From Candidatus Nanoanaerosalina halalkaliphila (GTDB taxonomy: Archaea > Nanohalarchaeota > Nanosalinia > Nanosalinales > Nanoanaerosalinaceae), in contig JALDAE010000001.1 in assembly GCA_022729335.1 (NCBI GenBank), forward strand, positions 1 through 56,003: a stretch of DNA of 56,003 bases, read 5' to 3'. The notes under the pieces are model-generated. The model was not told the origin of the DNA. It saw only the letters and a program-made list of their open reading frames with translations, and made no database searches. Positions within the stretch are counted from its first letter, which is position 1, and each line of letters begins with the position of its first letter. A program made the translations under genes and the position numbers. Shown one piece after another: positions 1 through 56,003 of this stretch.

Positions 1-1
1 A

Positions 2-184
2 AGCTTTAGAGATATCGAGATAAGGAAAATGAGGAACACGAACTATATCCCTGGCGCTCATCCGTATGAGATCACCGGAGAAGGTATCAAGTTAAGACCC
101 GAGTTCAGGGACAAGGACTTCATGGAGAGGTACAAGTCAGGCAAGGGCGAGGACAAGGATAATTTTAAATCAGACAAGGAATAA
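2..184 (+). CDS. C-terminal end of a KaiC/RecA-superfamily ATPase (partial; continues upstream of the window)
   Basis: The reading frame is open from base 2 to TAA at 182-184. It gives ...SFRDIEIRKMRNTNYIPGAHPYEITGEGIKLRPEF..., which resembles the K-M-R-x...h-x-[FY]-x-I-T-x-x-G-I tail of archaeal KaiC-like ATPases. It is absent from the ORF track because no start lies in the window. Confidence 0.4.
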   Translation, partial: SFRDIEIRKMRNTNYIPGAHPYEITGEGIKLRPEFRDKDFMERYKSGKGEDKDNFKSDKE

Positions 185-200
185 CTCTTTACTGATAAAG

Positions 201-632
201 ATGACCGAGGAAGAATTTGTATGCGATGAATGTGAAAAAAGCTTCAGCACGGAAAGAGGGCTGCATGTACATGCTTCAAAAGTCCACGATGGTGTTGAAG
301 ACAAAAAAGTTGATTTAAAGATAATGAAGGTTCTCAAGGATAAAGACAGAGATCTTGATGATATTGCAAGGGAGCTTGATAAAAGCAAACACGTTGTAGA
401 GAACAGGATAGAGGAACTGATGGAAAAAGAATGGGTTCAGAAACAGGTGGACTCCGGTAAAGATGCCTATTACAAGATAACAGAAGTCGGAGAGGAAGTA
501 GTGGTTCCTCTGATGAAGGACATAGTTGAAGAAACCAAGGACTACATCGAGGACGTTTCCGAAGCTTTCAAGAACAGGGTTGGGCCAAGACTTCCAAAGA
601 TCAGTGTCGAGTGGCCTGAAGAGGATGAATAA
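201..632 (+). CDS. C2H2 zinc-finger plus winged-helix DNA-binding protein (putative transcription regulator)
   Basis: The N-terminus FVCDECEKSFSTERGLHVHASKVH fits C-x2-C-x12-H-x4-H. It is followed by an HTH-like segment (LDDIARELDKSKHVVENRIEELMEKEWV...YYKITEVG). Confidence 0.6.
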   Translation: MTEEEFVCDECEKSFSTERGLHVHASKVHDGVEDKKVDLKIMKVLKDKDRDLDDIARELDKSKHVVENRIEELMEKEWVQKQVDSGKDAYYKITEVGEEVVVPLMKDIVEETKDYIEDVSEAFKNRVGPRLPKISVEWPEEDE

Positions 633-650
633 TAGATCCTCTTTTTCCCC

Positions 651-1061
651 CTAATTTTCTCCCATGACGTAGATGTTTACGTTCCTTGTCCTTGGACCGT
701 CGCTCTCAAGGAGAAATACGTTTTGCCAGGTTCCGAGAACAAGTTTCCCATCTTCTACCGGTAAAACAGTACTTTCCCCTGTCAACATGTTTCTTATATG
801 TGCGTGAGCATTTGTCTCAGGCCCTCTATCGTGCTTGTAACCCTGTCCCTTGGGAGCGGTCTCCTTCAGAAAACTAAGCATATCCTCCTTTAGTCCGCTC
901 TCCCTCTCATTTACGAATATCCCTGCGGTTGTGTGAGGGCAGAAAACAAGGCAGAAACCGTTTTCTATTCCTGTTTCGGAAAGTTTCTCGGAAACCCTGG
1001 ATGTAATATTTACCAGTTCTTCATCCCCTGTTTTTACAGTTATGCCTTTGCTCTTGAACAT
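651..1061 (-). CDS. YjbQ/UPF0047 family protein (secondary thiamine-phosphate synthase-like)
   Basis: 136 aa with family-typical segments CLVFCPHTTAGIFVNE, NAHAHI and LGTWQ. Confidence 0.8.
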   Translation of the reverse strand: MFKSKGITVKTGDEELVNITSRVSEKLSETGIENGFCLVFCPHTTAGIFVNERESGLKEDMLSFLKETAPKGQGYKHDRGPETNAHAHIRNMLTGESTVLPVEDGKLVLGTWQNVFLLESDGPRTRNVNIYVMGEN

Positions 1062-1074
1062 ATCTCATTTTTTG

Positions 1075-1860
1075 TCAAGCATAACTTAAAACTTCTTCCT
1101 GGCTGTAGGAATCCTGAAGAATATCCGCATATATCTCCTTCGAGGTCATCCTAAAACCCTCCAGGTTTTTCTCATAAAGTGATTTTTCGACTATGTAGTT
1201 ATGATCAAAGTCGTAATGTTCAAGCGTTATTTCCTCTCCGTCTAACTCCATGATCTGGAAACTTCTGTCAGGCATCTTCTGCCTATCCCTGTATGGAGTG
1301 TTGTGGTTTTCATATACACTTCCTATACCTATAACCACCGATCCTTCGCCCTCTGGCCCTTTATTCCCAAGAATCCTGTCAAAGGCAGCGTGGGAGTGAC
1401 CGTAAATAATTACGTCATCTATTAACTCTTCCTCGTACTCGGTGTAACTCGACCTGATCCCGAAATCGTGAGGTCTATGGGCCAGAGCCATTGATATATC
1501 ATCGTATGTTCCCTCCTCCCATATCAGCTTCCTGCCTATCAAAATATCTTTTTCTTCCTTGACCCCGTCTTCTATGCTTCTGTAAAGATCAGGTATCTTC
1601 CATTTGTCGTGGTTTCCCTTTGCTATCTTGAAACCGTCGAATACCTCATCCATAATTAATTCTTTAACCTCGTATACATCTCTCTCCGATATATCTCCCC
1701 CTACAATCAGTTCATCGCATTCATGTTCTTCTCCATACTTGTGAACGTTGCTAATTATTTCCAGAAAGTCGGAATGCATACTGAAGAAGTGTGGATCAGA
1801 AATCAGCATAAATCGTTTTGGTTTTTTTACAGGATCATCGTGGTCAATAACGTCCTTCAT
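1075..1860 (-). CDS. Calcineurin-like metallophosphoesterase
   Basis: Motifs LISDPHF, GGDISE, KGNHD and YGHSH are present. I prefer the ATG at 1860 (MKDVIDHDD...) over the longer ORF-track start at 1884. Confidence 0.75.
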   Translation of the reverse strand: MKDVIDHDDPVKKPKRFMLISDPHFFSMHSDFLEIISNVHKYGEEHECDELIVGGDISERDVYEVKELIMDEVFDGFKIAKGNHDKWKIPDLYRSIEDGVKEEKDILIGRKLIWEEGTYDDISMALAHRPHDFGIRSSYTEYEEELIDDVIIYGHSHAAFDRILGNKGPEGEGSVVIGIGSVYENHNTPYRDRQKMPDRSFQIMELDGEEITLEHYDFDHNYIVEKSLYEKNLEGFRMTSKEIYADILQDSYSQEEVLSYA

Positions 1861-1930
1861 CACTTCCCAATTACAAATTAACACCGGAGGTATAAAACTA
1901 TTATATGCGCTTTATAACAAGTATTGAAGA

Positions 1931-2368
1931 TCAACCAAGTCGAGAATACAGTCTAGAGAGTTTAACTTCGTCAAATTTATCGAATTCTCTCCCCAGAAGA
2001 GGTCTGATGTCTTCAATGCAGTACCTGTCTCTGGAAGTCAGAAGCTTTCCAAAATCCCTGCGGTAAGAACTGAGGATGTCGGTTTCTTCCCTTAACTCCT
2101 GTACAAGTTTCTTGTTAATCTCTTTTCCAGCCTCATCAAAATCAGTCAATACCGCTACAGACTCGGAACAGCGGGAAACGGTTTCGCAGAATTCTTTGAG
2201 TTCTCTCTTGGAAACCATAAAAATTTTGGTGGAAACACCCAGTTTTTCTAGAACCTGCTTGTCTTTCTTTCCTTCAACTATGATGGCATCGGAATCAAAA
2301 TCTATCTCTCCTAAAAATCTTTTGATCTTCTCCCTGTACAGATATTCCTCGTAGTTAAACCTTGCCAT
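1931..2368 (-). CDS. Small Toprim-domain protein (RNase M5/primase-like)
   Basis: IIVEGKKDKQVLEKLG ... VAVLTDFDEAGKEI matches the Toprim E ... DxD pattern; 145 aa. Confidence 0.7.
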   Translation of the reverse strand: MARFNYEEYLYREKIKRFLGEIDFDSDAIIVEGKKDKQVLEKLGVSTKIFMVSKRELKEFCETVSRCSESVAVLTDFDEAGKEINKKLVQELREETDILSSYRRDFGKLLTSRDRYCIEDIRPLLGREFDKFDEVKLSRLYSRLG

Positions 2369-2400
2369 CTATCGAATTTCAAAAAAGTGTTTTGATTGTT

Positions 2401-2784
2401 TCAGTCTTCAATCAGCTCTCCGTTGATAGTTCCGTCCTGGCCCGGCCTGGAAGTGATCCTGACCTTTCCTTCATCGGTATCGATCACGGATCCCTTGGTC
2501 AAAATACCTCTTCTAACAAAATCAGGGTTCGCAGGATTCTCTAGAACGTCCTCAATTTCGGCTTTGACAGTCTCACCGTCATCCTTCGAAACGCTGACAT
2601 GACTTGCTTTTTTGAGGCTGATCTTGTGAGTGTTACCTCTGCTTTTCTTTCCATTTGCTTTTACTTCGTCATCCACGACGGTTGCTGAAAACTCTCCCAT
2701 CAGGTTTCTCTTCTTTCTCTTCGTGTTAGGTTTATACAGACCTCCTGAACTCTTTCTCCTGGATCTTTCGTGTGCCTCTGCCAT
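2401..2784 (-). CDS. rps8e: 30S ribosomal protein S8e
   Basis: The basic N-terminus (RSRRKSSGGLYKPNTKRKKRNL) and the ITSRPGQDGTINGELI tail are typical of eS8. Confidence 0.88.
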   Translation of the reverse strand: MAEAHERSRRKSSGGLYKPNTKRKKRNLMGEFSATVVDDEVKANGKKSRGNTHKISLKKASHVSVSKDDGETVKAEIEDVLENPANPDFVRRGILTKGSVIDTDEGKVRITSRPGQDGTINGELIED

Positions 2785-2882
2785 TTTCTATCGACCTGTT
2801 TTTATTTTGAAGACAAAGTTTTTATAAGTGAAAGGGCTTTTCCTGTCCGTCAGGGGAGCCGACACCTAAAATTATTTCACCT

Positions 2883-2890
2883 TTAAATAA
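2883..2890 (+). promoter_or_regulatory. TATA-box-like element upstream of the Sm/L37e operon
   Basis: TTTAAATA lies about 34 nt upstream of the GTG start at 2924. This spacing is compatible with an archaeal promoter giving a short or absent leader. Confidence 0.3.
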
Positions 2891-2923
2891 GTTGTTTACA
2901 AGTTTTATTCCAGGTGTCAAACA

Positions 2924-3157
2924 GTGTCCCAAAGACCTTTGGATATGCTTGATTCGGTGAAAGGAGACAAAATTCTAGTGAAACTAAAACCAATTGGAAA
3001 CGATGAACAGGTTACTGTGTCAGGAACCTTGACCGCTTTCGACATGCATCTCAACATGTGGCTTGAAGATGCAAGGATGGAAAAGGAAGACACACAGACT
3101 CAGTTCGGCAAACTACTTATCCGTGGAGACAACGTCATGGTAGTTTCTCCGGAATAA
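2924..3157 (+). CDS. Archaeal Sm-like (LSm) protein
   Basis: Sm1/Sm2 pattern: ILVKLK...VSGTLTAFDMHLNMWLEDA...LLIRGDNVMVVSP. The start is GTG at 2924, with an alternative ATG at 2945. It sits in the conserved Sm-L37e gene pair. Confidence 0.88.
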   Translation: MSQRPLDMLDSVKGDKILVKLKPIGNDEQVTVSGTLTAFDMHLNMWLEDARMEKEDTQTQFGKLLIRGDNVMVVSPE

Positions 3158-3170
3158 ATAGGTGTAATAC

Positions 3171-3341
3171 ATGGTAGAAGGAAAGCTCAGAAAAGGAAAA
3201 AGGAACAAGAAGACTCATGGCAAATGCAGAAGATGCGGAAAGAAGGCTTTTCATCTGAAGAAAAAAGTATGCGCTTCCTGTGGATTTGGAGAAACTTCGA
3301 AGAGAAGGGACTTCAGCTGGAGCAAGGACAGGAAGGAATAG
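3171..3341 (+). CDS. rpl37e: 50S ribosomal protein L37e
   Basis: Hand translation gives [56 protein letters not shown] (56 aa). It has the CxxC...CxxC zinc ribbon of eL37. It falls below the ORF-track size cutoff. Confidence 0.88.
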
Positions 3342-3348
3342 TTTACGA

Positions 3349-3459
3349 GGGCTCGTAGCTCAGTCTGGCAGAGCACGAGGCTCTTAACCCGAAAGATTAA
3401 GTTCTAAATAATTGCTGAGAGAGACCTCGTAGTCGCGGGTTCAAATCCCGTCGAGCCCA
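3349..3459 (+). tRNA. tRNA-Lys (anticodon CTT at 3383-3385) with a 37-nt intron at the canonical 37/38 position (about 3387-3423)
   Basis: The cloverleaf can be traced by hand. Acceptor GGGCTCG/CGAGCCC plus discriminator A; D arm GCTC-AGTCTGGCA-GAGC; anticodon stem CGAGG/CCTCG; loop CTCTTAA; T arm GCGGG-TTCAAAT-CCCGT. The 3' half of the anticodon stem is displaced by 37 nt. Confidence 0.85.
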
Positions 3460-3665
3460 TGTTAATTCTTAAAGTAAACCAATATAACATGAAAAAGTCA
3501 ATTAACTGCTTTGAAAACAAAAACAAGGTTTAAAGCGTAAATCAGACACAAAAAAATATCCTCACAACTTGTAATGTATTTAAATCCATAAAATCTTTAT
3601 TTATATCAAAATAAGATAATTAATTTTTTAACAAATTTTAACCCAGTCTGTTCTAGGTGAAATAA

Positions 3666-4853
3666 ATGACAGAATTTAACACCGGTGTAGGAGCAGGAGA
3701 CAACGGCTTTGAAGCCGCTAAAAAAGCATCAGAAAACGCAATGGAAAATTTTGAAAGTGATCCTGAACTAGCTATTGTTTTCACATCCTCTAAATACGAT
3801 TATGAAGATGTCCAAAAAGGGGTGAAAGAAATAGTTGGAGATGCAAGTATAATAGGTAGCTCGACAGCTGGAGAGTTTAACGAAGAGAAGGTTGGAACCG
3901 GACAGGTCAGCGTGGCCCTTATATCAAGCGATGATATGGAATTCTTCACAGGTTTTGGAGAGGGACTGTCAGAGGATGCGGAAGGAGCGCTTGAGAAAGC
4001 AGCCGAGGATCTGCCGGAAAGTATCCACAATTATCCGTACACTTCAGTCATAAACCTTCACGACGGACTTGCAGGAAAAGGAACACAGGTCTCGTGGAAC
4101 ACTCTCGAAGTACTCGGCCAGGATTTCAAGGTGGCAGGCGGATCCGCTGGAGACGATGTTGCGCTTGAAAAAACCGTGGTATTTAACGAGGACCATGTTT
4201 CCGACAACGCAGTGGTATTAGGAGTCATAGCATCTGAAAAACCTGTCGCTATGGCTGTAGATCACGGACACGAACCTATCTCACCACCACTTGAAATAAC
4301 AAAATCAGAAGGATCAACAGTACACGAAATAAACAACAAACCAGCATTCGAAGTCTGGAAGGAACAGGTCAGATACGACGCAGAAGAAGAACTGTGTATA
4401 GACGTTGATCAAATAGAGGGTGGAGATGAAGAGCTTGGAATACTTCTTAAAAGGTATGGCTTCGGTATCCAGTCGGCAAAAGGATACAAAGTAAGATGGC
4501 CTGGCCTCACATCGGATGTTGACGGTCCTCTGGAGTTCGCATGCGACATGCCGGAGAACACCGTGGTCAGGATAATGGCAAGTCCAAAAGACAAACAGAT
4601 CGAGGCCTCAAGAAAAGCCGCCAAGAAAGCATCTGAAAAAATGGAAGGAGATATTGCAGGAGGCCTAATCTTCGAATGCATAGTCAGAGCAAACATACTT
4701 CAGGAAAGGTTCCCTGAAGCAGTTGAAGAGATATCTGATGAAATAGGTGCTCCACTGGCAGGATTCGAAACATATGGAGAGATATGCATCGAGAGAGGAG
4801 AAATGAGTGGCTTCCACAACACAACAACCGTTGTAATGCTTTTGCCAAAGTGA
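3666..4853 (+). CDS. FIST-domain sensory protein (FIST_N + FIST_C), stand-alone
   Basis: 395 aa with FIST-like features: LAIVFTSSKYD, IIGSSTAGEF, AGGSAGDD and a C-terminal GFETYGEI. AGGTGA lies 5 nt upstream of the ATG. Confidence 0.75.
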   Translation: MTEFNTGVGAGDNGFEAAKKASENAMENFESDPELAIVFTSSKYDYEDVQKGVKEIVGDASIIGSSTAGEFNEEKVGTGQVSVALISSDDMEFFTGFGEGLSEDAEGALEKAAEDLPESIHNYPYTSVINLHDGLAGKGTQVSWNTLEVLGQDFKVAGGSAGDDVALEKTVVFNEDHVSDNAVVLGVIASEKPVAMAVDHGHEPISPPLEITKSEGSTVHEINNKPAFEVWKEQVRYDAEEELCIDVDQIEGGDEELGILLKRYGFGIQSAKGYKVRWPGLTSDVDGPLEFACDMPENTVVRIMASPKDKQIEASRKAAKKASEKMEGDIAGGLIFECIVRANILQERFPEAVEEISDEIGAPLAGFETYGEICIERGEMSGFHNTTTVVMLLPK

Positions 4854-4858
4854 TTCAG

Positions 4859-5143
4859 ATGGTTACCTACAAAGATATCGCTCAAAAAATAGTGGATAGA
4901 GAAATGGAGGTCATAGGACAACAGCTAGCCATGAGAACAGCAAGAGAAGTAGAAGGAATTGAAATAAACGATGAAGGTGATATCCAGGAACTTGAAGGAG
5001 AGGGTAAAAAACTAATTGACGAACTTGTGAAAGGATACGAGGAAAAAACAGGAAAGGTGGCAGTATCAATCATCGCTAGGACAGTGAAGGAAATCGGCGG
5101 AGACGAAAAAGATCTTCCTGAAAGACTTGAGAGCAGGATGTAG
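4859..5143 (+). CDS. Small acidic hypothetical protein, probably co-transcribed with the FIST gene
   Basis: ATG at 4859 (MVTYKDIAQK...) lies 6 nt after the FIST stop. The longer ORF-track start at 4784 would overlap the FIST gene by 70 nt. I recognise no family. Confidence 0.45.
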   Translation: MVTYKDIAQKIVDREMEVIGQQLAMRTAREVEGIEINDEGDIQELEGEGKKLIDELVKGYEEKTGKVAVSIIARTVKEIGGDEKDLPERLESRM

Positions 5144-5164
5144 AAAACTACATCCATCCACATC

Positions 5165-5177
5165 TTTTTCTTTTTTT
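5165..5177. terminator. T-rich tract (T5-C-T7) in a convergent intergenic gap
   Basis: Oligo-T runs are the usual archaeal termination signal. The tract lies between the stops at 5143 (+) and 5176 (-). Confidence 0.3.
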
Positions 5178-5736
5178 AACTCGACACAAACCTGTTTCCA
5201 GGTATATAAAACCTCAGTTCTCTTTCTTTGCCTCTTGAAATACCTATCCTCCCCGATTTTTTTACTTCTTCAACCGTCTCGCCTTTTTCAATCCTCAGAT
5301 CTCCCTCGGAAACATTTTCCCCATTGAAACTTCTGTCTATCTCGAAAGCTTCCGTTAGCTTGCCAGGGCCATCCGTCAGACTGTAAAAATCTTGAACGTT
5401 CCTGTTCTCTTTAATCTTCTCCAGACCTTCCACAGGTTCTACAGCTCTTACAAGAACTGCTCCAGTAGACTCAATTCCTGCGGTAACGTTGAACATGTGG
5501 TGCAAACCATAACAGAGGTAAACATATATCTTGCCGTAGGTATCGAACATCAACTTGTTCCGATCGGTTTTGCCGTTAAAAGCATGACTTCCAGGATCTT
5601 CTTTACCTAGATAGGCCTCTATCTCGACTATCTTCCCCTTGACAGTCTCTTGACCTGTTTTTCTCACTATCAGACTCCCAAGTAGTTCCGGGGCAACCCG
5701 GTCAGCGCTCTCCTCAAAAAACTCTTTTTCCATCAT
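5176..5736 (-). CDS. DNA-3-methyladenine glycosylase (AAG/Mpg family)
   Basis: APELLG, IVEIEAYLG..DPGSHAF, YVYLCYGLHHMFNV, AVLVRA and GPGKL are present. Homology begins at MMEKEFF (ATG at 5736). The 45-codon hydrophobic extension in the ORF track is probably not translated. Confidence 0.85.
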   Translation of the reverse strand: MMEKEFFEESADRVAPELLGSLIVRKTGQETVKGKIVEIEAYLGKEDPGSHAFNGKTDRNKLMFDTYGKIYVYLCYGLHHMFNVTAGIESTGAVLVRAVEPVEGLEKIKENRNVQDFYSLTDGPGKLTEAFEIDRSFNGENVSEGDLRIEKGETVEEVKKSGRIGISRGKERELRFYIPGNRFVSS

Positions 5737-5886
5737 TAAATGATGTACAGGCACTACTAATAAATCTCCAGCTATCAAATAACATAAGGAACAAAACAAC
5801 CGAAAACTGTTTATACAAATGTACCAAATATTTCTAACAAAGAAAACAGAGTTAATTAAAAACGATATCACTGAAACAGATCAACA

Positions 5887-7602
5887 ATGGTAAGCCTGGA
5901 GCCAATAGCTTTCGACTTTGTCATAATAATCATCACAGCAACAGCTCTAGGAATACTTGCCAAAAAAACAAAGCAGCCTCTCTTGATAGCTTATCTTTTA
6001 ACAGGTTTTGTTCTTGGACCGGTATTACTGGATATAGTGGACACAACAGCTTCTATAGAACTTTTTTCTGAACTAGGGCTTGGTTTTCTGCTGTTTTTGC
6101 TCGGTATCGAGATGAAAATAGACGATATCAGAGAAATCTTGATGCCTGTGACAAGGATAGCGATATTTCAGACAATCCTGCAGACAACTCTGGCATTCAT
6201 CGTGCCTTACCTACTTGGTTTCACGATGATGGAAACAGTTATAATAGCTCTTTGTACTGTTTTCGGAGCCACACCGGTGATAGTCAAAGTTCTTGCTGAC
6301 AAGGACGAGATAAACGATCTGCCCGGAAAAATAGATGTTGGAGTGCTTATTCTCCAGGATATCTATCTAGTTATAATTTTGGCGTTGTTTGGAACCGGTA
6401 TCATCGGCGATATATCACAGGCAGGTTTTACAGTGGGAAGTCTGGGCCAGATAGGTTTTACACTGGCAAAGATATTTGGACTTCTGATTTTCATCTCGGT
6501 GCTTTCCATAGTTTCATCCAAATACATCCTCCCTCACATACTTGACAGGGTAGCTGAAAACAAAAAAATAATATTTATACATGGCATAACATGGGCATTT
6601 GCATTCATATCCATATCAGAGTACATGGGACTAGGTATAGAAGTAGGTGGTTTCCTAGCCGGGCTTGGACTTGGACAAATTCCTTACAACAAGGAGATCC
6701 AGGAAAGAGTGAGGACGCTTACGGACTTCTTCCTGATACTTTTCTTCGCCACTATCGGCCTGCAGCTTGATGCCTCAAACCTATTTGTTTACTGGAGGCG
6801 GGCCTTGATCGCTTCAGCTGTTTTGATGGTTGGAAACTTTTTGATAATGTTTTATTTGATCGACAGAGAAAAGTTCACACCAAAAACAAGTTTTCTGGGA
6901 AGCATAAACATGACGCAGGTGAGCGAGTTTTCACTGGTAGTTGGAGGTATAGCGTTGACAAGAGGGTACATAGGAGAATCCATACTTGGTTATCTGAGCA
7001 TAATGGCTCTGTTAACGATGTCTTTATCGACTTATCTGATATACTACAACCATAAAATTTACCACAGGTTCGAGAAATTCCTTGAAAGATTCGACTCCGA
7101 TGAAAAGAGCGATGTGGACACGGATTACTTCGAGGATCATGCTCTAATAGTGGGCTACAACGAGATGACGGAAAAAATGATGCCTGTTATAAAGGATTAC
7201 TTCGAGCAGATAGTCGTGGTGGACAGGAATCACCTGAACCTCAGTAAACTTAAAGATAAGGATGTAAAACACATATTCGGCGACATGAAACACGAAAAGA
7301 TACGAAAATCCGCTGCACCTAACCGTGCGTCCCTTATAATCAGTTTCTCGGAGGACGAACTCGTAAATACAAAAATACTCGAAAACCGCAGGGATGATGC
7401 CATAGTGTTTTTGAAGTCAAGGGATAGAGAGGAAGAAGAAAAACTTTACGACATGGGAGCCACCTACATCATAAGGGAGGCCGTTCTTGCGGCAGAAAAA
7501 ATCGAGAGCTATCTAGAAGACTATTTGAAGTACCGTTCAGAGTTTGTCAAAAACACCCAGATGGATCTAGAGTCACTTAGATGGAGTGGTAAAGTTGATT
7601 GA
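5887..7602 (+). CDS. Cation:proton antiporter (CPA2/Kef-like) with a C-terminal RCK/TrkA-N-like domain
   Basis: About 12 hydrophobic helices with Na+/H+-exchanger-like motifs (LLIAYLLTGFVLGP, ELGLGFLLFLLGIEM). A soluble tail follows (HALIVGYNE...VVVVDRN). Confidence 0.78.
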   Translation: MVSLEPIAFDFVIIIITATALGILAKKTKQPLLIAYLLTGFVLGPVLLDIVDTTASIELFSELGLGFLLFLLGIEMKIDDIREILMPVTRIAIFQTILQTTLAFIVPYLLGFTMMETVIIALCTVFGATPVIVKVLADKDEINDLPGKIDVGVLILQDIYLVIILALFGTGIIGDISQAGFTVGSLGQIGFTLAKIFGLLIFISVLSIVSSKYILPHILDRVAENKKIIFIHGITWAFAFISISEYMGLGIEVGGFLAGLGLGQIPYNKEIQERVRTLTDFFLILFFATIGLQLDASNLFVYWRRALIASAVLMVGNFLIMFYLIDREKFTPKTSFLGSINMTQVSEFSLVVGGIALTRGYIGESILGYLSIMALLTMSLSTYLIYYNHKIYHRFEKFLERFDSDEKSDVDTDYFEDHALIVGYNEMTEKMMPVIKDYFEQIVVVDRNHLNLSKLKDKDVKHIFGDMKHEKIRKSAAPNRASLIISFSEDELVNTKILENRRDDAIVFLKSRDREEEEKLYDMGATYIIREAVLAAEKIESYLEDYLKYRSEFVKNTQMDLESLRWSGKVD

Positions 7603-9238
7603 AGTAATAAACAATCTAACTCTGATATTTATCGTAGCATCTATCACTCTAATGCTTTTTGACCGGATAAATCATCCAAGCATACCTGCATACATATTTT
7701 CAGGTATTCTAATAGGACCTATAGCAGAGTACTTTTTTGGACCTCTTGTTTCACAGGACAACATACTTGTACTTGCACAGATAGGGATAGCTTTCCTTGT
7801 ATTTATCCTGGGAACCAGCCTTGAAACAGGTAAAATACATAACCTCATAAAGGGAAACATATCACTCACAGTAATAAAAACTGCTCTCCTTGGATTACCT
7901 GTTTTCTTAATAGCTTATATCTACGGATTCGATGTTTTTAACTCCATATATCTTGCTCTGGCAGCGTCTCTGAGTTCCTCCCTTATCAGCATAGAGATAC
8001 TGGATACTAAGGTCAAAAACATTATATACCACAGGCTGACCAACTCGATAAACCTGATTCAAGACATCATTGCAATATTCATATTTATCATAGTTGCGTC
8101 AGAACCGCTATCGGCCCCAGTAATAGGTATGAATGTTGTGATAGGTATGACCATACTGGCTCTGGGATTCCTAGGTAAAACCTTCATCCCTTTGCTTATC
8201 GAATACCTCGGCAAATCAAGAGAGATGTATATATTGATAAGTGCATCCACTCTTTTGATATTCGGCGCATTATCTGAATTAACCGGCTTAACCATAGTTG
8301 TAGGGGCTTTTGCAGGCGGTATAGCTCTGTCGAAGAAACCCTATAATCAAGAAGTGGTGCATACCATAGGTTCCATGAAAGACTTTTTCACAGCAATATT
8401 TTTCGTGTCGCTAGGAGCACTTCTAGTACTGCCTTCAATTGAAGTAATCGTATTATCATCTGTGTTGATGCTCGTAATAATATTTATAAAACCTCTATCA
8501 GGCATATACACGCTACAGACAAACGGTTACGACAAGAGAACCTCGTACATGACCGCGTTAAACCTTGACCAGGTAAGCGAATACGTTCTTGTTATAGCGA
8601 TCCAGGCCTTTATAGCAAACAAGATAGCTCCAGAAGTATTCCAGGCAATTATACTAGCTGCCACGGTAACAATGATAACTTCTTCATACACAAGTAGACA
8701 CTCCGAAAAGATCTACAAATTTATAGAGAACCACAAGTGGCTTGACATAATACAGAAAGAGTTCGTGGACAAAAACTTTTCGGAAAAATCTGAAGACCAT
8801 TTCATAGTTGGAGGATACGATATACAGGGCAAGGAGATTACAGAAACACTTGAAAAAGAAGGTGAAGATGTCATTGTCATTGAAAACAATCCTCAAAAGG
8901 TAATGGAGGCCAGGACAGACGGGGTGAAGTACATCTACGGGGATATGATGGTTGATGATGTATGGGAAAAATCGTTTTTCAGGGATGCCAAGATGATTAT
9001 CTCCACAGTTCCTCTAGAAAAAATATCCGATAAAGTAATAGATCTAGAGACGGAAGCCGATAAGATTATCAGAGCAAAAACAATGGACCAGGTGAAAAAA
9101 TACATAGATCAATGCCTATATGTGATATATCCGCACTTTTTATCTACTAAGAAATTGATTGAACATTTAAAGGGTTCCCTTGAAAGCGAAGAGTATAGAA
9201 AAAGATTGAAGAAGATAACAAGGGAAGAAATTGATTGA
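7586..9238 (+). CDS. Second CPA2/Kef-like cation:proton antiporter with an RCK-like tail (tandem paralogue)
   Basis: Same architecture as the upstream gene (IPAYIFSGILIGP, QIGIAFLVFILGTSLE; tail FIVGGYDIQGKE...VIVIENN). It overlaps the upstream gene by 17 nt. Confidence 0.78.
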   Translation: MVKLIEVINNLTLIFIVASITLMLFDRINHPSIPAYIFSGILIGPIAEYFFGPLVSQDNILVLAQIGIAFLVFILGTSLETGKIHNLIKGNISLTVIKTALLGLPVFLIAYIYGFDVFNSIYLALAASLSSSLISIEILDTKVKNIIYHRLTNSINLIQDIIAIFIFIIVASEPLSAPVIGMNVVIGMTILALGFLGKTFIPLLIEYLGKSREMYILISASTLLIFGALSELTGLTIVVGAFAGGIALSKKPYNQEVVHTIGSMKDFFTAIFFVSLGALLVLPSIEVIVLSSVLMLVIIFIKPLSGIYTLQTNGYDKRTSYMTALNLDQVSEYVLVIAIQAFIANKIAPEVFQAIILAATVTMITSSYTSRHSEKIYKFIENHKWLDIIQKEFVDKNFSEKSEDHFIVGGYDIQGKEITETLEKEGEDVIVIENNPQKVMEARTDGVKYIYGDMMVDDVWEKSFFRDAKMIISTVPLEKISDKVIDLETEADKIIRAKTMDQVKKYIDQCLYVIYPHFLSTKKLIEHLKGSLESEEYRKRLKKITREEID

Positions 9239-9300
9239 ACTTACGAGAAAACGAAATTAAAACTCCTAACCGGGTAAATCTGCCAAAAGTTTAAATTGAG

Positions 9301-10329
9301 ATGAACCAAACTTTAAACATGAGGAAAATTCTGGTGTTGTTTTTATTTTTCGCAGTTTTTTGGAGCTCGGTCACAGCTCTTGACTTTGATATAAGAGACG
9401 AATGCTCGGGAGAATATCCAGAGGAAATGTTTTCAATCTCGAACAGGACCAATGCTCATGCTGCTGAACCTTATCATTACGATGGTTTCGTGGACGAGAC
9501 TAATAACAGAGAAGGTAAAGAGGTCTGTGCCACCGACGAATTAAGTACCCGAATAGATACCGAATGTGACTACATGAGAAACCCTATATTTTCATTCTAC
9601 GATGCAGGAAGTAGCAGCGCTCATCTTTCAGCTGAAGGGGATAGAAATGATTATGTTTTATGCGCCCAGAAACTTTCAACAAGCGTTAGGCAGGAATGTC
9701 CAGGTGGATCAGTACCTATTGTCTCGATCTATGATTCTGTTGAGAACCATGTGGCGGAACCCGGTTACTACGACTGGCAGATCTGTGGACAGTTATTCGA
9801 GAACGCTACTCTTGCATACAACTTTACTATGGAGGGTAACACGGATTTTGTTCAAGACGGTGAGATTATAGGTGATGAAGAAACAGAACAAACATCTTCA
9901 ACAGATGATGAATCTTACTACCCTCTATATTCAACAGTTCAGAATGATACGTTAATCTCGGGGATAGTTGGTACAGATACACATCCTCAGGAGACAACTA
10001 TTCAGTTGCAGGATGATACAGCCGCTATAGAGCATTTTTATGGAGGGTCAGGTAGTGCCAGATGGTTCCTTCCTTTAACAACAGGAAGCTATTTCGATAT
10101 AGAGGACAGATTATCCCTTATAGCAGAAAACAACTTCCTAACACAGTTCAACCCTAACTTTGCTTTTGTCCTGGCCGAGGAGATAATGGTTAGGATAACA
10201 CTGGAAGTTATGGACACCGATATAGTAAATGATCTTAGACTGGGATCAGGAAACCATAATCTTGTTATTGAAAACGTTGGAGAAGAAGACAGAGTACCAC
10301 AGGTGAGAATAAATGAAACAACGGAGTAA
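9301..10329 (+). CDS. Secreted hypothetical protein with three Cys-bracketed repeats
   Basis: Signal peptide MRKILVLFLFFAVFWSSVTA (the start may be the ATG at 9319). Three repeats fit EC-x-[FI]S[IF]-x-[AN]H-x-[AS]E-x-Y-x-C, containing six Cys in total. I recognise no family. Confidence 0.55.
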   Translation: MNQTLNMRKILVLFLFFAVFWSSVTALDFDIRDECSGEYPEEMFSISNRTNAHAAEPYHYDGFVDETNNREGKEVCATDELSTRIDTECDYMRNPIFSFYDAGSSSAHLSAEGDRNDYVLCAQKLSTSVRQECPGGSVPIVSIYDSVENHVAEPGYYDWQICGQLFENATLAYNFTMEGNTDFVQDGEIIGDEETEQTSSTDDESYYPLYSTVQNDTLISGIVGTDTHPQETTIQLQDDTAAIEHFYGGSGSARWFLPLTTGSYFDIEDRLSLIAENNFLTQFNPNFAFVLAEEIMVRITLEVMDTDIVNDLRLGSGNHNLVIENVGEEDRVPQVRINETTE

Positions 10330-11617
10330 AGGAGTTTCATCGCTGATATCATCAGCTCTTTTGATAGCCATAGCTGCAGGTGCAGCAACAACTCTTGTTA
10401 TGACAGGTTCACCTCTTGCTGAATCCCTTAGAGAAACAAGAACACTTCAAACTATGCTTGAAAGGATGCCTGAACTTGGAGAACAGGTTGAAACCGTCGG
10501 AGATTTTGAGGAGATCAGTCAAAAAGAGGTGACCGTCAGCTACAACCTGGGCAATCTAAGAGTCATAAGTGCAAGAGATGAAATAGTTTTTAGTCTGGAA
10601 ACCGATTCAAACATAGTTACTCCCAGAACCTCTAGAAAATACGGGAACGTGAGAATTTCGGCTGGAGCAGACGTGAACGTTGAAGAAACAGAAAAAGATG
10701 GTGAAGATGTTTTTGTTGTGGAGAACGAGCACGTTGAGTTTACAGTTCTTGACGTGCCAAGAACATCGGAGAAAGTAACCGGTCACTGGCCTCTGGAAGA
10801 CGGACAAGGACAGAGTTTCGAGGAAGAAACAGGAAGGATGAGCGAAGGAACTATATATGGGGCCGAATGGCCTTACGAGGATGAATGCGTTGGAAGCGAA
10901 TGCCTCAGATTTAATGAAGGCGACTCCGCAGAACTGACCGGAGGTGAATATACCGAAAACTTCTCAATGATATTCTGGATAAATCCGGATACAGGCGGAG
11001 AAAGAGATCTTATCAGCGTGGATGACACAGAGTTAACATTATCAAATGATGGATATCTTGAAGGAGAAATAGCTGGAGAATCTATTAGTAGTGTGGAGCT
11101 GAATGAAGAAGAATGGCAGTCCGCTGCTTTTCAAGCTGATCAAGAAGAGATCTCTGTTTTTGTGAATGAGGAAGAAGAAACATCCGTAGTTTCAACAGGT
11201 ACGCCAACAATATTTGAAAACGATGAAGAGATAACAATAGGTGGTTCTGGCTCGAAAACGTTTGAGATGGATTACATCTCTCTTTACAATGATACCATGT
11301 CCGAAAAAGAGCTGGCCTCAAGGATTGAATCAAAGAGTTACTACGACAGCTTTCTGGTTATTGAAGATTTAGTGATGAGTTACAGGAACAGGGATACCGG
11401 AAAATCTCTTGATAACTTGAACCTGAAAACTTACATAAACAATGAAGAGGAATCAAGTTATGGGTTCGGCCATACAAGTGCCGAGGAAATAGGTACTCAT
11501 CTGCCATCGGGCAAAATAGAGACCAGTATGAACGCCATGTCCGGGGTTGGTTACCGTTATGACCTGGAACTTTTGAGCGGTTCGGACTTTTTCACGGTGG
11601 ATCTGGAACCAAGGTGA
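10313..11617 (+). CDS. Pilin-like protein (class III signal peptide) with a LamG/concanavalin-like domain
   Basis: The N-terminus MKQRSKG|VSSLISSALLIAIAAGAATTLV fits the archaeal prepilin pattern [KR]G followed by a hydrophobic helix. The central region GHWPLEDGQG...ECLRFNEGDSAEL...FSMIFWINPD...ISLYNDTMSEKEL looks like Laminin_G_3. It overlaps the upstream gene by 17 nt. Confidence 0.55.
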   Translation: MKQRSKGVSSLISSALLIAIAAGAATTLVMTGSPLAESLRETRTLQTMLERMPELGEQVETVGDFEEISQKEVTVSYNLGNLRVISARDEIVFSLETDSNIVTPRTSRKYGNVRISAGADVNVEETEKDGEDVFVVENEHVEFTVLDVPRTSEKVTGHWPLEDGQGQSFEEETGRMSEGTIYGAEWPYEDECVGSECLRFNEGDSAELTGGEYTENFSMIFWINPDTGGERDLISVDDTELTLSNDGYLEGEIAGESISSVELNEEEWQSAAFQADQEEISVFVNEEEETSVVSTGTPTIFENDEEITIGGSGSKTFEMDYISLYNDTMSEKELASRIESKSYYDSFLVIEDLVMSYRNRDTGKSLDNLNLKTYINNEEESSYGFGHTSAEEIGTHLPSGKIETSMNAMSGVGYRYDLELLSGSDFFTVDLEPR

Positions 11618-11623
11618 TAAGAA

Positions 11624-12904
11624 ATGCCAAAAATAACAATAGGAAGAAGCGAAGGAGACAAGGAGAAGTTCGGTTTAAGGAAAGGTACAGGATTTATAGG
11701 GAAGCATCTGGTAGGTGAGAAAAATGAAGCTCACGTAGCAAACTCTATCTACATGGATATCGCAAGACCGCATGTTATAGGCGTATTTGGAAAACGAGGT
11801 ACAGGTAAAAGCTATACTATGGGTACTATGGCCGAAGAAATAATAACAGCTCCAGAAGAAGTATCTGATAATCTATCTGCGATCATAATAGATCCTATGG
11901 GTATCTACTGGTCGATGAAGTTCCCTAACGAGAACGACGCAATACTACTGGACGAATGGGATTTAAAGCCCGAGGCAATGGACATAAAACTTTACATACC
12001 CGAGGGACAGGCCAAAAAATTCAGGGAAGAAGACATTCCTTACGATGAAACATTTACATTGAAGCCAGGGGAGCTCTCTACCTCTGACTGGGCCATGGCA
12101 TTTGACATAAAACTTAACGAACCCAGAGGAATACTTCTTGAGAAAGTGCTCAGAGATCTAAAAGAAGACCGGGGAGAGGATTTCGGACTAAAAGAAATGA
12201 TAGACTACGCCCAGACACATGGAGACTTCAAAGATGAGACAAGAAAGGCTCTGATAAATCGTTTCAAGGCAGCTGACGACTGGGGTATATTTGATAAAGA
12301 CGGAAGCGATCTTGACGAGTTCACAAGAAGAGGAGAATTAACTATTCTCGATCTTTCTCAGTTCGGCGCTATCAGGGGAAGCTGGTCCGTCAGATCTCTA
12401 GTCGTTGGATTACTTGCAAACAAGATTTTGAGGGAAAGGATGTCCTCGAAGAGGCTGGAGGAAATGCAGGAGATGGAAGGTATGCAGACCTCGGAGTCTC
12501 CTATTGTTTGGATGTTTATAGACGAGGCCCATCAGTTCATACCGAACGATCACGAGACACCGGCATCAGATCCTCTGCTTTCCTGGGTAAAGATTGGCAG
12601 GGAGCCAGGTGTGTCACTGGTTCTGTGCACACAGCAGCCATACAAACTAAATCCCGATGCTTTGAGCCAGTGCGATGTCGTTTTATCACACAAGCTAACT
12701 GCAAAAAGCGACATAGATGCTCTTAAAAATATAATGCAGAACTACATGCGATACGATCTCTCCACATACATCGACAACCTTCCTGACGCCAAAGGAGCTG
12801 CCATATGTCTGGACGACAACTCGGAAAGGGTTTATTCCCTGAGGATGAGGCCGAGGATGAGCTGGCACGCAGGAGGAACTCCGACTGCCCTCAAGGAAGA
12901 CTGA
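11624..12904 (+). CDS. HerA/FtsK-superfamily ATPase (DUF87-type)
   Basis: Walker A GVFGKRGTGKSYTMG; Walker B VWMFIDEAHQFIP; 426 aa. It starts 7 nt after the upstream stop. Confidence 0.72.
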   Translation: MPKITIGRSEGDKEKFGLRKGTGFIGKHLVGEKNEAHVANSIYMDIARPHVIGVFGKRGTGKSYTMGTMAEEIITAPEEVSDNLSAIIIDPMGIYWSMKFPNENDAILLDEWDLKPEAMDIKLYIPEGQAKKFREEDIPYDETFTLKPGELSTSDWAMAFDIKLNEPRGILLEKVLRDLKEDRGEDFGLKEMIDYAQTHGDFKDETRKALINRFKAADDWGIFDKDGSDLDEFTRRGELTILDLSQFGAIRGSWSVRSLVVGLLANKILRERMSSKRLEEMQEMEGMQTSESPIVWMFIDEAHQFIPNDHETPASDPLLSWVKIGREPGVSLVLCTQQPYKLNPDALSQCDVVLSHKLTAKSDIDALKNIMQNYMRYDLSTYIDNLPDAKGAAICLDDNSERVYSLRMRPRMSWHAGGTPTALKED

Positions 12905-12974
12905 ACTTTTTCCAGAATCAATTCTTTTTATCAACTGTTTCAATTTTTATCAATATAAACAACAATTGAGAGGT

Positions 12975-14855
12975 ATGGCCGACTTCATTCAGCATCCAAA
13001 GATAAAAGAAAAAACTCTCCACTCCAGGGCTTACCAGGAAGTAATAGCTGCGAGGGCGAAGGAGGAAAATACTCTTTGTGTTCTTCCAACAGGACTCGGA
13101 AAAACTGCTGTGGCCATATTACTGTCCGCACATATACTACAGGAAGATCCAGGTTCGAAGATACTTGTTCTTGCACCCACAAGACCTCTTGTGGAACAGC
13201 ACAAAAAAAGTTTTGAGGAAAAACTCGAAACCGAAACCGGTATTTTCCAGGTGATGACCGGGAAGACCAGACCCAAAAAAAGAGCTGAAGCCTGGAAAGA
13301 AGTAGGTGCATTTTTTGCTACTCCACAGGTGGTTGAAAACGACATAATATCCGGAAATATACCGTTAGAAGATTTTTCTCTTGTAGTTTTTGACGAATGC
13401 CACAAGGCTTCGGGAGATTACCCCTACAAGTTTATAGCAGATAGCTATGTTGATTCAAGAAGCGAAGGTCATGTGCTGGGATTAACAGCCTCGCCCGGCA
13501 GTACAGTCGAGGACATAGACAGGATTATAGAAAACCTCCATATCTCGAACGTGGAAGTAAGGACGGAGGAAGATCCTGATGTCAAGCCGTACATAAAGGA
13601 AAAAAACGTGGAATGGAAGAAAGTTCCTCTAAACAGGCATTTCAAGAGAGCCAAAAAACATTTTGAGAAAACAAAGAAAAAGAGGACAAAGAAACTGAAG
13701 CAGAAAGGGTTTCTGAGCGGAAAAGGTAACAAGGGAGAGCTGCTGGATACAAGGAAAAAGATACAGAAGAAGCTTTCAAAGGAAAAAGATCCCGAGCTTT
13801 TCCAGGCTATATCCGATACAGCTGCAGCCATAAAAGTAGATCACATCATAGAGCAGCTTGAGAGCCAGGGAGTCGATACCGCGTATCGTTATCTCCAGAA
13901 GATGAAAAAAGATCCTGGTTCCAAGGCTGCGAAAAGGCTTCTCAACGACAAGGACTTCCAGAACGGAATGTCGGTAGTTGAATGGATGAAAAAGAACGAA
14001 AAGAAACATCCAAAGCTAAAAAAGCTTAGGAGTTTCCTTGAAGAAAAGATGAGCAAAGGTAAAACCGCTATCGTGTTTACGCAGTACCGTGATACCGTTG
14101 ACATTATACATGATGAGCTTGATGAAGTTGAATTCCTCAGACCTGTCAAGTTCAAGGGACAGAAAGAAGGTTTCACCCAGAAAAAACAGGTCGAGATCCT
14201 GGACAGGTTCAGAGATAAAGAGTACAATGTCCTTGTATCCACTTCAGTTGGAGAGGAGGGCCTAGATATACCTTCTGTTGATTATGTAGTTTTCTACGAA
14301 CCCATACCTTCCGAGATAAGAACGATCCAGAGAAGAGGAAGAACAGGTAGACAGGAAGAGGGATACATCTATGTCCTTATGGCCGAGGATACACGTGACG
14401 AGGCCTACTACTGGAGCTCCCATCACAAGGAGAAAAGGATGAAATCAGCGCTTGAAAAACTCAGGAACGGAGATGTGGACAGCGGTGGAAACGATATTTT
14501 GGATGACAACCAGGAAAAGGTCTCAAGCTTCACAGGAGACAAAGAAGAAGATAAAAGCGAACCCGAGGTATCAGTGTATGCTGACGACCGTGAAAACAAG
14601 GTCTTGAAAAAGCTTTCAAGAAAAGAAGTTGATTTAAAAACCAAGAGACTTGAACTGGCAGACTTTCTTGTTTCTGAGAGAACAGCTGTGGAGAGGAAAA
14701 AAGCCGAGGATTTCGTTAATTCATTGATAGATAAGAGGCTTTTCGAACAGATAAAAGAGCTGAGAAACCAGTTCGAAAACCCTGTTCTGCTTGTTGAAGG
14801 CCGAGATCTCTACAGTCACAGAAACGTCCGTAATCTGGACAAAAGATATGGATGA
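12975..14855 (+). CDS. hef: Hef/FANCM-type helicase with the N-terminal part of an ERCC4 nuclease domain (reading frame breaks inside the nuclease domain)
   Basis: SF2 motifs LPTGLGKT, FDECHKA, LTASPG, QRRGRTGR. These are followed by ERCC4 motifs VYADDRE, LADFLVS, VERKKAEDF, LLVEG. ATG at 12975 (MADFIQHP) is preceded by GAGAGGT. Confidence 0.85.
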   Translation: MADFIQHPKIKEKTLHSRAYQEVIAARAKEENTLCVLPTGLGKTAVAILLSAHILQEDPGSKILVLAPTRPLVEQHKKSFEEKLETETGIFQVMTGKTRPKKRAEAWKEVGAFFATPQVVENDIISGNIPLEDFSLVVFDECHKASGDYPYKFIADSYVDSRSEGHVLGLTASPGSTVEDIDRIIENLHISNVEVRTEEDPDVKPYIKEKNVEWKKVPLNRHFKRAKKHFEKTKKKRTKKLKQKGFLSGKGNKGELLDTRKKIQKKLSKEKDPELFQAISDTAAAIKVDHIIEQLESQGVDTAYRYLQKMKKDPGSKAAKRLLNDKDFQNGMSVVEWMKKNEKKHPKLKKLRSFLEEKMSKGKTAIVFTQYRDTVDIIHDELDEVEFLRPVKFKGQKEGFTQKKQVEILDRFRDKEYNVLVSTSVGEEGLDIPSVDYVVFYEPIPSEIRTIQRRGRTGRQEEGYIYVLMAEDTRDEAYYWSSHHKEKRMKSALEKLRNGDVDSGGNDILDDNQEKVSSFTGDKEEDKSEPEVSVYADDRENKVLKKLSRKEVDLKTKRLELADFLVSERTAVERKKAEDFVNSLIDKRLFEQIKELRNQFENPVLLVEGRDLYSHRNVRNLDKRYG

Positions 14856-15138
14856 AACAGTTGAGTACTTGCTTTCCATGGCGAAGAGAGAACAGAAGGA
14901 GAACGAGAGAGACCTGTCTATGAGAGGTGAAAAAACCCCGAAAACGGAGAGAGAGCTCCAGGAATATATTGTCTCCGGCCTACCAAACATCTCGAGCAAA
15001 CTTGCTGAAAGACTTCTGGAAAGTTTTGAAACCCTCAGGAAAGTTTTTGATGCAGATAAAGAAGAACTGAAGGAGGTTGAAGGTATTGGAGATAAGAAGG
15101 CGGACAGGATAGTTGAGATACTTGATAAAAAATACTGA
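14791..15138 (+). CDS. Hef C-terminal fragment (end of ERCC4 domain plus HhH2), in the +1 frame relative to the helicase ORF
   Basis: VIWTKDMDETVEYLLSMAKREQKE aligns with the ERCC4 tail. GLPNISSKLAERLLESFETLRKVFDADKEELKEVEGIGDKKADRI is a double helix-hairpin-helix. The first ATG is at 14848 and overlaps the upstream TGA (ATGGATGA). Confidence 0.6.
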   Translation: MLKAEISTVTETSVIWTKDMDETVEYLLSMAKREQKENERDLSMRGEKTPKTERELQEYIVSGLPNISSKLAERLLESFETLRKVFDADKEELKEVEGIGDKKADRIVEILDKKY

Positions 15139-15141
15139 GAG

Positions 15142-16284
15142 GTGTTAAAAATACTTACTATAGTAGGAATCGATCCTGGTACTACTACAGGGATAGCCGT
15201 GATTGACCTAAAAGGAGAAGTTGTTTCTGTGAAAAGCAAAAAAGAGATGGGACTGGGAGACATAACAGAGTTCATATTGGAGAACGGTACCCCTGTTATT
15301 GTAGCAACTGATGTGCATCCTGCTCCCTCGCTTGTTAAAAAAGTATCATCTGCTTTCAACGCAAAGCTGTACGTTCCAGAAAAAGACCTCCCGGTGAAGA
15401 AAAAGAACCGGATGACGAAAAAATATGCCGACATGGACATCTCCGACCATTCAAAGGATGCTCTCGCGGCAGCTTTACAGGCCATGAAATCAGAAAAAGA
15501 CCTGATAAAGAAATTAGAAAAGAAAACCGTGGATCTGAATGAAGAAAAAAGAGAGCTAGTTAAGGAAAAAGCTATAAAGAAGGAAAAATCGATATCAAAA
15601 GTGATCGAACAGGTTCAAACTGAAGACAAGGATCTAGAAGACGAGAAAAATAATGAGACAGAACCCGAACCAGTTGTTAACTGGGAGGAAAAAGCGAAAA
15701 AACTAGATGAGAAACTTGAAAGGAAAGAAAAAGAGATCAAAAGGCTCAAAGATTACATAGACGATCTGAAGGACGAGATCGATTCGAAGAAAGACGAAAT
15801 AAGAAGACTCAAATCCGATAGGCAGAAGAGTATAGACCGCTCTGAGGAAGTCAAAAAATGGAAGAAAAGGTATGAAAACGTTCTTAAGACCAGTAGAAAA
15901 AGAAAGAATAACATAGAAACACTTGAAGAAGAACTAAATAATTTTAAAAAAGCTCTAAAGGAGTTAAATGAGGGTAAAAACCTTTATACTATCTGTAAAA
16001 ACAGGGAAGAGCTTTCGAATGTAAGAGGATCAGTGGCTTTTGTTGAGAAGAACCTTGAAACAAAACCTCCTTCAAACGTAACCGTAGTTGTAGTTCCAAG
16101 GGAGAATGAGAAAGATTTCTACAAGAATAAAGGATTGGATACGGTTTTAAAAAACGAAATAAGTGGTACAGAGGTAAATGGATTCTTTATCTGTGACGAA
16201 GAAGATGTTTTATCCCAGGTAGATTCCAAGGAAGAAACCTTTATAGAATGGCTGGAGGATTACAGGGATAGAAAAGATGTTTGA
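15142..16284 (+). CDS. DUF460 (COG2433) protein: RNase-H-fold (RuvC/YqgF-like) nuclease domain, coiled coil and C-terminal domain
   Basis: IVGIDPGTTTGIAVIDLKGE...VIVATDV...SDHSKDALAAALQA is followed by about 150 aa of K/E-rich heptads. GTG start at 15142. Confidence 0.7.
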   Translation: MLKILTIVGIDPGTTTGIAVIDLKGEVVSVKSKKEMGLGDITEFILENGTPVIVATDVHPAPSLVKKVSSAFNAKLYVPEKDLPVKKKNRMTKKYADMDISDHSKDALAAALQAMKSEKDLIKKLEKKTVDLNEEKRELVKEKAIKKEKSISKVIEQVQTEDKDLEDEKNNETEPEPVVNWEEKAKKLDEKLERKEKEIKRLKDYIDDLKDEIDSKKDEIRRLKSDRQKSIDRSEEVKKWKKRYENVLKTSRKRKNNIETLEEELNNFKKALKELNEGKNLYTICKNREELSNVRGSVAFVEKNLETKPPSNVTVVVVPRENEKDFYKNKGLDTVLKNEISGTEVNGFFICDEEDVLSQVDSKEETFIEWLEDYRDRKDV

Positions 16285-16813
16285 AGAAACTAGGAACAAG
16301 TTAGAAGAATTTGAGGAAGACCTTGATCATCGTCAGAAGAAATTATACAGTTCCTTTAAGTTCCTAATAAAGCTATTATTACTATCCATACCACTATACA
16401 TACTTCTATATATCGAATGGGATCCTGTTATGCTTAGATCTTTCAAGGCTTCGGTTGTGGGACAGATTGTTTCTTTCTTAGGTTTAGAGATTGAGCAGTA
16501 CTCTACCTTTGTGGTTACCGAGCGTTTCACGCTCGATGTAACAAGGGACTCGACGGCATGGAAATCAATGCTTGCCGTTGCAGCACTGGTGCTTGCCACA
16601 GAGTTCAGGTGGAAGAAAAAAATCAAGGGAGCTGTTATAGGGGTGGTTTTTGTTTTCGTCGTTAATATCATCAGAATATCCTCTATGATATTCATGGTTA
16701 TCGTTCTAGGTTTCAGTTATGAGATGGTGCATACATTTCTGTGGCGGTGGGGTCTGACCTTTTTCATATTTCTTTACTGGTATTTCTGGTTGATCAAAGA
16801 AAGAAAGAGTTAA
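16277..16813 (+). CDS. Multi-pass membrane protein, exosortase/archaeosortase-like but without any cysteine
   Basis: Four to five hydrophobic helices. FTLDVTRDSTAWKSMLAVAALVLA resembles the CSG-region of exosortases, VFVVNIIRISS matches the N-x-x-R motif, and HTFLWRWG is a His-containing distal motif. It overlaps DUF460 by 8 nt. Confidence 0.4.
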   Translation: MFEETRNKLEEFEEDLDHRQKKLYSSFKFLIKLLLLSIPLYILLYIEWDPVMLRSFKASVVGQIVSFLGLEIEQYSTFVVTERFTLDVTRDSTAWKSMLAVAALVLATEFRWKKKIKGAVIGVVFVFVVNIIRISSMIFMVIVLGFSYEMVHTFLWRWGLTFFIFLYWYFWLIKERKS

Positions 16814-16815
16814 TC

Positions 16816-17613
16816 CTATGCCGTGTGAGTTGAGAGGTTTCCCTGATACTCTACAGTCTCTTCACCGATATTCACCTCTTCAAAGTCCAGAGGAAGGTTT
16901 TCGTCTCCAAAACTTTCCTCGGTCCCGAACGCTCTAAAAAACATGTTGTTGTATCTGGCTATACTGGCTTTATTTTGATACGATTCCTTTGAATTGTACA
17001 TTGCCTTGTCGGCCATGTGAGTCAGCGCTTTTGAGATAGATTCTTTGTTAACTTCCGAACCTCCATCATACGAAGCTATACCGATACTAACATCGTAGTC
17101 CACCATATCCCTATCGACACCTTCCCATACCTCATCAGAGAGAATATCGTCATAAATCCTTTCAACAAAGTTCAATGTTTCATCCTCGTCAATACCCTCT
17201 AAAATAACAGTGAACTCATCTCCCCCATATCTGAAAGCTTTGTCATAGTCTCTGCTATCTGAAGAAAGTTTATCAGCAACCTTTCCAATTACCTCATCCC
17301 CCTTACAATGTCCATATATATCATTAACCGCTTTGAAATTATCAAGATCTAAAACAACAAGAGAAATTTCTTCTTCAAAACGATCAGCCCTTGAAACAGA
17401 TGTTTTGAGGTCTTCGTAAAACTTGTCAGAATTATATAATCCTGTCTGGCTATCTCTCTGGTTCATCTCCTTCAGTTCTTTATTTTCTGACATAACATTT
17501 TCATAGGACTCCAGAAGATTCATCATTACTTTCTCCTTCTCTTCTTCCGAATACCTTCCTTCATCCATATTTCTTCGGATACCGGGCAAATAACCAGAAC
17601 ATTTGTTACTCAT
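16816..17613 (-). CDS. GGDEF-domain protein (diguanylate cyclase), stand-alone
   Basis: DSQTGLYN, LVVLDLDNFKAVNDIYGHCKGDEV, RDYD (RxxD I-site) then KAFRY-GGDEF (codons at 17212-17226), and ADKAMYNSK. Confidence 0.85.
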   Translation of the reverse strand: MSNKCSGYLPGIRRNMDEGRYSEEEKEKVMMNLLESYENVMSENKELKEMNQRDSQTGLYNSDKFYEDLKTSVSRADRFEEEISLVVLDLDNFKAVNDIYGHCKGDEVIGKVADKLSSDSRDYDKAFRYGGDEFTVILEGIDEDETLNFVERIYDDILSDEVWEGVDRDMVDYDVSIGIASYDGGSEVNKESISKALTHMADKAMYNSKESYQNKASIARYNNMFFRAFGTEESFGDENLPLDFEEVNIGEETVEYQGNLSTHTA

Positions 17614-17914
17614 ACCTAGTAATACGTGACGCTGATATATAAATGTTACTATTCAGTAACAACATATGATGTTTTTTAAAAATTGCAGGAAAAACCGCCC
17701 GAAAGCCCTTAAAAACAAATTTTTCAAAAATTTTCTGGCAATTATTCGAAACATTTCTTCTCGACCATAGGATAGAAAAACAACGTCCACGTCCTTCATG
17801 AACAAAAAAAGATATGTTGTCATCATTTAGCAATAACTAAATAGGTCTTATCAGGTAAAAAACAGCGCTAATAACTACAAATTTTTATATGGAACAATTA
17901 CTTAACTAAATAAT

Positions 17915-20518
17915 ATGACAGAACAGGAAGACCCAGAGGGAAAAAAAGGAGATGAAAAAACAGAGGGCAATGATGAAAAGATTGACCAGTTAAAAGACCT
18001 CATGAATTCCAACAATAATAGCGGTAATGGAGAACCGTCAGAAGATATTAAAAACACGCTTGAAGATTTTGACAAGAAATTAAAGTATCTTTACACCCAA
18101 TTCAAAAACCTAAAGGAAGAAGTCGACGAAATAGAATCTCTTAAGAGCAATTTAAAAGAATTGGAGGAGAGAGTGAGCAGTATTAAGGAAGGAGGTTCTT
18201 CCGGAGAAGGAGTATCCGAAGGGTTCAAGGAAAAACTTGAAGACCTAGAAGAAAAGATTTACATTCTCAGAGACAAGGTACAGGAGATAAATGAGGGTTC
18301 AGAAGGTGAAACCGATAGTGATACACTTGATAAAATCAAGGAAAAACTAAAGGAGATTGACGAAAGAACAAAAGAAAAAGACGAAAATAGACTTGAAGAA
18401 ATAGAAAAAGAAATAGAGGACCTCAAAACCAAGGAAGAACAGGATGACTTCGACAAAGAAGATTTAGAAGATAGATTAGAAGTACTGGAAAAAAGGATAG
18501 GAAGTTCAGAAGAAAAAGAAGACATAAAAGAGAGATTAGAAGATCTTGAAAATAAAATAAACGAAATAAAAGAAAGCGGAGTTCAGGAAGTAGAGATAGA
18601 AAACCTCGATCAGAAGGTAGAGGAGCAGATAAATCAGAAAATAGATGAAAACGTTGAATCAGGCTCGAAAGAAGAGATTAAAGAGATAAACAAAGATCTC
18701 GAAAACACGAAGGAAGAACTGCGAAAAATAAAGGAAAAAATAGATGAAGGATCCGGAGAAAATAAATCAGAAGAAATAGAAAGCAGTATTCAAGATCTCA
18801 AAAATAACCTGCCAGATGAAGAAGAACTAGAAAACATCAAAGAAAGTACTTCAAAGATAGAAGAACTGGACGAACGCATCAAGGAACTTGAAACAAACAT
18901 TAAAGGAATACCCGAAAAAATAGATACTCTCGAGGAATCATTTGAAAAAATCGAAGACCGGTTTGGCGAGTTAAAAGAAGTTGACGAGGAAAAAATAAAG
19001 AAAGAGATAGAAAGAAAACTCAAAAAACAGGTCAGAGATCTCAGGAACGAGTTCGAAGATATCAAAGAACAAAAAATCGATGACGTTCTTCGAATTCATT
19101 TATCGAAGGAGATAGATAAAAGAGCTAATTTAGAGGACAAGAAAGAAGAAGTACAAGAAGCAAAGGAGAACCTTGATAATATTTTAGACAGCATAAAAAG
19201 CAACATAGACAAGAAAGACCTGTCAAATGAGACCATTAAAAGAATCTTTAATGCGTTCAAGAAAGAAAGAGAGCTTTACGAAACCATGCAGACAGATCTA
19301 GACAATCTAAGAACAGATCTGGAGGACTGGACGCGAACCGCAAATTTTGAAATTAGTGAAGAAGTAGAAGAAAATGTTGAAGAGGAGCAAGAAAAGCTTA
19401 AGAACCATCTCAAAGAACATGTAAAAGAAGTAGAACAGGATCTTATCGAAGAGATTAATCAAGAAATAGAAAATCTTGAGGAGTCAAAGGAAAGAATAGA
19501 AGACGAAGTAGAAGACCTAAAGCAAAAGAAAAAACAATATTCGGATGAGATAAAGCAGACATTGGAGGGACAGGTACAGCTCGTTGAAGAGACCAGAAAA
19601 GAACTCGAAGAAAAGATCAACAGCAGGGAAGATGAAATATTTGAATCCCTTGAAGATCTTGAAGAAGAACAAAAAGAACTCGAGGAAGAAATAACTCAGA
19701 AACTGAAAGGTAAAATAGAAGAACTGGAAAAAAGAAAGGAAGAACTATCGGAAGAGAAAGAAACACTCAAAAGAGAGGTTATAGAAGCTCTAGATGAAGA
19801 AATCAAAGAATTTGAAGATGTTAAAGAAAGAATTGACAAGAAGATAGATGACAAGATCGAGAAAGTTTCCGAGAACCTCAAAAAAATTGGAGAGGAGAAA
19901 GAATCTCTTGTCCAAGAAGTGAAGGAAACTCTCGAACACGAGACAAAGGAACTCGAATCAGACTTTGAAACACTCAAGGTAAAAATTGAGAAACAGAGAG
20001 AGCGACTAGACGGAGAATTCACCAGAAAAATGGAGGAGTTCTTCTCACAGAAGGAAGAAATAGTGCTTGATATGGAGTCAGAGATACAGGAAAAGCTTAA
20101 TAATATTGAAGCCGAGAAAGAGGTCTTCAAGAAGGAGATTGGTGAGTCTGTAGAAGAATCTCTTGAAGAAGTAAGAGATAAGCAGAAAGAACTGAGAGAT
20201 CTAGAGCAGGTACTCAAGGACAAGGAAGACGCAAGAATAGATAAGATAGAGAAACTGGACAGTAAAACAGACAAGATTAATATGAACCTCACCAAAGTGG
20301 AGCAAGAGATGGATCAAATCAGGGAACGTAGCAGAAAATACGAGAAGAAACATGCAAATTTGAAAAACAGTATAGAGGACAATGAAGGATCTATAACTCA
20401 GCTGAAACAAGAAATTCAGGAAATGAATGAGGAATTACGTAAGAACAGGAAAAAGATGGAGTCAATCGAAGAAAAAATTGATAATTTTGAGAAATCCAGT
20501 CCTACAGTAGTTGATTAA
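17915..20518 (+). CDS. Very acidic 867-aa coiled-coil protein (E/K-rich), function unknown
   Basis: Heptad-like E/K/L/I composition is nearly continuous. I see no Walker motifs, signal peptide or TM segment. Confidence 0.65.
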   Translation: MTEQEDPEGKKGDEKTEGNDEKIDQLKDLMNSNNNSGNGEPSEDIKNTLEDFDKKLKYLYTQFKNLKEEVDEIESLKSNLKELEERVSSIKEGGSSGEGVSEGFKEKLEDLEEKIYILRDKVQEINEGSEGETDSDTLDKIKEKLKEIDERTKEKDENRLEEIEKEIEDLKTKEEQDDFDKEDLEDRLEVLEKRIGSSEEKEDIKERLEDLENKINEIKESGVQEVEIENLDQKVEEQINQKIDENVESGSKEEIKEINKDLENTKEELRKIKEKIDEGSGENKSEEIESSIQDLKNNLPDEEELENIKESTSKIEELDERIKELETNIKGIPEKIDTLEESFEKIEDRFGELKEVDEEKIKKEIERKLKKQVRDLRNEFEDIKEQKIDDVLRIHLSKEIDKRANLEDKKEEVQEAKENLDNILDSIKSNIDKKDLSNETIKRIFNAFKKERELYETMQTDLDNLRTDLEDWTRTANFEISEEVEENVEEEQEKLKNHLKEHVKEVEQDLIEEINQEIENLEESKERIEDEVEDLKQKKKQYSDEIKQTLEGQVQLVEETRKELEEKINSREDEIFESLEDLEEEQKELEEEITQKLKGKIEELEKRKEELSEEKETLKREVIEALDEEIKEFEDVKERIDKKIDDKIEKVSENLKKIGEEKESLVQEVKETLEHETKELESDFETLKVKIEKQRERLDGEFTRKMEEFFSQKEEIVLDMESEIQEKLNNIEAEKEVFKKEIGESVEESLEEVRDKQKELRDLEQVLKDKEDARIDKIEKLDSKTDKINMNLTKVEQEMDQIRERSRKYEKKHANLKNSIEDNEGSITQLKQEIQEMNEELRKNRKKMESIEEKIDNFEKSSPTVVD

Positions 20519-20552
20519 CGTTTCAAAAAAATAAAACGAAGAAAGAGGGGTT

Positions 20553-20801
20553 TTATTCCTCCTCTTCTAAGAGTTCGTCCTTTATTTCTGAGATTTCCTC
20601 AAATATGTGTATCTGAATGATCGAGCTCAATAGCATTGATCCAATCATCAGGATCATGAGAATAGCAAGGACGATATACCCCATATCCATCGCTGTCCCA
20701 ATTCCTGATAGGATGATGTATCCCACAATAACCAGGATACCGATGGCGAAAGTTATGTAGCCCTTAAGCATGCTTAAACCAAACATTTTAGCACTACCCA
20801 T
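20553..20801 (-). CDS. Small membrane protein with an acidic C-terminal tail
   Basis: 82 aa with two to three hydrophobic helices and the tail EEISEIKDELLEEEE. Confidence 0.45.
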   Translation of the reverse strand: MGSAKMFGLSMLKGYITFAIGILVIVGYIILSGIGTAMDMGYIVLAILMILMIGSMLLSSIIQIHIFEEISEIKDELLEEEE

Positions 20802-20857
20802 TAGAAAATTGATTCTATTCCTATTTAAAATTTATCAAATAAAAAGAAAAAAGGTGC

Positions 20858-22786
20858 TCAGTCCACAAAACTGAGCTCAAGAGATTTTTCATCTATCTCT
20901 TTTTCAAGGTGTTCTCTGAACTTTTCTACAGATACATCCCTGATCTCCTGTTCGTTCCGGTCACGTACTGACACAGTACCGGATTCAGCCTCATCTCCTC
21001 CTACTATAAGCATATATGGTACTCTGTCATCGTGACAGGCCTGTATCTTCTTTCCAAGCGTCCATGACCGGTCTTCAACTTCTACTCTGAAATCCGATAG
21101 TTTTTCCTTGACTTCATGGGCATATTCGAGCTGTTCATCGCTGACAGGCAGTATCCTCACCTGTTCAGGTGCAAGCCATGGCGGGAAGTTTCCTCCAAAG
21201 TGCTCGATCAAAACACCCAGGAATCTGTCGTAGCTTCCCAGAAGAGCCCTGTGTATCATCACGCATCTGTGTTCATCGTTATCCTCTCCCTTGTAATTAA
21301 GGTCAAATGCCTCGGGCATGTTGAAATCCAGCTGTATCGTTGGACCGTCCCATTCTCTGCCTAGTGCATCTATCATTGCAAAATCAATTTTAGGGCCATA
21401 AAATGCGGCATCCTCGGGCTCTAATTCGTATTCAGCTTCTGATTCTTTTAGAACCTCCTCCAGCAGGTTCTCGGATTTTTCCCATATCTCGTCGCTACCC
21501 ATGTATTTCTCCGGGTTCTTCGTTGCTAGTTTAACCTTGAAATCCATACCCATTGTTTCCATTATCTCCACTGCCGAATCAAAAAGCTTTGATACCTCTT
21601 CCTTTATCTGATCAGGCCTTACATAAAGGTGGGCGTCATCCTGTGTGAATCCCCATAGCCTGAAAAGACCTGAGAGCTCTCCTTTCTGTTCTCTTCTGTA
21701 AACCGTTCCGTCCTCGGCATACCTGATAGGTAGATCTCTATAGCTTCTTGCCTCGCTCTTGTATATTAGACAGTGACCAGGGCAGTTCATAGGTTTCATG
21801 CCGTATTCTTCGTCATCAACATCCATCAAAAACATGTCATCCCTGTAGTTCTCGTAGTGACCTGATTTTTTCCAAAGCTCTGTCCTGTAAACATGAGGAG
21901 TCTGTACCTGTACGTGTCCCAGCCTCTCGTTTATGTCATGCATGTAGGACCTCAATTCATCGATCATTTTTTTGCCGTTTGGTCCGAAAAGAGGAAGTCC
22001 GGATCCTGCGATCTCGTTTATCTGGAAGAGACCCATCTCCTTGCCTATCTTTCTGTGATCTCTTTCCTTGGCCTTTTCCATTCTTTCCATGAAGTCTTCA
22101 AGGTCTTTTTCGGAAGTAAATGCCGTTCCATAGATTCTTGTATGCATCTCGTTTTCTTCTTCCCCTCTCCAGTATGCTCCGGAGATGCTAAGGAGATCAA
22201 AAGCTTCAACTTTTCCTGTTGAACTCACATGAGGGCCTTTACACAGATCTATGAAGTCTCCATGTCTATAAAACGTGATTTTTTCTCCGTCGGATTCAAG
22301 TTCACCGAGTAGTTCTCTCTTGAAAGGCTGATCAGAAAGTATCTCTCTTGCCTCTTCCGGGGTTTTTTCAATCCTTTCTAGTTCATGGTCTTTCTCTATA
22401 ATGGACTCCATCTCTTTTTTCAGCTTTTCGAAGTCATCCTTGTCCAATTCCAGATCTCCGAAATCGTAGTAAAATCTATCGTTGTCCGCCCATTTTCCCA
22501 TTCCTAACTTGACATCATCGAATATGTTCATAACTGCATGAGCGAGAACATGGGATGCAGTATGCCTCATTACCTTGAGGTAATCTTCAGAGCTTTCTGT
22601 TATTATCTCTATAGTCCCTTCTCCGGTGATCTCGTGCTCCTTTGCGACTATATCACCATTTATTTTACCAGCAACACAGTCATCACCTAGACCTGTACCG
22701 ATGCTGTATGCTACTTCTTCTACAGTTGTACCTCGTTCAAATTCATTTTTCGATCCATCTGGAAACTCTAGTTCTATCTTTGGCAT
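20858..22786 (-). CDS. thrS: Threonyl-tRNA synthetase
   Basis: TGS-like N-terminus (MPKIELEFPDGS...), editing-domain HTASHVLA, class II core (FRLWGFTQDDAHLY, GPTIQLDF, MIHRALLGS) and an anticodon-binding tail. I prefer the ATG at 22786 (MPKIELEF). Confidence 0.92.
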   Translation of the reverse strand: MPKIELEFPDGSKNEFERGTTVEEVAYSIGTGLGDDCVAGKINGDIVAKEHEITGEGTIEIITESSEDYLKVMRHTASHVLAHAVMNIFDDVKLGMGKWADNDRFYYDFGDLELDKDDFEKLKKEMESIIEKDHELERIEKTPEEAREILSDQPFKRELLGELESDGEKITFYRHGDFIDLCKGPHVSSTGKVEAFDLLSISGAYWRGEEENEMHTRIYGTAFTSEKDLEDFMERMEKAKERDHRKIGKEMGLFQINEIAGSGLPLFGPNGKKMIDELRSYMHDINERLGHVQVQTPHVYRTELWKKSGHYENYRDDMFLMDVDDEEYGMKPMNCPGHCLIYKSEARSYRDLPIRYAEDGTVYRREQKGELSGLFRLWGFTQDDAHLYVRPDQIKEEVSKLFDSAVEIMETMGMDFKVKLATKNPEKYMGSDEIWEKSENLLEEVLKESEAEYELEPEDAAFYGPKIDFAMIDALGREWDGPTIQLDFNMPEAFDLNYKGEDNDEHRCVMIHRALLGSYDRFLGVLIEHFGGNFPPWLAPEQVRILPVSDEQLEYAHEVKEKLSDFRVEVEDRSWTLGKKIQACHDDRVPYMLIVGGDEAESGTVSVRDRNEQEIRDVSVEKFREHLEKEIDEKSLELSFVD

Positions 22787-22946
22787 ATTAAAACCTCTTT
22801 CGCGTAATTTTCTAGAAATTTTTCGGGAAAAATACAATTAACAAAATTTAGAAATACACTACTAAAATCACCGCAGTGTAAGACATCCACCCTTCATTGC
22901 TAACATATTTGAACCACTATTTTTAAAAAGGTTTTGAGTATTTCCC

Positions 22947-24176
22947 TCAGCTCCATAATGCTACTCTGAAAGGTTTCATAGTGCGGTTACCTGTCTCTTG
23001 AGAAAGTACAACAGGATACTCAAGGACAAATACATCCTGGCCGGAAGGTATGTTCATTCCAACAGAGAAATCATCCACCACAGTGATATTGTAACGCATG
23101 TCATCTGCTCCTATGCTTCTTGCAGCTGTATCAGATTCCATATCCTCAAATTCGGACAAACTGGCATTTGATAGACCCGAAAACGTCCTTGGAACAGAAA
23201 GTTCCTCAAAACCCGGTTCAAAGAAAACAGTTCTCATACTTTCGAAATCCTGTTGTTCTCCATAGTAGAAGAGCGAGTCATCTGATCCAAATGATATGTC
23301 AAGAACAATATTTCCGTTTTCAGCCTCGCCGTTCATTACTTCCATGTCCCTGCTGAGGAAGTAAAAAGGTTCGGAACCTCCTGTCAGGTTGAAGAAATCA
23401 TAGTTTTCGTTATCTATTTCCTCGCCCTCAGAGAAATCAACATGTTCAACGTATCCCTGATACTGTCCGAAGAACCCCTCCTCATAACCTTCAGAGAAAT
23501 TAAGCGTGATTTCTTCGTTACCTGACATCTTTACTATACTTGAATCCGCAAAAAACCTTACGGAAACATCGCCGTAATCAAAGTATTCTCTTAAGCTTCC
23601 CGAATAAACATCTGGATCGCTCGAAAAACCAAAGTTCCCTTCAAATATCTTATACGTTTCAGAACCGTATTTTTCAAATCCTTCATCCTCCATATCAGCT
23701 TCAAGACCCATATCATTCGTTACAACATCATCACCATCAGAATATACTTTTTCATCAACATCCGGGTTTTCAAGCTCTTTTGATTCACTGAAAAGCAACT
23801 CGTAATTGTTTGTAAAATCAGCAAGAAACACGGTCTGATTCATCCTATCAAAAAACTCTGCTGTGGTATTTATACCGTTCTCCAGTACTCTGGAATGGTT
23901 TGAAAGAGGGTAACTGGTAGAGAAATCTAGCTCAACAGGATAATCCTCTACACCCGAAACATGGCCTCCTACAGAGTATAATTCGTACTCCCAGCTGTTC
24001 ATAGAAACAAATCTATCTCCAGCCATCATCGAAGAATCTCTGACCTGTTCTCCAAATGGACTGGCAGGAATCGAGAGATTTACAACATACATTATACCTG
24101 TGACAACCGTGATGACAAATATCGACATCGCTATAGCAAAGTCGACACCTACTGTCTGTCCTTTTCTGAACCCCAT
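22947..24176 (-). CDS. Pilin-like protein with a class III signal peptide
   Basis: The N-terminus MGFRKGQ|TVGVDFAIAMSIFVITVVTGIMYVV fits the [KR]G-Q prepilin peptidase motif plus a hydrophobic helix. The remainder is acidic and has no family I recognise. Confidence 0.5.
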   Translation of the reverse strand: MGFRKGQTVGVDFAIAMSIFVITVVTGIMYVVNLSIPASPFGEQVRDSSMMAGDRFVSMNSWEYELYSVGGHVSGVEDYPVELDFSTSYPLSNHSRVLENGINTTAEFFDRMNQTVFLADFTNNYELLFSESKELENPDVDEKVYSDGDDVVTNDMGLEADMEDEGFEKYGSETYKIFEGNFGFSSDPDVYSGSLREYFDYGDVSVRFFADSSIVKMSGNEEITLNFSEGYEEGFFGQYQGYVEHVDFSEGEEIDNENYDFFNLTGGSEPFYFLSRDMEVMNGEAENGNIVLDISFGSDDSLFYYGEQQDFESMRTVFFEPGFEELSVPRTFSGLSNASLSEFEDMESDTAARSIGADDMRYNITVVDDFSVGMNIPSGQDVFVLEYPVVLSQETGNRTMKPFRVALWS

Positions 24177-24225
24177 AACAGAAAATTGAAGAATTCTGTA
24201 TAAAACGTTTATCGAAACAGCTTTT

Positions 24226-24756
24226 TCACGGCGTTATCCTCTCAACTTTGTAGTAAGTAACTCCTTTTTCGGAATCAACTACACCCCACAGCATGGTTGA
24301 TCTGATGTTCTGGGCAAGTCTTACAGCTCTTGACATCTCTGAAAAAGAAAGTGAGTGATCTTCCGGTACTGCATGAACCACCCATTTCGTGTGCTCTCTC
24401 TGGGACTTGGGCCCTTCCTTGTAGGGATTCACACCCCTGGGATAAACCCTGAAGTGGGCTCCAAACTTGAAACCTGATTTTAAAATATAGCCTCTTTCTC
24501 TCAAATCCGAATACACAGCATACTTCTGCTGGAATTCTTCGTCAAGCGAGCAAAATCTGTTGAAAAGATCCTCTTTTTCTATCGGTCCATCATCATCGGA
24601 AACCTCGAGTTCGTTTCTTTCAACAAGATGCATTGCCTCACTAAGAGAAAGATCCAAATGATCCTCGAATATTTTACCGTAGTAAAGGTCATCGTGGATT
24701 TCTTCGTAATCCTCCCATACCCTGACTCGGTTCTGCAAAAGATTTCCCTTTATCAT
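24226..24756 (-). CDS. endA: tRNA-splicing endonuclease (short, about 176 aa)
   Basis: YAVYSDLRERGYILKSGFKFGAHFRVYP...HTKWVVHAV...MSRAVRLAQNIRSTMLWGVVD matches the EndA catalytic domain. Confidence 0.88.
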   Translation of the reverse strand: MIKGNLLQNRVRVWEDYEEIHDDLYYGKIFEDHLDLSLSEAMHLVERNELEVSDDDGPIEKEDLFNRFCSLDEEFQQKYAVYSDLRERGYILKSGFKFGAHFRVYPRGVNPYKEGPKSQREHTKWVVHAVPEDHSLSFSEMSRAVRLAQNIRSTMLWGVVDSEKGVTYYKVERITP

Positions 24757-24795
24757 CAGTAAGAAAAAGAGAAACCGAGATTTAAAAAAACAGCT

Positions 24796-25545
24796 TTATG
24801 CACCTATTTTCTCGGCATCGTAATCATCCTGGCCAACAGGTCTGTAATCCTTAATCATCTTTTCAACAAGAGAAAGATCATAACCCCTCGACTCACAGAC
24901 CCTGAACATCATGTCGGAATACTTGCTCTCAAAAATATCGAACTCTTCATCTTCTTTGGCACAGTACATGGCCTTATCAGCAAGATTAAGGAGACACTCC
25001 GACACAATCTCGGAATCAAATCCCTTCTCAGTATCATAACCTGCAACACCGATCGAAACACCGTAATCCAGATCTTTTTCCTCCCAAACCTCTTCCTGGA
25101 CAATACTATCATAGATTCTTCTGGCAAAATCCCTTGCTCCCTCACCACCAGAATCCTCCAACAAAACAGCAAATTCATCACCTCCATACCTTGCGGCAAT
25201 ATCTTCGTCCCTTATATTATTTTTTAAAACTTCACCAACGTTCTCAATAACTTTATCACCTACACAGTGACCGTACCTGTCATTTAAGCTCTTAAAATTA
25301 TCAAGGTCCAAGAAAACAAGAGAAAAATAACTGTTATCGTCATCCCTTTTATTGTTGCTGTAGCTTTCCTCAATCTTTTCAGCTACCTTATCAACAAACT
25401 CGGGACCCTCCAGAAGACCGGTACGAGAATCAATATTCTCCGAATCCTCCAGGAGTCTCTTGATTAGTTCATCTTTTTCCTCTTCAGAATACTTTCCTTC
25501 CTCAAGATTCCTCTCTATACTGGGCAGACAACCACTGCTCACCAC
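24796..25545 (-). CDS. GGDEF-domain protein (diguanylate cyclase), stand-alone paralogue
   Basis: DSRTGLL, LVFLDLDNFKSLNDRYGHCVGDKV, RDED (RxxD) then IAARY-GGDEF (codons at 25171-25185), and ADKAMYCAK. Confidence 0.85.
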   Translation of the reverse strand: MVSSGCLPSIERNLEEGKYSEEEKDELIKRLLEDSENIDSRTGLLEGPEFVDKVAEKIEESYSNNKRDDDNSYFSLVFLDLDNFKSLNDRYGHCVGDKVIENVGEVLKNNIRDEDIAARYGGDEFAVLLEDSGGEGARDFARRIYDSIVQEEVWEEKDLDYGVSIGVAGYDTEKGFDSEIVSECLLNLADKAMYCAKEDEEFDIFESKYSDMMFRVCESRGYDLSLVEKMIKDYRPVGQDDYDAEKIGA

Positions 25546-25802
25546 AATAAAACCTCACCATAGGATATATTACAAAATATGATATAAAAAAATTAGCATT
25601 TATCTGGTTCGAAAATACTTGTATACCCCAACAAGAAAAAATTACAGTACGATCCTCCCATCATAACCCGTAAAAGGAACAAAACCAGATTTGACAAGAT
25701 ACTTCAAGATATCTATATTTGGCCTGTATCCAAATTCGTTTTTTTGTTTAATAAGTCATTCTAAGAAATTTTAATAGAGGAAAAAATGGGAGAAATGTGG
25801 AT

Positions 25803-26363
25803 TTATAATCCAAGTCTATCAGCGTCCTCTTTCATGGCCTCAAGACCTGTTGAAACAAATTCCTCAAGCTCCATCCCGAATTCCTCACACATTTTGATTC
25901 TGTCCCTGTCTATTGATTTTGCAAAGGAGCTGTCATCCACTTTTTTCATGACGGATTCTACCTTTACTTCCTCCAGGGTGCTGTTCGGCATTACAAGGGC
26001 CGTTGCAACAACAAGACCTGAAAGAGCGTCGGCAGCTATAAGTCCGTAGTCAATATCTCTAGAAGGTTCGGAACCTGTATGTTCATGGTTGTGAGACCTG
26101 ATGGCTTTGACAACGTCTTCGCTTACCTTTCCCTCCACTTTTTTTGCGGATATCTCGCCGTGTTTCTCGTGGTTGTCCTGAGTTTCCTCATAATCAATAT
26201 CGTGCAAAAGACCGGCTTTAATCCATTTTTCAGGGTCTTTGTCAAGTTCTTCAGCGATTCCTTCCATTATATCAGAAACAGCGTACATATGTTTCCTTAA
26301 TTTGTCATCCGAAACGTTTTCGCGGACTTTTTCAACTGCTTCCTCCCTTGTTAGACCTTCCAT
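25803..26363 (-). CDS. HD-superfamily metal-dependent phosphohydrolase
   Basis: H...HD pattern (KHMYAV...AGLLHDIDYE, HEKHGE, RSHNHEH). ATG at 26363 is preceded by AGGTG at a 6-nt spacing. The ORF-track GTG start lies inside that SD. Confidence 0.75.
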   Translation of the reverse strand: MEGLTREEAVEKVRENVSDDKLRKHMYAVSDIMEGIAEELDKDPEKWIKAGLLHDIDYEETQDNHEKHGEISAKKVEGKVSEDVVKAIRSHNHEHTGSEPSRDIDYGLIAADALSGLVVATALVMPNSTLEEVKVESVMKKVDDSSFAKSIDRDRIKMCEEFGMELEEFVSTGLEAMKEDADRLGL

Positions 26364-26450
26364 AAAAAACACCTAACTACTACATGAAAAGAAATGGTTT
26401 TTAAAGTTTTGAACTTCACAAAAAACACCGGGATTCCGGAGGTAATAACA

Positions 26451-28445
26451 ATGGCAAAGAATTACAAGGAGTACAGAAACAAGATGAAAGAACTTGTAGA
26501 GCTAGAAAGAGAAGAAGAAATGGAGAGACACCGAAAAGAGATAAAAAAACTTTCAGGGCAAGAAAGACAAAATCGTGGAAGGGCTATACTTGATTTAAAA
26601 GGTAGATACGAGGGTAAGGGTATTGCAAACGACCACATAATAAAGTTTGTTTCAAAAAAAGGTTTGCCGGACTCTGAAATTTCGGTGGGCGACCTCGTGA
26701 GGGTTTCTAAAAGGCAGCCAGAGAACCCTGATAACCCAACAGGTACTGTCGTGGAAATGACGGGTCATTCAGTTACGGTAGGTTTTTCTGAAAGACCTCC
26801 AAAATTTATACAGTCCAGAGGTGTTCGCCTGGATCTCTATGTTAATGACATAACATTTCAGAGAATGCTCGATGCTATAGAAAATCTTGAGAAAAGCGAA
26901 GAGTTGATCGATGTCTTGATGGGTGAAAGAAAACCTTTTTTTGGAGAAATAGGGGATTTAGAGCTTTTGGAAGATGAACTGAATGATTCGCAAAAAGATG
27001 CGGTCGAAAGTAGTCTGAAAGCTGAGGATATATTTCTGATCCATGGGCCTCCAGGAACGGGAAAGACCACTACGCTTGCCGAGGTCGTGGATCAACACAT
27101 AGAAAAAGGAGACAGAGTCCTTGTAACTGCAGACTCCAACACGGCAACGGACAACATGGTAGAGTTTCTGTCTAAAAGAGGTAGGAACGTTCTAAGGATA
27201 GGTCATCCAGCAAGAGTCAATAAAAACCTGAGGAGTTACAGTCTGGACGAGAAGATCAAGGAAAAAACCAAGTACAGGGACTCGGAAAAGCTTCGAGGAA
27301 AGGCTTTTGAACTAGATGAAGAACAGGATAAACATACTTTTCCATCAGGAAGAAACCGCAGAGGACTTGGGAACAAGGCCATAAAGGATCTGGCAGAGAA
27401 AGGAAAAGGAAGTCGTGGAATACATCCCAAAAAAATAGAGTCCATGGCCAAGTGGATAAAGCTTCAGGATAAAAAAGACAGACTTTTTGAAAAAGCAGAG
27501 AGGCTTGAGGAAGAAGCTGTTCAGGAGCTTATAGAAGAAGCTGACGTGATTTGTACAACTAACTCCACAGCCGGAAGCGAAGTTATAGAAGGAGTTGATT
27601 TCGATGTGGTATGTATCGACGAGGCCACACAGTCAACCGAGCCATCTTGTCTAATACCCATAACCAAAGCTGAAAAAGTGGTGATGGCAGGAGACCACAA
27701 GCAGCTGCCTCCAACAATCCTGAACAGTGAAGCTAAAGACAGAGGACTTGAAAAAACACTCTTCGAAAGAATGATAGAAGTTCATGGTGAAAAGATCAAG
27801 AAAACTCTCAGGGTACAGTACAGGATGAACACGGATATCATGGGTTTTTCGAACAAAGAATTCTACGAGAATGAACTAGAAGCTCATGAAAAAGTTGCAA
27901 ACCATCAGCTGAACTTAAATAAAGACGGAGAAATTGAAAAAGTAATCGATCCGGAGAATCCCTTCACCCTGGTGGACACGAACGGTGAGTTCATGGAAGA
28001 AACAAGAGAAGGCTCCACTTCAAAAAGAAACAGGGGAGAATCAAAACTTGTTGAGTACATACACAAAAAACTTGTTTCAAAAGGTGTGGAACCGGAAAAA
28101 ATAGGTGTGATCAGTCCATACAGTGATCAGATAGATCTTCTAGAAGAAAGATTAGGAAGCACTGAGACAGAGATAAAGACGGTGGACGGTTACCAGGGAA
28201 GGGAAAAAGACGTTATTGTCATCTCCCTCGTGAGGTCAAACACGGACGACAGGATAGGTTTCCTAGGGGATCATAGAAGGTTAAACGTCGCACTCACAAG
28301 AGCCAGGAAAAAAATTATCGTCATAGGTGATTTTGACACGCTGGGGCAGGAAGAAATATATGGCAAGATGGATGAATATGTCAAAAACAAGGGCAGAAAA
28401 GTGGTTTTGAAAAACAATAGCGACCTAAAAATCCAAACTATTTAA
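26451..28445 (+). CDS. Upf1/IGHMBP2/Dna2-like superfamily-1B helicase
   Basis: [53 protein letters not shown] and [12 protein letters not shown] at 26451 is preceded by GGAGGT. Confidence 0.85.
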
Positions 28446-28483
28446 AAATTCTACAATCCTTTATTAACGGCAAGGTGTGAAAA

Positions 28484-28657
28484 ATGGAATTTACTATAAA
28501 AGGAACAGCAGAGGTAGGGCGAGAGACACTGCCTTTCGAAAAAGAGATAGAAGCAGAAACCGAAAAACATGCAAAAGATGTTCTTTACAGCATGTACGGT
28601 AGCAAGCACGGCGTAAACAGATCAAAAGTAAATATAGAGAAGATTGAGGAGAAATAG
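28484..28657 (+). CDS. rplX: 50S ribosomal protein LX (L18Ae/L20A family)
   Basis: Hand translation gives MEFTIKGTAEVGRETLPFEKEIEAETEKHAKDVLYSMYGSKHGVNRSKVNIEKIEEK (57 aa). The GSKH..R motif is present, and the gene sits upstream of pfdA-ftsY as in other archaea. Confidence 0.72.
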   Translation: MEFTIKGTAEVGRETLPFEKEIEAETEKHAKDVLYSMYGSKHGVNRSKVNIEKIEEK

Positions 28658-28666
28658 GTTAAAACC

Positions 28667-29089
28667 ATGAACCAGCAACAAGAAATGCAGAAAAAAGTTC
28701 AGGAATACCAGCAGATACAGAAAGAGCAGCAGGAACTGCAGGAATACAAACAAGAACTGGAGGATAATCTGGAAGAGCTTGAAACCACGAAGGATGCGAT
28801 AGATGAACTTAAGAAAAAAGAAAAAGGAGAAGAAGTAATGGTTCCTCTAGGTTCTGGAGCTTATATCAAATCAGAGCTTGAGGAAACAGATGAAATAATA
28901 GTTAATATTGGAGCAGAAGCATACTCAACAAAGGAACCTGAGGAGGCCAAGGATCTGCTAAGCAGGAGAAAAGATAAGATTGAAGAGGCAATGGAAGAAG
29001 TGGGAGAAACCATCGAGGAAAATCAGGAACAGATGAAGAAACTCGTACCCGAAATTCAGAAGATGAGACAGGAAGCCCAAGGACAGTAA
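28667..29089 (+). CDS. pfdA: Prefoldin alpha subunit
   Basis: Coiled coil, beta hairpin region (VMVPLGSGAYIKSEL...IIVNIGAEAY), then coiled coil; 140 aa. Confidence 0.82.
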   Translation: MNQQQEMQKKVQEYQQIQKEQQELQEYKQELEDNLEELETTKDAIDELKKKEKGEEVMVPLGSGAYIKSELEETDEIIVNIGAEAYSTKEPEEAKDLLSRRKDKIEEAMEEVGETIEENQEQMKKLVPEIQKMRQEAQGQ

Positions 29090-29090
29090 G

Positions 29091-29981
29091 ATGTTCAAGA
29101 AACTGAAGGATTCTATCCAGGGGTTCTCGGACCAGGTAAAGGAGACCGTAGTAGAAAAAGAGATAGACAGCGATACACTGGATGATGTTCTATGGGATCT
29201 TGAACTTGAGTTAATGCAGAACAACGTGGCCCAGAAAGTTGTGGAAGAGATAAAGGAAGATCTAAAGGAAGAACTTGTCGGCACCAGTGTGAAAAGAACG
29301 CAGGTTGATGAAAAAATAAAGAGTTCTCTCAAGAAAAGCATGAGAAATGTTCTAAAAGCACCTGATTTCAGAATTGAGGATCTAGCAAATGAAAAACCAG
29401 GTCTGGTTCTTTTCATGGGTTTCAACGGTAGCGGTAAAACAACTTCTCTGGCAAAGATCGCTCACAGCTTGAAAGAAGACCACGAGATTTTGCTTGCTGC
29501 GGGAGACACTTACAGGTCTGCAGCTATAGATCAGATCGAGGAACACGGGGAGAACCTTGGTTTAAAAGTTATAAAACACGAATACGGTTCCGATGGAGCT
29601 GCAGTGGTTTACGATGCAAAAGAGCATGCGGAGAAAGAGGGTTACGACCTTGTGCTTGCCGACACGGCCGGAAGAAGTCATTCAGACAAGAACCTGATGG
29701 AAGAACTCGACAAGATGTGTAGGGTTAACGACCCGGATCTCAAACTGCTGGTTGTTGACGCTCTTTCCGGAAACGATGTGGTGGAACAGGCAAAAAAATA
29801 CGAGGAAATAGGTTTTGATGGAATTATCGTGACAAAGGTCGATGTCGACAAAAAAGGCGGCGCGACACTAAGTCTGGGATATCTGACCGGAAAACCCATA
29901 CTGTATCTGGGGACGGGACAGGGATACGAAGACATGGAGGAGTTCGATCCCGACCAGATGGTTGAGAGACTTCTTGAATAG
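29091..29981 (+). CDS. ftsY: Signal recognition particle receptor FtsY
   Basis: NG domain: FMGFNGSGKTTSLAKIA, AAGDTYRSAAIDQ, LADTAGR, VTKVDVDKKGG. Confidence 0.92.
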   Translation: MFKKLKDSIQGFSDQVKETVVEKEIDSDTLDDVLWDLELELMQNNVAQKVVEEIKEDLKEELVGTSVKRTQVDEKIKSSLKKSMRNVLKAPDFRIEDLANEKPGLVLFMGFNGSGKTTSLAKIAHSLKEDHEILLAAGDTYRSAAIDQIEEHGENLGLKVIKHEYGSDGAAVVYDAKEHAEKEGYDLVLADTAGRSHSDKNLMEELDKMCRVNDPDLKLLVVDALSGNDVVEQAKKYEEIGFDGIIVTKVDVDKKGGATLSLGYLTGKPILYLGTGQGYEDMEEFDPDQMVERLLE

Positions 29982-30033
29982 TTGAAAGATTTCTGATAGA
30001 AAGTGTTTCCAACAGCTTCGAACACAAAAATTT

Positions 30034-30807
30034 CTAATTTGTCCTGACCTGGCTTTTCCTGTCCAGAGTTATCTGGGGTGTCCCGTCGTACATCTCGGGA
30101 ACTCCATGTATCTTTGTTTTTTCGTTCTTTAATTCCTTCTCATCTACCAGAAAGCTGTAAAGCTCATCATCCCACAAAACAGCGGTGAAACAGTTTTCCG
30201 GAAACTCTCCTCCAAAATTTAGGAAGTAACCTTCTTCGAATTCATGGGTCTCGTTGACGAATCCCTTGAAAACTCCCCATTCTCCCTCGTATTCTTCCGC
30301 TTCACAAACATCACTAACATTTCTTTCGTTCCATCTACAGCCTTTTTCTTCTTTCCAGGCCTTTTTTTCAGCTTTTATAAGTTCAGAAATAAATTTATCT
30401 CCTTCGTCTCCTCTCACTACTATCCCATGTCCCTCGCGTACCATCTCCCTGTTGATGTTTCTCCCATCTTGAAAGATGTATCTGAGCAGTCTTCCATAGG
30501 TATCTCTGTTTCTCTCTCCGGAATGAACCAGTTTTATTTCGTCTCCATCAATTAGCTCTTTCAGTTTTTCAGTGGAAGGATCGAAACACTCCTCGCCCTT
30601 TTCCTGGCTGTCAAAACCCAGAAGCCTAACTCTTTCATCGTTTTCCAGTACAACTGTATCACCATCAATAACTCGTCTGAGAACAGCTGTCTCGTTTTCT
30701 ATAGTGTCATTAAAGGTTTCTGAATCATCAAATACTGTATTGTATACCAGGGAAAACACGCCAAGCAGGAAAAACAGGGAAAAAATAAAGATATAGATTC
30801 TCTCCAT
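30034..30807 (-). CDS. Secreted or membrane-anchored staphylococcal-type thermonuclease (SNase) with a C-terminal OB-fold-like extension
   Basis: N-terminal hydrophobic helix. SNase motifs VIDGDTVVL...VRLLGFDSQE and DTYGRLLRYIF...NREMVREGHG. The tail runs VFKGFV...GYFLNFGGEF...HGVPEMYDGTPQITL. Confidence 0.82.
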   Translation of the reverse strand: MERIYIFIFSLFFLLGVFSLVYNTVFDDSETFNDTIENETAVLRRVIDGDTVVLENDERVRLLGFDSQEKGEECFDPSTEKLKELIDGDEIKLVHSGERNRDTYGRLLRYIFQDGRNINREMVREGHGIVVRGDEGDKFISELIKAEKKAWKEEKGCRWNERNVSDVCEAEEYEGEWGVFKGFVNETHEFEEGYFLNFGGEFPENCFTAVLWDDELYSFLVDEKELKNEKTKIHGVPEMYDGTPQITLDRKSQVRTN

Positions 30808-30869
30808 GATAAAAACTGAAAAGAACGGAAGGATTTAAACGGTACAAATACTAAGAATTTACTGCAGGG

Positions 30870-31439
30870 ATGGAAATATACATAAAAGGAATACTGATTT
30901 TGGTAGCTACTTTGATGGTTTTTTCCACAGCTGCAGGTCTTGAAGAACAGGTTGACAATGTTACCATCAGGATGGAGTGGGAGACAAATGAATACGAGTT
31001 AGAAACCAGTGAAAACGGTTATTCTTACGTTGTTTTTGAACAAGAACAGTCAGTTGCAGGTATAGTTAATTTCGGCAACTTCTTGGATCTTGATTATATT
31101 TTGGGAGGGAACATAGTCGAAGCCAGTATGACCCAGGAATTAACGCAGGAAACGGATACAGGAGAGTTTTTACTTCCTTTCACATCCGGGGACATTAGCA
31201 ATATTGAGCACAGAGAGGAAAATATAGGTGGAGGTTACCAAGACGACCCCGATCTCTTTGATTACTCCAACCCTGGCTTTTCTGGTGCACTTATTGAAAG
31301 CAAGCTGATAAGAGCAATACTCAGATACGAAGAAGATATAAACCTCCTGGGAGACAGATCCATACAGAGATCAACAAACCTTGATATAGTGAACGTAGGT
31401 AGGGAAGACGGTAAAACCAAGATAGAAATAAGAGACTAG
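30870..31439 (+). CDS. Exported hypothetical protein
   Basis: The N-terminus MEIYIKGILILVATLMVFSTAAG could be a Sec signal or a class III (KG|hydrophobic) signal. The acidic remainder has no family I recognise. Confidence 0.45.
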   Translation: MEIYIKGILILVATLMVFSTAAGLEEQVDNVTIRMEWETNEYELETSENGYSYVVFEQEQSVAGIVNFGNFLDLDYILGGNIVEASMTQELTQETDTGEFLLPFTSGDISNIEHREENIGGGYQDDPDLFDYSNPGFSGALIESKLIRAILRYEEDINLLGDRSIQRSTNLDIVNVGREDGKTKIEIRD

Positions 31440-31440
31440 T

Positions 31441-34080
31441 TCAGCTGTTAATCCTGGACAGGACCTGTTCATGCAACTGTCTAAGCCTTTCTTTTCTATC
31501 TCCCAGTCTTATAACATCCGACTGACTCTGCAAAACAAGCGAATGGGCGAAAGGTGACGGAACATCGTTTTCTCTGACCTCGACCTCTATATCCCCTTCT
31601 TTTATTCCCTCAACAACTTCTTCAGCATGTATAACATCCATTGCATCCTCCATTATCTCCCTGTATGTTTCCTCAATAAGCGGGAACTCATCATCTACTT
31701 TTTCACAAGCGGAAAGCAAGAAATGGGATTTCATCTGTTGCTGGCCAACGGTCTTTGACTTACCCTTATAATTTCTCAAAATCATCAGAGCCCTACCTGC
31801 AACATGTCTAAATCGCCTTTTCATAAGTTCAGTTTTCCTAACTGCTTCTCTAAGTACTTCTCTCAGATTTACCTGGGTGAGTCTTCCCACAAGATTTCGG
31901 AAATCAACGGGTCTGCTTGGACACCTCAAGACAAATCCGTGGTCATCGACAACCATTCCGATGTTCGAACCAACCTCCTTTGACAGAATGTTGGCCATAA
32001 TTCTGCAGAGAGCATCGTTGACCTCTCTACCAAAAATAGTGTGGAAAACCACGTTCAGCTTGTTGTCGTCGTCAACAAATTTTTCTACCAGTATCTTCTT
32101 GTTAGAAGGAACGAATCCCATGTAATCGTGCTGTTCCCTCACGTAGGAGTATATAGCGTGGGCTGTGTTGGAATCAACGTAATAGTTCGAAAATATCCAG
32201 TCAACTATCTCGTTCTCTCCGAACCCCATATCTATCTGATGTCCTATCTTTGCACAGAACTCCCCTATATTCTTTCCAAGGTCATAGGAAAGTGGAAGCA
32301 TCTCCGAGTACCACGAAGGAACCGTCGGACTGCTGTCAGGTGCCGCATCAACGTAGACTTTCATACCACGTGCATAAATAAACCGATAGGTGCTGCCGCC
32401 AAGAACAAAAACATCGCCCTTTGTAAGCCTATCAAGAAATGCCTCGTCCAGAGTACCCACTATCTCATCGTTACCTCTCAGGGCGACCCTGTAGCTTGAC
32501 TCGTCGGGTATGGTACCGATATTTGTCATGTATATGACACGTGTCATCTTTCCTCTTCTGCCAAAAACCTCTCTCCCAGGGTTATCATCGTCTTCACCAA
32601 CCCATATTTTTCCGTAGACATGCTGATCTTCCAGTTCTGCATATTCCCCAGCTACATAATCCAGAACCTTTCTATAGTTCTTTTCCGAAAGATCTGTGTA
32701 GTTATATGACTGTCTTATGACGTCAAATGCTTCTTCAACTCCCCATATCTTGTTGCAGGCCATCCCAACTATATGCTGAGATAAAACATCTAGACAGTTC
32801 TCCGGTATCCTTACACGGTCCATGTTATCTTCTTTGGCATCCTTTAACAGAACCGTACATTCAAGAGCGTCATCCCTGTCCATGACAACCATCCTACCCT
32901 TGGCTGTTTCTTCAAGGTTGTGACCTGATCTTCCAATTCTCTGAACTCCTCTGGCAACTCCCTTGGGCGAACCCATCTGAATAACAAGATCTATATACCC
33001 CACATCTATACCGAGTTCCAGGGAAGTCGAAGTAACGGCTACTTTAAGGTTACCTTCCTTCAGATCCTCCTCAACCTCGAACCTCTTGTTTCTGGACATT
33101 GAAGAGTGGTGCGCACCAATGTTGTCCTCATAAAAATCAGGGTACATGTTTTTCAGAGTATTCACAACTCTTTCGGTGGCCGCACGGGTATTTGTAAATA
33201 TCAGGGTTGACTCGTGATCCTGTATCATCTCGTGCATCTTCCGGTATGCTTCTCCCCTCACCTCATCGGGCTTCGTATATATCAAGTCCTTTACAGGCGA
33301 TACCACATTGAGATCCATTGATTTTGTTGCCGCAACATCCACAATGTTGCATCCTCTAGTAACTAGTTCATCTTCTCTCCATTCAAAACCTACCAGGTAC
33401 TTGGCTATCTCCTTTATAGGTGCCTGCGTGGCCGATAGACCTATTCTAGTAAAGCTTCCATTCACCATGTCTTCTAGCCTTTCAAGGGAAAGAGATAGAT
33501 GCACACCTCTTTTATTATCGCATATTGAGTGTATCTCATCATTAATTACGTATCTAACGTCTCTGAAACTTTCTCTAAATTTTGGAGAATTTATGATTAT
33601 CCCAAGGGATTCTGGTGTCGTTATAAGAATATGAGGTGGTTTTTCCCTCATCTGCCTTCTTTCTTTTTTTGTGGTGTCCCCTGTTCTAACAGCACTCCTA
33701 ACTTCAGGAATATCGTAGCCCATCTCCTCGGCCTTCTTCTTGATACCCTCAAGAGGATCCTTGAGATTTCTCTGGATATCATTGTTGAGAGCTCTAAGGG
33801 GAGAAACATAGACAACATAGACCTTGTCCTCAAGCTCTCCTTTATCACCTTCCCTGAAAAGTTCGTTTAGAGTGGACATGAAGGCTGAAAGAGTCTTTCC
33901 ACTGCCTGTAGGAGCACATATAAGGCTGTTTTCCTCCTCATGAATCAGGTCAAAAGAGTATTTCTGAGGAGGAGTAAGTGAACCAAATTTATCGTTAAAC
34001 CACTCCTTAACATATGGCTCATAGTCCTCTGGAAGACTTTCAGAAGCTTCTTCCTCACCCACAAAAGATATTTTCGACAT
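31441..34080 (-). CDS. lhr: Lhr-type large ATP-dependent helicase (DEAD/DEAH plus DEAD-associated C-terminal domain)
   Basis: APTGSGKTLSAF, NDEIHS, LSATQ, SSLELGIDVG, QRIGRSGH and a long C-terminal Lhr-core region. Confidence 0.87.
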   Translation of the reverse strand: MSKISFVGEEEASESLPEDYEPYVKEWFNDKFGSLTPPQKYSFDLIHEEENSLICAPTGSGKTLSAFMSTLNELFREGDKGELEDKVYVVYVSPLRALNNDIQRNLKDPLEGIKKKAEEMGYDIPEVRSAVRTGDTTKKERRQMREKPPHILITTPESLGIIINSPKFRESFRDVRYVINDEIHSICDNKRGVHLSLSLERLEDMVNGSFTRIGLSATQAPIKEIAKYLVGFEWREDELVTRGCNIVDVAATKSMDLNVVSPVKDLIYTKPDEVRGEAYRKMHEMIQDHESTLIFTNTRAATERVVNTLKNMYPDFYEDNIGAHHSSMSRNKRFEVEEDLKEGNLKVAVTSTSLELGIDVGYIDLVIQMGSPKGVARGVQRIGRSGHNLEETAKGRMVVMDRDDALECTVLLKDAKEDNMDRVRIPENCLDVLSQHIVGMACNKIWGVEEAFDVIRQSYNYTDLSEKNYRKVLDYVAGEYAELEDQHVYGKIWVGEDDDNPGREVFGRRGKMTRVIYMTNIGTIPDESSYRVALRGNDEIVGTLDEAFLDRLTKGDVFVLGGSTYRFIYARGMKVYVDAAPDSSPTVPSWYSEMLPLSYDLGKNIGEFCAKIGHQIDMGFGENEIVDWIFSNYYVDSNTAHAIYSYVREQHDYMGFVPSNKKILVEKFVDDDNKLNVVFHTIFGREVNDALCRIMANILSKEVGSNIGMVVDDHGFVLRCPSRPVDFRNLVGRLTQVNLREVLREAVRKTELMKRRFRHVAGRALMILRNYKGKSKTVGQQQMKSHFLLSACEKVDDEFPLIEETYREIMEDAMDVIHAEEVVEGIKEGDIEVEVRENDVPSPFAHSLVLQSQSDVIRLGDRKERLRQLHEQVLSRINS

Positions 34081-34203
34081 AGAACACCAATTTATTTCAA
34101 AATCTTATAAAAACAACAGAGTATAACAGTGTTATATATTTCTCTAGTAACTCTTTTCGAAACAGTATCAAAAGTTAAAAAAATTCACAGGGAAGATTCT
34201 TGT

Positions 34204-34506
34204 ATGCCAGTAAAAGAACTTACAGAGGAAAATTTCGAGGAAGAGACAAATGAAGGAACTTGGATAGTTGATTTCTGGGCACCGTGGTGCGGTCCCTGTA
34301 AAAAAATGAAACCGATATTCAAAGAAGCATCAGATGAAATTGAAGGCGTTAACTTCGGAATGGTCAACATCGGAGAGGAGCAGAGCCTCACGAATAGCTA
34401 CAGCATCAGAACGGTTCCCACTTTCCTAAAAATAGAAGACGGTGAGGTAAAGGGACAGGAGATGGGAGTTATGAAAAAAGAAAAGATTAAGGAATGGATG
34501 AACTGA
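34204..34506 (+). CDS. trx: Thioredoxin
   Basis: WIVDFWAPWCGPCKKMKP and VPTF are present. I prefer the ATG at 34204 (MPVKELTEENF). Confidence 0.9.
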   Translation: MPVKELTEENFEEETNEGTWIVDFWAPWCGPCKKMKPIFKEASDEIEGVNFGMVNIGEEQSLTNSYSIRTVPTFLKIEDGEVKGQEMGVMKKEKIKEWMN

Positions 34507-34507
34507 T

Positions 34508-34822
34508 TCATCCTCTCCTTTTCAAACCTTCGTTTAGATCCATCTGGATAATGATTATTGCAGCAGGTGCAAATACCAGGTAGAGAATGAATAGCAGAAT
34601 GCCGTCGTGTTCTCCACCCGAATAATCCTCTACTTTTTGGCAAAACTTCCATAGGATTACAAAGTTCAGGATTGGAACAAACATTCCGAGAAGCCAGAGA
34701 ATCGGGCTCTCATCTTGATCAAGTACCTGCTTGAAAACCGAATACATCCAGTAGATTCCATATATTCCAAAGGTTATTAAGGTAAATACTATTACGAGTA
34801 CAGGGTTTCTTTCTTTTGCCAG
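34508..34822 (-). CDS. DUF4234-like small membrane protein; conserved N-terminal helix lies upstream of the first ATG
   Basis: The frame is open from a TAA at 34823-34825. It encodes LAKERNPVLVIVFTLITFGIYGIYW before the ATG at 34747. GIYxxYW is the DUF4234 hallmark. CTG at 34822-34820 follows GGTGA at a 5-nt spacing. Confidence 0.55.
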   Translation of the reverse strand: MAKERNPVLVIVFTLITFGIYGIYWMYSVFKQVLDQDESPILWLLGMFVPILNFVILWKFCQKVEDYSGGEHDGILLFILYLVFAPAAIIIIQMDLNEGLKRRG

Positions 34823-34922
34823 TTATATCACCTTAAATAATATTTAAATAAACTTGTTTATAAAAAAAATCCCATAAATACAATTTACTTAAACGTGAAA
34901 CACGAATTTTTATAGGATAACG

Positions 34923-35081
34923 ATGGCACAAAAAATCGAGATCGAAGTAGATGATGAAGGCAAGATCAACACCAATTCAAACTTTGACCTTGCAACAACA
35001 ATTGTAATCCTTGAAAAAGTAAAGGCACAGCTTGTTGACAGGACGAAAGTATCAAAGAAAGGTCAAGAAAAAGAAGATTAG
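34923..35081 (+). CDS. Possible 52-aa hypothetical protein
   Basis: The ORF encodes MAQKIEIEVDDEGKINTNSNFDLATTIVILEKVKAQLVDRTKVSKKGQEKED and fills an otherwise empty gap. I recognise no homology, and its 3' end overlaps the nucS stop. Confidence 0.2.
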   Translation: MAQKIEIEVDDEGKINTNSNFDLATTIVILEKVKAQLVDRTKVSKKGQEKED

Positions 35082-35866
35082 TCTTCAGTCCGGTAATCTG
35101 ACCCGAACTGTCCAAGACTGGACTGTGTTTGACTGAATTTTTCATAGGAGGGTATCACGTCCTCCATATCAATTTTTATAAACTCCAGATCTCTTTTCTC
35201 CAGGTAGTTCACTACGTTGTCGGAAATCTTTGGAGCCACAAGTATTCCTCTTATCTCCCTTGAAGGAAACTCTTTCTCAATCTCATCGATATACCTGGAA
35301 AGCTGGAGCACTGAATTATGGTCCGGGTTTCTCTTTACCTCTATCACAACTAAATTATCATCCGAGTCCCTGGCAAAAACATCTATAAACCCGGCATCAG
35401 TCTCTTTTTCTCTTTCAACAATACATAGATCTTCTTCCACAATCTCGGGAGATCCCTCAATAGCCTCATGAATATCGACCTCGTGTCCTCTAACAACTAG
35501 TTCCCTGTCATCAACAAGCCTGGTTACATAGACCAGCTCCACAGACTCAAACCGTATTTCCACAACCTCTTTGGGATTAAAACGTCTGGAAACCAGCACT
35601 AGTTGACCCGAATCCATCCTGAAACTAAATTCATCCGTCTCCGGCTGCCAATTTTTGGGCTGATAGTTCTCAGGGCCATGAACAAGTAAAGCATTGTCCT
35701 GCTTTATAATCACAAACCTTTGGCCCGCATCAAGTTTTGATTTTGCTCTTCCCTGATAGTTGACAGAGCAATCTCCGGTTATCTGAACAACGAAAGGCCT
35801 GGAAGCATAGTTATCCAGCACCTCTCTTACCGATTCAAGATCCGGGTTTTTGAAAATCTCTTCCAT
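35078..35866 (-). CDS. nucS: Endonuclease NucS (EndoMS, mismatch-specific)
   Basis: N-terminal DNA-binding half (GRAKSKLDAGQRFVIIKQDNALLVHG). C-terminal PD-(D/E)xK half (GFIDVFARDSDDNLVVIEVKR...GILVAP). Confidence 0.87.
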   Translation of the reverse strand: MEEIFKNPDLESVREVLDNYASRPFVVQITGDCSVNYQGRAKSKLDAGQRFVIIKQDNALLVHGPENYQPKNWQPETDEFSFRMDSGQLVLVSRRFNPKEVVEIRFESVELVYVTRLVDDRELVVRGHEVDIHEAIEGSPEIVEEDLCIVEREKETDAGFIDVFARDSDDNLVVIEVKRNPDHNSVLQLSRYIDEIEKEFPSREIRGILVAPKISDNVVNYLEKRDLEFIKIDMEDVIPSYEKFSQTQSSLGQFGSDYRTED

Positions 35867-35913
35867 TTGAAAACCTCCATTATTATAACAGTGTTATACT
35901 ATCCGAACTTTAA

Positions 35914-37011
35914 CTACATTGACTCCTCTATCCTGTCGAAAGCCTCGTTTATCTCCTCTACCGACGAAGAACCGAAACAAATCCTCACATTTGTGTTCGA
36001 GGTTTCTCCCATGGGAGCTCCAGGCACAATTGCAACTCCTTCTTCAACCATTTTCCGGCAGAAACTCCAGGAATCTTTGCCTATATCCGGAAATATGTAG
36101 ATTCCGCCTTCAGGTTCTTCAACATACCATCCTAAATCTTTGCATCGCCTGTAAACTGTTTCCCGTCTTTTCTCGTATTCCTCTCTCATCTCTTTTACAT
36201 GTATGTCTTCTTCAAGGGCTTTTATGGCAGCATACTGGCTGGCTCTGGGAGGACAAGCTGTCATGGCTCTTGCTGTTTTTACCATCTCGTTAATTAGATC
36301 CTCGTCAGCTACAAGCCATCCGATCCTCCAGCCTGTCATCGCGTGATTCTTGGATGTGGAACCAACAACCAGAGTGTCATCGTACTCACCATAAGGAGTT
36401 TCGAATTCACCTGTGTAGTCCAGTCTGTTGTAAACCTCGTCAGATACCAGAACGGTTTCGGTTTTTTCAGCGACACGACACAGCTCCTCTATTTCTTGTT
36501 GGTCGTGTACCTTTCCGGTCGGATTGTTGGGAGAGTTGATTATTATTAATTCTGCTTCCTCGAGTTCTTCTTCAAGCTCCGAATTTAGTTCTCCATCTAC
36601 AAAGTAAGGAAGCTGTTCGAATCTGTTTCCATTTACAGCGCTAAGAAGCTTGTAGGGTCCCCAGCACGGATCGTTAAGAACAACTTTGTCATCGGGTTTA
36701 AGATACGATGTCATTATTATGTAGAGGGCTCCCATTCCTCCCACAGTTACAAGTACGTTTTCCTTGCTGATATCCATGCCTTCTTTCATGTTTTCCTCTT
36801 CTGCTATCTTTTCCCTCAACTTTTCGATACCTTTTGGATTCGTATAGCTCTGCCTCTCATCTATACGTTCTTCTACAAAATCTTTGACATGTTGAGGAGT
36901 ATCAAAACTTGGCTGCCCTATATCAAGCCTTATGCAGTCCTCTTGTTTGGCTGCTTTCTCAGAAATTTCGTTTATTGATAAACTGATACCTTTAATCTTT
37001 TCTCTAACCAT
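35914..37011 (-). CDS. Class I/II pyridoxal-phosphate aminotransferase (aspartate/aromatic type)
   Basis: NSPNNPTG, SDEVY and GSTSKNHAMTGWRIGW (PLP lysine region). It overlaps pheA by 8 nt. Confidence 0.83.
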   Translation of the reverse strand: MVREKIKGISLSINEISEKAAKQEDCIRLDIGQPSFDTPQHVKDFVEERIDERQSYTNPKGIEKLREKIAEEENMKEGMDISKENVLVTVGGMGALYIIMTSYLKPDDKVVLNDPCWGPYKLLSAVNGNRFEQLPYFVDGELNSELEEELEEAELIIINSPNNPTGKVHDQQEIEELCRVAEKTETVLVSDEVYNRLDYTGEFETPYGEYDDTLVVGSTSKNHAMTGWRIGWLVADEDLINEMVKTARAMTACPPRASQYAAIKALEEDIHVKEMREEYEKRRETVYRRCKDLGWYVEEPEGGIYIFPDIGKDSWSFCRKMVEEGVAIVPGAPMGETSNTNVRICFGSSSVEEINEAFDRIEESM

Positions 37012-37780
37012 TTATAACACCGTATGAGCCCAGAACTTCTACATCGCAGTATGTTTCAAGACATTTAACAGATTTATCGAAATTTTCGGATTTTCTACTG
37101 CTTTCAGCCTCAACAAAGAAGAAGTATTCTCCCATCTCCGTTCTTTTGGGCCTTGACTGGATAAAAGAAAGATTGATTCCGTGTCCGGAGAAACAGGAAA
37201 GCATGTTTGAAAGCAATCCCGGTCTATCCTCTTCGGGGTCAAGTATCAAACCGGTTTTGTCTCCTTCACCCGGTTCCTCTCCTAGAACCATGAACCTTGT
37301 CACGTTGGATTTCATGTCCTGCAGATCTTCTTCCAGAACGTTCAAACCGTTAATCTTTCCAGCCAGTCTTGATGCAATAGCTGCTTCATTCTCTCCCAGA
37401 TTTTTTGCTGCCTGTGCTGTGGATGTTGATTCTTTTTTTGTCCAGTCCCTGTCAGAAAGATACTTCCGGCACTGGTTAAATGCCTGAGGGTGGGAAACAA
37501 CCTTATCCACTTCTGAAATTTTGTCTTCTTTGGACAATAGAACATGATCGATACTTATTTTTTCCTCGGACTCTATAGCGTAATTTTTCTCTCTCAGAAA
37601 ATCTATGGTCTCAGATATACCTCCTCCAAGTGTGTTTTCGAAGGGCACCACTATTTTTTCTGCACTTGAGTCAAATACCTGTTCAATAGTCGAACAGAAA
37701 ATCGGATTAAAATCCTCAAAGTGTTTTCTTGTTGCCTGGTGGGTGTAAGTTCCCTCAGGACCCAGTAAAGCCACTTTCAT
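37004..37780 (-). CDS. pheA: Prephenate dehydratase with a C-terminal ACT domain
   Basis: VALLGPEGTYTHQA, FENTLGGGI, SHPQAFNQC, TRFMVLG; ACT region RPGLLSNMLSCFSGHGINLSFIQSRP. Confidence 0.87.
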   Translation of the reverse strand: MKVALLGPEGTYTHQATRKHFEDFNPIFCSTIEQVFDSSAEKIVVPFENTLGGGISETIDFLREKNYAIESEEKISIDHVLLSKEDKISEVDKVVSHPQAFNQCRKYLSDRDWTKKESTSTAQAAKNLGENEAAIASRLAGKINGLNVLEEDLQDMKSNVTRFMVLGEEPGEGDKTGLILDPEEDRPGLLSNMLSCFSGHGINLSFIQSRPKRTEMGEYFFFVEAESSRKSENFDKSVKCLETYCDVEVLGSYGVING

Positions 37781-37877
37781 ACTTTTGTTGTTCCCTCCCT
37801 AAACAGGTCTTTGGAATCGATGTTTTTTAAATTGTTCAGAAATATTTCAAGCAGAATTATTCGAAGAAATTAAAATA

Positions 37878-38030
37878 TGCCCCGACCGGGATTTGAACCC
37901 GGGTCTTCGGCTATCTTTACACGCTCATATCAGATCATCGTTCATGATCCATGAGCAGGAACCATGAACTCAGTTCTTTCGATAGATGTTCGAAAGGCCG
38001 AGATGATTGGCCGGACTACACTATCGGGGC
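37878..38030 (-). tRNA. tRNA-Glu (anticodon TTC at 37994-37992) with a 78-nt intron at the canonical 37/38 position (about 37913-37990)
   Basis: The reverse complement reads GCCCCGA-TA-GTGTAGTCCGGCCAATCAT-C-TCGGC-CTTTCGA...[78 nt]...GCCGA-AGAC-CCGGG-TTCAAAT-CCCGG-TCGGGGC-A. The D-arm sequence is the typical archaeal tRNA-Glu form. Confidence 0.85.
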
Positions 38031-38053
38031 ATTAAAATTAAAGGAGAGAAATC

Positions 38054-38206
38054 TTACTTCTCCCTGTTGGCATATCCAAGGTTTCTGCCCTTGGACCAGT
38101 TTTTCTCGCACTTGGATGAGCAAAAGTAGAGCCTTTTTCCACTGTTCATCACTAGCATCTTGCCGGAAGTCTTCGATACCTCGGTGCTACAGTAGTCACA
38201 TTCCAT
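38054..38206 (-). CDS. rpl24e: 50S ribosomal protein L24e
   Basis: Hand translation gives MECDYCSTEVSKTSGKMLVMNSGKRLYFCSSKCEKNWSKGRNLGYANREK (50 aa) with a C-x2-C...C-x3-C zinc motif. It falls below the ORF-track cutoff. Confidence 0.87.
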   Translation of the reverse strand: MECDYCSTEVSKTSGKMLVMNSGKRLYFCSSKCEKNWSKGRNLGYANREK

Positions 38207-38208
38207 TT

Positions 38209-38391
38209 TTATCGGCCCTCCATCCTTGTTTCTCTTAGCATCAGTATATCATCTTCTCTTACAGGCCCCATGACGTTTCTGACAAGTATCTTGCCTTCTT
38301 CGTCACCTTCTATGACCTTACACCTGATCTTGTAGATACCTCTGGCTCCACTGTTCCTGAGTATCTGTACAACTTTTGCTGGTACTGCCAT
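38209..38391 (-). CDS. rps28e: 30S ribosomal protein S28e
   Basis: AKVVQILRNSGARGIYKIRCKVIEG...ILVRNVMGPVREDDILMLRETRMEGR. Confidence 0.92.
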   Translation of the reverse strand: MAVPAKVVQILRNSGARGIYKIRCKVIEGDEEGKILVRNVMGPVREDDILMLRETRMEGR

Positions 38392-38397
38392 TTTTCA

Positions 38398-38760
38398 TCA
38401 CTCCTTTAGTTCTTCGACTTTTTCTTCGATCTCTTCAATATCGTCTTCTGCACTTCCCACGTCAGCTATTGCAACGGTTGCAGTTTGTACCTTTATTCCT
38501 GCAGCCATCCCAAGCTCTTCTTTGCTACCAACATATATATAGCTAATATCCTTCTCTTTACAAAGAGCAGGAACGTGCATAACGATTTCAGCAGGTTCTA
38601 CATCCTCTGCTATTACAACAAGATCAGCGTTATCTCTTTCAATCGATTTAGTTGTTTCGTTTGTGCCTATCCTGATTTTTCCAGTATCTCTAGCTTTTTC
38701 CACTGCCTCGTAGGTCTTTTCTGCAAGGCTTTCTGGTACTTCGAATTCTGTATAACTCAT
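38398..38760 (-). CDS. rpl7ae: 50S ribosomal protein L7Ae (K-turn binding)
   Basis: [29 protein letters not shown]...[11 protein letters not shown]. It sits in the conserved L7Ae-S28e-L24e operon. Confidence 0.93.
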
Positions 38761-38794
38761 CTTTGATTTACACCTCTTTAGGCCACTAAGGGCG

Positions 38795-38811
38795 TCATCG
38801 GTTCTAATCAG
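38795..38811 (-). promoter_or_regulatory. Candidate K-loop (D'-like CTGA, 8 nt, C'-like GATGA) in the L7Ae leader
   Basis: The minus-strand RNA sense reads CUGA-uuagaacc-GAUGA and ends about 35 nt upstream of the L7Ae ATG at 38760. This is a pattern match only. Confidence 0.25.
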
Positions 38812-38859
38812 ATTTACAACTTAAAATTTATAAAATGTTCTCCTTCCAAGAGAGAAAAA

Positions 38860-39519
38860 TTATTTTTCGTCGGGGTGGACGTTTCCTTTGATAGATTCCA
38901 GAGAGTCTTGGAGATCCTCAAGCATCTCCTTCACATCACCGCTCGTCCTCCTGTCTTCGTCAAGAGTGCTTTTAAGACCTGCCATCTTGGTCCTGAGATC
39001 ATCTCCAATATCATACATATCTTGCAATGTCCTTTTGGTCTTCCTAAACTTTTTGACCCTGATAAACAAAGGACCTGTCTCTATGTCAGGTACTTCGATC
39101 TTTTTGGTTTTAGGAATCAGCATCTCATCTATGTTTCTGTCTTCCTCTTCTTTCTCAGGTGGTTCTTGTGGTGTCGTCTGTCTTTCCACACCTCGATCTC
39201 TCCTTTCAACTGTTTCTTCTTCAGAATTTTCTTGACTCGATCCTGATGGAGGTTCAGGCAGAAAATCATCTTCTTCCGCATCTTCAGCTTTATCTTCCTC
39301 TGGCTCTTCTCTGTATTCGATTTCTTCGTACTGTTCTTCATTCTCCTGTTCTTTTATCTCTCCGGACTCTTCGATTTCGACCTCGTCCGAGTCCTCATAG
39401 TAATAATCTTCATCATCTCCTTCTTCATTGGAGCCTGTCACTGTTTCCTTTATATGCTGCATGTCGGAATCAAGTTTGTCTCCTTTATCTGTCATCTTAC
39501 CCCTCTTCTCCTTAAACAA
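38860..39519 (-). CDS. Acidic hypothetical protein with a conserved-looking coiled-coil C-terminus
   Basis: The N-terminal two-thirds is D/E-rich and low-complexity. The C-terminal PLFIRVKKFRKTKRTLQDM...LKSTLDEDRR...LEDLQDSLESIKGNV looks structured. I cannot name a family. Confidence 0.5.
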   Translation of the reverse strand: MFKEKRGKMTDKGDKLDSDMQHIKETVTGSNEEGDDEDYYYEDSDEVEIEESGEIKEQENEEQYEEIEYREEPEEDKAEDAEEDDFLPEPPSGSSQENSEEETVERRDRGVERQTTPQEPPEKEEEDRNIDEMLIPKTKKIEVPDIETGPLFIRVKKFRKTKRTLQDMYDIGDDLRTKMAGLKSTLDEDRRTSGDVKEMLEDLQDSLESIKGNVHPDEK

Positions 39520-39701
39520 TTCTTTGTTTATCTTCCTTTTATAACTATCTCCCTCTAATTATTGGTTTTTTATTGCTCTCAGGAAACAAATAGCGATTAC
39601 AATAAAACACATGTATCTCATAATCTGTTTTGTAAAACAACTGTTCTGTGTCCATACGAACAACGGATATGTTTAAAAAAACTTGTAGAGAAAATTAAAG
39701 T

Positions 39702-40166
39702 ATGTTAGATTTTTTCAAAGAAAGTAAGGACGGAAAAAATGTTGCTGTTTTTGTTGACGGACCAAACATTATCAGAAACGAGTTCGACATAGATCTTGAT
39801 GATCTGAGAGAAGGCTGTGAATCGCTTGGCGATGTTAAAATCGGAAAGGTGTTCTTGAACCAGTACGCAAGCGATAAACTTGTTGAGGCAGTGATCTCAC
39901 AGGGTTTTGAGCCAGAAGTAGGAGTTGCAGGAGAAGAAAAAGAAGAAAAAGATGTTGACGTCTACATGGCAGTCGAAGTCATGGAATCAGTATACAACGA
40001 AAAGATCGATATAATAGCTCTGGCAACAAGAGACACAGATTTCCTTCCAGTTATTCAAAAAGCCAAAGAACACAACAAGGACACAGCTATTGTATGTGTT
40101 GATCAGGGCCTCTCTACAGCTCTAAAAAACGCTGTTGACGAAACTGTAATTATTGAAACAAAATAA
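39702..40166 (+). CDS. NYN-domain (LabA/DUF88-like) putative ribonuclease
   Basis: VAVFVDGPNIIRN, DVDVYMAVEVME and IIALATRDTDFLPVIQKAKEHNK match the NYN acidic-residue pattern. Confidence 0.78.
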   Translation: MLDFFKESKDGKNVAVFVDGPNIIRNEFDIDLDDLREGCESLGDVKIGKVFLNQYASDKLVEAVISQGFEPEVGVAGEEKEEKDVDVYMAVEVMESVYNEKIDIIALATRDTDFLPVIQKAKEHNKDTAIVCVDQGLSTALKNAVDETVIIETK

Positions 40167-40180
40167 ACTTAAACCAAGAT

Positions 40181-40504
40181 ATGGAAAAACTGTTGGATAT
40201 GTTAGGATATTTTGATATACCCGCCGCCGTCATATTTTTTCTGGGAGATTTCTGGATGCCGAACTGGCTGAAAATCTCTATTGCAGTTTTTATACTTTTC
40301 AGGGGAATTACCTCGATATTCAAAATACCTGTATGGAAAGGACCGATTTCATTTTTCGCAGGTATCGTTGATATCATAGCAGGTTCAACCATGTATTTTG
40401 CAACCACGTACACAGGGACAATGGTACATCTGTCTCAAGTGTTCGGAATCATTATAGGTATGAAAGGATTGATGACCGTATTCTACGGTATAAAGGATGT
40501 CTAG
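40181..40504 (+). CDS. Small membrane protein
   Basis: 107 aa with three to four hydrophobic helices. It starts 15 nt after the NYN gene. Confidence 0.45.
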   Translation: MEKLLDMLGYFDIPAAVIFFLGDFWMPNWLKISIAVFILFRGITSIFKIPVWKGPISFFAGIVDIIAGSTMYFATTYTGTMVHLSQVFGIIIGMKGLMTVFYGIKDV

Positions 40505-40512
40505 AAACTAAT

Positions 40513-41739
40513 TTACCTTATCCTGTAGCGCAATATTGCTGCTACTCCTCCCATATTCCACAGCCTTTCCCCTTCTTCGTGCTGTCTGGATATTATCATA
40601 ACCGATGAATCCATCTGGGATGCTTTTTTCTGAAACATCTCGACCACGTCTTTTTTCTCCTCGAGATCCATGTTAGCACCGCACTCCTCACAGCTGTGGC
40701 TCTCGTTCTCGGCTTCAAAATCGGAGATATGCTTTACCTCTTCTTTCCCGCATTCCGGGCATTCAAACCTGGCTTCCTTCTTCTCAAAGTCCTCGGAAAA
40801 TAGCAAAGTATCGACCGCTCCCATCTGAAGAGCTTTTGCCACATCCTCAAGCCCAAAGACTGATTTCCCGTTTTCTTTTTTCAGATTCACGAGGAACTGA
40901 TTCACTTTCTGTTTCTCCCTTATAGCCTCGGATTCCTGGATAACGTCTTCGGCCTTGTTCAAAAGTTCTTTAAGCCCTTCTTCTCCGGAATAATTAGTTC
41001 CAATTGTTGTAAGGAGTTTTTCAAGCAGCTCCTTTGGAAGGTAATCTTTCTCGGTGAGATCCTCCTTTGAAAAACCAGGGCCACCGACGATAAGCCCCAG
41101 TAATTCATCATCTCTTGCTTTCTGGAGAAAGGCCTGCTTGGCCTTATCAGCAACCTGATTTAGAAAAGTATCGTATAAATTCTCACGTATCCTCTCGAAC
41201 CTCTGCTGGGACTGACCTCCCTTTGTAGTCTTTCCCGGTACCTGGGACTCAAGTGTGTGTTCCACGGTCAGGTGGTTTCCTCTTACATATCCTATAGCTG
41301 CCTCAGATTTATCTATACATATCATGCCGTATACTTCCTTGTCTATAAGTAGGTCCTCGAGAGGTTCCAGAAGAAACTCCTTGTCACACTTGTACCTTCT
41401 TGACTCTATTGGCTCGTGTGGTTCAACCTCCCACATCTGTATATCCGGTCTTCCCTCCTGTTCCGAAACGTTGCCTGAAAAAAGCGCTATACCATTATCA
41501 GGAATCTCTCCTGCATTCTTTAAACGTCTCTCCATCTTTTCAAGTGCGGATATAACGTTTTTTCTTGTGTTCTTTGATTTTATGTTCTGTGCTTCGGACT
41601 GCTCGGAGTTCAAAAAATTGATGATTTTCCTGATGTCATATTCTGGAGGAATATATAGGCTCACCAGTTCTGTATTCCTGCCTCTGTGATCGGAAAGCTC
41701 TTCCAGCACCTTTGATAATTGATGTTTGTCCATGACCAT
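40513..41739 (-). CDS. prf1: Peptide chain release factor aRF1
   Basis: NIKS motif (EAQNIKSKNTR), GGQ motif (KGGQSQQRFER) and a C-terminal zinc-ribbon insertion (CPECG...CEECG). Confidence 0.93.
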   Translation of the reverse strand: MVMDKHQLSKVLEELSDHRGRNTELVSLYIPPEYDIRKIINFLNSEQSEAQNIKSKNTRKNVISALEKMERRLKNAGEIPDNGIALFSGNVSEQEGRPDIQMWEVEPHEPIESRRYKCDKEFLLEPLEDLLIDKEVYGMICIDKSEAAIGYVRGNHLTVEHTLESQVPGKTTKGGQSQQRFERIRENLYDTFLNQVADKAKQAFLQKARDDELLGLIVGGPGFSKEDLTEKDYLPKELLEKLLTTIGTNYSGEEGLKELLNKAEDVIQESEAIREKQKVNQFLVNLKKENGKSVFGLEDVAKALQMGAVDTLLFSEDFEKKEARFECPECGKEEVKHISDFEAENESHSCEECGANMDLEEKKDVVEMFQKKASQMDSSVMIISRQHEEGERLWNMGGVAAILRYRIR

Positions 41740-41804
41740 CTGAAATTAATACCTCTCACGAAAACTTTTGCCTTCAAACTTTTAAATAACCAAGAAATCC
41801 CAGG

Positions 41805-44414
41805 CTATCTTACAAGAACGACGCAGTTCTCCGTCTGAACTATATCTCCTTCCTCGCCTTTAAGCCTGTACTTCCTGTTAACCTCGAAATCTTCGCCTTC
41901 TTCAAGAACGGCGTCCGCTATCTCTATCTTTCCGTCCTCGATATCTTTCTCCTCAATTTCATCGATCTTTTCCTCTATCTCCTTGACTTTTCCTCCGTAC
42001 TTCGGACCAAGAACGGAGTAATCAAGGTCTATCGATTCTATTCTCTGCTCAAGCTCGGGTTCTTCGCTCGAAATTTCAAGGTTTTCAACAGACATGGCTT
42101 TCATTATATCTTTCTTCACTTGCTCGAGGTTTTTCGGCCCGTAAATCCTAGCTTCTTCGATATCTGCATTCAGAGACAAGTTTTGCTCTGACTTATACTT
42201 TCTCAAAGCGGATATTGCCTCAACTCCCAGTTCACCGGTCTCGTGAGATTCAAGATAACCGTAATCCTGAACTTGAGGCCAGCTCTCACAGTGAATTGAT
42301 TCTGAACCCTCATATTCTCTGTACATCCTGTTATATATCTCTTCTGTTACGAAGGGCATTACAGGTGCCAGCATCTTCAATGTTTCGAGGAAAGCATGGT
42401 ACATCACATAAAGAGCTCTTTCGTCTCCATCGTAGAGCCTCCTCTTGACGATTTCCAGGTAGTTATCTGCCATATCGTGCCAGAAAAACTGCTTTACAAG
42501 TTCTTTTGAGCGGTTGTACTGGCACTCCTCGAACCAGTCCGTAGCCTCTTCAACCGTTTCATCGAGCTCCATCAACAGCCATCTGTCCATAACCCCCATG
42601 CTTTCTGGTTTCTCTGGTTCATCCTCGATGAACTGGTCGAGGAACCTTCCAACATTCCAGAGTTTTGTGACAAGCTTCTGACCCGCAACAAGGTCGTCCT
42701 CCCTGAAAACAAGGTCTTCTCCAAGTTTGACCTTTGAGGACCACCATCTCAATGCATCCGCCGAGTACTTGTCAACTATTTTCTCTGGCTGGACAACTAT
42801 TCCCTTGGATTTGGAGAAAGACTTTCCTTCTTCGGCCATACCCATGCCGGATATCATGATATTTTTCCATGGAACGGAATCAGTATGAAGATGGCTTTTC
42901 AGAACGGTGTAAAACGCCCAGGTTCTTATTATATCGTATCCCTGGGGCCTTAGATCCATCGGATATATGTCCATGTTCTCTTCTTCGGATTTCCAGTGTG
43001 AGTTTATCAGAGGGGTCAGTGAAGATGTGTACCATGTGTCCATCACATCAGTCTCGGGTTCAAAACTTTCTGAACCGCATTCAGGGCATTCATCAACAGG
43101 AGGTTCTTCTTCATTGGGCTGTACAGGCATGTCATCTTCTTCAGCCAATACAATTTCTTCACAGTTCTCACAGTACCACACAGGGAAAGGAACACCGTAG
43201 AACCTCTGGCGCGAAACACACCAGTCCCACTTGAGACCGTCGGTCCACTCGTCGAATCTTTTGTTCATGAACTCGGGATACCATTCGACATCATCAGCTC
43301 TTTCCTTGAGCTCTTCTTTTATATCCAGCATCTTGACGAACCACTGGTCAGCAAGGTAGTACTCGACAGGGTGATCGCATCTTTCGTGAACCTGTACAGC
43401 GTGCTCAAGCTCCTCCCTGTCCTCTAGGAAGCCTTCTTCTTCCAGCTCTTTAACTATTTCTTCCCTAGCTTCTTCTACTTCCATACCCTCGTACTCTCCA
43501 GCTCTCTCATTGAGGGTTCCGTCCTCGTTTATCGATATCTTCAGATCGAGGTCGTGGTCCTTCCACCACTCGATATCGGTCTTGTCTCCAAAAGTACAGA
43601 CCATGACAGCTCCGGATCCGAACTCGGGATCCACCTTGTGGTCCTCCATTATCTCGACTTCCTGGCCAAAAACCGGTACTTCCACGGTATCTCCAACAAT
43701 TCCCTGATATCGGTCATCATCAGGATGTACAAAGACACCGACGCATGATGAAAGAAGTTCGGGACGGGTAGTTGATATCTTGATACTGTCTTCCCTGTCA
43801 GTATACGGAAATTTTAAATGATTGAGAAATGCATTCTTTTCTTCATCCTCTATGTCTGCCTGTGCAAGCCCTGTTTTACATTCAGGACACCATATAACAG
43901 GATCTTCCTTTCTATAAACTCTGTCCTTCTCGTAAAGATCTTTGAAGGAAAGCTGGGAGACTCTCTGAGACTCATCGCTTATAGTTGTGTAAAGCAGGTT
44001 CCAGTCTACAGAGATACCAAGAAGGTTCCATATATTTCGGTAGTTCTCCCTTCCTTCTTTAGTAACCTCTATACATTTCTGGATAAACTCGGATCTCCCA
44101 ATCTCGTGTTTGTCAACATCTAGCTTTCTCTCGACGTATCTCTCCGTAGGTAAACCGTTGTCGTCAAAACCCATAGGGTAAAAAACGTTGAATCCCTGCA
44201 TCCTCTTGTAACGGGCTATAAACTCCGCCTGAGTATAGCTCATCGCGTGACCCACGTGAAGATCTCCCGATACATACGGCGGAGGCGTATCTATCGAATA
44301 GGTCGGTTTATCGGAGTTGGGATCGTAAGCATAGATATCCATCTCCTTCCATTTTTCTCTCCACTTTTTTTCAACTGCATCCGAATCATAGTTCTTGGGA
44401 AAATCTTCACTCAT
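41805..44414 (-). CDS. valS: Valyl-tRNA synthetase
   Basis: PPPYVSGDLHVGHA (HIGH), GFDDNGLPTE, editing-domain TTRPELL, a zinc knuckle (WCPECK), a KMSKS-like SFSKSKG and a coiled-coil tail. Confidence 0.85.
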   Translation of the reverse strand: MSEDFPKNYDSDAVEKKWREKWKEMDIYAYDPNSDKPTYSIDTPPPYVSGDLHVGHAMSYTQAEFIARYKRMQGFNVFYPMGFDDNGLPTERYVERKLDVDKHEIGRSEFIQKCIEVTKEGRENYRNIWNLLGISVDWNLLYTTISDESQRVSQLSFKDLYEKDRVYRKEDPVIWCPECKTGLAQADIEDEEKNAFLNHLKFPYTDREDSIKISTTRPELLSSCVGVFVHPDDDRYQGIVGDTVEVPVFGQEVEIMEDHKVDPEFGSGAVMVCTFGDKTDIEWWKDHDLDLKISINEDGTLNERAGEYEGMEVEEAREEIVKELEEEGFLEDREELEHAVQVHERCDHPVEYYLADQWFVKMLDIKEELKERADDVEWYPEFMNKRFDEWTDGLKWDWCVSRQRFYGVPFPVWYCENCEEIVLAEEDDMPVQPNEEEPPVDECPECGSESFEPETDVMDTWYTSSLTPLINSHWKSEEENMDIYPMDLRPQGYDIIRTWAFYTVLKSHLHTDSVPWKNIMISGMGMAEEGKSFSKSKGIVVQPEKIVDKYSADALRWWSSKVKLGEDLVFREDDLVAGQKLVTKLWNVGRFLDQFIEDEPEKPESMGVMDRWLLMELDETVEEATDWFEECQYNRSKELVKQFFWHDMADNYLEIVKRRLYDGDERALYVMYHAFLETLKMLAPVMPFVTEEIYNRMYREYEGSESIHCESWPQVQDYGYLESHETGELGVEAISALRKYKSEQNLSLNADIEEARIYGPKNLEQVKKDIMKAMSVENLEISSEEPELEQRIESIDLDYSVLGPKYGGKVKEIEEKIDEIEEKDIEDGKIEIADAVLEEGEDFEVNRKYRLKGEEGDIVQTENCVVLVR

Positions 44415-44571
44415 TGGTCACGCACCTGTTTTTTACCTGTTTAAAACCTTGAAACCAGATTTTTTATAATTACCGTAAGGCCTCCCCTATTTTAACAAAT
44501 TTAAAAGATCCCAGTAATATTCTGTTTTTCTCGAGAAAAACTTGTTAAACCTGAAAAACTATCTTTCATTT

Positions 44572-44757
44572 ATGTCAGAAGAAATCGGAAAAGAGCACAT
44601 CAAAAAATCAGAGGAGATACTGGAAAAAGCAAAAAACCTCAACAAGAAAGAAGTTGAGTCTCAGCAGGAATCGAAGCAGGAAAAAATTGAGAGTATAAAC
44701 GAACACCTTGAAAGCATAAGGAAAGAAGTTGAAGATCTTTTAAAAGACAGGGAATAA
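44572..44757 (+). CDS. Possible small coiled-coil protein
   Basis: 61 aa counted from the ATG at 44572 (MSEEIGKEH...). It is E/K-rich and I recognise no homology. Confidence 0.25.
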   Translation: MSEEIGKEHIKKSEEILEKAKNLNKKEVESQQESKQEKIESINEHLESIRKEVEDLLKDRE

Positions 44758-44758
44758 C

Positions 44759-45526
44759 TCATAAATCTATCTCAACAGACTGGTTGTCATCAGGAATCTT
44801 TATCGTGTCGTCCATTCCCTGTTCAGCAATCCATCTCTTTTCTTCTTCGAAATGATCGATGAAATCATTCGAAAGATGGTTGATATATATCTTTTCGGGA
44901 TTGATTTTTTCAGCTATCTCCACAACATCTTTTAGACCTAGATGACCTATCCAGTCTACTTTATGGGTTCTCGGGCAGCTTATGACCATGTAATCGCTTC
45001 CATCAAATTTTTCTATCAGGCCATCGAACATAGAAGTATCAGGGATATAGGAAAAAGTTTTTCCATCTCTGGAAAGTTTGAAACCGGTTGTTATAACATC
45101 CTTGTGTATTACTTCTTTTATTTCCATTCTGAGACCGTTTTTAAGCTTTTGAACGTCTCCTTCTTCAACGCATACCTCTTTTTCTATTGCCTCTCTGTGG
45201 TAGTTGCTTATTGCGCTGTGCACATTGTTGTTGGATAGATAATCCCTGTTGGATATCAAATAGCCTTTTTTTGAAATACATCCGTGTGTCATAGCCTCTA
45301 TCATAACTTCAACGTCGCCTTCATGATCCAAGTGAGGGTGAGAAACAAATATAGCGTCCAGGTCTCCCAGATCGATACCGTTCTTTATACCGTGAACCAG
45401 AGCTCCCGGCCCTGGATCAACTGACATCATGAATCCTTCTTCATTAAAAATCATACCTCCTGTCTGTCTCCTTTGCTTCAGCATACAGACACGGCATCCA
45501 CCGGTTCCAAGAAAAGTTATTTCCAC
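44759..45526 (-). CDS. MBL-fold metallo-hydrolase
   Basis: FLGTGG and VSHPHLDHEGD (HxHxDH motif) are present. Confidence 0.8.
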   Translation of the reverse strand: MEITFLGTGGCRVCMLKQRRQTGGMIFNEEGFMMSVDPGPGALVHGIKNGIDLGDLDAIFVSHPHLDHEGDVEVMIEAMTHGCISKKGYLISNRDYLSNNNVHSAISNYHREAIEKEVCVEEGDVQKLKNGLRMEIKEVIHKDVITTGFKLSRDGKTFSYIPDTSMFDGLIEKFDGSDYMVISCPRTHKVDWIGHLGLKDVVEIAEKINPEKIYINHLSNDFIDHFEEEKRWIAEQGMDDTIKIPDDNQSVEIDL

Positions 45527-45588
45527 TACTTACCTCCCGCAGCAAAGTTCCGGTTTAATTTTTAATAATCAATCGACCATTTTTTTAT

Positions 45589-45897
45589 ATGGCCAGACAG
45601 GAAGAAGTTGACATATTTGTGAAGCATTACGGCCTCTACATAGAACCCGAATACCGGTTCATGGACCTAGTATCCGAACTAGGAGAGGTTTCAAAACAGA
45701 TAATCGCTCAGACAGATTACGGGGACAAGGAAAAAATAGAAAAAACGGAATACCTGGAGGAAGAGCTGGGAGACCTCTATTTCTCACTGATTGTACTTGC
45801 GAACAGTCTTAACATCGATCTAGATATTGCACTGGACAATGTGATGGAGAAGTACAAGAAAAGAATAGAGGAAAACGGAGATCCGGGTTCCGAATAG
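45589..45897 (+). CDS. MazG-type nucleotide pyrophosphohydrolase
   Basis: ELGEVSKQI ... EEELGDLYFSLIVLANSLNIDLDIALDNVMEKYKKR matches the EExxE/D metal-binding helices. Confidence 0.8.
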   Translation: MARQEEVDIFVKHYGLYIEPEYRFMDLVSELGEVSKQIIAQTDYGDKEKIEKTEYLEEELGDLYFSLIVLANSLNIDLDIALDNVMEKYKKRIEENGDPGSE

Positions 45898-45898
45898 A

Positions 45899-47964
45899 TT
45901 ATACGACCTGAACCCCGTCTCTGATGTCTTCATCAGGTTCAACTAGTTTAACCTCTTTGTCGTCATCGTCTGCTGCCAGAACCATAACCTCTGATTTCTC
46001 TCCTCTAAGTTCTGCTGTTTCAAGGTTGTTCAGAACAACTACTTTCTTCCCTTCCAGTTCCTCTGGAGTGTAGTGATCCTTGAGACCCGAGCAGCTCTGT
46101 TTTATTTCATCTCCAACGTTTATTTTGAGGATGTAAAGTTTGTCGGCGTTGGGATGATCCTCCACCTTTTCGATTGTTGCGGTTCGCATGTCTAGTTTTT
46201 GAAACTCTTTGAAACTTATTTCGTCCATTTTATCACCTTCTTCATCTTCAGAACTTTCATCAAGCTGTTTTTTAAGTTTCTCACGGTCTATTTTGTGGAA
46301 AAGCAGCTCCTTGTCTCCGAGCTGTTTTCCTCCTTCTAGAAGGCCTTTTCTCTCCACAAATTCTCCAAGCAGGTCGACACCACCCGATATTTCTTCTTCA
46401 ATGGCCAGCATATCCCATATCTTTCTGGATGACTCCGGTATGTAGGGATAAAGTGCGGCCGCAAGCGGTTTCAGAGACTGCAGGCATGCATAAATGACGT
46501 CTTCCTGGACATCCTCGTTTTTCCATGGCTCTTTTCTGGATAGAAACTCGTCTCCTTTTCTTGCTATCGATACAGCTTCTTCAAGTCCTTTTCTAAGATC
46601 TTTGTCTTTTTCCACTGTATCGTAGAAATCATTCACTTTTTCCGAAATACCTTCATCTCCAAAAAGAAATTCTCTGGAATCCTCCTCCAGATCAGATACC
46701 TCTATGTTCGGTACCCTGTTCTCGAACCATTTTTCGGCCAGACTAATAACTCTGTTTACATAGTTTCCAACGGTGTCGTTGAGCTCATTGTTCACCCTTG
46801 CCTCGAAATCCTCCCATGAAAACTTTGAGTCCTGACCGACAGGAAGTATGGAGGAAATGTAGTATCTCCAGTAATCAGCAGGAAGCATGTCCAGGGCTGT
46901 CCATGCATCAAGACCTGTACCCCTTGATTTGGAGAACTGGACCTCTCCGGAAAGCAGGAACTGCTGTATGAACTCGTAATCAGGCAAGTTGTAATTTTCT
47001 TCCTGACCTAAAAGAATAGAAGGCCATATAATGGTGTGGAAAATGGTGTTGTCTTTTCCGATGCTGTATATCGTCTCTGCCTCCTGGTTTTTCCAGTAAT
47101 CAGTCCATCTTTCTTCATCTCCCTTGGAATCAAAGTACTGCCTTGTTATACCAATATAGCCGATAGGAGCATCGAACCATACATACAGGACTTTGTCTTC
47201 GTAAATATCATCGTCTATTCCTTCAAGGCCTTCTGTCGGGATATCGAAGCCCCATGAGATATCTCTTGTGATACATCTGTCCTCAAGGCCTTCCTCGAGC
47301 AAGTTGTTTACCTCTTTTTTCACGTTGTCCGGCACATGATCTCCTTTTTCCATCCACTCCTTGAGCCTTTCTTCGAACTTGGGAAGCTGCAGGTAAAGGT
47401 TCTTTGTCTTGCTGAACTCTATTTTTTTGCCCTCGCATATAGTGCAGTATGGATCAATTATTTCCTCGGGTTCTAGAAGTTTGCCGCATCCCTGTTCGTC
47501 ACACTGGTCTCCTCTGGCAAGTCCTCCGCAGTGCGGACATTCTCCCTCTATGTATCTGTCCGGAAGAAAACGCTCGCAGTCCAGACAGTAGGGCATCTCC
47601 TGTGTTTTTTCTGTTATGTACCCGTTCTTGTAAAGCTTTCGAAACATTTTGTGCGTCTGTTTCCGGTTGTACTCTGTGTGAGTGCGTCCATAAAGAGTGA
47701 AATCGATATTGAAATCTTTTATAACATTTTTAACTTTTTTATGCTGCTCATCAGCATAAACTTCGGGCTTTTTCCCTTCCTCTAGTGCAGCAAGCTCAAG
47801 TGGTGTGCCGTGTTCGTCAGAACCACAAATAGATATGTTTTCAACTCCTGCCACATCCAGAAACCTGCTGTATATGTCAGCCGGGAGAAGCGAACCTGCT
47901 ATGTTACCGAGATGTGGTATACCGTGTATGTATGGAAGTGCCGAAGTGACTATCTTTTTTTCAC
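45899..47964 (-). CDS. metG: Methionyl-tRNA synthetase with a C-terminal Trbp111/EMAP-like tRNA-binding domain; the 5' end needs a 1-nt frame correction or a non-canonical start
   Basis: Zinc knuckles (CLDCERF...CPHCGG, CTICEG) and KMSKS-like FSKSRG. The tail has HPNADKLYILKINVGD. The HIGH region (TSALPYIHGIPHLGNIAG) is encoded at 47855-47950, upstream of the ORF-track start. Confidence 0.9.
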
Positions 47965-48072
47965 TAAAGGCTGATCACCTGTCTGTTTGGTTTAACTCCG
48001 AAGTTTTTTAGTTTTACCTTGTAACCGACTTCTGATTAAAAAAATTTAAACTTTCAGAACTATTAAACTGAC

Positions 48073-48639
48073 ATGGAACTTTATTTTGCGACAGGGAATG
48101 ACAGCAAAGTCAAAGAGTTCAAAAACGCTCTGGAAAGCTTTGAAGTCACATTAAAAAGAATAGACATAGATTTAGCGGAAATGGATCATGAAGACGTGGA
48201 AAAAGTCTCAAGAAGAAAAGCGGTGGATGCCTACAACGAATCAAATATCGAAGAACCTGTGATGGTCGAGGATTCAGGACTTTATGTGAGCGCTCTTGGT
48301 GGTTTCCCTGGCTCTGTATCAAGTTACTTCTTTGAAAAATGTGGTAACCACGGCCTTCTAAAACTTTTGAAGGATATAGGAGAACGAGACGCCTATTTCA
48401 AGACCAGTATAGCAATATATTTTCCGGAAAAAGATGACACAAAGACATTATCAGGGGTCTGTAAGGGCAGAATCTCTAGAAAAATTAGAGGAGACTCTGG
48501 TTTCGGCTACGACCCTGTATTCATTCCCGAGGGAAGAAACAAAACTTTTGCGGAAGACTTCTCTGTTAAAGAGGAAATATCGCATAGAAAAAAAGCTATA
48601 GAAAAGCTGAAAAAGTATCTTGAGGAGAAAGGTCTTTAG
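48073..48639 (+). CDS. rdgB: Non-canonical purine NTP pyrophosphatase (HAM1/RdgB, XTP/dITPase)
   Basis: FATGNDSKVKEF, VEDSGL, GFPG, GFGYDPVF and ISHR. Confidence 0.87.
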   Translation: MELYFATGNDSKVKEFKNALESFEVTLKRIDIDLAEMDHEDVEKVSRRKAVDAYNESNIEEPVMVEDSGLYVSALGGFPGSVSSYFFEKCGNHGLLKLLKDIGERDAYFKTSIAIYFPEKDDTKTLSGVCKGRISRKIRGDSGFGYDPVFIPEGRNKTFAEDFSVKEEISHRKKAIEKLKKYLEEKGL

Positions 48640-48642
48640 GCA

Positions 48643-49443
48643 TCAGACCTTTTTCAGTATCCTCTTGAAATCCTTGAAAACAAAGTTGGGTTTCTCTATA
48701 TTTTCTATGTCCCTAAGATCTTCTTTCTTGGAAGTTCCTCCAAGAACCAGGCCTGTTTTTATCCCCATCTTGTTACCTGTCACCACATCTGTATGGATGT
48801 GATCACCGATTAGAGCGGTTCTTTCCCTAAAAATCGGAAATTCATCTTTTATTATCTTTACCATGTGATCCGAAGGCTTCCCGACTAATTCAGCCTCTTC
48901 GGTTTCAGCGGCTCTCTTTACTGATTCAAGAATTGCTCCGGTACCCGGCAACATCCTGTCTCCTGCTCTGAAGTTTTCACCGTAGGCTGTTGTCCAAAGT
49001 TTTGCTCCGTACCTTATTGCTTCGGCGGCCTTGGCCATCTTCCAGTAACTGAAGTTCCTATCAACTCCGACTATGACATGATCCGCATCCTCTGACTTGG
49101 TTATGTGCTCCCTTCCGAGTTCATCCAGAAGGCCTTTTTCCCCTATCACGTATGCCTCATCGATGTTCCTGTCCGCAAAAACCTGGGCTGTCGCATAAGA
49201 TGTACAGAGAACATTATCAACTTCGGTCTTGAGACCTAGATCGGATAGCTTCTCGGCGAACTCCTTTCTTGTAAGTATGGAATTATTGGTCAAAAAGTAT
49301 ATGTTTTTTCCTTTAGCCTCTAATCTCCTTATAGTCTGCTTGACACCAGGTATAAGTCTGTTCCAATGCCAAACCGTTCCATCAAGATCAAATATAAAAT
49401 GTTTAACGTCTTTAAGATCTTCCTCTTTCTTTTTGACAGCCAT
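48643..49443 (-). CDS. HAD-superfamily hydrolase, subfamily IIA (NagD-like phosphatase)
   Basis: FIFDLDGTVW, YFLTNNS, GKP and IGDHIHTDV. Confidence 0.83.
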   Translation of the reverse strand: MAVKKKEEDLKDVKHFIFDLDGTVWHWNRLIPGVKQTIRRLEAKGKNIYFLTNNSILTRKEFAEKLSDLGLKTEVDNVLCTSYATAQVFADRNIDEAYVIGEKGLLDELGREHITKSEDADHVIVGVDRNFSYWKMAKAAEAIRYGAKLWTTAYGENFRAGDRMLPGTGAILESVKRAAETEEAELVGKPSDHMVKIIKDEFPIFRERTALIGDHIHTDVVTGNKMGIKTGLVLGGTSKKEDLRDIENIEKPNFVFKDFKRILKKV

Positions 49444-49481
49444 GATTTTAAAGTTGTATTTAAATGTTAAAAGTTTTCCTG

Positions 49482-50246
49482 TCAGAACGCCTGAAGATAT
49501 GCATCTCTTGTGTTTCTGTTAAAAATATCTGCCAGCTCCTCCTTTTCTTTTCCAAGAATATCGGAGATTTTTTCAAGGGACTCATAAACCTTGTAAGGGA
49601 AATTCCTCGAATCACCGGGGTAAAGATACGGGGCATCGGTTTCAAGAATAATGTTTTCAAGCGGCGTGCTTTTTACTAACTCCTGAACACGGCTGGAGTA
49701 TAGTACCTGGGTAGTTATGGATATGAAGTAATTTCTTTCAACAGCTTTTTCTGCCAGATCCGTGTTTCCGTTGAAACAGTGGAGGATCACTGATTCAAGG
49801 TCGTATTCATCCAGAATATCCAGAACCTGTTTCTCCGCGTCCCTCGAGTGAACAACTACAGGCATTTTGAGCTCCTCAGCCAACTTTAGAAGCCTTCTAA
49901 AAATCCTTTCCTGTTTCTTCCTGCCTTCCTTTGAACTCTCATGATGAAAATCCATCCCTATCTCACCAACAGCAACTATCTCATCCTCATGTTGCTTTAT
50001 GCTATTAACAATCTCTTCTATATCTCCTTCATCCATACCATCTATCTTTACAGGGTGCATGCCCATAGTGGGATAGACGAAACCCTGGTGTTCTCTTGAA
50101 AGTTCAAGAGTGGTTTTGTTGTTTTCAGGAGAGGAACCCGAGTTCACCACTAGTTCCAGTTTTTCCTTGCATTCCTCCATGACTTCTTCCCTGTCCTCAT
50201 CGTACTGTGGAAAGTCCAGGTGGCAGTGGTTATCTATCAGCTTCAT
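49482..50246 (-). CDS. tatD: TatD-family metal-dependent hydrolase/DNase
   Basis: LIDNHCHLD, AVGEIGMDFH, VVVHSRDA, ILHCFNG and LETDAPY. Confidence 0.87.
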   Translation of the reverse strand: MKLIDNHCHLDFPQYDEDREEVMEECKEKLELVVNSGSSPENNKTTLELSREHQGFVYPTMGMHPVKIDGMDEGDIEEIVNSIKQHEDEIVAVGEIGMDFHHESSKEGRKKQERIFRRLLKLAEELKMPVVVHSRDAEKQVLDILDEYDLESVILHCFNGNTDLAEKAVERNYFISITTQVLYSSRVQELVKSTPLENIILETDAPYLYPGDSRNFPYKVYESLEKISDILGKEKEELADIFNRNTRDAYLQAF

Positions 50247-50354
50247 GTTCTTCAGATATGGACAACAAACTTTTTATTGGTGGACCAACCCGGAAGGGAT
50301 TTTATAAATATTTACTCGTAATGTCTTTTAGTGACTTAAATAGGAGGAATCACT

Positions 50355-50963
50355 ATGCTTATTGAAAAAGAAAAGTATCTTTCAGCAGGTGCTAACATCG
50401 GTACAAGGAGAAGGGTAGAAGATATGAAGCCCTTCATTTACAGAGTGAAGAAAAACAAGCTCGCTATAATTGATCTGGAAAAAACAGATAACAGGATTGA
50501 GATTGCCGGAAAGTTTTTGGCAAGGTACGAACCGGAGGATATCCTGGTGATTTCAAGGAAAGAGATAGGACAGAAACCTGTTGTCAAGTTTTCCGAGGCA
50601 ACCGGTGCAGAGAACATCTACGGAAGGTTCATGCCAGGCACACTTACGAATCCCAACAACGACGATTTCCAGGAGCCGAAGATAGTTGTCATAACGGACC
50701 CTATAGAAGACAGTCAGGCTGCGGACGAAGCAACTGATGCAAGGATCCCTGTAGTTTCGCTTTGCGACACTGTCAACAAGCTGGACTATATCGACTATGC
50801 TATCCCTTGCAACAACAAGGGCAGGAAGTCTCTTGCACTAGTATACTACCTTCTTGCAAGAGAATACTTGAAGAACAGGGGAGAAATCGAGTCCGACGAG
50901 GATTTCGATTACGAGATAGAGGACTTCGAAGCTGACGAATCAGTCGAAGAGGAAAGCGAGTGA
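50355..50963 (+). CDS. rps2: 30S ribosomal protein S2 (uS2)
   Basis: YLSAGANIGTRR, LAIIDLEKT, GRFMPGTLTNP, VVITDP and IPVVSLCDT, followed by an acidic tail. Confidence 0.92.
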   Translation: MLIEKEKYLSAGANIGTRRRVEDMKPFIYRVKKNKLAIIDLEKTDNRIEIAGKFLARYEPEDILVISRKEIGQKPVVKFSEATGAENIYGRFMPGTLTNPNNDDFQEPKIVVITDPIEDSQAADEATDARIPVVSLCDTVNKLDYIDYAIPCNNKGRKSLALVYYLLAREYLKNRGEIESDEDFDYEIEDFEADESVEEESE

Positions 50964-50998
50964 AAAGTTTTATTCATTCCTCTTCCCTATAATTTCTT

Positions 50999-51781
50999 AT
51001 GTTTGAAAGTTCATCGGGGTACTATCCCAACAATCCACACACTCTTGAAAAAGATCTGAAAGAATTTCTGGGGGAAAATCCAAGACTCGGCATAAAACCT
51101 GATCTAGTTGTTGCTCCCGAGGAAGGTCTTTCGGACTGCGGGGAGGTATACGGTAGGTTGTACTCGGCACTAGATCTTTCAAAGTTTAACAACGCGGTGA
51201 TAATCGGAAACGCTCCCATAAATACAGGTCCCGAAATCAGTTTTGTGGAAGAAAGTTTCAAAACTCCTCTTGGAACTGTTGAAGTCGACAAAAACTTTAC
51301 CACACAGCTAAAACTGGCCGAGAACTTCGAAAAAAGAGATGATCTTTTCCACATCCCGTTCGTCGAGATGCAGACAATCTTTCTCCAGATGAAGCTAGAT
51401 GATTTCAAGATTGTACCGATAATGATCAACAACAGTGCGGAAGATGATAAATGGGAAGATGCAGTAAAAACAATAGAAGATATTTTGAACCCTCAGGATC
51501 TCTTGATAACCTGTTCAAACCTTGCAACTTCAGACAAAGACCAAAAAATGATCAAAAAATATGATTCAAACATACTGAGATGTTTAAGAGATGATATAAA
51601 TCGAGAAAAATTTAGGAAGAGAGGTCAAAACTATAATTTAAGCGGTTGGAGAGCTGTATCGACAGGTCTAGAGATTTTAGGCGATGGAAAAACATTCCAT
51701 CTTTTTGGCCACAAAGTAAGAACTCCTGACAAAATTCTAAAAACAAAAACAACAGGTTTCGCAGGTATCTGTTTTGATTAA
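50999..51781 (+). CDS. MEMO1/AmmeMemoRadiSam-B-like protein with a divergent active site
   Basis: SGYYPNNPHTLEKDLKEFL is the Memo N-terminal motif. FHIPFVEMQTIFLQ...KIVPIMINN corresponds to the HS.E.q.PFLq...vPi region. The gene sits downstream of rps2, as in many archaea. Confidence 0.65.
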   Translation: MFESSSGYYPNNPHTLEKDLKEFLGENPRLGIKPDLVVAPEEGLSDCGEVYGRLYSALDLSKFNNAVIIGNAPINTGPEISFVEESFKTPLGTVEVDKNFTTQLKLAENFEKRDDLFHIPFVEMQTIFLQMKLDDFKIVPIMINNSAEDDKWEDAVKTIEDILNPQDLLITCSNLATSDKDQKMIKKYDSNILRCLRDDINREKFRKRGQNYNLSGWRAVSTGLEILGDGKTFHLFGHKVRTPDKILKTKTTGFAGICFD

Positions 51782-51820
51782 CATATATTTTAATAAACCT
51801 CTTTAAGCCATTATAAAAAT

Positions 51821-52399
51821 ATGAGAAGAATATATTCGGTTTTTTTGATAACTCTCTTTATTATTATGTTTCTTTCCGCAGGTGTCACAGGTCAAGGCGA
51901 GACACCTCTTGATGATATGCGCCTAAACCTCGGGGATTCAAACGACTTTTTTGTCAGAGTATACAATCCCCTTGCAGACAAAGATATCCTGAACGTTGAG
52001 TTCAGGGGAGATGCCCTGTCTCTTATAGATTTGGAATTGCTGGATTCTTATGACGATGTTACAGACCTTGAAAATTGTGATTTTAACAGTGAAAGCTTAT
52101 GTTGTGACCAGAACCTGGAATGCAGACTCGAGCTGGACCCAGGTGAGGAGAGGCAGGTCAGTTATCGTGCCACATCAACAATGTCAGGAGACATAACAGG
52201 TATCCAGCAGGGTCAGGCTGAGCTTATATCCGAGGCAGTTTCTGAAAAGACTCATTTAGACGACCATGATACGGTAACAGTTATTGTAGATCCTGTAGCT
52301 CACGATGAAGGTATAGTGGGTTCCACAGGTTTGACCGCGCCTTTTCTAGTGTTACTTTTCTTGGCAGGAACCACTTTTTATATGTTTTATAAGGATTGA
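51821..52399 (+). CDS. Exported protein with an N-terminal signal peptide and a C-terminal transmembrane anchor
   Basis: N-terminus MRRIYSVFLITLFIIMFLSAGVTG; C-terminus GLTAPFLVLLFLAGTTFYMFYKD; four Cys in the middle (CDFNSESLCCDQNLEC). Confidence 0.5.
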   Translation: MRRIYSVFLITLFIIMFLSAGVTGQGETPLDDMRLNLGDSNDFFVRVYNPLADKDILNVEFRGDALSLIDLELLDSYDDVTDLENCDFNSESLCCDQNLECRLELDPGEERQVSYRATSTMSGDITGIQQGQAELISEAVSEKTHLDDHDTVTVIVDPVAHDEGIVGSTGLTAPFLVLLFLAGTTFYMFYKD

Positions 52400-52476
52400 G
52401 GTTCAAGAATATTAAGGAAGATTAATTTTGTTTTACGATTAAGTATCTTTTTTTAAATTTAAATGAGGTAATAACA

Positions 52477-53790
52477 ATGAAAATACACGCAATAGGTGGA
52501 TATAACCAGGTCGGAAAGAACATGACCGCTGTTGAAGTTGATGACGGTATAGTTCTTATCGATATGGGTTATGACATGGAAGAAGTCATTGAAAATGACA
52601 AAGAAATTGAAGAACTATCTACTAAGGAAACTATAGAGACAGGTGCTATACCTGACGATTCAAAAATTCACGACAAGAAGGAAAAAGTCAAGGCAATAGT
52701 TATAGGGCACGGTCATCTTGACCACGTCGGAGCTGTTCCAAAACTGGCCGGTTCCTACGACTGCCCCATAATCGCAAGTCCTTTCACTATGAGCGTTATC
52801 AAAAGAAAGGTCGATAACGACAGGAAAGGTCTTGACAACGAGCTTGTCGAGATGGAACCTGGAGAAAGTTACCAGGCTAGCGAAGGTATAGCGATAGAAT
52901 TTGTAAACATAACACATTCAATTCCTGGTGCAGTGATGCCTGTAGTACATACAGACGAAGGTACTATGGTATACGGACTGGACAACAGACTCGACGACGA
53001 TCCGGTTCTCGGAGATACTCCTGATTACGAGAGATTGAGAGAGCTTGGAGAAGAAGGAGTTGAAGTATTTATTGGAGACTCAACAAGAGTTGACGAACCA
53101 GGAAGATGTATGTCAGAAAGTATAGTGAGCACAGAGCTTGTACATACTCTTGACCAGGCATATGAAGACGACAGAGGGGTTTTCATCACGACATTTTCCT
53201 CACACATAGAACGTCTTACAAGTATTCTTGAGGCAAACGATGGAAGAAGAAAAGTTGCTCTGATAGGAAGATCTTTGAAAGAGTACACGAACTCCGCCGA
53301 AGATCTTGGCATGATCGATCTCGATGATGTGGAAGTTGTGAGCTACTGGGACGAGACTAACGAACTGCTTGAAAAGATATCAAAGGAAAAAGAAGAGTGG
53401 TTAGTCATATGTACAGGTCACCAGGGAGAATCAGGAGCAGCCCTCACAAGGATCGCAAAGGGAGATTACCCTATCGAGATAGAAGAAGGAGACAACGTGA
53501 TTTTCTCTTCTTCAGTAATCCCAAGTCCTCTTAACAGAGCCAGCAGATACAGGCTTGACAAGATGATTAAGAGAGAGGGAGGAAGAGTTATCAGTGAAGT
53601 CCACGTCTCTGGACACGCAAAGAGAGAAGACTGTAGAGATCTATTGATGATGCTCGATCCCGAAAACTTTATTCCTAGCCACGGAACAACCGAGATGCTT
53701 GCATCTCACGTCACACTTGCAAGAGAGGAAGGATACACACTCAACGAGGATCTTTTCCTCCTTGAAAACGGAAACACTATAGAGTTTTAG
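52477..53790 (+). CDS. rnj: Archaeal RNase J (MBL/beta-CASP ribonuclease)
   Basis: IHAIGGYNQVGKNMT, IGHGHLDHVGA, a beta-CASP region, VHVSGHA and IPSHG. Confidence 0.87.
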   Translation: MKIHAIGGYNQVGKNMTAVEVDDGIVLIDMGYDMEEVIENDKEIEELSTKETIETGAIPDDSKIHDKKEKVKAIVIGHGHLDHVGAVPKLAGSYDCPIIASPFTMSVIKRKVDNDRKGLDNELVEMEPGESYQASEGIAIEFVNITHSIPGAVMPVVHTDEGTMVYGLDNRLDDDPVLGDTPDYERLRELGEEGVEVFIGDSTRVDEPGRCMSESIVSTELVHTLDQAYEDDRGVFITTFSSHIERLTSILEANDGRRKVALIGRSLKEYTNSAEDLGMIDLDDVEVVSYWDETNELLEKISKEKEEWLVICTGHQGESGAALTRIAKGDYPIEIEEGDNVIFSSSVIPSPLNRASRYRLDKMIKREGGRVISEVHVSGHAKREDCRDLLMMLDPENFIPSHGTTEMLASHVTLAREEGYTLNEDLFLLENGNTIEF

Positions 53791-53807
53791 TTTACAAGGT
53801 GTAACTT

Positions 53808-55481
53808 ATGGAAGACCTTATTAGGAAGTATGCTCTAAAGAACAGGGCTGACTACGGGGAGGCCCAGAAAGAAGCTGTCATCGGCAAGGTTTTTGCTGAT
53901 GAACCAGAACTAAAGGAAAACGCGGGAGAAGTCGTGCAAAAGGCCGAAGAGGTGGTTGAAGAGGTCAACCAGCTTTCGGATGAAGACGTCCAGCAAGAAA
54001 TGGAAGAGCACGAATACTTCGAAAAAGAGCATAAAGAAGGTCTTCCAGAACTACCAAACGTAGACGAAGAAAAAGGAGTGGTTATGAGGCTTGCTCCCTT
54101 TCCTTCGGGTATGCTGCATATAGGGAATGCCAGGATGTCCGTTCTTAACGATGAATACGTCAAGAAGTACGGTGGAAAGCTTTACCTGGTTATCGACGAC
54201 ACCGCGGGAAGCGAGGAGAAAAAACCCATACCTGAAGCATACAGAGAGATCCCTAAAGACCTTGAATGGCTGGGAGTTGACATAGATGAAGTGATTTACA
54301 AGTCAGACAGGATGGAGATGTTTTACGAGTACGGAGAGAAGTTCCTCAAAAATGACTGGGCTTACGTATGCAAGTGCGATGCAGAGACACTTAGAAAAAA
54401 CCGTAAAGAAGGTATAGAATGTTCACACAGAAACAGAAGTGTTGAAGAAAACCTGGAAGACTGGCAAAAAATGCTTGACGGAGAGTTCGACCAGGGAGAA
54501 GCAGTGGTAAGACTAAAAACAGATATGCAGCACAAGGACCCTGCATTCAGAGACAGAGTTCTTCTGAGAGTTTCGCACGTCGACCATCCAAGGGTCGGAA
54601 GGAAGTACGATGTGTGGCCGATGCTGGAGTTCTCATGGGCTATTGATGACAACAAGTTAGGCATGACCCATATACTGAGAGGTAAAGACCTCATGATGGA
54701 GAACAAGATGGAGAGATACATGTGGGATCTGCTTGGATGGGAGGAGCCCGAGATACTTAACCACGGACTCATGAACATCGAGGGAATCAAGATATCGACT
54801 TCCGATGCAAAGAGAAAGATCGATGAGGGAACCTACACCGGGTGGGAAGACCCAAGGACATGGTCATTAAAGTCTCTGAAGAAAAGAGGTTTCGAACCTG
54901 AGGCGATACGTAACTTCGTTCTTTCGTTTGGAATGTCCGAAAGCAATGTTAAAGTTCCTGTGGACAGCCTGTACACGGAGAACAGAAAGATAATTGACGA
55001 GGAGGCTGACAGGTACTTCTTTGTCGAGGACCCTGTAGAACTTGAAGTCGAGAACGTTGAGGAAACAAAGGTAGCTGAAGCTGATCTACACCCTGAATTC
55101 CCTGAAAGAGGCTGTAGAGAGATAAAGGTGGAACCCGAAGAAAACAGTGTAACGGTGATTATAGAAAAAGACGACTTCGAGGAAGGAAAAGAGATAAGGC
55201 TCAAGGATCTTTTCAACATAAAGATAGGGGAAAACGGAGTTAAGAAAATCGGAGGAGGAATCGATTACGCCCTTGAAAACAATCTCCCCATAATACAGTG
55301 GCTTCCAGCAGAAGACAACAAAAAATGCACCATAACGATGCCCGACGGTTCGGAAAAAGAAGGTTTCTGCGAGTCCAACCTTGAAAAAGAGGAAGAAGTA
55401 ATACAGTTTATCAGAAAGGGCTTTGTGAACCCTGTGGAGATTTCAGATGAAAAAGTGAAGTGTTACTTCACACACAACTGA
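53808..55481 (+). CDS. gltX: Glutamyl-tRNA synthetase (archaeal type)
   Basis: Archaeal N-terminal helix domain (LIRKYALKN...). MRLAPFPSGMLHIGNAR is a HIGH variant reading HIGN. Also DDT, WPMLEFSWAIDD, ITHILRGKD, a KMSKS-like KISTS and a C-terminal beta-barrel region. Confidence 0.9.
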   Translation: MEDLIRKYALKNRADYGEAQKEAVIGKVFADEPELKENAGEVVQKAEEVVEEVNQLSDEDVQQEMEEHEYFEKEHKEGLPELPNVDEEKGVVMRLAPFPSGMLHIGNARMSVLNDEYVKKYGGKLYLVIDDTAGSEEKKPIPEAYREIPKDLEWLGVDIDEVIYKSDRMEMFYEYGEKFLKNDWAYVCKCDAETLRKNRKEGIECSHRNRSVEENLEDWQKMLDGEFDQGEAVVRLKTDMQHKDPAFRDRVLLRVSHVDHPRVGRKYDVWPMLEFSWAIDDNKLGMTHILRGKDLMMENKMERYMWDLLGWEEPEILNHGLMNIEGIKISTSDAKRKIDEGTYTGWEDPRTWSLKSLKKRGFEPEAIRNFVLSFGMSESNVKVPVDSLYTENRKIIDEEADRYFFVEDPVELEVENVEETKVAEADLHPEFPERGCREIKVEPEENSVTVIIEKDDFEEGKEIRLKDLFNIKIGENGVKKIGGGIDYALENNLPIIQWLPAEDNKKCTITMPDGSEKEGFCESNLEKEEEVIQFIRKGFVNPVEISDEKVKCYFTHN

Positions 55482-55498
55482 TCTCCTTCTTTTTTTCT

Positions 55499-56003
55499 TT
55501 ATTTCAATTTATCCTCAAGTGTCTCTATATACATCTTGGACATCTTGAACCTGCCTTCTTTGAGCTTGTCCTCGGCCAGCCTTAACTCCAGATTGTAATC
55601 ATAAACGTCTTCTCCCTTCTCTTCCATATCGTCTATGATATCCTTCAGATCTTCAAGCCTTTTGGTGTACTCGAAATACTGTTCGAGCTTGTCATCAGGT
55701 ATCTTGTGTGGGTTGTGGTAGGTAGGACGGAAATCAACGAACCAAGGATTACCCTCGTTGTACTGTGGGTTCTGGATCATACCTGTTCCTACTTCCTCGG
55801 AAGTTATCCTCCTTGCAAACTGCTCGCCGTATTTCTCCTCGATACGGTTGATGTCCTCCATGGATTTGGTTTGCATCTGTATCTCTGTCATGATGTTACC
55901 CGATACAGCCTGCTTAAAGTCAGCAGTAACCTGCGAAGCCATGATAAGACCAATACCCCACTTACGGAACTCACGAGCACCACGCTCCAAAGCATGATAA
56001 CCA
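55499..56003 (-). CDS. C-terminal part of a second HerA/DUF87-type ATPase (partial; continues beyond the window end)
   Basis: The frame stays open to base 56003 (...GYHALERGAREFRKWGIGLIMASQVTADF...). R-E-x-R-K-[WY]-G-[IV]-G-L is the typical post-Walker-B segment of DUF87 ATPases. Confidence 0.5.
   Translation of the reverse strand, partial: GYHALERGAREFRKWGIGLIMASQVTADFKQAVSGNIMTEIQMQTKSMEDINRIEEKYGEQFARRITSEEVGTGMIQNPQYNEGNPWFVDFRPTYHNPHKIPDDKLEQYFEYTKRLEDLKDIIDDMEEKGEDVYDYNLELRLAEDKLKEGRFKMSKMYIETLEDKLK

Follow-up and report, generated by a model that had tools for sequence, protein, structure and literature searches.

PleD of Caulobacter crescentus (1w25, 2v0n) is the reference for an active, product-inhibited diguanylate cyclase, and roles have been assigned to its individual residues (PMC7288161, PMC12943098). 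WspR (3bre, 3i5c), Caulobacter DgcB (6ttr) and Pseudomonas SiaD (7e6g) each place a GGDEF fold after a long stalk helix and carry a GG[DE]EF A-site, metal and guanine ligands, and an RxxD motif five residues upstream. The same fold and A-site are found in the Hypr GGDEF cGAMP synthases (GacA family), which show that GGDEF enzymes with other products exist (PMC10249747). As the initial annotation stated, c-di-GMP is undetected in any archaeon according to reviews up to 2023 (PMC10249747, PMC8646023), and our literature search found no later report of it in an archaeon. Archaeal GGDEF proteins have nevertheless been listed: Galperin 2018 described CAJ37382 in Methanocella arvoryzae (PMC5847659), a REC domain with an inactivated GGDEF is the earlier case from Ca. 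Micrarchaeum, and Braun et al. 2021 counted more than 300 BLAST matches in archaea, many of them in Asgard and DPANN MAGs (PMC8646023), which according to Romling 2022 still need confirming on archaeal contigs (PMC10086821). All of these are ORFs on archaea-assigned sequences that are known from sequence alone, and the reports left contamination open (PMC5847659, PMC10086821). With such matches already noted in 2021, though never verified, the novelty of the pair described here is smaller than the initial annotation implied.

Within the 56,003-nucleotide stretch that we analyzed, referred to as the window herein, two genes on the minus strand encode stand-alone GGDEF proteins. Gene 1 (16816..17613) specifies an acidic, diguanylate-cyclase-type protein of 265 aa (pI 4.33), while gene 2 (24796..25545) begins with GTG and specifies a 249-aa paralogue (pI 4.24) that is identical to a protein already on record (P0121). 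The two share 45% identity (BLASTP, E 5e-55), and alignment showed that the stalk is 13 residues shorter in gene 2. Profile searches against PF00990 returned 116.1 bits (E 1.7e-33, residues 53-214) for gene 1 and 110.9 bits (E 6.6e-32, residues 56-199) for gene 2, both far above the gathering cut-off of 23.8, and TIGR00254 scored 141.8 and 121.8 bits, respectively. The best-matching solved structures were all diguanylate cyclases (3ign at 3.5e-23, WspR and PleD). In gene 1, the PF00990 bounds place the catalytic domain at 16972..17457 (minus strand). The motifs and coordinates originally quoted for both ORFs proved correct: DSQTGL and DSRTGL, FKAVNDIYGHCKGD and FKSLNDRYGHCVGD, and the GGDEF codons of the A-site (17212..17226 in gene 1 and 25171..25185 in gene 2, both minus strand) can be read directly from the sequence. 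An RxxD I-site lies five residues before GGDEF in each, as RDYD in gene 1 (17242..17253, minus strand; equivalent to PleD R359/D362) and as RDED in gene 2 (25201..25212, minus strand). The public gene call for gene 1 begins at M16 and gives 250 aa. We favor the longer ORF starting at 17613, because an SGxLPxIxRN segment upstream of M16 is kept in the paralogue and in relatives.

To map the residues, we aligned both copies and the members of their clade (see below) to PleD. D327, F331, K332, N335, D344, R359, D362, R366, GG[D]EF, R390 and K442 (PleD numbering) were kept in both copies as well as in the diverged relatives L085 and P0127, and the E370 equivalent was Asp in both copies. This supports the assignment of both as true GGDEF-domain genes, whose A-site and whose metal and guanine ligands are intact and which also have an I-site. 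However, the claim that every residue expected of an active enzyme is present was overstated. Unlike in PleD, the position of R446, which contacts GTP phosphate, holds Q (copy 1) or E (copy 2). In addition, Q or R replaces L294, and R313, kept in copy 1, is N in copy 2. Since the R446 equivalent is replaced, activity is likely but not assured.

One reading of these replacements is that the proteins are weak or dead GGDEFs that serve as receptors or scaffolds for c-di-GMP or another nucleotide via the I-site, like degenerate bacterial GGDEFs. Of the eight clade members, seven are non-basic at the R446 position and one, P0233, has Lys. The group formed by the two window proteins, L085, P0123 and P0127 keeps RxxD and the R390 equivalent without exception, and no turnover enzymes are encoded nearby in the window. 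Yet receptor-type GGDEFs in bacteria normally have a decayed A-site, whereas the present proteins, at only 40-50% identity to one another, have all conserved GGDEF, K332, N335, D344 and the two metal ligands, which indicates selection for catalysis. Moreover, R or K occupies the R446 position in 68% of 325 motifs from bacterial homologues, so about a third of those homologues lack it as well, and a receptor needs a source of c-di-GMP, yet no such source is known from the haloarchaea that Braun 2021 tested (PMC8646023). We therefore consider this reading unlikely, and active, product-inhibited c-di-GMP synthesis appears the most likely function of both proteins.

A different product, such as 3′,3′-cGAMP, c-di-AMP or linear pppGpG made for stress or antiviral signaling, seems still less probable. 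The phosphate-binding and L294 positions are altered, the D344 selectivity position is Asn in the clade members P0123 and P0201, and the Hypr enzymes provide a precedent. Both window proteins nonetheless keep the canonical guanine pair of N335 and the Asp at D344, which, as first noted, speaks against a Hypr/cGAMP enzyme. Hypr enzymes reportedly have Ser or Thr at this position; since it is Asp in both window proteins, we did not file them as Hypr. In addition, PADLOC gave only generic helicase and coiled-coil matches and otherwise assigned neither the cyclases nor the scanned neighbors to a defense-system model.

The AF2 model of the gene 1 product (pLDDT 87.9, pTM 0.81) was most similar in Foldseek searches to WspR (3bre), PadC (5llx), GCN4-WspR (3i5c), DgcB (6ttr, coiled coil plus GGDEF, TMt 0.84) and SiaD (7e6g). 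Residues 23-51 (17461..17547, minus strand) were modeled with pLDDT above 90 as a stalk helix that lines up with its counterparts in WspR, GCN4-WspR, DgcB and SiaD. The sequence of this segment displays a heptad pattern in which hydrophobic residues follow a 3-4 spacing and Asn occupies core positions, and we predict that it forms a parallel coiled-coil dimerization element leading into the GGDEF domain. Ahead of the stalk, residues 1-17 (17563..17613, minus strand), SGYLPGIRRNMDEG, form a clade-specific motif conserved in both window proteins, L085, P0123 and P0127. It is predicted to be helical from residue 3 to 17 at lower confidence (block pLDDT of 51 over residues 1-10, rising to 84 over residues 11-20) and is possibly a partner-binding or regulatory element. 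Both window proteins share this layout of N-terminal helix, coiled-coil stalk and complete GGDEF domain, and both end in a short, conserved YxxMxFR tail.

This GYLPxI helix and tail set the window proteins apart from WspR, DgcB and SiaD, as do the missing R446-type Arg, a surface that is strongly acidic (pI 4.2-4.3) and adapted to halophily, the lack of a REC or other sensor domain, and an archaeal setting whose nearby genes include no SiaABC-like or Wsp-like partners. The receiver domains of PleD are likewise absent. The likeness to SiaD is at the domain level, as the NF038266 match (E 1.9e-34) scored 119 bits against 290, far under the equivalog cut-off. Judging by the fold and by analogy with WspR, DgcB and SiaD, the stalks would pair as a parallel dimer and join two GTP-loaded GGDEF domains, which could convert 2 GTP to c-di-GMP using a metal site at D89/D132, K94, and guanine contacts at N97/D106. 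Product bound at the RxxD I-site and the R390 equivalent would then exert feedback inhibition. Loss of the R446-type arginine may reduce the affinity for GTP, or molar K+ may make up for it. Input probably enters through the N-terminal helix (GYLPxI...N) and stalk, speculatively with a partner protein in the role that SiaC plays for SiaD; alternatively, regulation may simply be transcriptional.

GGDEF is overwhelmingly a bacterial domain, and the closest homologues outside the clade were all bacterial at 30-41% identity, so we had to weigh whether the genes are contaminants from bacteria, products of a chimeric assembly or very recent, nonfunctional arrivals. The host itself is archaeal, as originally proposed. 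All named relatives of its aRF1 among the best 120 listed were Nanohaloarchaeota (55-63% identity; other relatives reached 87%), and the window encodes S8e, L7Ae, Hef, NucS, prefoldin, endA and DUF460 along with two intron-containing tRNA genes. Its 52 ORFs have a median pI of 4.7, i.e., an acidic proteome. We take the window to be a chromosomal contig from an uncultivated DPANN archaeon of the Nanohaloarchaeota, a halophile of the salt-in type. In composition, codon use and pI, the cyclase genes were indistinguishable from it, with a GC of 39-41% and a GC3 of 0.38-0.40 against a window mean of 0.43 ± 0.05. Archaeal genes surround each of the two loci, which are separated by 7 kb; the flanking genes include DUF460, an exo/archaeosortase-family gene, endA and thrS. 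Three assemblies agree on the junctions, which recur in an ENA assembly that covers both genes (12.7 kb at 99.99%) and in a Logan assembly (2.1 kb at 100%).

Synteny points the same way. Convergent with gene 1 is an exosortase/archaeosortase-family membrane protein (16277..16813, plus strand; PF09721 1e-07, TIGR04178 5.8e-10), preceded by DUF460 (15142..16284, plus strand; PF04312 3e-39), and the JGI contig L085 has GGDEF, archaeosortase and DUF460 in the same arrangement, even though the proteins are only 44%, 38% and 39% identical, respectively. We regard the archaeosortase-family gene as a conserved neighbor and DUF460 as a marker of the synteny, each as genomic context only. Three other clade GGDEFs also adjoin archaeal-type genes; among them, P0201 lies next to fibrillarin and an HVO_2718-family gene, and P0233 next to AcnX/UbiD-type mevalonate-pathway genes, on contigs with a median pI of 4.7-4.8. 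A neighbor-joining tree was built from the clade, the 60 best bacterial domains and PleD; it is crude, and its bacterial sequences were picked for their similarity to the clade. In this tree, the eight small, acidic, stand-alone GGDEFs were monophyletic in 80 of 100 bootstraps. With intact ORFs and catalytic residues kept in addition, contamination, chimerism and very recent nonfunctional transfer are all highly improbable and effectively refuted, which leaves practically no room for a mis-binned or chimeric bacterial fragment. While the earlier archaeal reports left this point open, residence here is backed by synteny, clade and composition, and, judging by the published descriptions, the intact A-site distinguishes these proteins from the inactivated ones of Ca. 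Micrarchaeum.

Taken together, the evidence supports the cyclase genes as inherited parts of an archaeal genome. The explanation that we favor overall, and judge reasonably probable, is that they encode active c-di-GMP synthases of ancient bacterial origin. An old bacterial-to-archaeal transfer would have been followed by vertical inheritance and duplication in the lineage, with adaptation to the acidic proteome. The clade is very rare: searches of ∼15 billion proteins and of the JGI metagenome contigs yielded nine sequences, from at least five different samples. Since nanohaloarchaeal aRF1s are numerous by comparison, the clade is not a general trait of the phylum. The presence of nearly complete bacterial-type c-di-GMP enzymes native to a DPANN archaeon makes archaeal c-di-GMP signaling testable.

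The two genes had been proposed to belong to a signaling module, of which only a putative synthesis half is represented. Profile searches of the window found no EAL, HD-GYP, PilZ or other known receptor domain and no c-di-GMP riboswitch, in agreement with the initial annotation for the first three. Degradation and receptor components are missing from the 56 kb, and any that do exist may be noncanonical. An HD hydrolase gene (25803..26372, minus strand; PF01966 8.7e-14) does lie upstream of gene 2 and ends 257 bp from its start (25803 against 25545). It matched TIGR00277 as a generic HDIG protein, with no HD_5/HD-GYP match and no GYP motif; it was rejected as an HD-GYP, and its membership in a c-di-GMP pathway is unsupported. 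Nothing ties this gene to the cyclases, nor the FIST protein 12 kb away from them, whose predicted identity at 3666-4853 was borne out by matches to FIST_N (4e-37) and FIST_C (2e-24).

The two minus-strand ORFs at 16816-17613 (copy 1, 265 aa; public record P0001) and 24796-25545 (copy 2, 249 aa, GTG start; P0121) are present as the initial annotation claimed, and both are true archaeal GGDEF cyclase genes. PF00990 matched copy 1 with 116.1 bits (E 1.7e-33, residues 53-214) and copy 2 with 110.9 bits (E 6.6e-32, residues 56-199) against a gathering cut-off of 23.8, and TIGR00254 gave 141.8 and 121.8 bits, respectively, against a cut-off of 37.4. All 52 relatives with solved structures were GGDEF-domain proteins, nearly all of them diguanylate cyclases (DGCs); the top match was 3ign (3.5e-23), followed by WspR and PleD. 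Reading the DNA directly, we located the A-site GGDEF of gene 1 at residues 130-134 (17212-17226, minus strand) and that of gene 2 at residues 121-125 (25171-25185, minus strand). An RxxD I-site lies five residues before each of them, RDYD at 17242-17253 and RDED at 25201-25212 (both minus strand), so the codon positions and spacing first reported are right. The public call for copy 1 starts at M16 and gives a protein of 250 aa. Since both copy 2 and relatives conserve the SGYLPGIRRN segment 5' of M16 (pattern SGxLPxIxRN), the 265-aa ORF from the ATG at 17613 is the better gene model. A TTTATATA box is found ∼30 nt 5' of this ATG, the extra N-terminal segment spanning 17569-17613.

Both genes reside in an archaeal genome. 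When the 54 window ORFs were scanned against Pfam, we found archaeal/eukaryal-type ribosomal and translation genes (S8e, L7Ae, and aRF1) as well as Hef (helicase plus ERCC4), NucS, prefoldin alpha, a tRNA-splicing endonuclease, DUF460, and an archaeosortase-family protein of the same character. The named relatives of the window aRF1 among the best 120 matches listed were all Nanohaloarchaeota (Nanosalina, Nanohalobium, Nanohalovita, and QJJ-7; 55-63% identity), and unnamed metagenomic relatives reached 87, 81, and 75% identity. The encoded proteome is acidic, with a median pI of 4.7 and a mean Asp plus Glu content of ∼20%, as is typical of salt-in halophiles. Rfam detected two tRNA genes, one of 111 nt at 3349-3459 (plus strand, 57.7 bits, anticodon loop Lys-CTT) and one of 153 nt at 37878-38030 (minus strand, 45.4 bits, anticodon loop Glu-TTC). 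Because the Rfam model has 71 positions, both must contain introns, of ∼38 and ∼80 nt, respectively; ARAGORN in bacterial mode detected neither gene. Immediately downstream of GGDEF gene 2 is the splicing endonuclease gene endA (24226-24756). Taken together, the aRF1 relatives, the archaeal markers, the intron-bearing tRNAs, and the acidic proteome indicate that the host belongs to the archaeal phylum Nanohaloarchaeota. The flanking DUF460, endA, and thrS genes, on which the initial annotation had based its argument against a mis-binned bacterial fragment, were all verified.

That such a fragment is unlikely is borne out by composition, by two further assemblies, and by conserved synteny. The GC contents of copies 1 and 2 are 39.1 and 41.3%, their GC3 values are 0.38 and 0.40 vs a window mean of 0.43 ± 0.05, and their codon usage falls inside the range of equally sized window genes. 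With pI values of 4.33 and 4.24, the two proteins are acidic like the remaining proteome. An ENA assembly (k141 contig, 53.5 kb) is 99.99% identical to the window across 12.7 kb covering both loci, and the Logan assembly of run SRR9330145 matches the archaeosortase/GGDEF-1 junction at 100%. The most telling evidence that the GGDEF genes belong to this genome is synteny. A clade-specific DNA pattern retrieved one JGI metagenome contig (L085, Ga0207414_1005893) that reproduces the gene order and orientation of window positions 15142-17613, with a DUF460 gene, an archaeosortase-family gene, and a GGDEF homologue; in the window, DUF460 occupies 15142-16284 (plus strand) and the archaeosortase-family gene 16277-16813 (plus strand). 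Identities to the window proteins are 44% for GGDEF, 38% for the archaeosortase-family protein, and 39% for DUF460. As the cyclase and its neighbors have diverged to a similar extent with the arrangement kept, the ancestor shared by these two well-separated lineages already had gene 1 in this place. The same pattern run against IMG/VR as a check for viral or mobile origin gave no match. A contig from a sister sample (L089, ENA ERZ27266004 k141_227454, 71.5 kb, 4232-25458), whose aRF1 is 87% identical to that of the window, shares near-perfectly conserved gene order with window positions ∼30-52 kb as far as the SNase gene, including Memo, S2, TatD, HAD, Ham1, MetRS, MazG, aRF1, NYN, L7Ae, NucS, thioredoxin, Lhr, and SNase itself; the compared stretch ends at SNase, ∼4-5 kb before the expected position of GGDEF gene 2.

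To place the two proteins among GGDEF domains at large, we searched 1.84 billion cluster representatives exhaustively with a profile (E up to 1e-10) and obtained more than 300,000 GGDEF proteins. P0123, P0127, P0201, and P0233 were the only other small single-domain proteins spanning most of the profile, N-terminal regions included. A word-indexed homology search added P0269, for which no contig was recovered; this search never returned copy 2, which was both in the collection and among the queries, so its misses do not equate to an absence of homologues. A contig scan with an alignment of the two paralogues listed bacterial GGDEFs only among its matches and missed the window contig itself, and is thus uninformative on other archaeal genomes. 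Where enough sequence exists, the genomic contexts of the clade members are archaeal. The 13.8-kb contig of P0201 also encodes fibrillarin and an HVO_2718-family protein, and P0233 adjoins genes of the AcnX and UbiD families and one for a GHMP kinase, a combination typical of the mevalonate pathway of archaea. The proteomes encoded on both contigs are acidic. In a neighbor-joining tree of the domain from eight clade sequences, the 60 best-scoring bacterial domains, and PleD, the clade sequences formed one group in 80 of 100 bootstraps. Within it, copy 1 grouped with L085, P0123, and P0127 (55/100), which is consistent with the synteny, and copy 2 was a deeper paralogue. The closest bacterial domains are ∼37-42% identical and are spread over many phyla, hence no donor is evident. 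A high-scoring protein labeled Gammaproteobacteria (P0270) was considered as a donor and rejected, because it lies in a bacterial pilin/EAL context and carries two GGDEF domains in tandem, which inflate its score. In total, the clade numbers nine sequences, drawn from five or more different samples, against hundreds of nanohaloarchaeal aRF1s. It is therefore rare, a trait of particular sub-lineages and not of the whole phylum.

We mapped the essential PleD residues named in reviews (PMC7288161, PMC12943098) onto the clade members, using a PleD sequence whose numbering fits all 14 cited positions. Both copies have Asp at the positions of the metal ligands D327 and E370, Lys at that of the transition-state residue K332, and Asn and Asp at those of the guanine-recognition pair N335 and D344. 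F331, R366, the GGDEF motif, and K442 are also retained in both, as are R359 and D362 of the I-site and the secondary Arg R390, in accord with the I-site first described. The earlier statement that every expected residue is present was nevertheless too strong: R446, a GTP-phosphate contact, is Gln in copy 1 and Glu in copy 2, L294 is replaced by Gln or Arg (copies 1 and 2), and R313 is Asn in copy 2. The R446 position is nonbasic in seven of eight clade members, P0233 having Lys. Its loss is unusual and not disqualifying, given that just 222 of 325 motifs (68%) in the retrieved bacterial homologues have Arg or Lys there. Judged from the sequences, this change lowers confidence in activity and still allows GGDEF family membership, and it leaves room for the main rival reading, in which copies 1 and 2 are weakly active or receptor-type GGDEF proteins. 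On the other side, the whole A-site and both base-recognition residues are kept at only 40-50% identity, which argues for selection on catalysis, and we regard weakly active or receptor-type proteins as unlikely. The reading we prefer, and hold to be reasonably probable, is that copies 1 and 2 are active c-di-GMP synthases under product inhibition, which a sub-lineage of the Nanohaloarchaeota acquired from bacteria long ago. As for the product, Hypr GGDEF enzymes (cGAMP synthases) have Ser or Thr at the D344 position; the Asp that had been cited against Hypr specificity is indeed found in both window proteins and argues for GTP/GTP specificity. Other clade members deviate further: D344 is Asn in P0123 and P0201, K332 is Asp or Asn in P0201 and P0233, and RxxE replaces RxxD in the subgroup of P0201, P0233, and P0269. 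These substitutions suggest that the four deviant proteins (loci L086, L083, and L088) may have an altered product, lost activity, or lost feedback.

An AlphaFold2 model of copy 1 built on a 57-sequence alignment (pLDDT 87.9, pTM 0.81) contains a short helix at residues 3-17, which corresponds to the conserved GYLPxI...N motif, a confidently modeled helix of 29 residues (23-51) leading into the GGDEF domain (52-215), and a conserved C-terminal YxxMxFR segment forming a short strand and helix. The domain has the palm-type GGDEF fold, with a Foldseek probability of 1.00 to more than 50 DGC chains and TMt up to 0.85. Foldseek aligned the long helix together with the domain to WspR, a GCN4-WspR fusion, the phytochrome-DGC PadC, and SiaD, and to Caulobacter DgcB, a coiled coil plus GGDEF protein, with TMt of 0.84-0.85. 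Helix 23-51 overlays these known stalks and shows 3-4 (heptad-like) hydrophobic spacing with Asn at core positions, as in parallel dimeric coiled coils. The residues, the fold, and the genomic setting are directly shown; for dimerization, chemistry, and regulation, we infer the scheme with the best support: a stalk-mediated homodimer would juxtapose two GTP-loaded GGDEF domains to form c-di-GMP, the product would inhibit by feedback at the RxxD site, and input would come via the N-terminal helix and stalk or by transcription. Copy 2 (24796-25545) lacks 13 stalk-helix residues (at ∼38-41) that are found in copy 1 and the other clade members. This shortening could alter the register of the coiled coil with respect to the catalytic domain and, by analogy with register-sensitive DGCs, might result in another basal state.

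Among bacterial second messengers, c-di-GMP is the most widespread, and it has been treated as absent from Archaea. By 2018, Methanocella arvoryzae was the only archaeon in which a GGDEF domain had been detected, and the bacterial-type regulators seen in MAGs of archaea were said to be possible contamination (Galperin et al. 2018, PMC5847659). No c-di-GMP was found in Haloferax or Sulfolobus, and more than 300 archaeal BLAST hits of GGDEF proteins were reported, many from Asgard and DPANN MAGs (Braun et al. 2021, PMC8646023), the location of which on archaeal contigs still needed confirming (Romling 2022, PMC10086821). A 2023 review lists c-di-GMP as undetected in any archaeon (PMC10249747), and reviews have not settled whether the GGDEF ORFs of archaeal MAGs are genuine (PMC10249747, PMC5847659, PMC10086821). 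In our literature search, we found neither a paper that deals with GGDEF or c-di-GMP in Nanohaloarchaeota nor a demonstration of c-di-GMP in an archaeon. Earlier reports thus temper the novelty originally proposed, as archaeal GGDEF ORFs were already on record (PMC5847659, PMC8646023). The new element is a verified GGDEF clade, inherited vertically and adapted to a halophilic life, that has a distinctive N-terminal motif and has lost R446. The locus provides a well-controlled positive case, with nearly complete cyclase genes that are inherited in a DPANN lineage and adapted to an acidic proteome, and the question of whether any archaea make c-di-GMP becomes directly testable on two proteins of 250-265 aa. 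If they are inactive, the clade would represent GGDEF domains repurposed outside bacteria.

A complete c-di-GMP system requires a phosphodiesterase (EAL or HD-GYP) and at least one receptor, such as PilZ, MshEN, a degenerate GGDEF/EAL protein, or a riboswitch, and neither part was found within the window. The Pfam scan of the 54 window ORFs returned no EAL, HD-GYP, PilZ, ComFB, GIL, or degenerate GGDEF/EAL domain, which upholds the initial reading on the first three, and Rfam found no c-di-GMP riboswitch in the window, only the two tRNAs. Of the signaling module first proposed, the synthesis half alone is therefore visible, and "module" is too strong a word. The HD gene at 25803-26372 (minus strand) does lie 257 bp from cyclase 2. 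We rejected it as an HD-GYP protein, since it matches only PF01966 (HD) and TIGR00277 (HDIG), has no HD_5/HD-GYP match, and contains no GYP motif of the HHExxDGxGYP type. The FIST protein (3666-4853) is likewise present and was rejected as a dedicated sensor, being 12 kb from the cyclases with no tie beyond proximity. We view it as possible, though doubtful, that this sub-lineage has a true c-di-GMP pathway, in which two coiled-coil GGDEF cyclases would work with turnover enzymes and receptors other than EAL, HD-GYP, or PilZ. If so, it would be the first c-di-GMP signaling system in Archaea. Should the cyclases be active, the lack of recognizable phosphodiesterases and receptors would suggest effectors of unknown type, for which the tiny genome of a host-dependent symbiont would offer a compact search space. 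In the ectosymbiont, such a pathway might serve to control the cell surface or attachment; the hints are that gene 1 is beside the archaeosortase-family gene, an arrangement that is conserved, and that gene 2 is two genes from a pilin-like protein.

Several neighboring genes are described here in their own right. The pilin-like protein near gene 2 (22947-24176, minus strand, 409 aa) has a class III signal peptide-like N-terminus, MGFRKGQ-TVGVDFAIAM..., and a weak DUF7287 match. In the 9301-12904 region (plus strand), a 434-aa Laminin_G_3 protein with a type IV pilin-like N-terminus, MKQRSKG-VSSLISSALLIAIAAG..., is flanked by a secreted-looking 342-aa protein and a HerA-like ATPase. These pilin-like proteins may belong to a surface or attachment apparatus. 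Divergent from GGDEF gene 1, ORF 17915-20518 (plus strand) encodes an extremely acidic, E/K-rich protein of 867 aa (32.5% Asp plus Glu), predicted to form a coiled coil, with weak coiled-coil-type matches only (apolipoprotein and the coiled-coil regions of LmuB, JetC, and ZorA). PADLOC gave no matches for the cyclases, HD, FIST, or pilin-like proteins, and its matches to the other scanned proteins were of generic helicase and coiled-coil type. Beside the HD gene, the Upf1/SMUBP-2-like SF1 helicase at 26394-28445 (plus strand) matched the PADLOC Mokosh MkoA model (E 3e-102); no other Mokosh parts were seen in the window, and the match probably reflects shared helicase domains and not a defense system. 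Lastly, two tandem Kef-type cation/H+ antiporters, each with a TrkA_N (RCK) domain, are encoded at 5887-9238 (plus strand), a transporter class that is usually regulated by c-di-AMP in other organisms.
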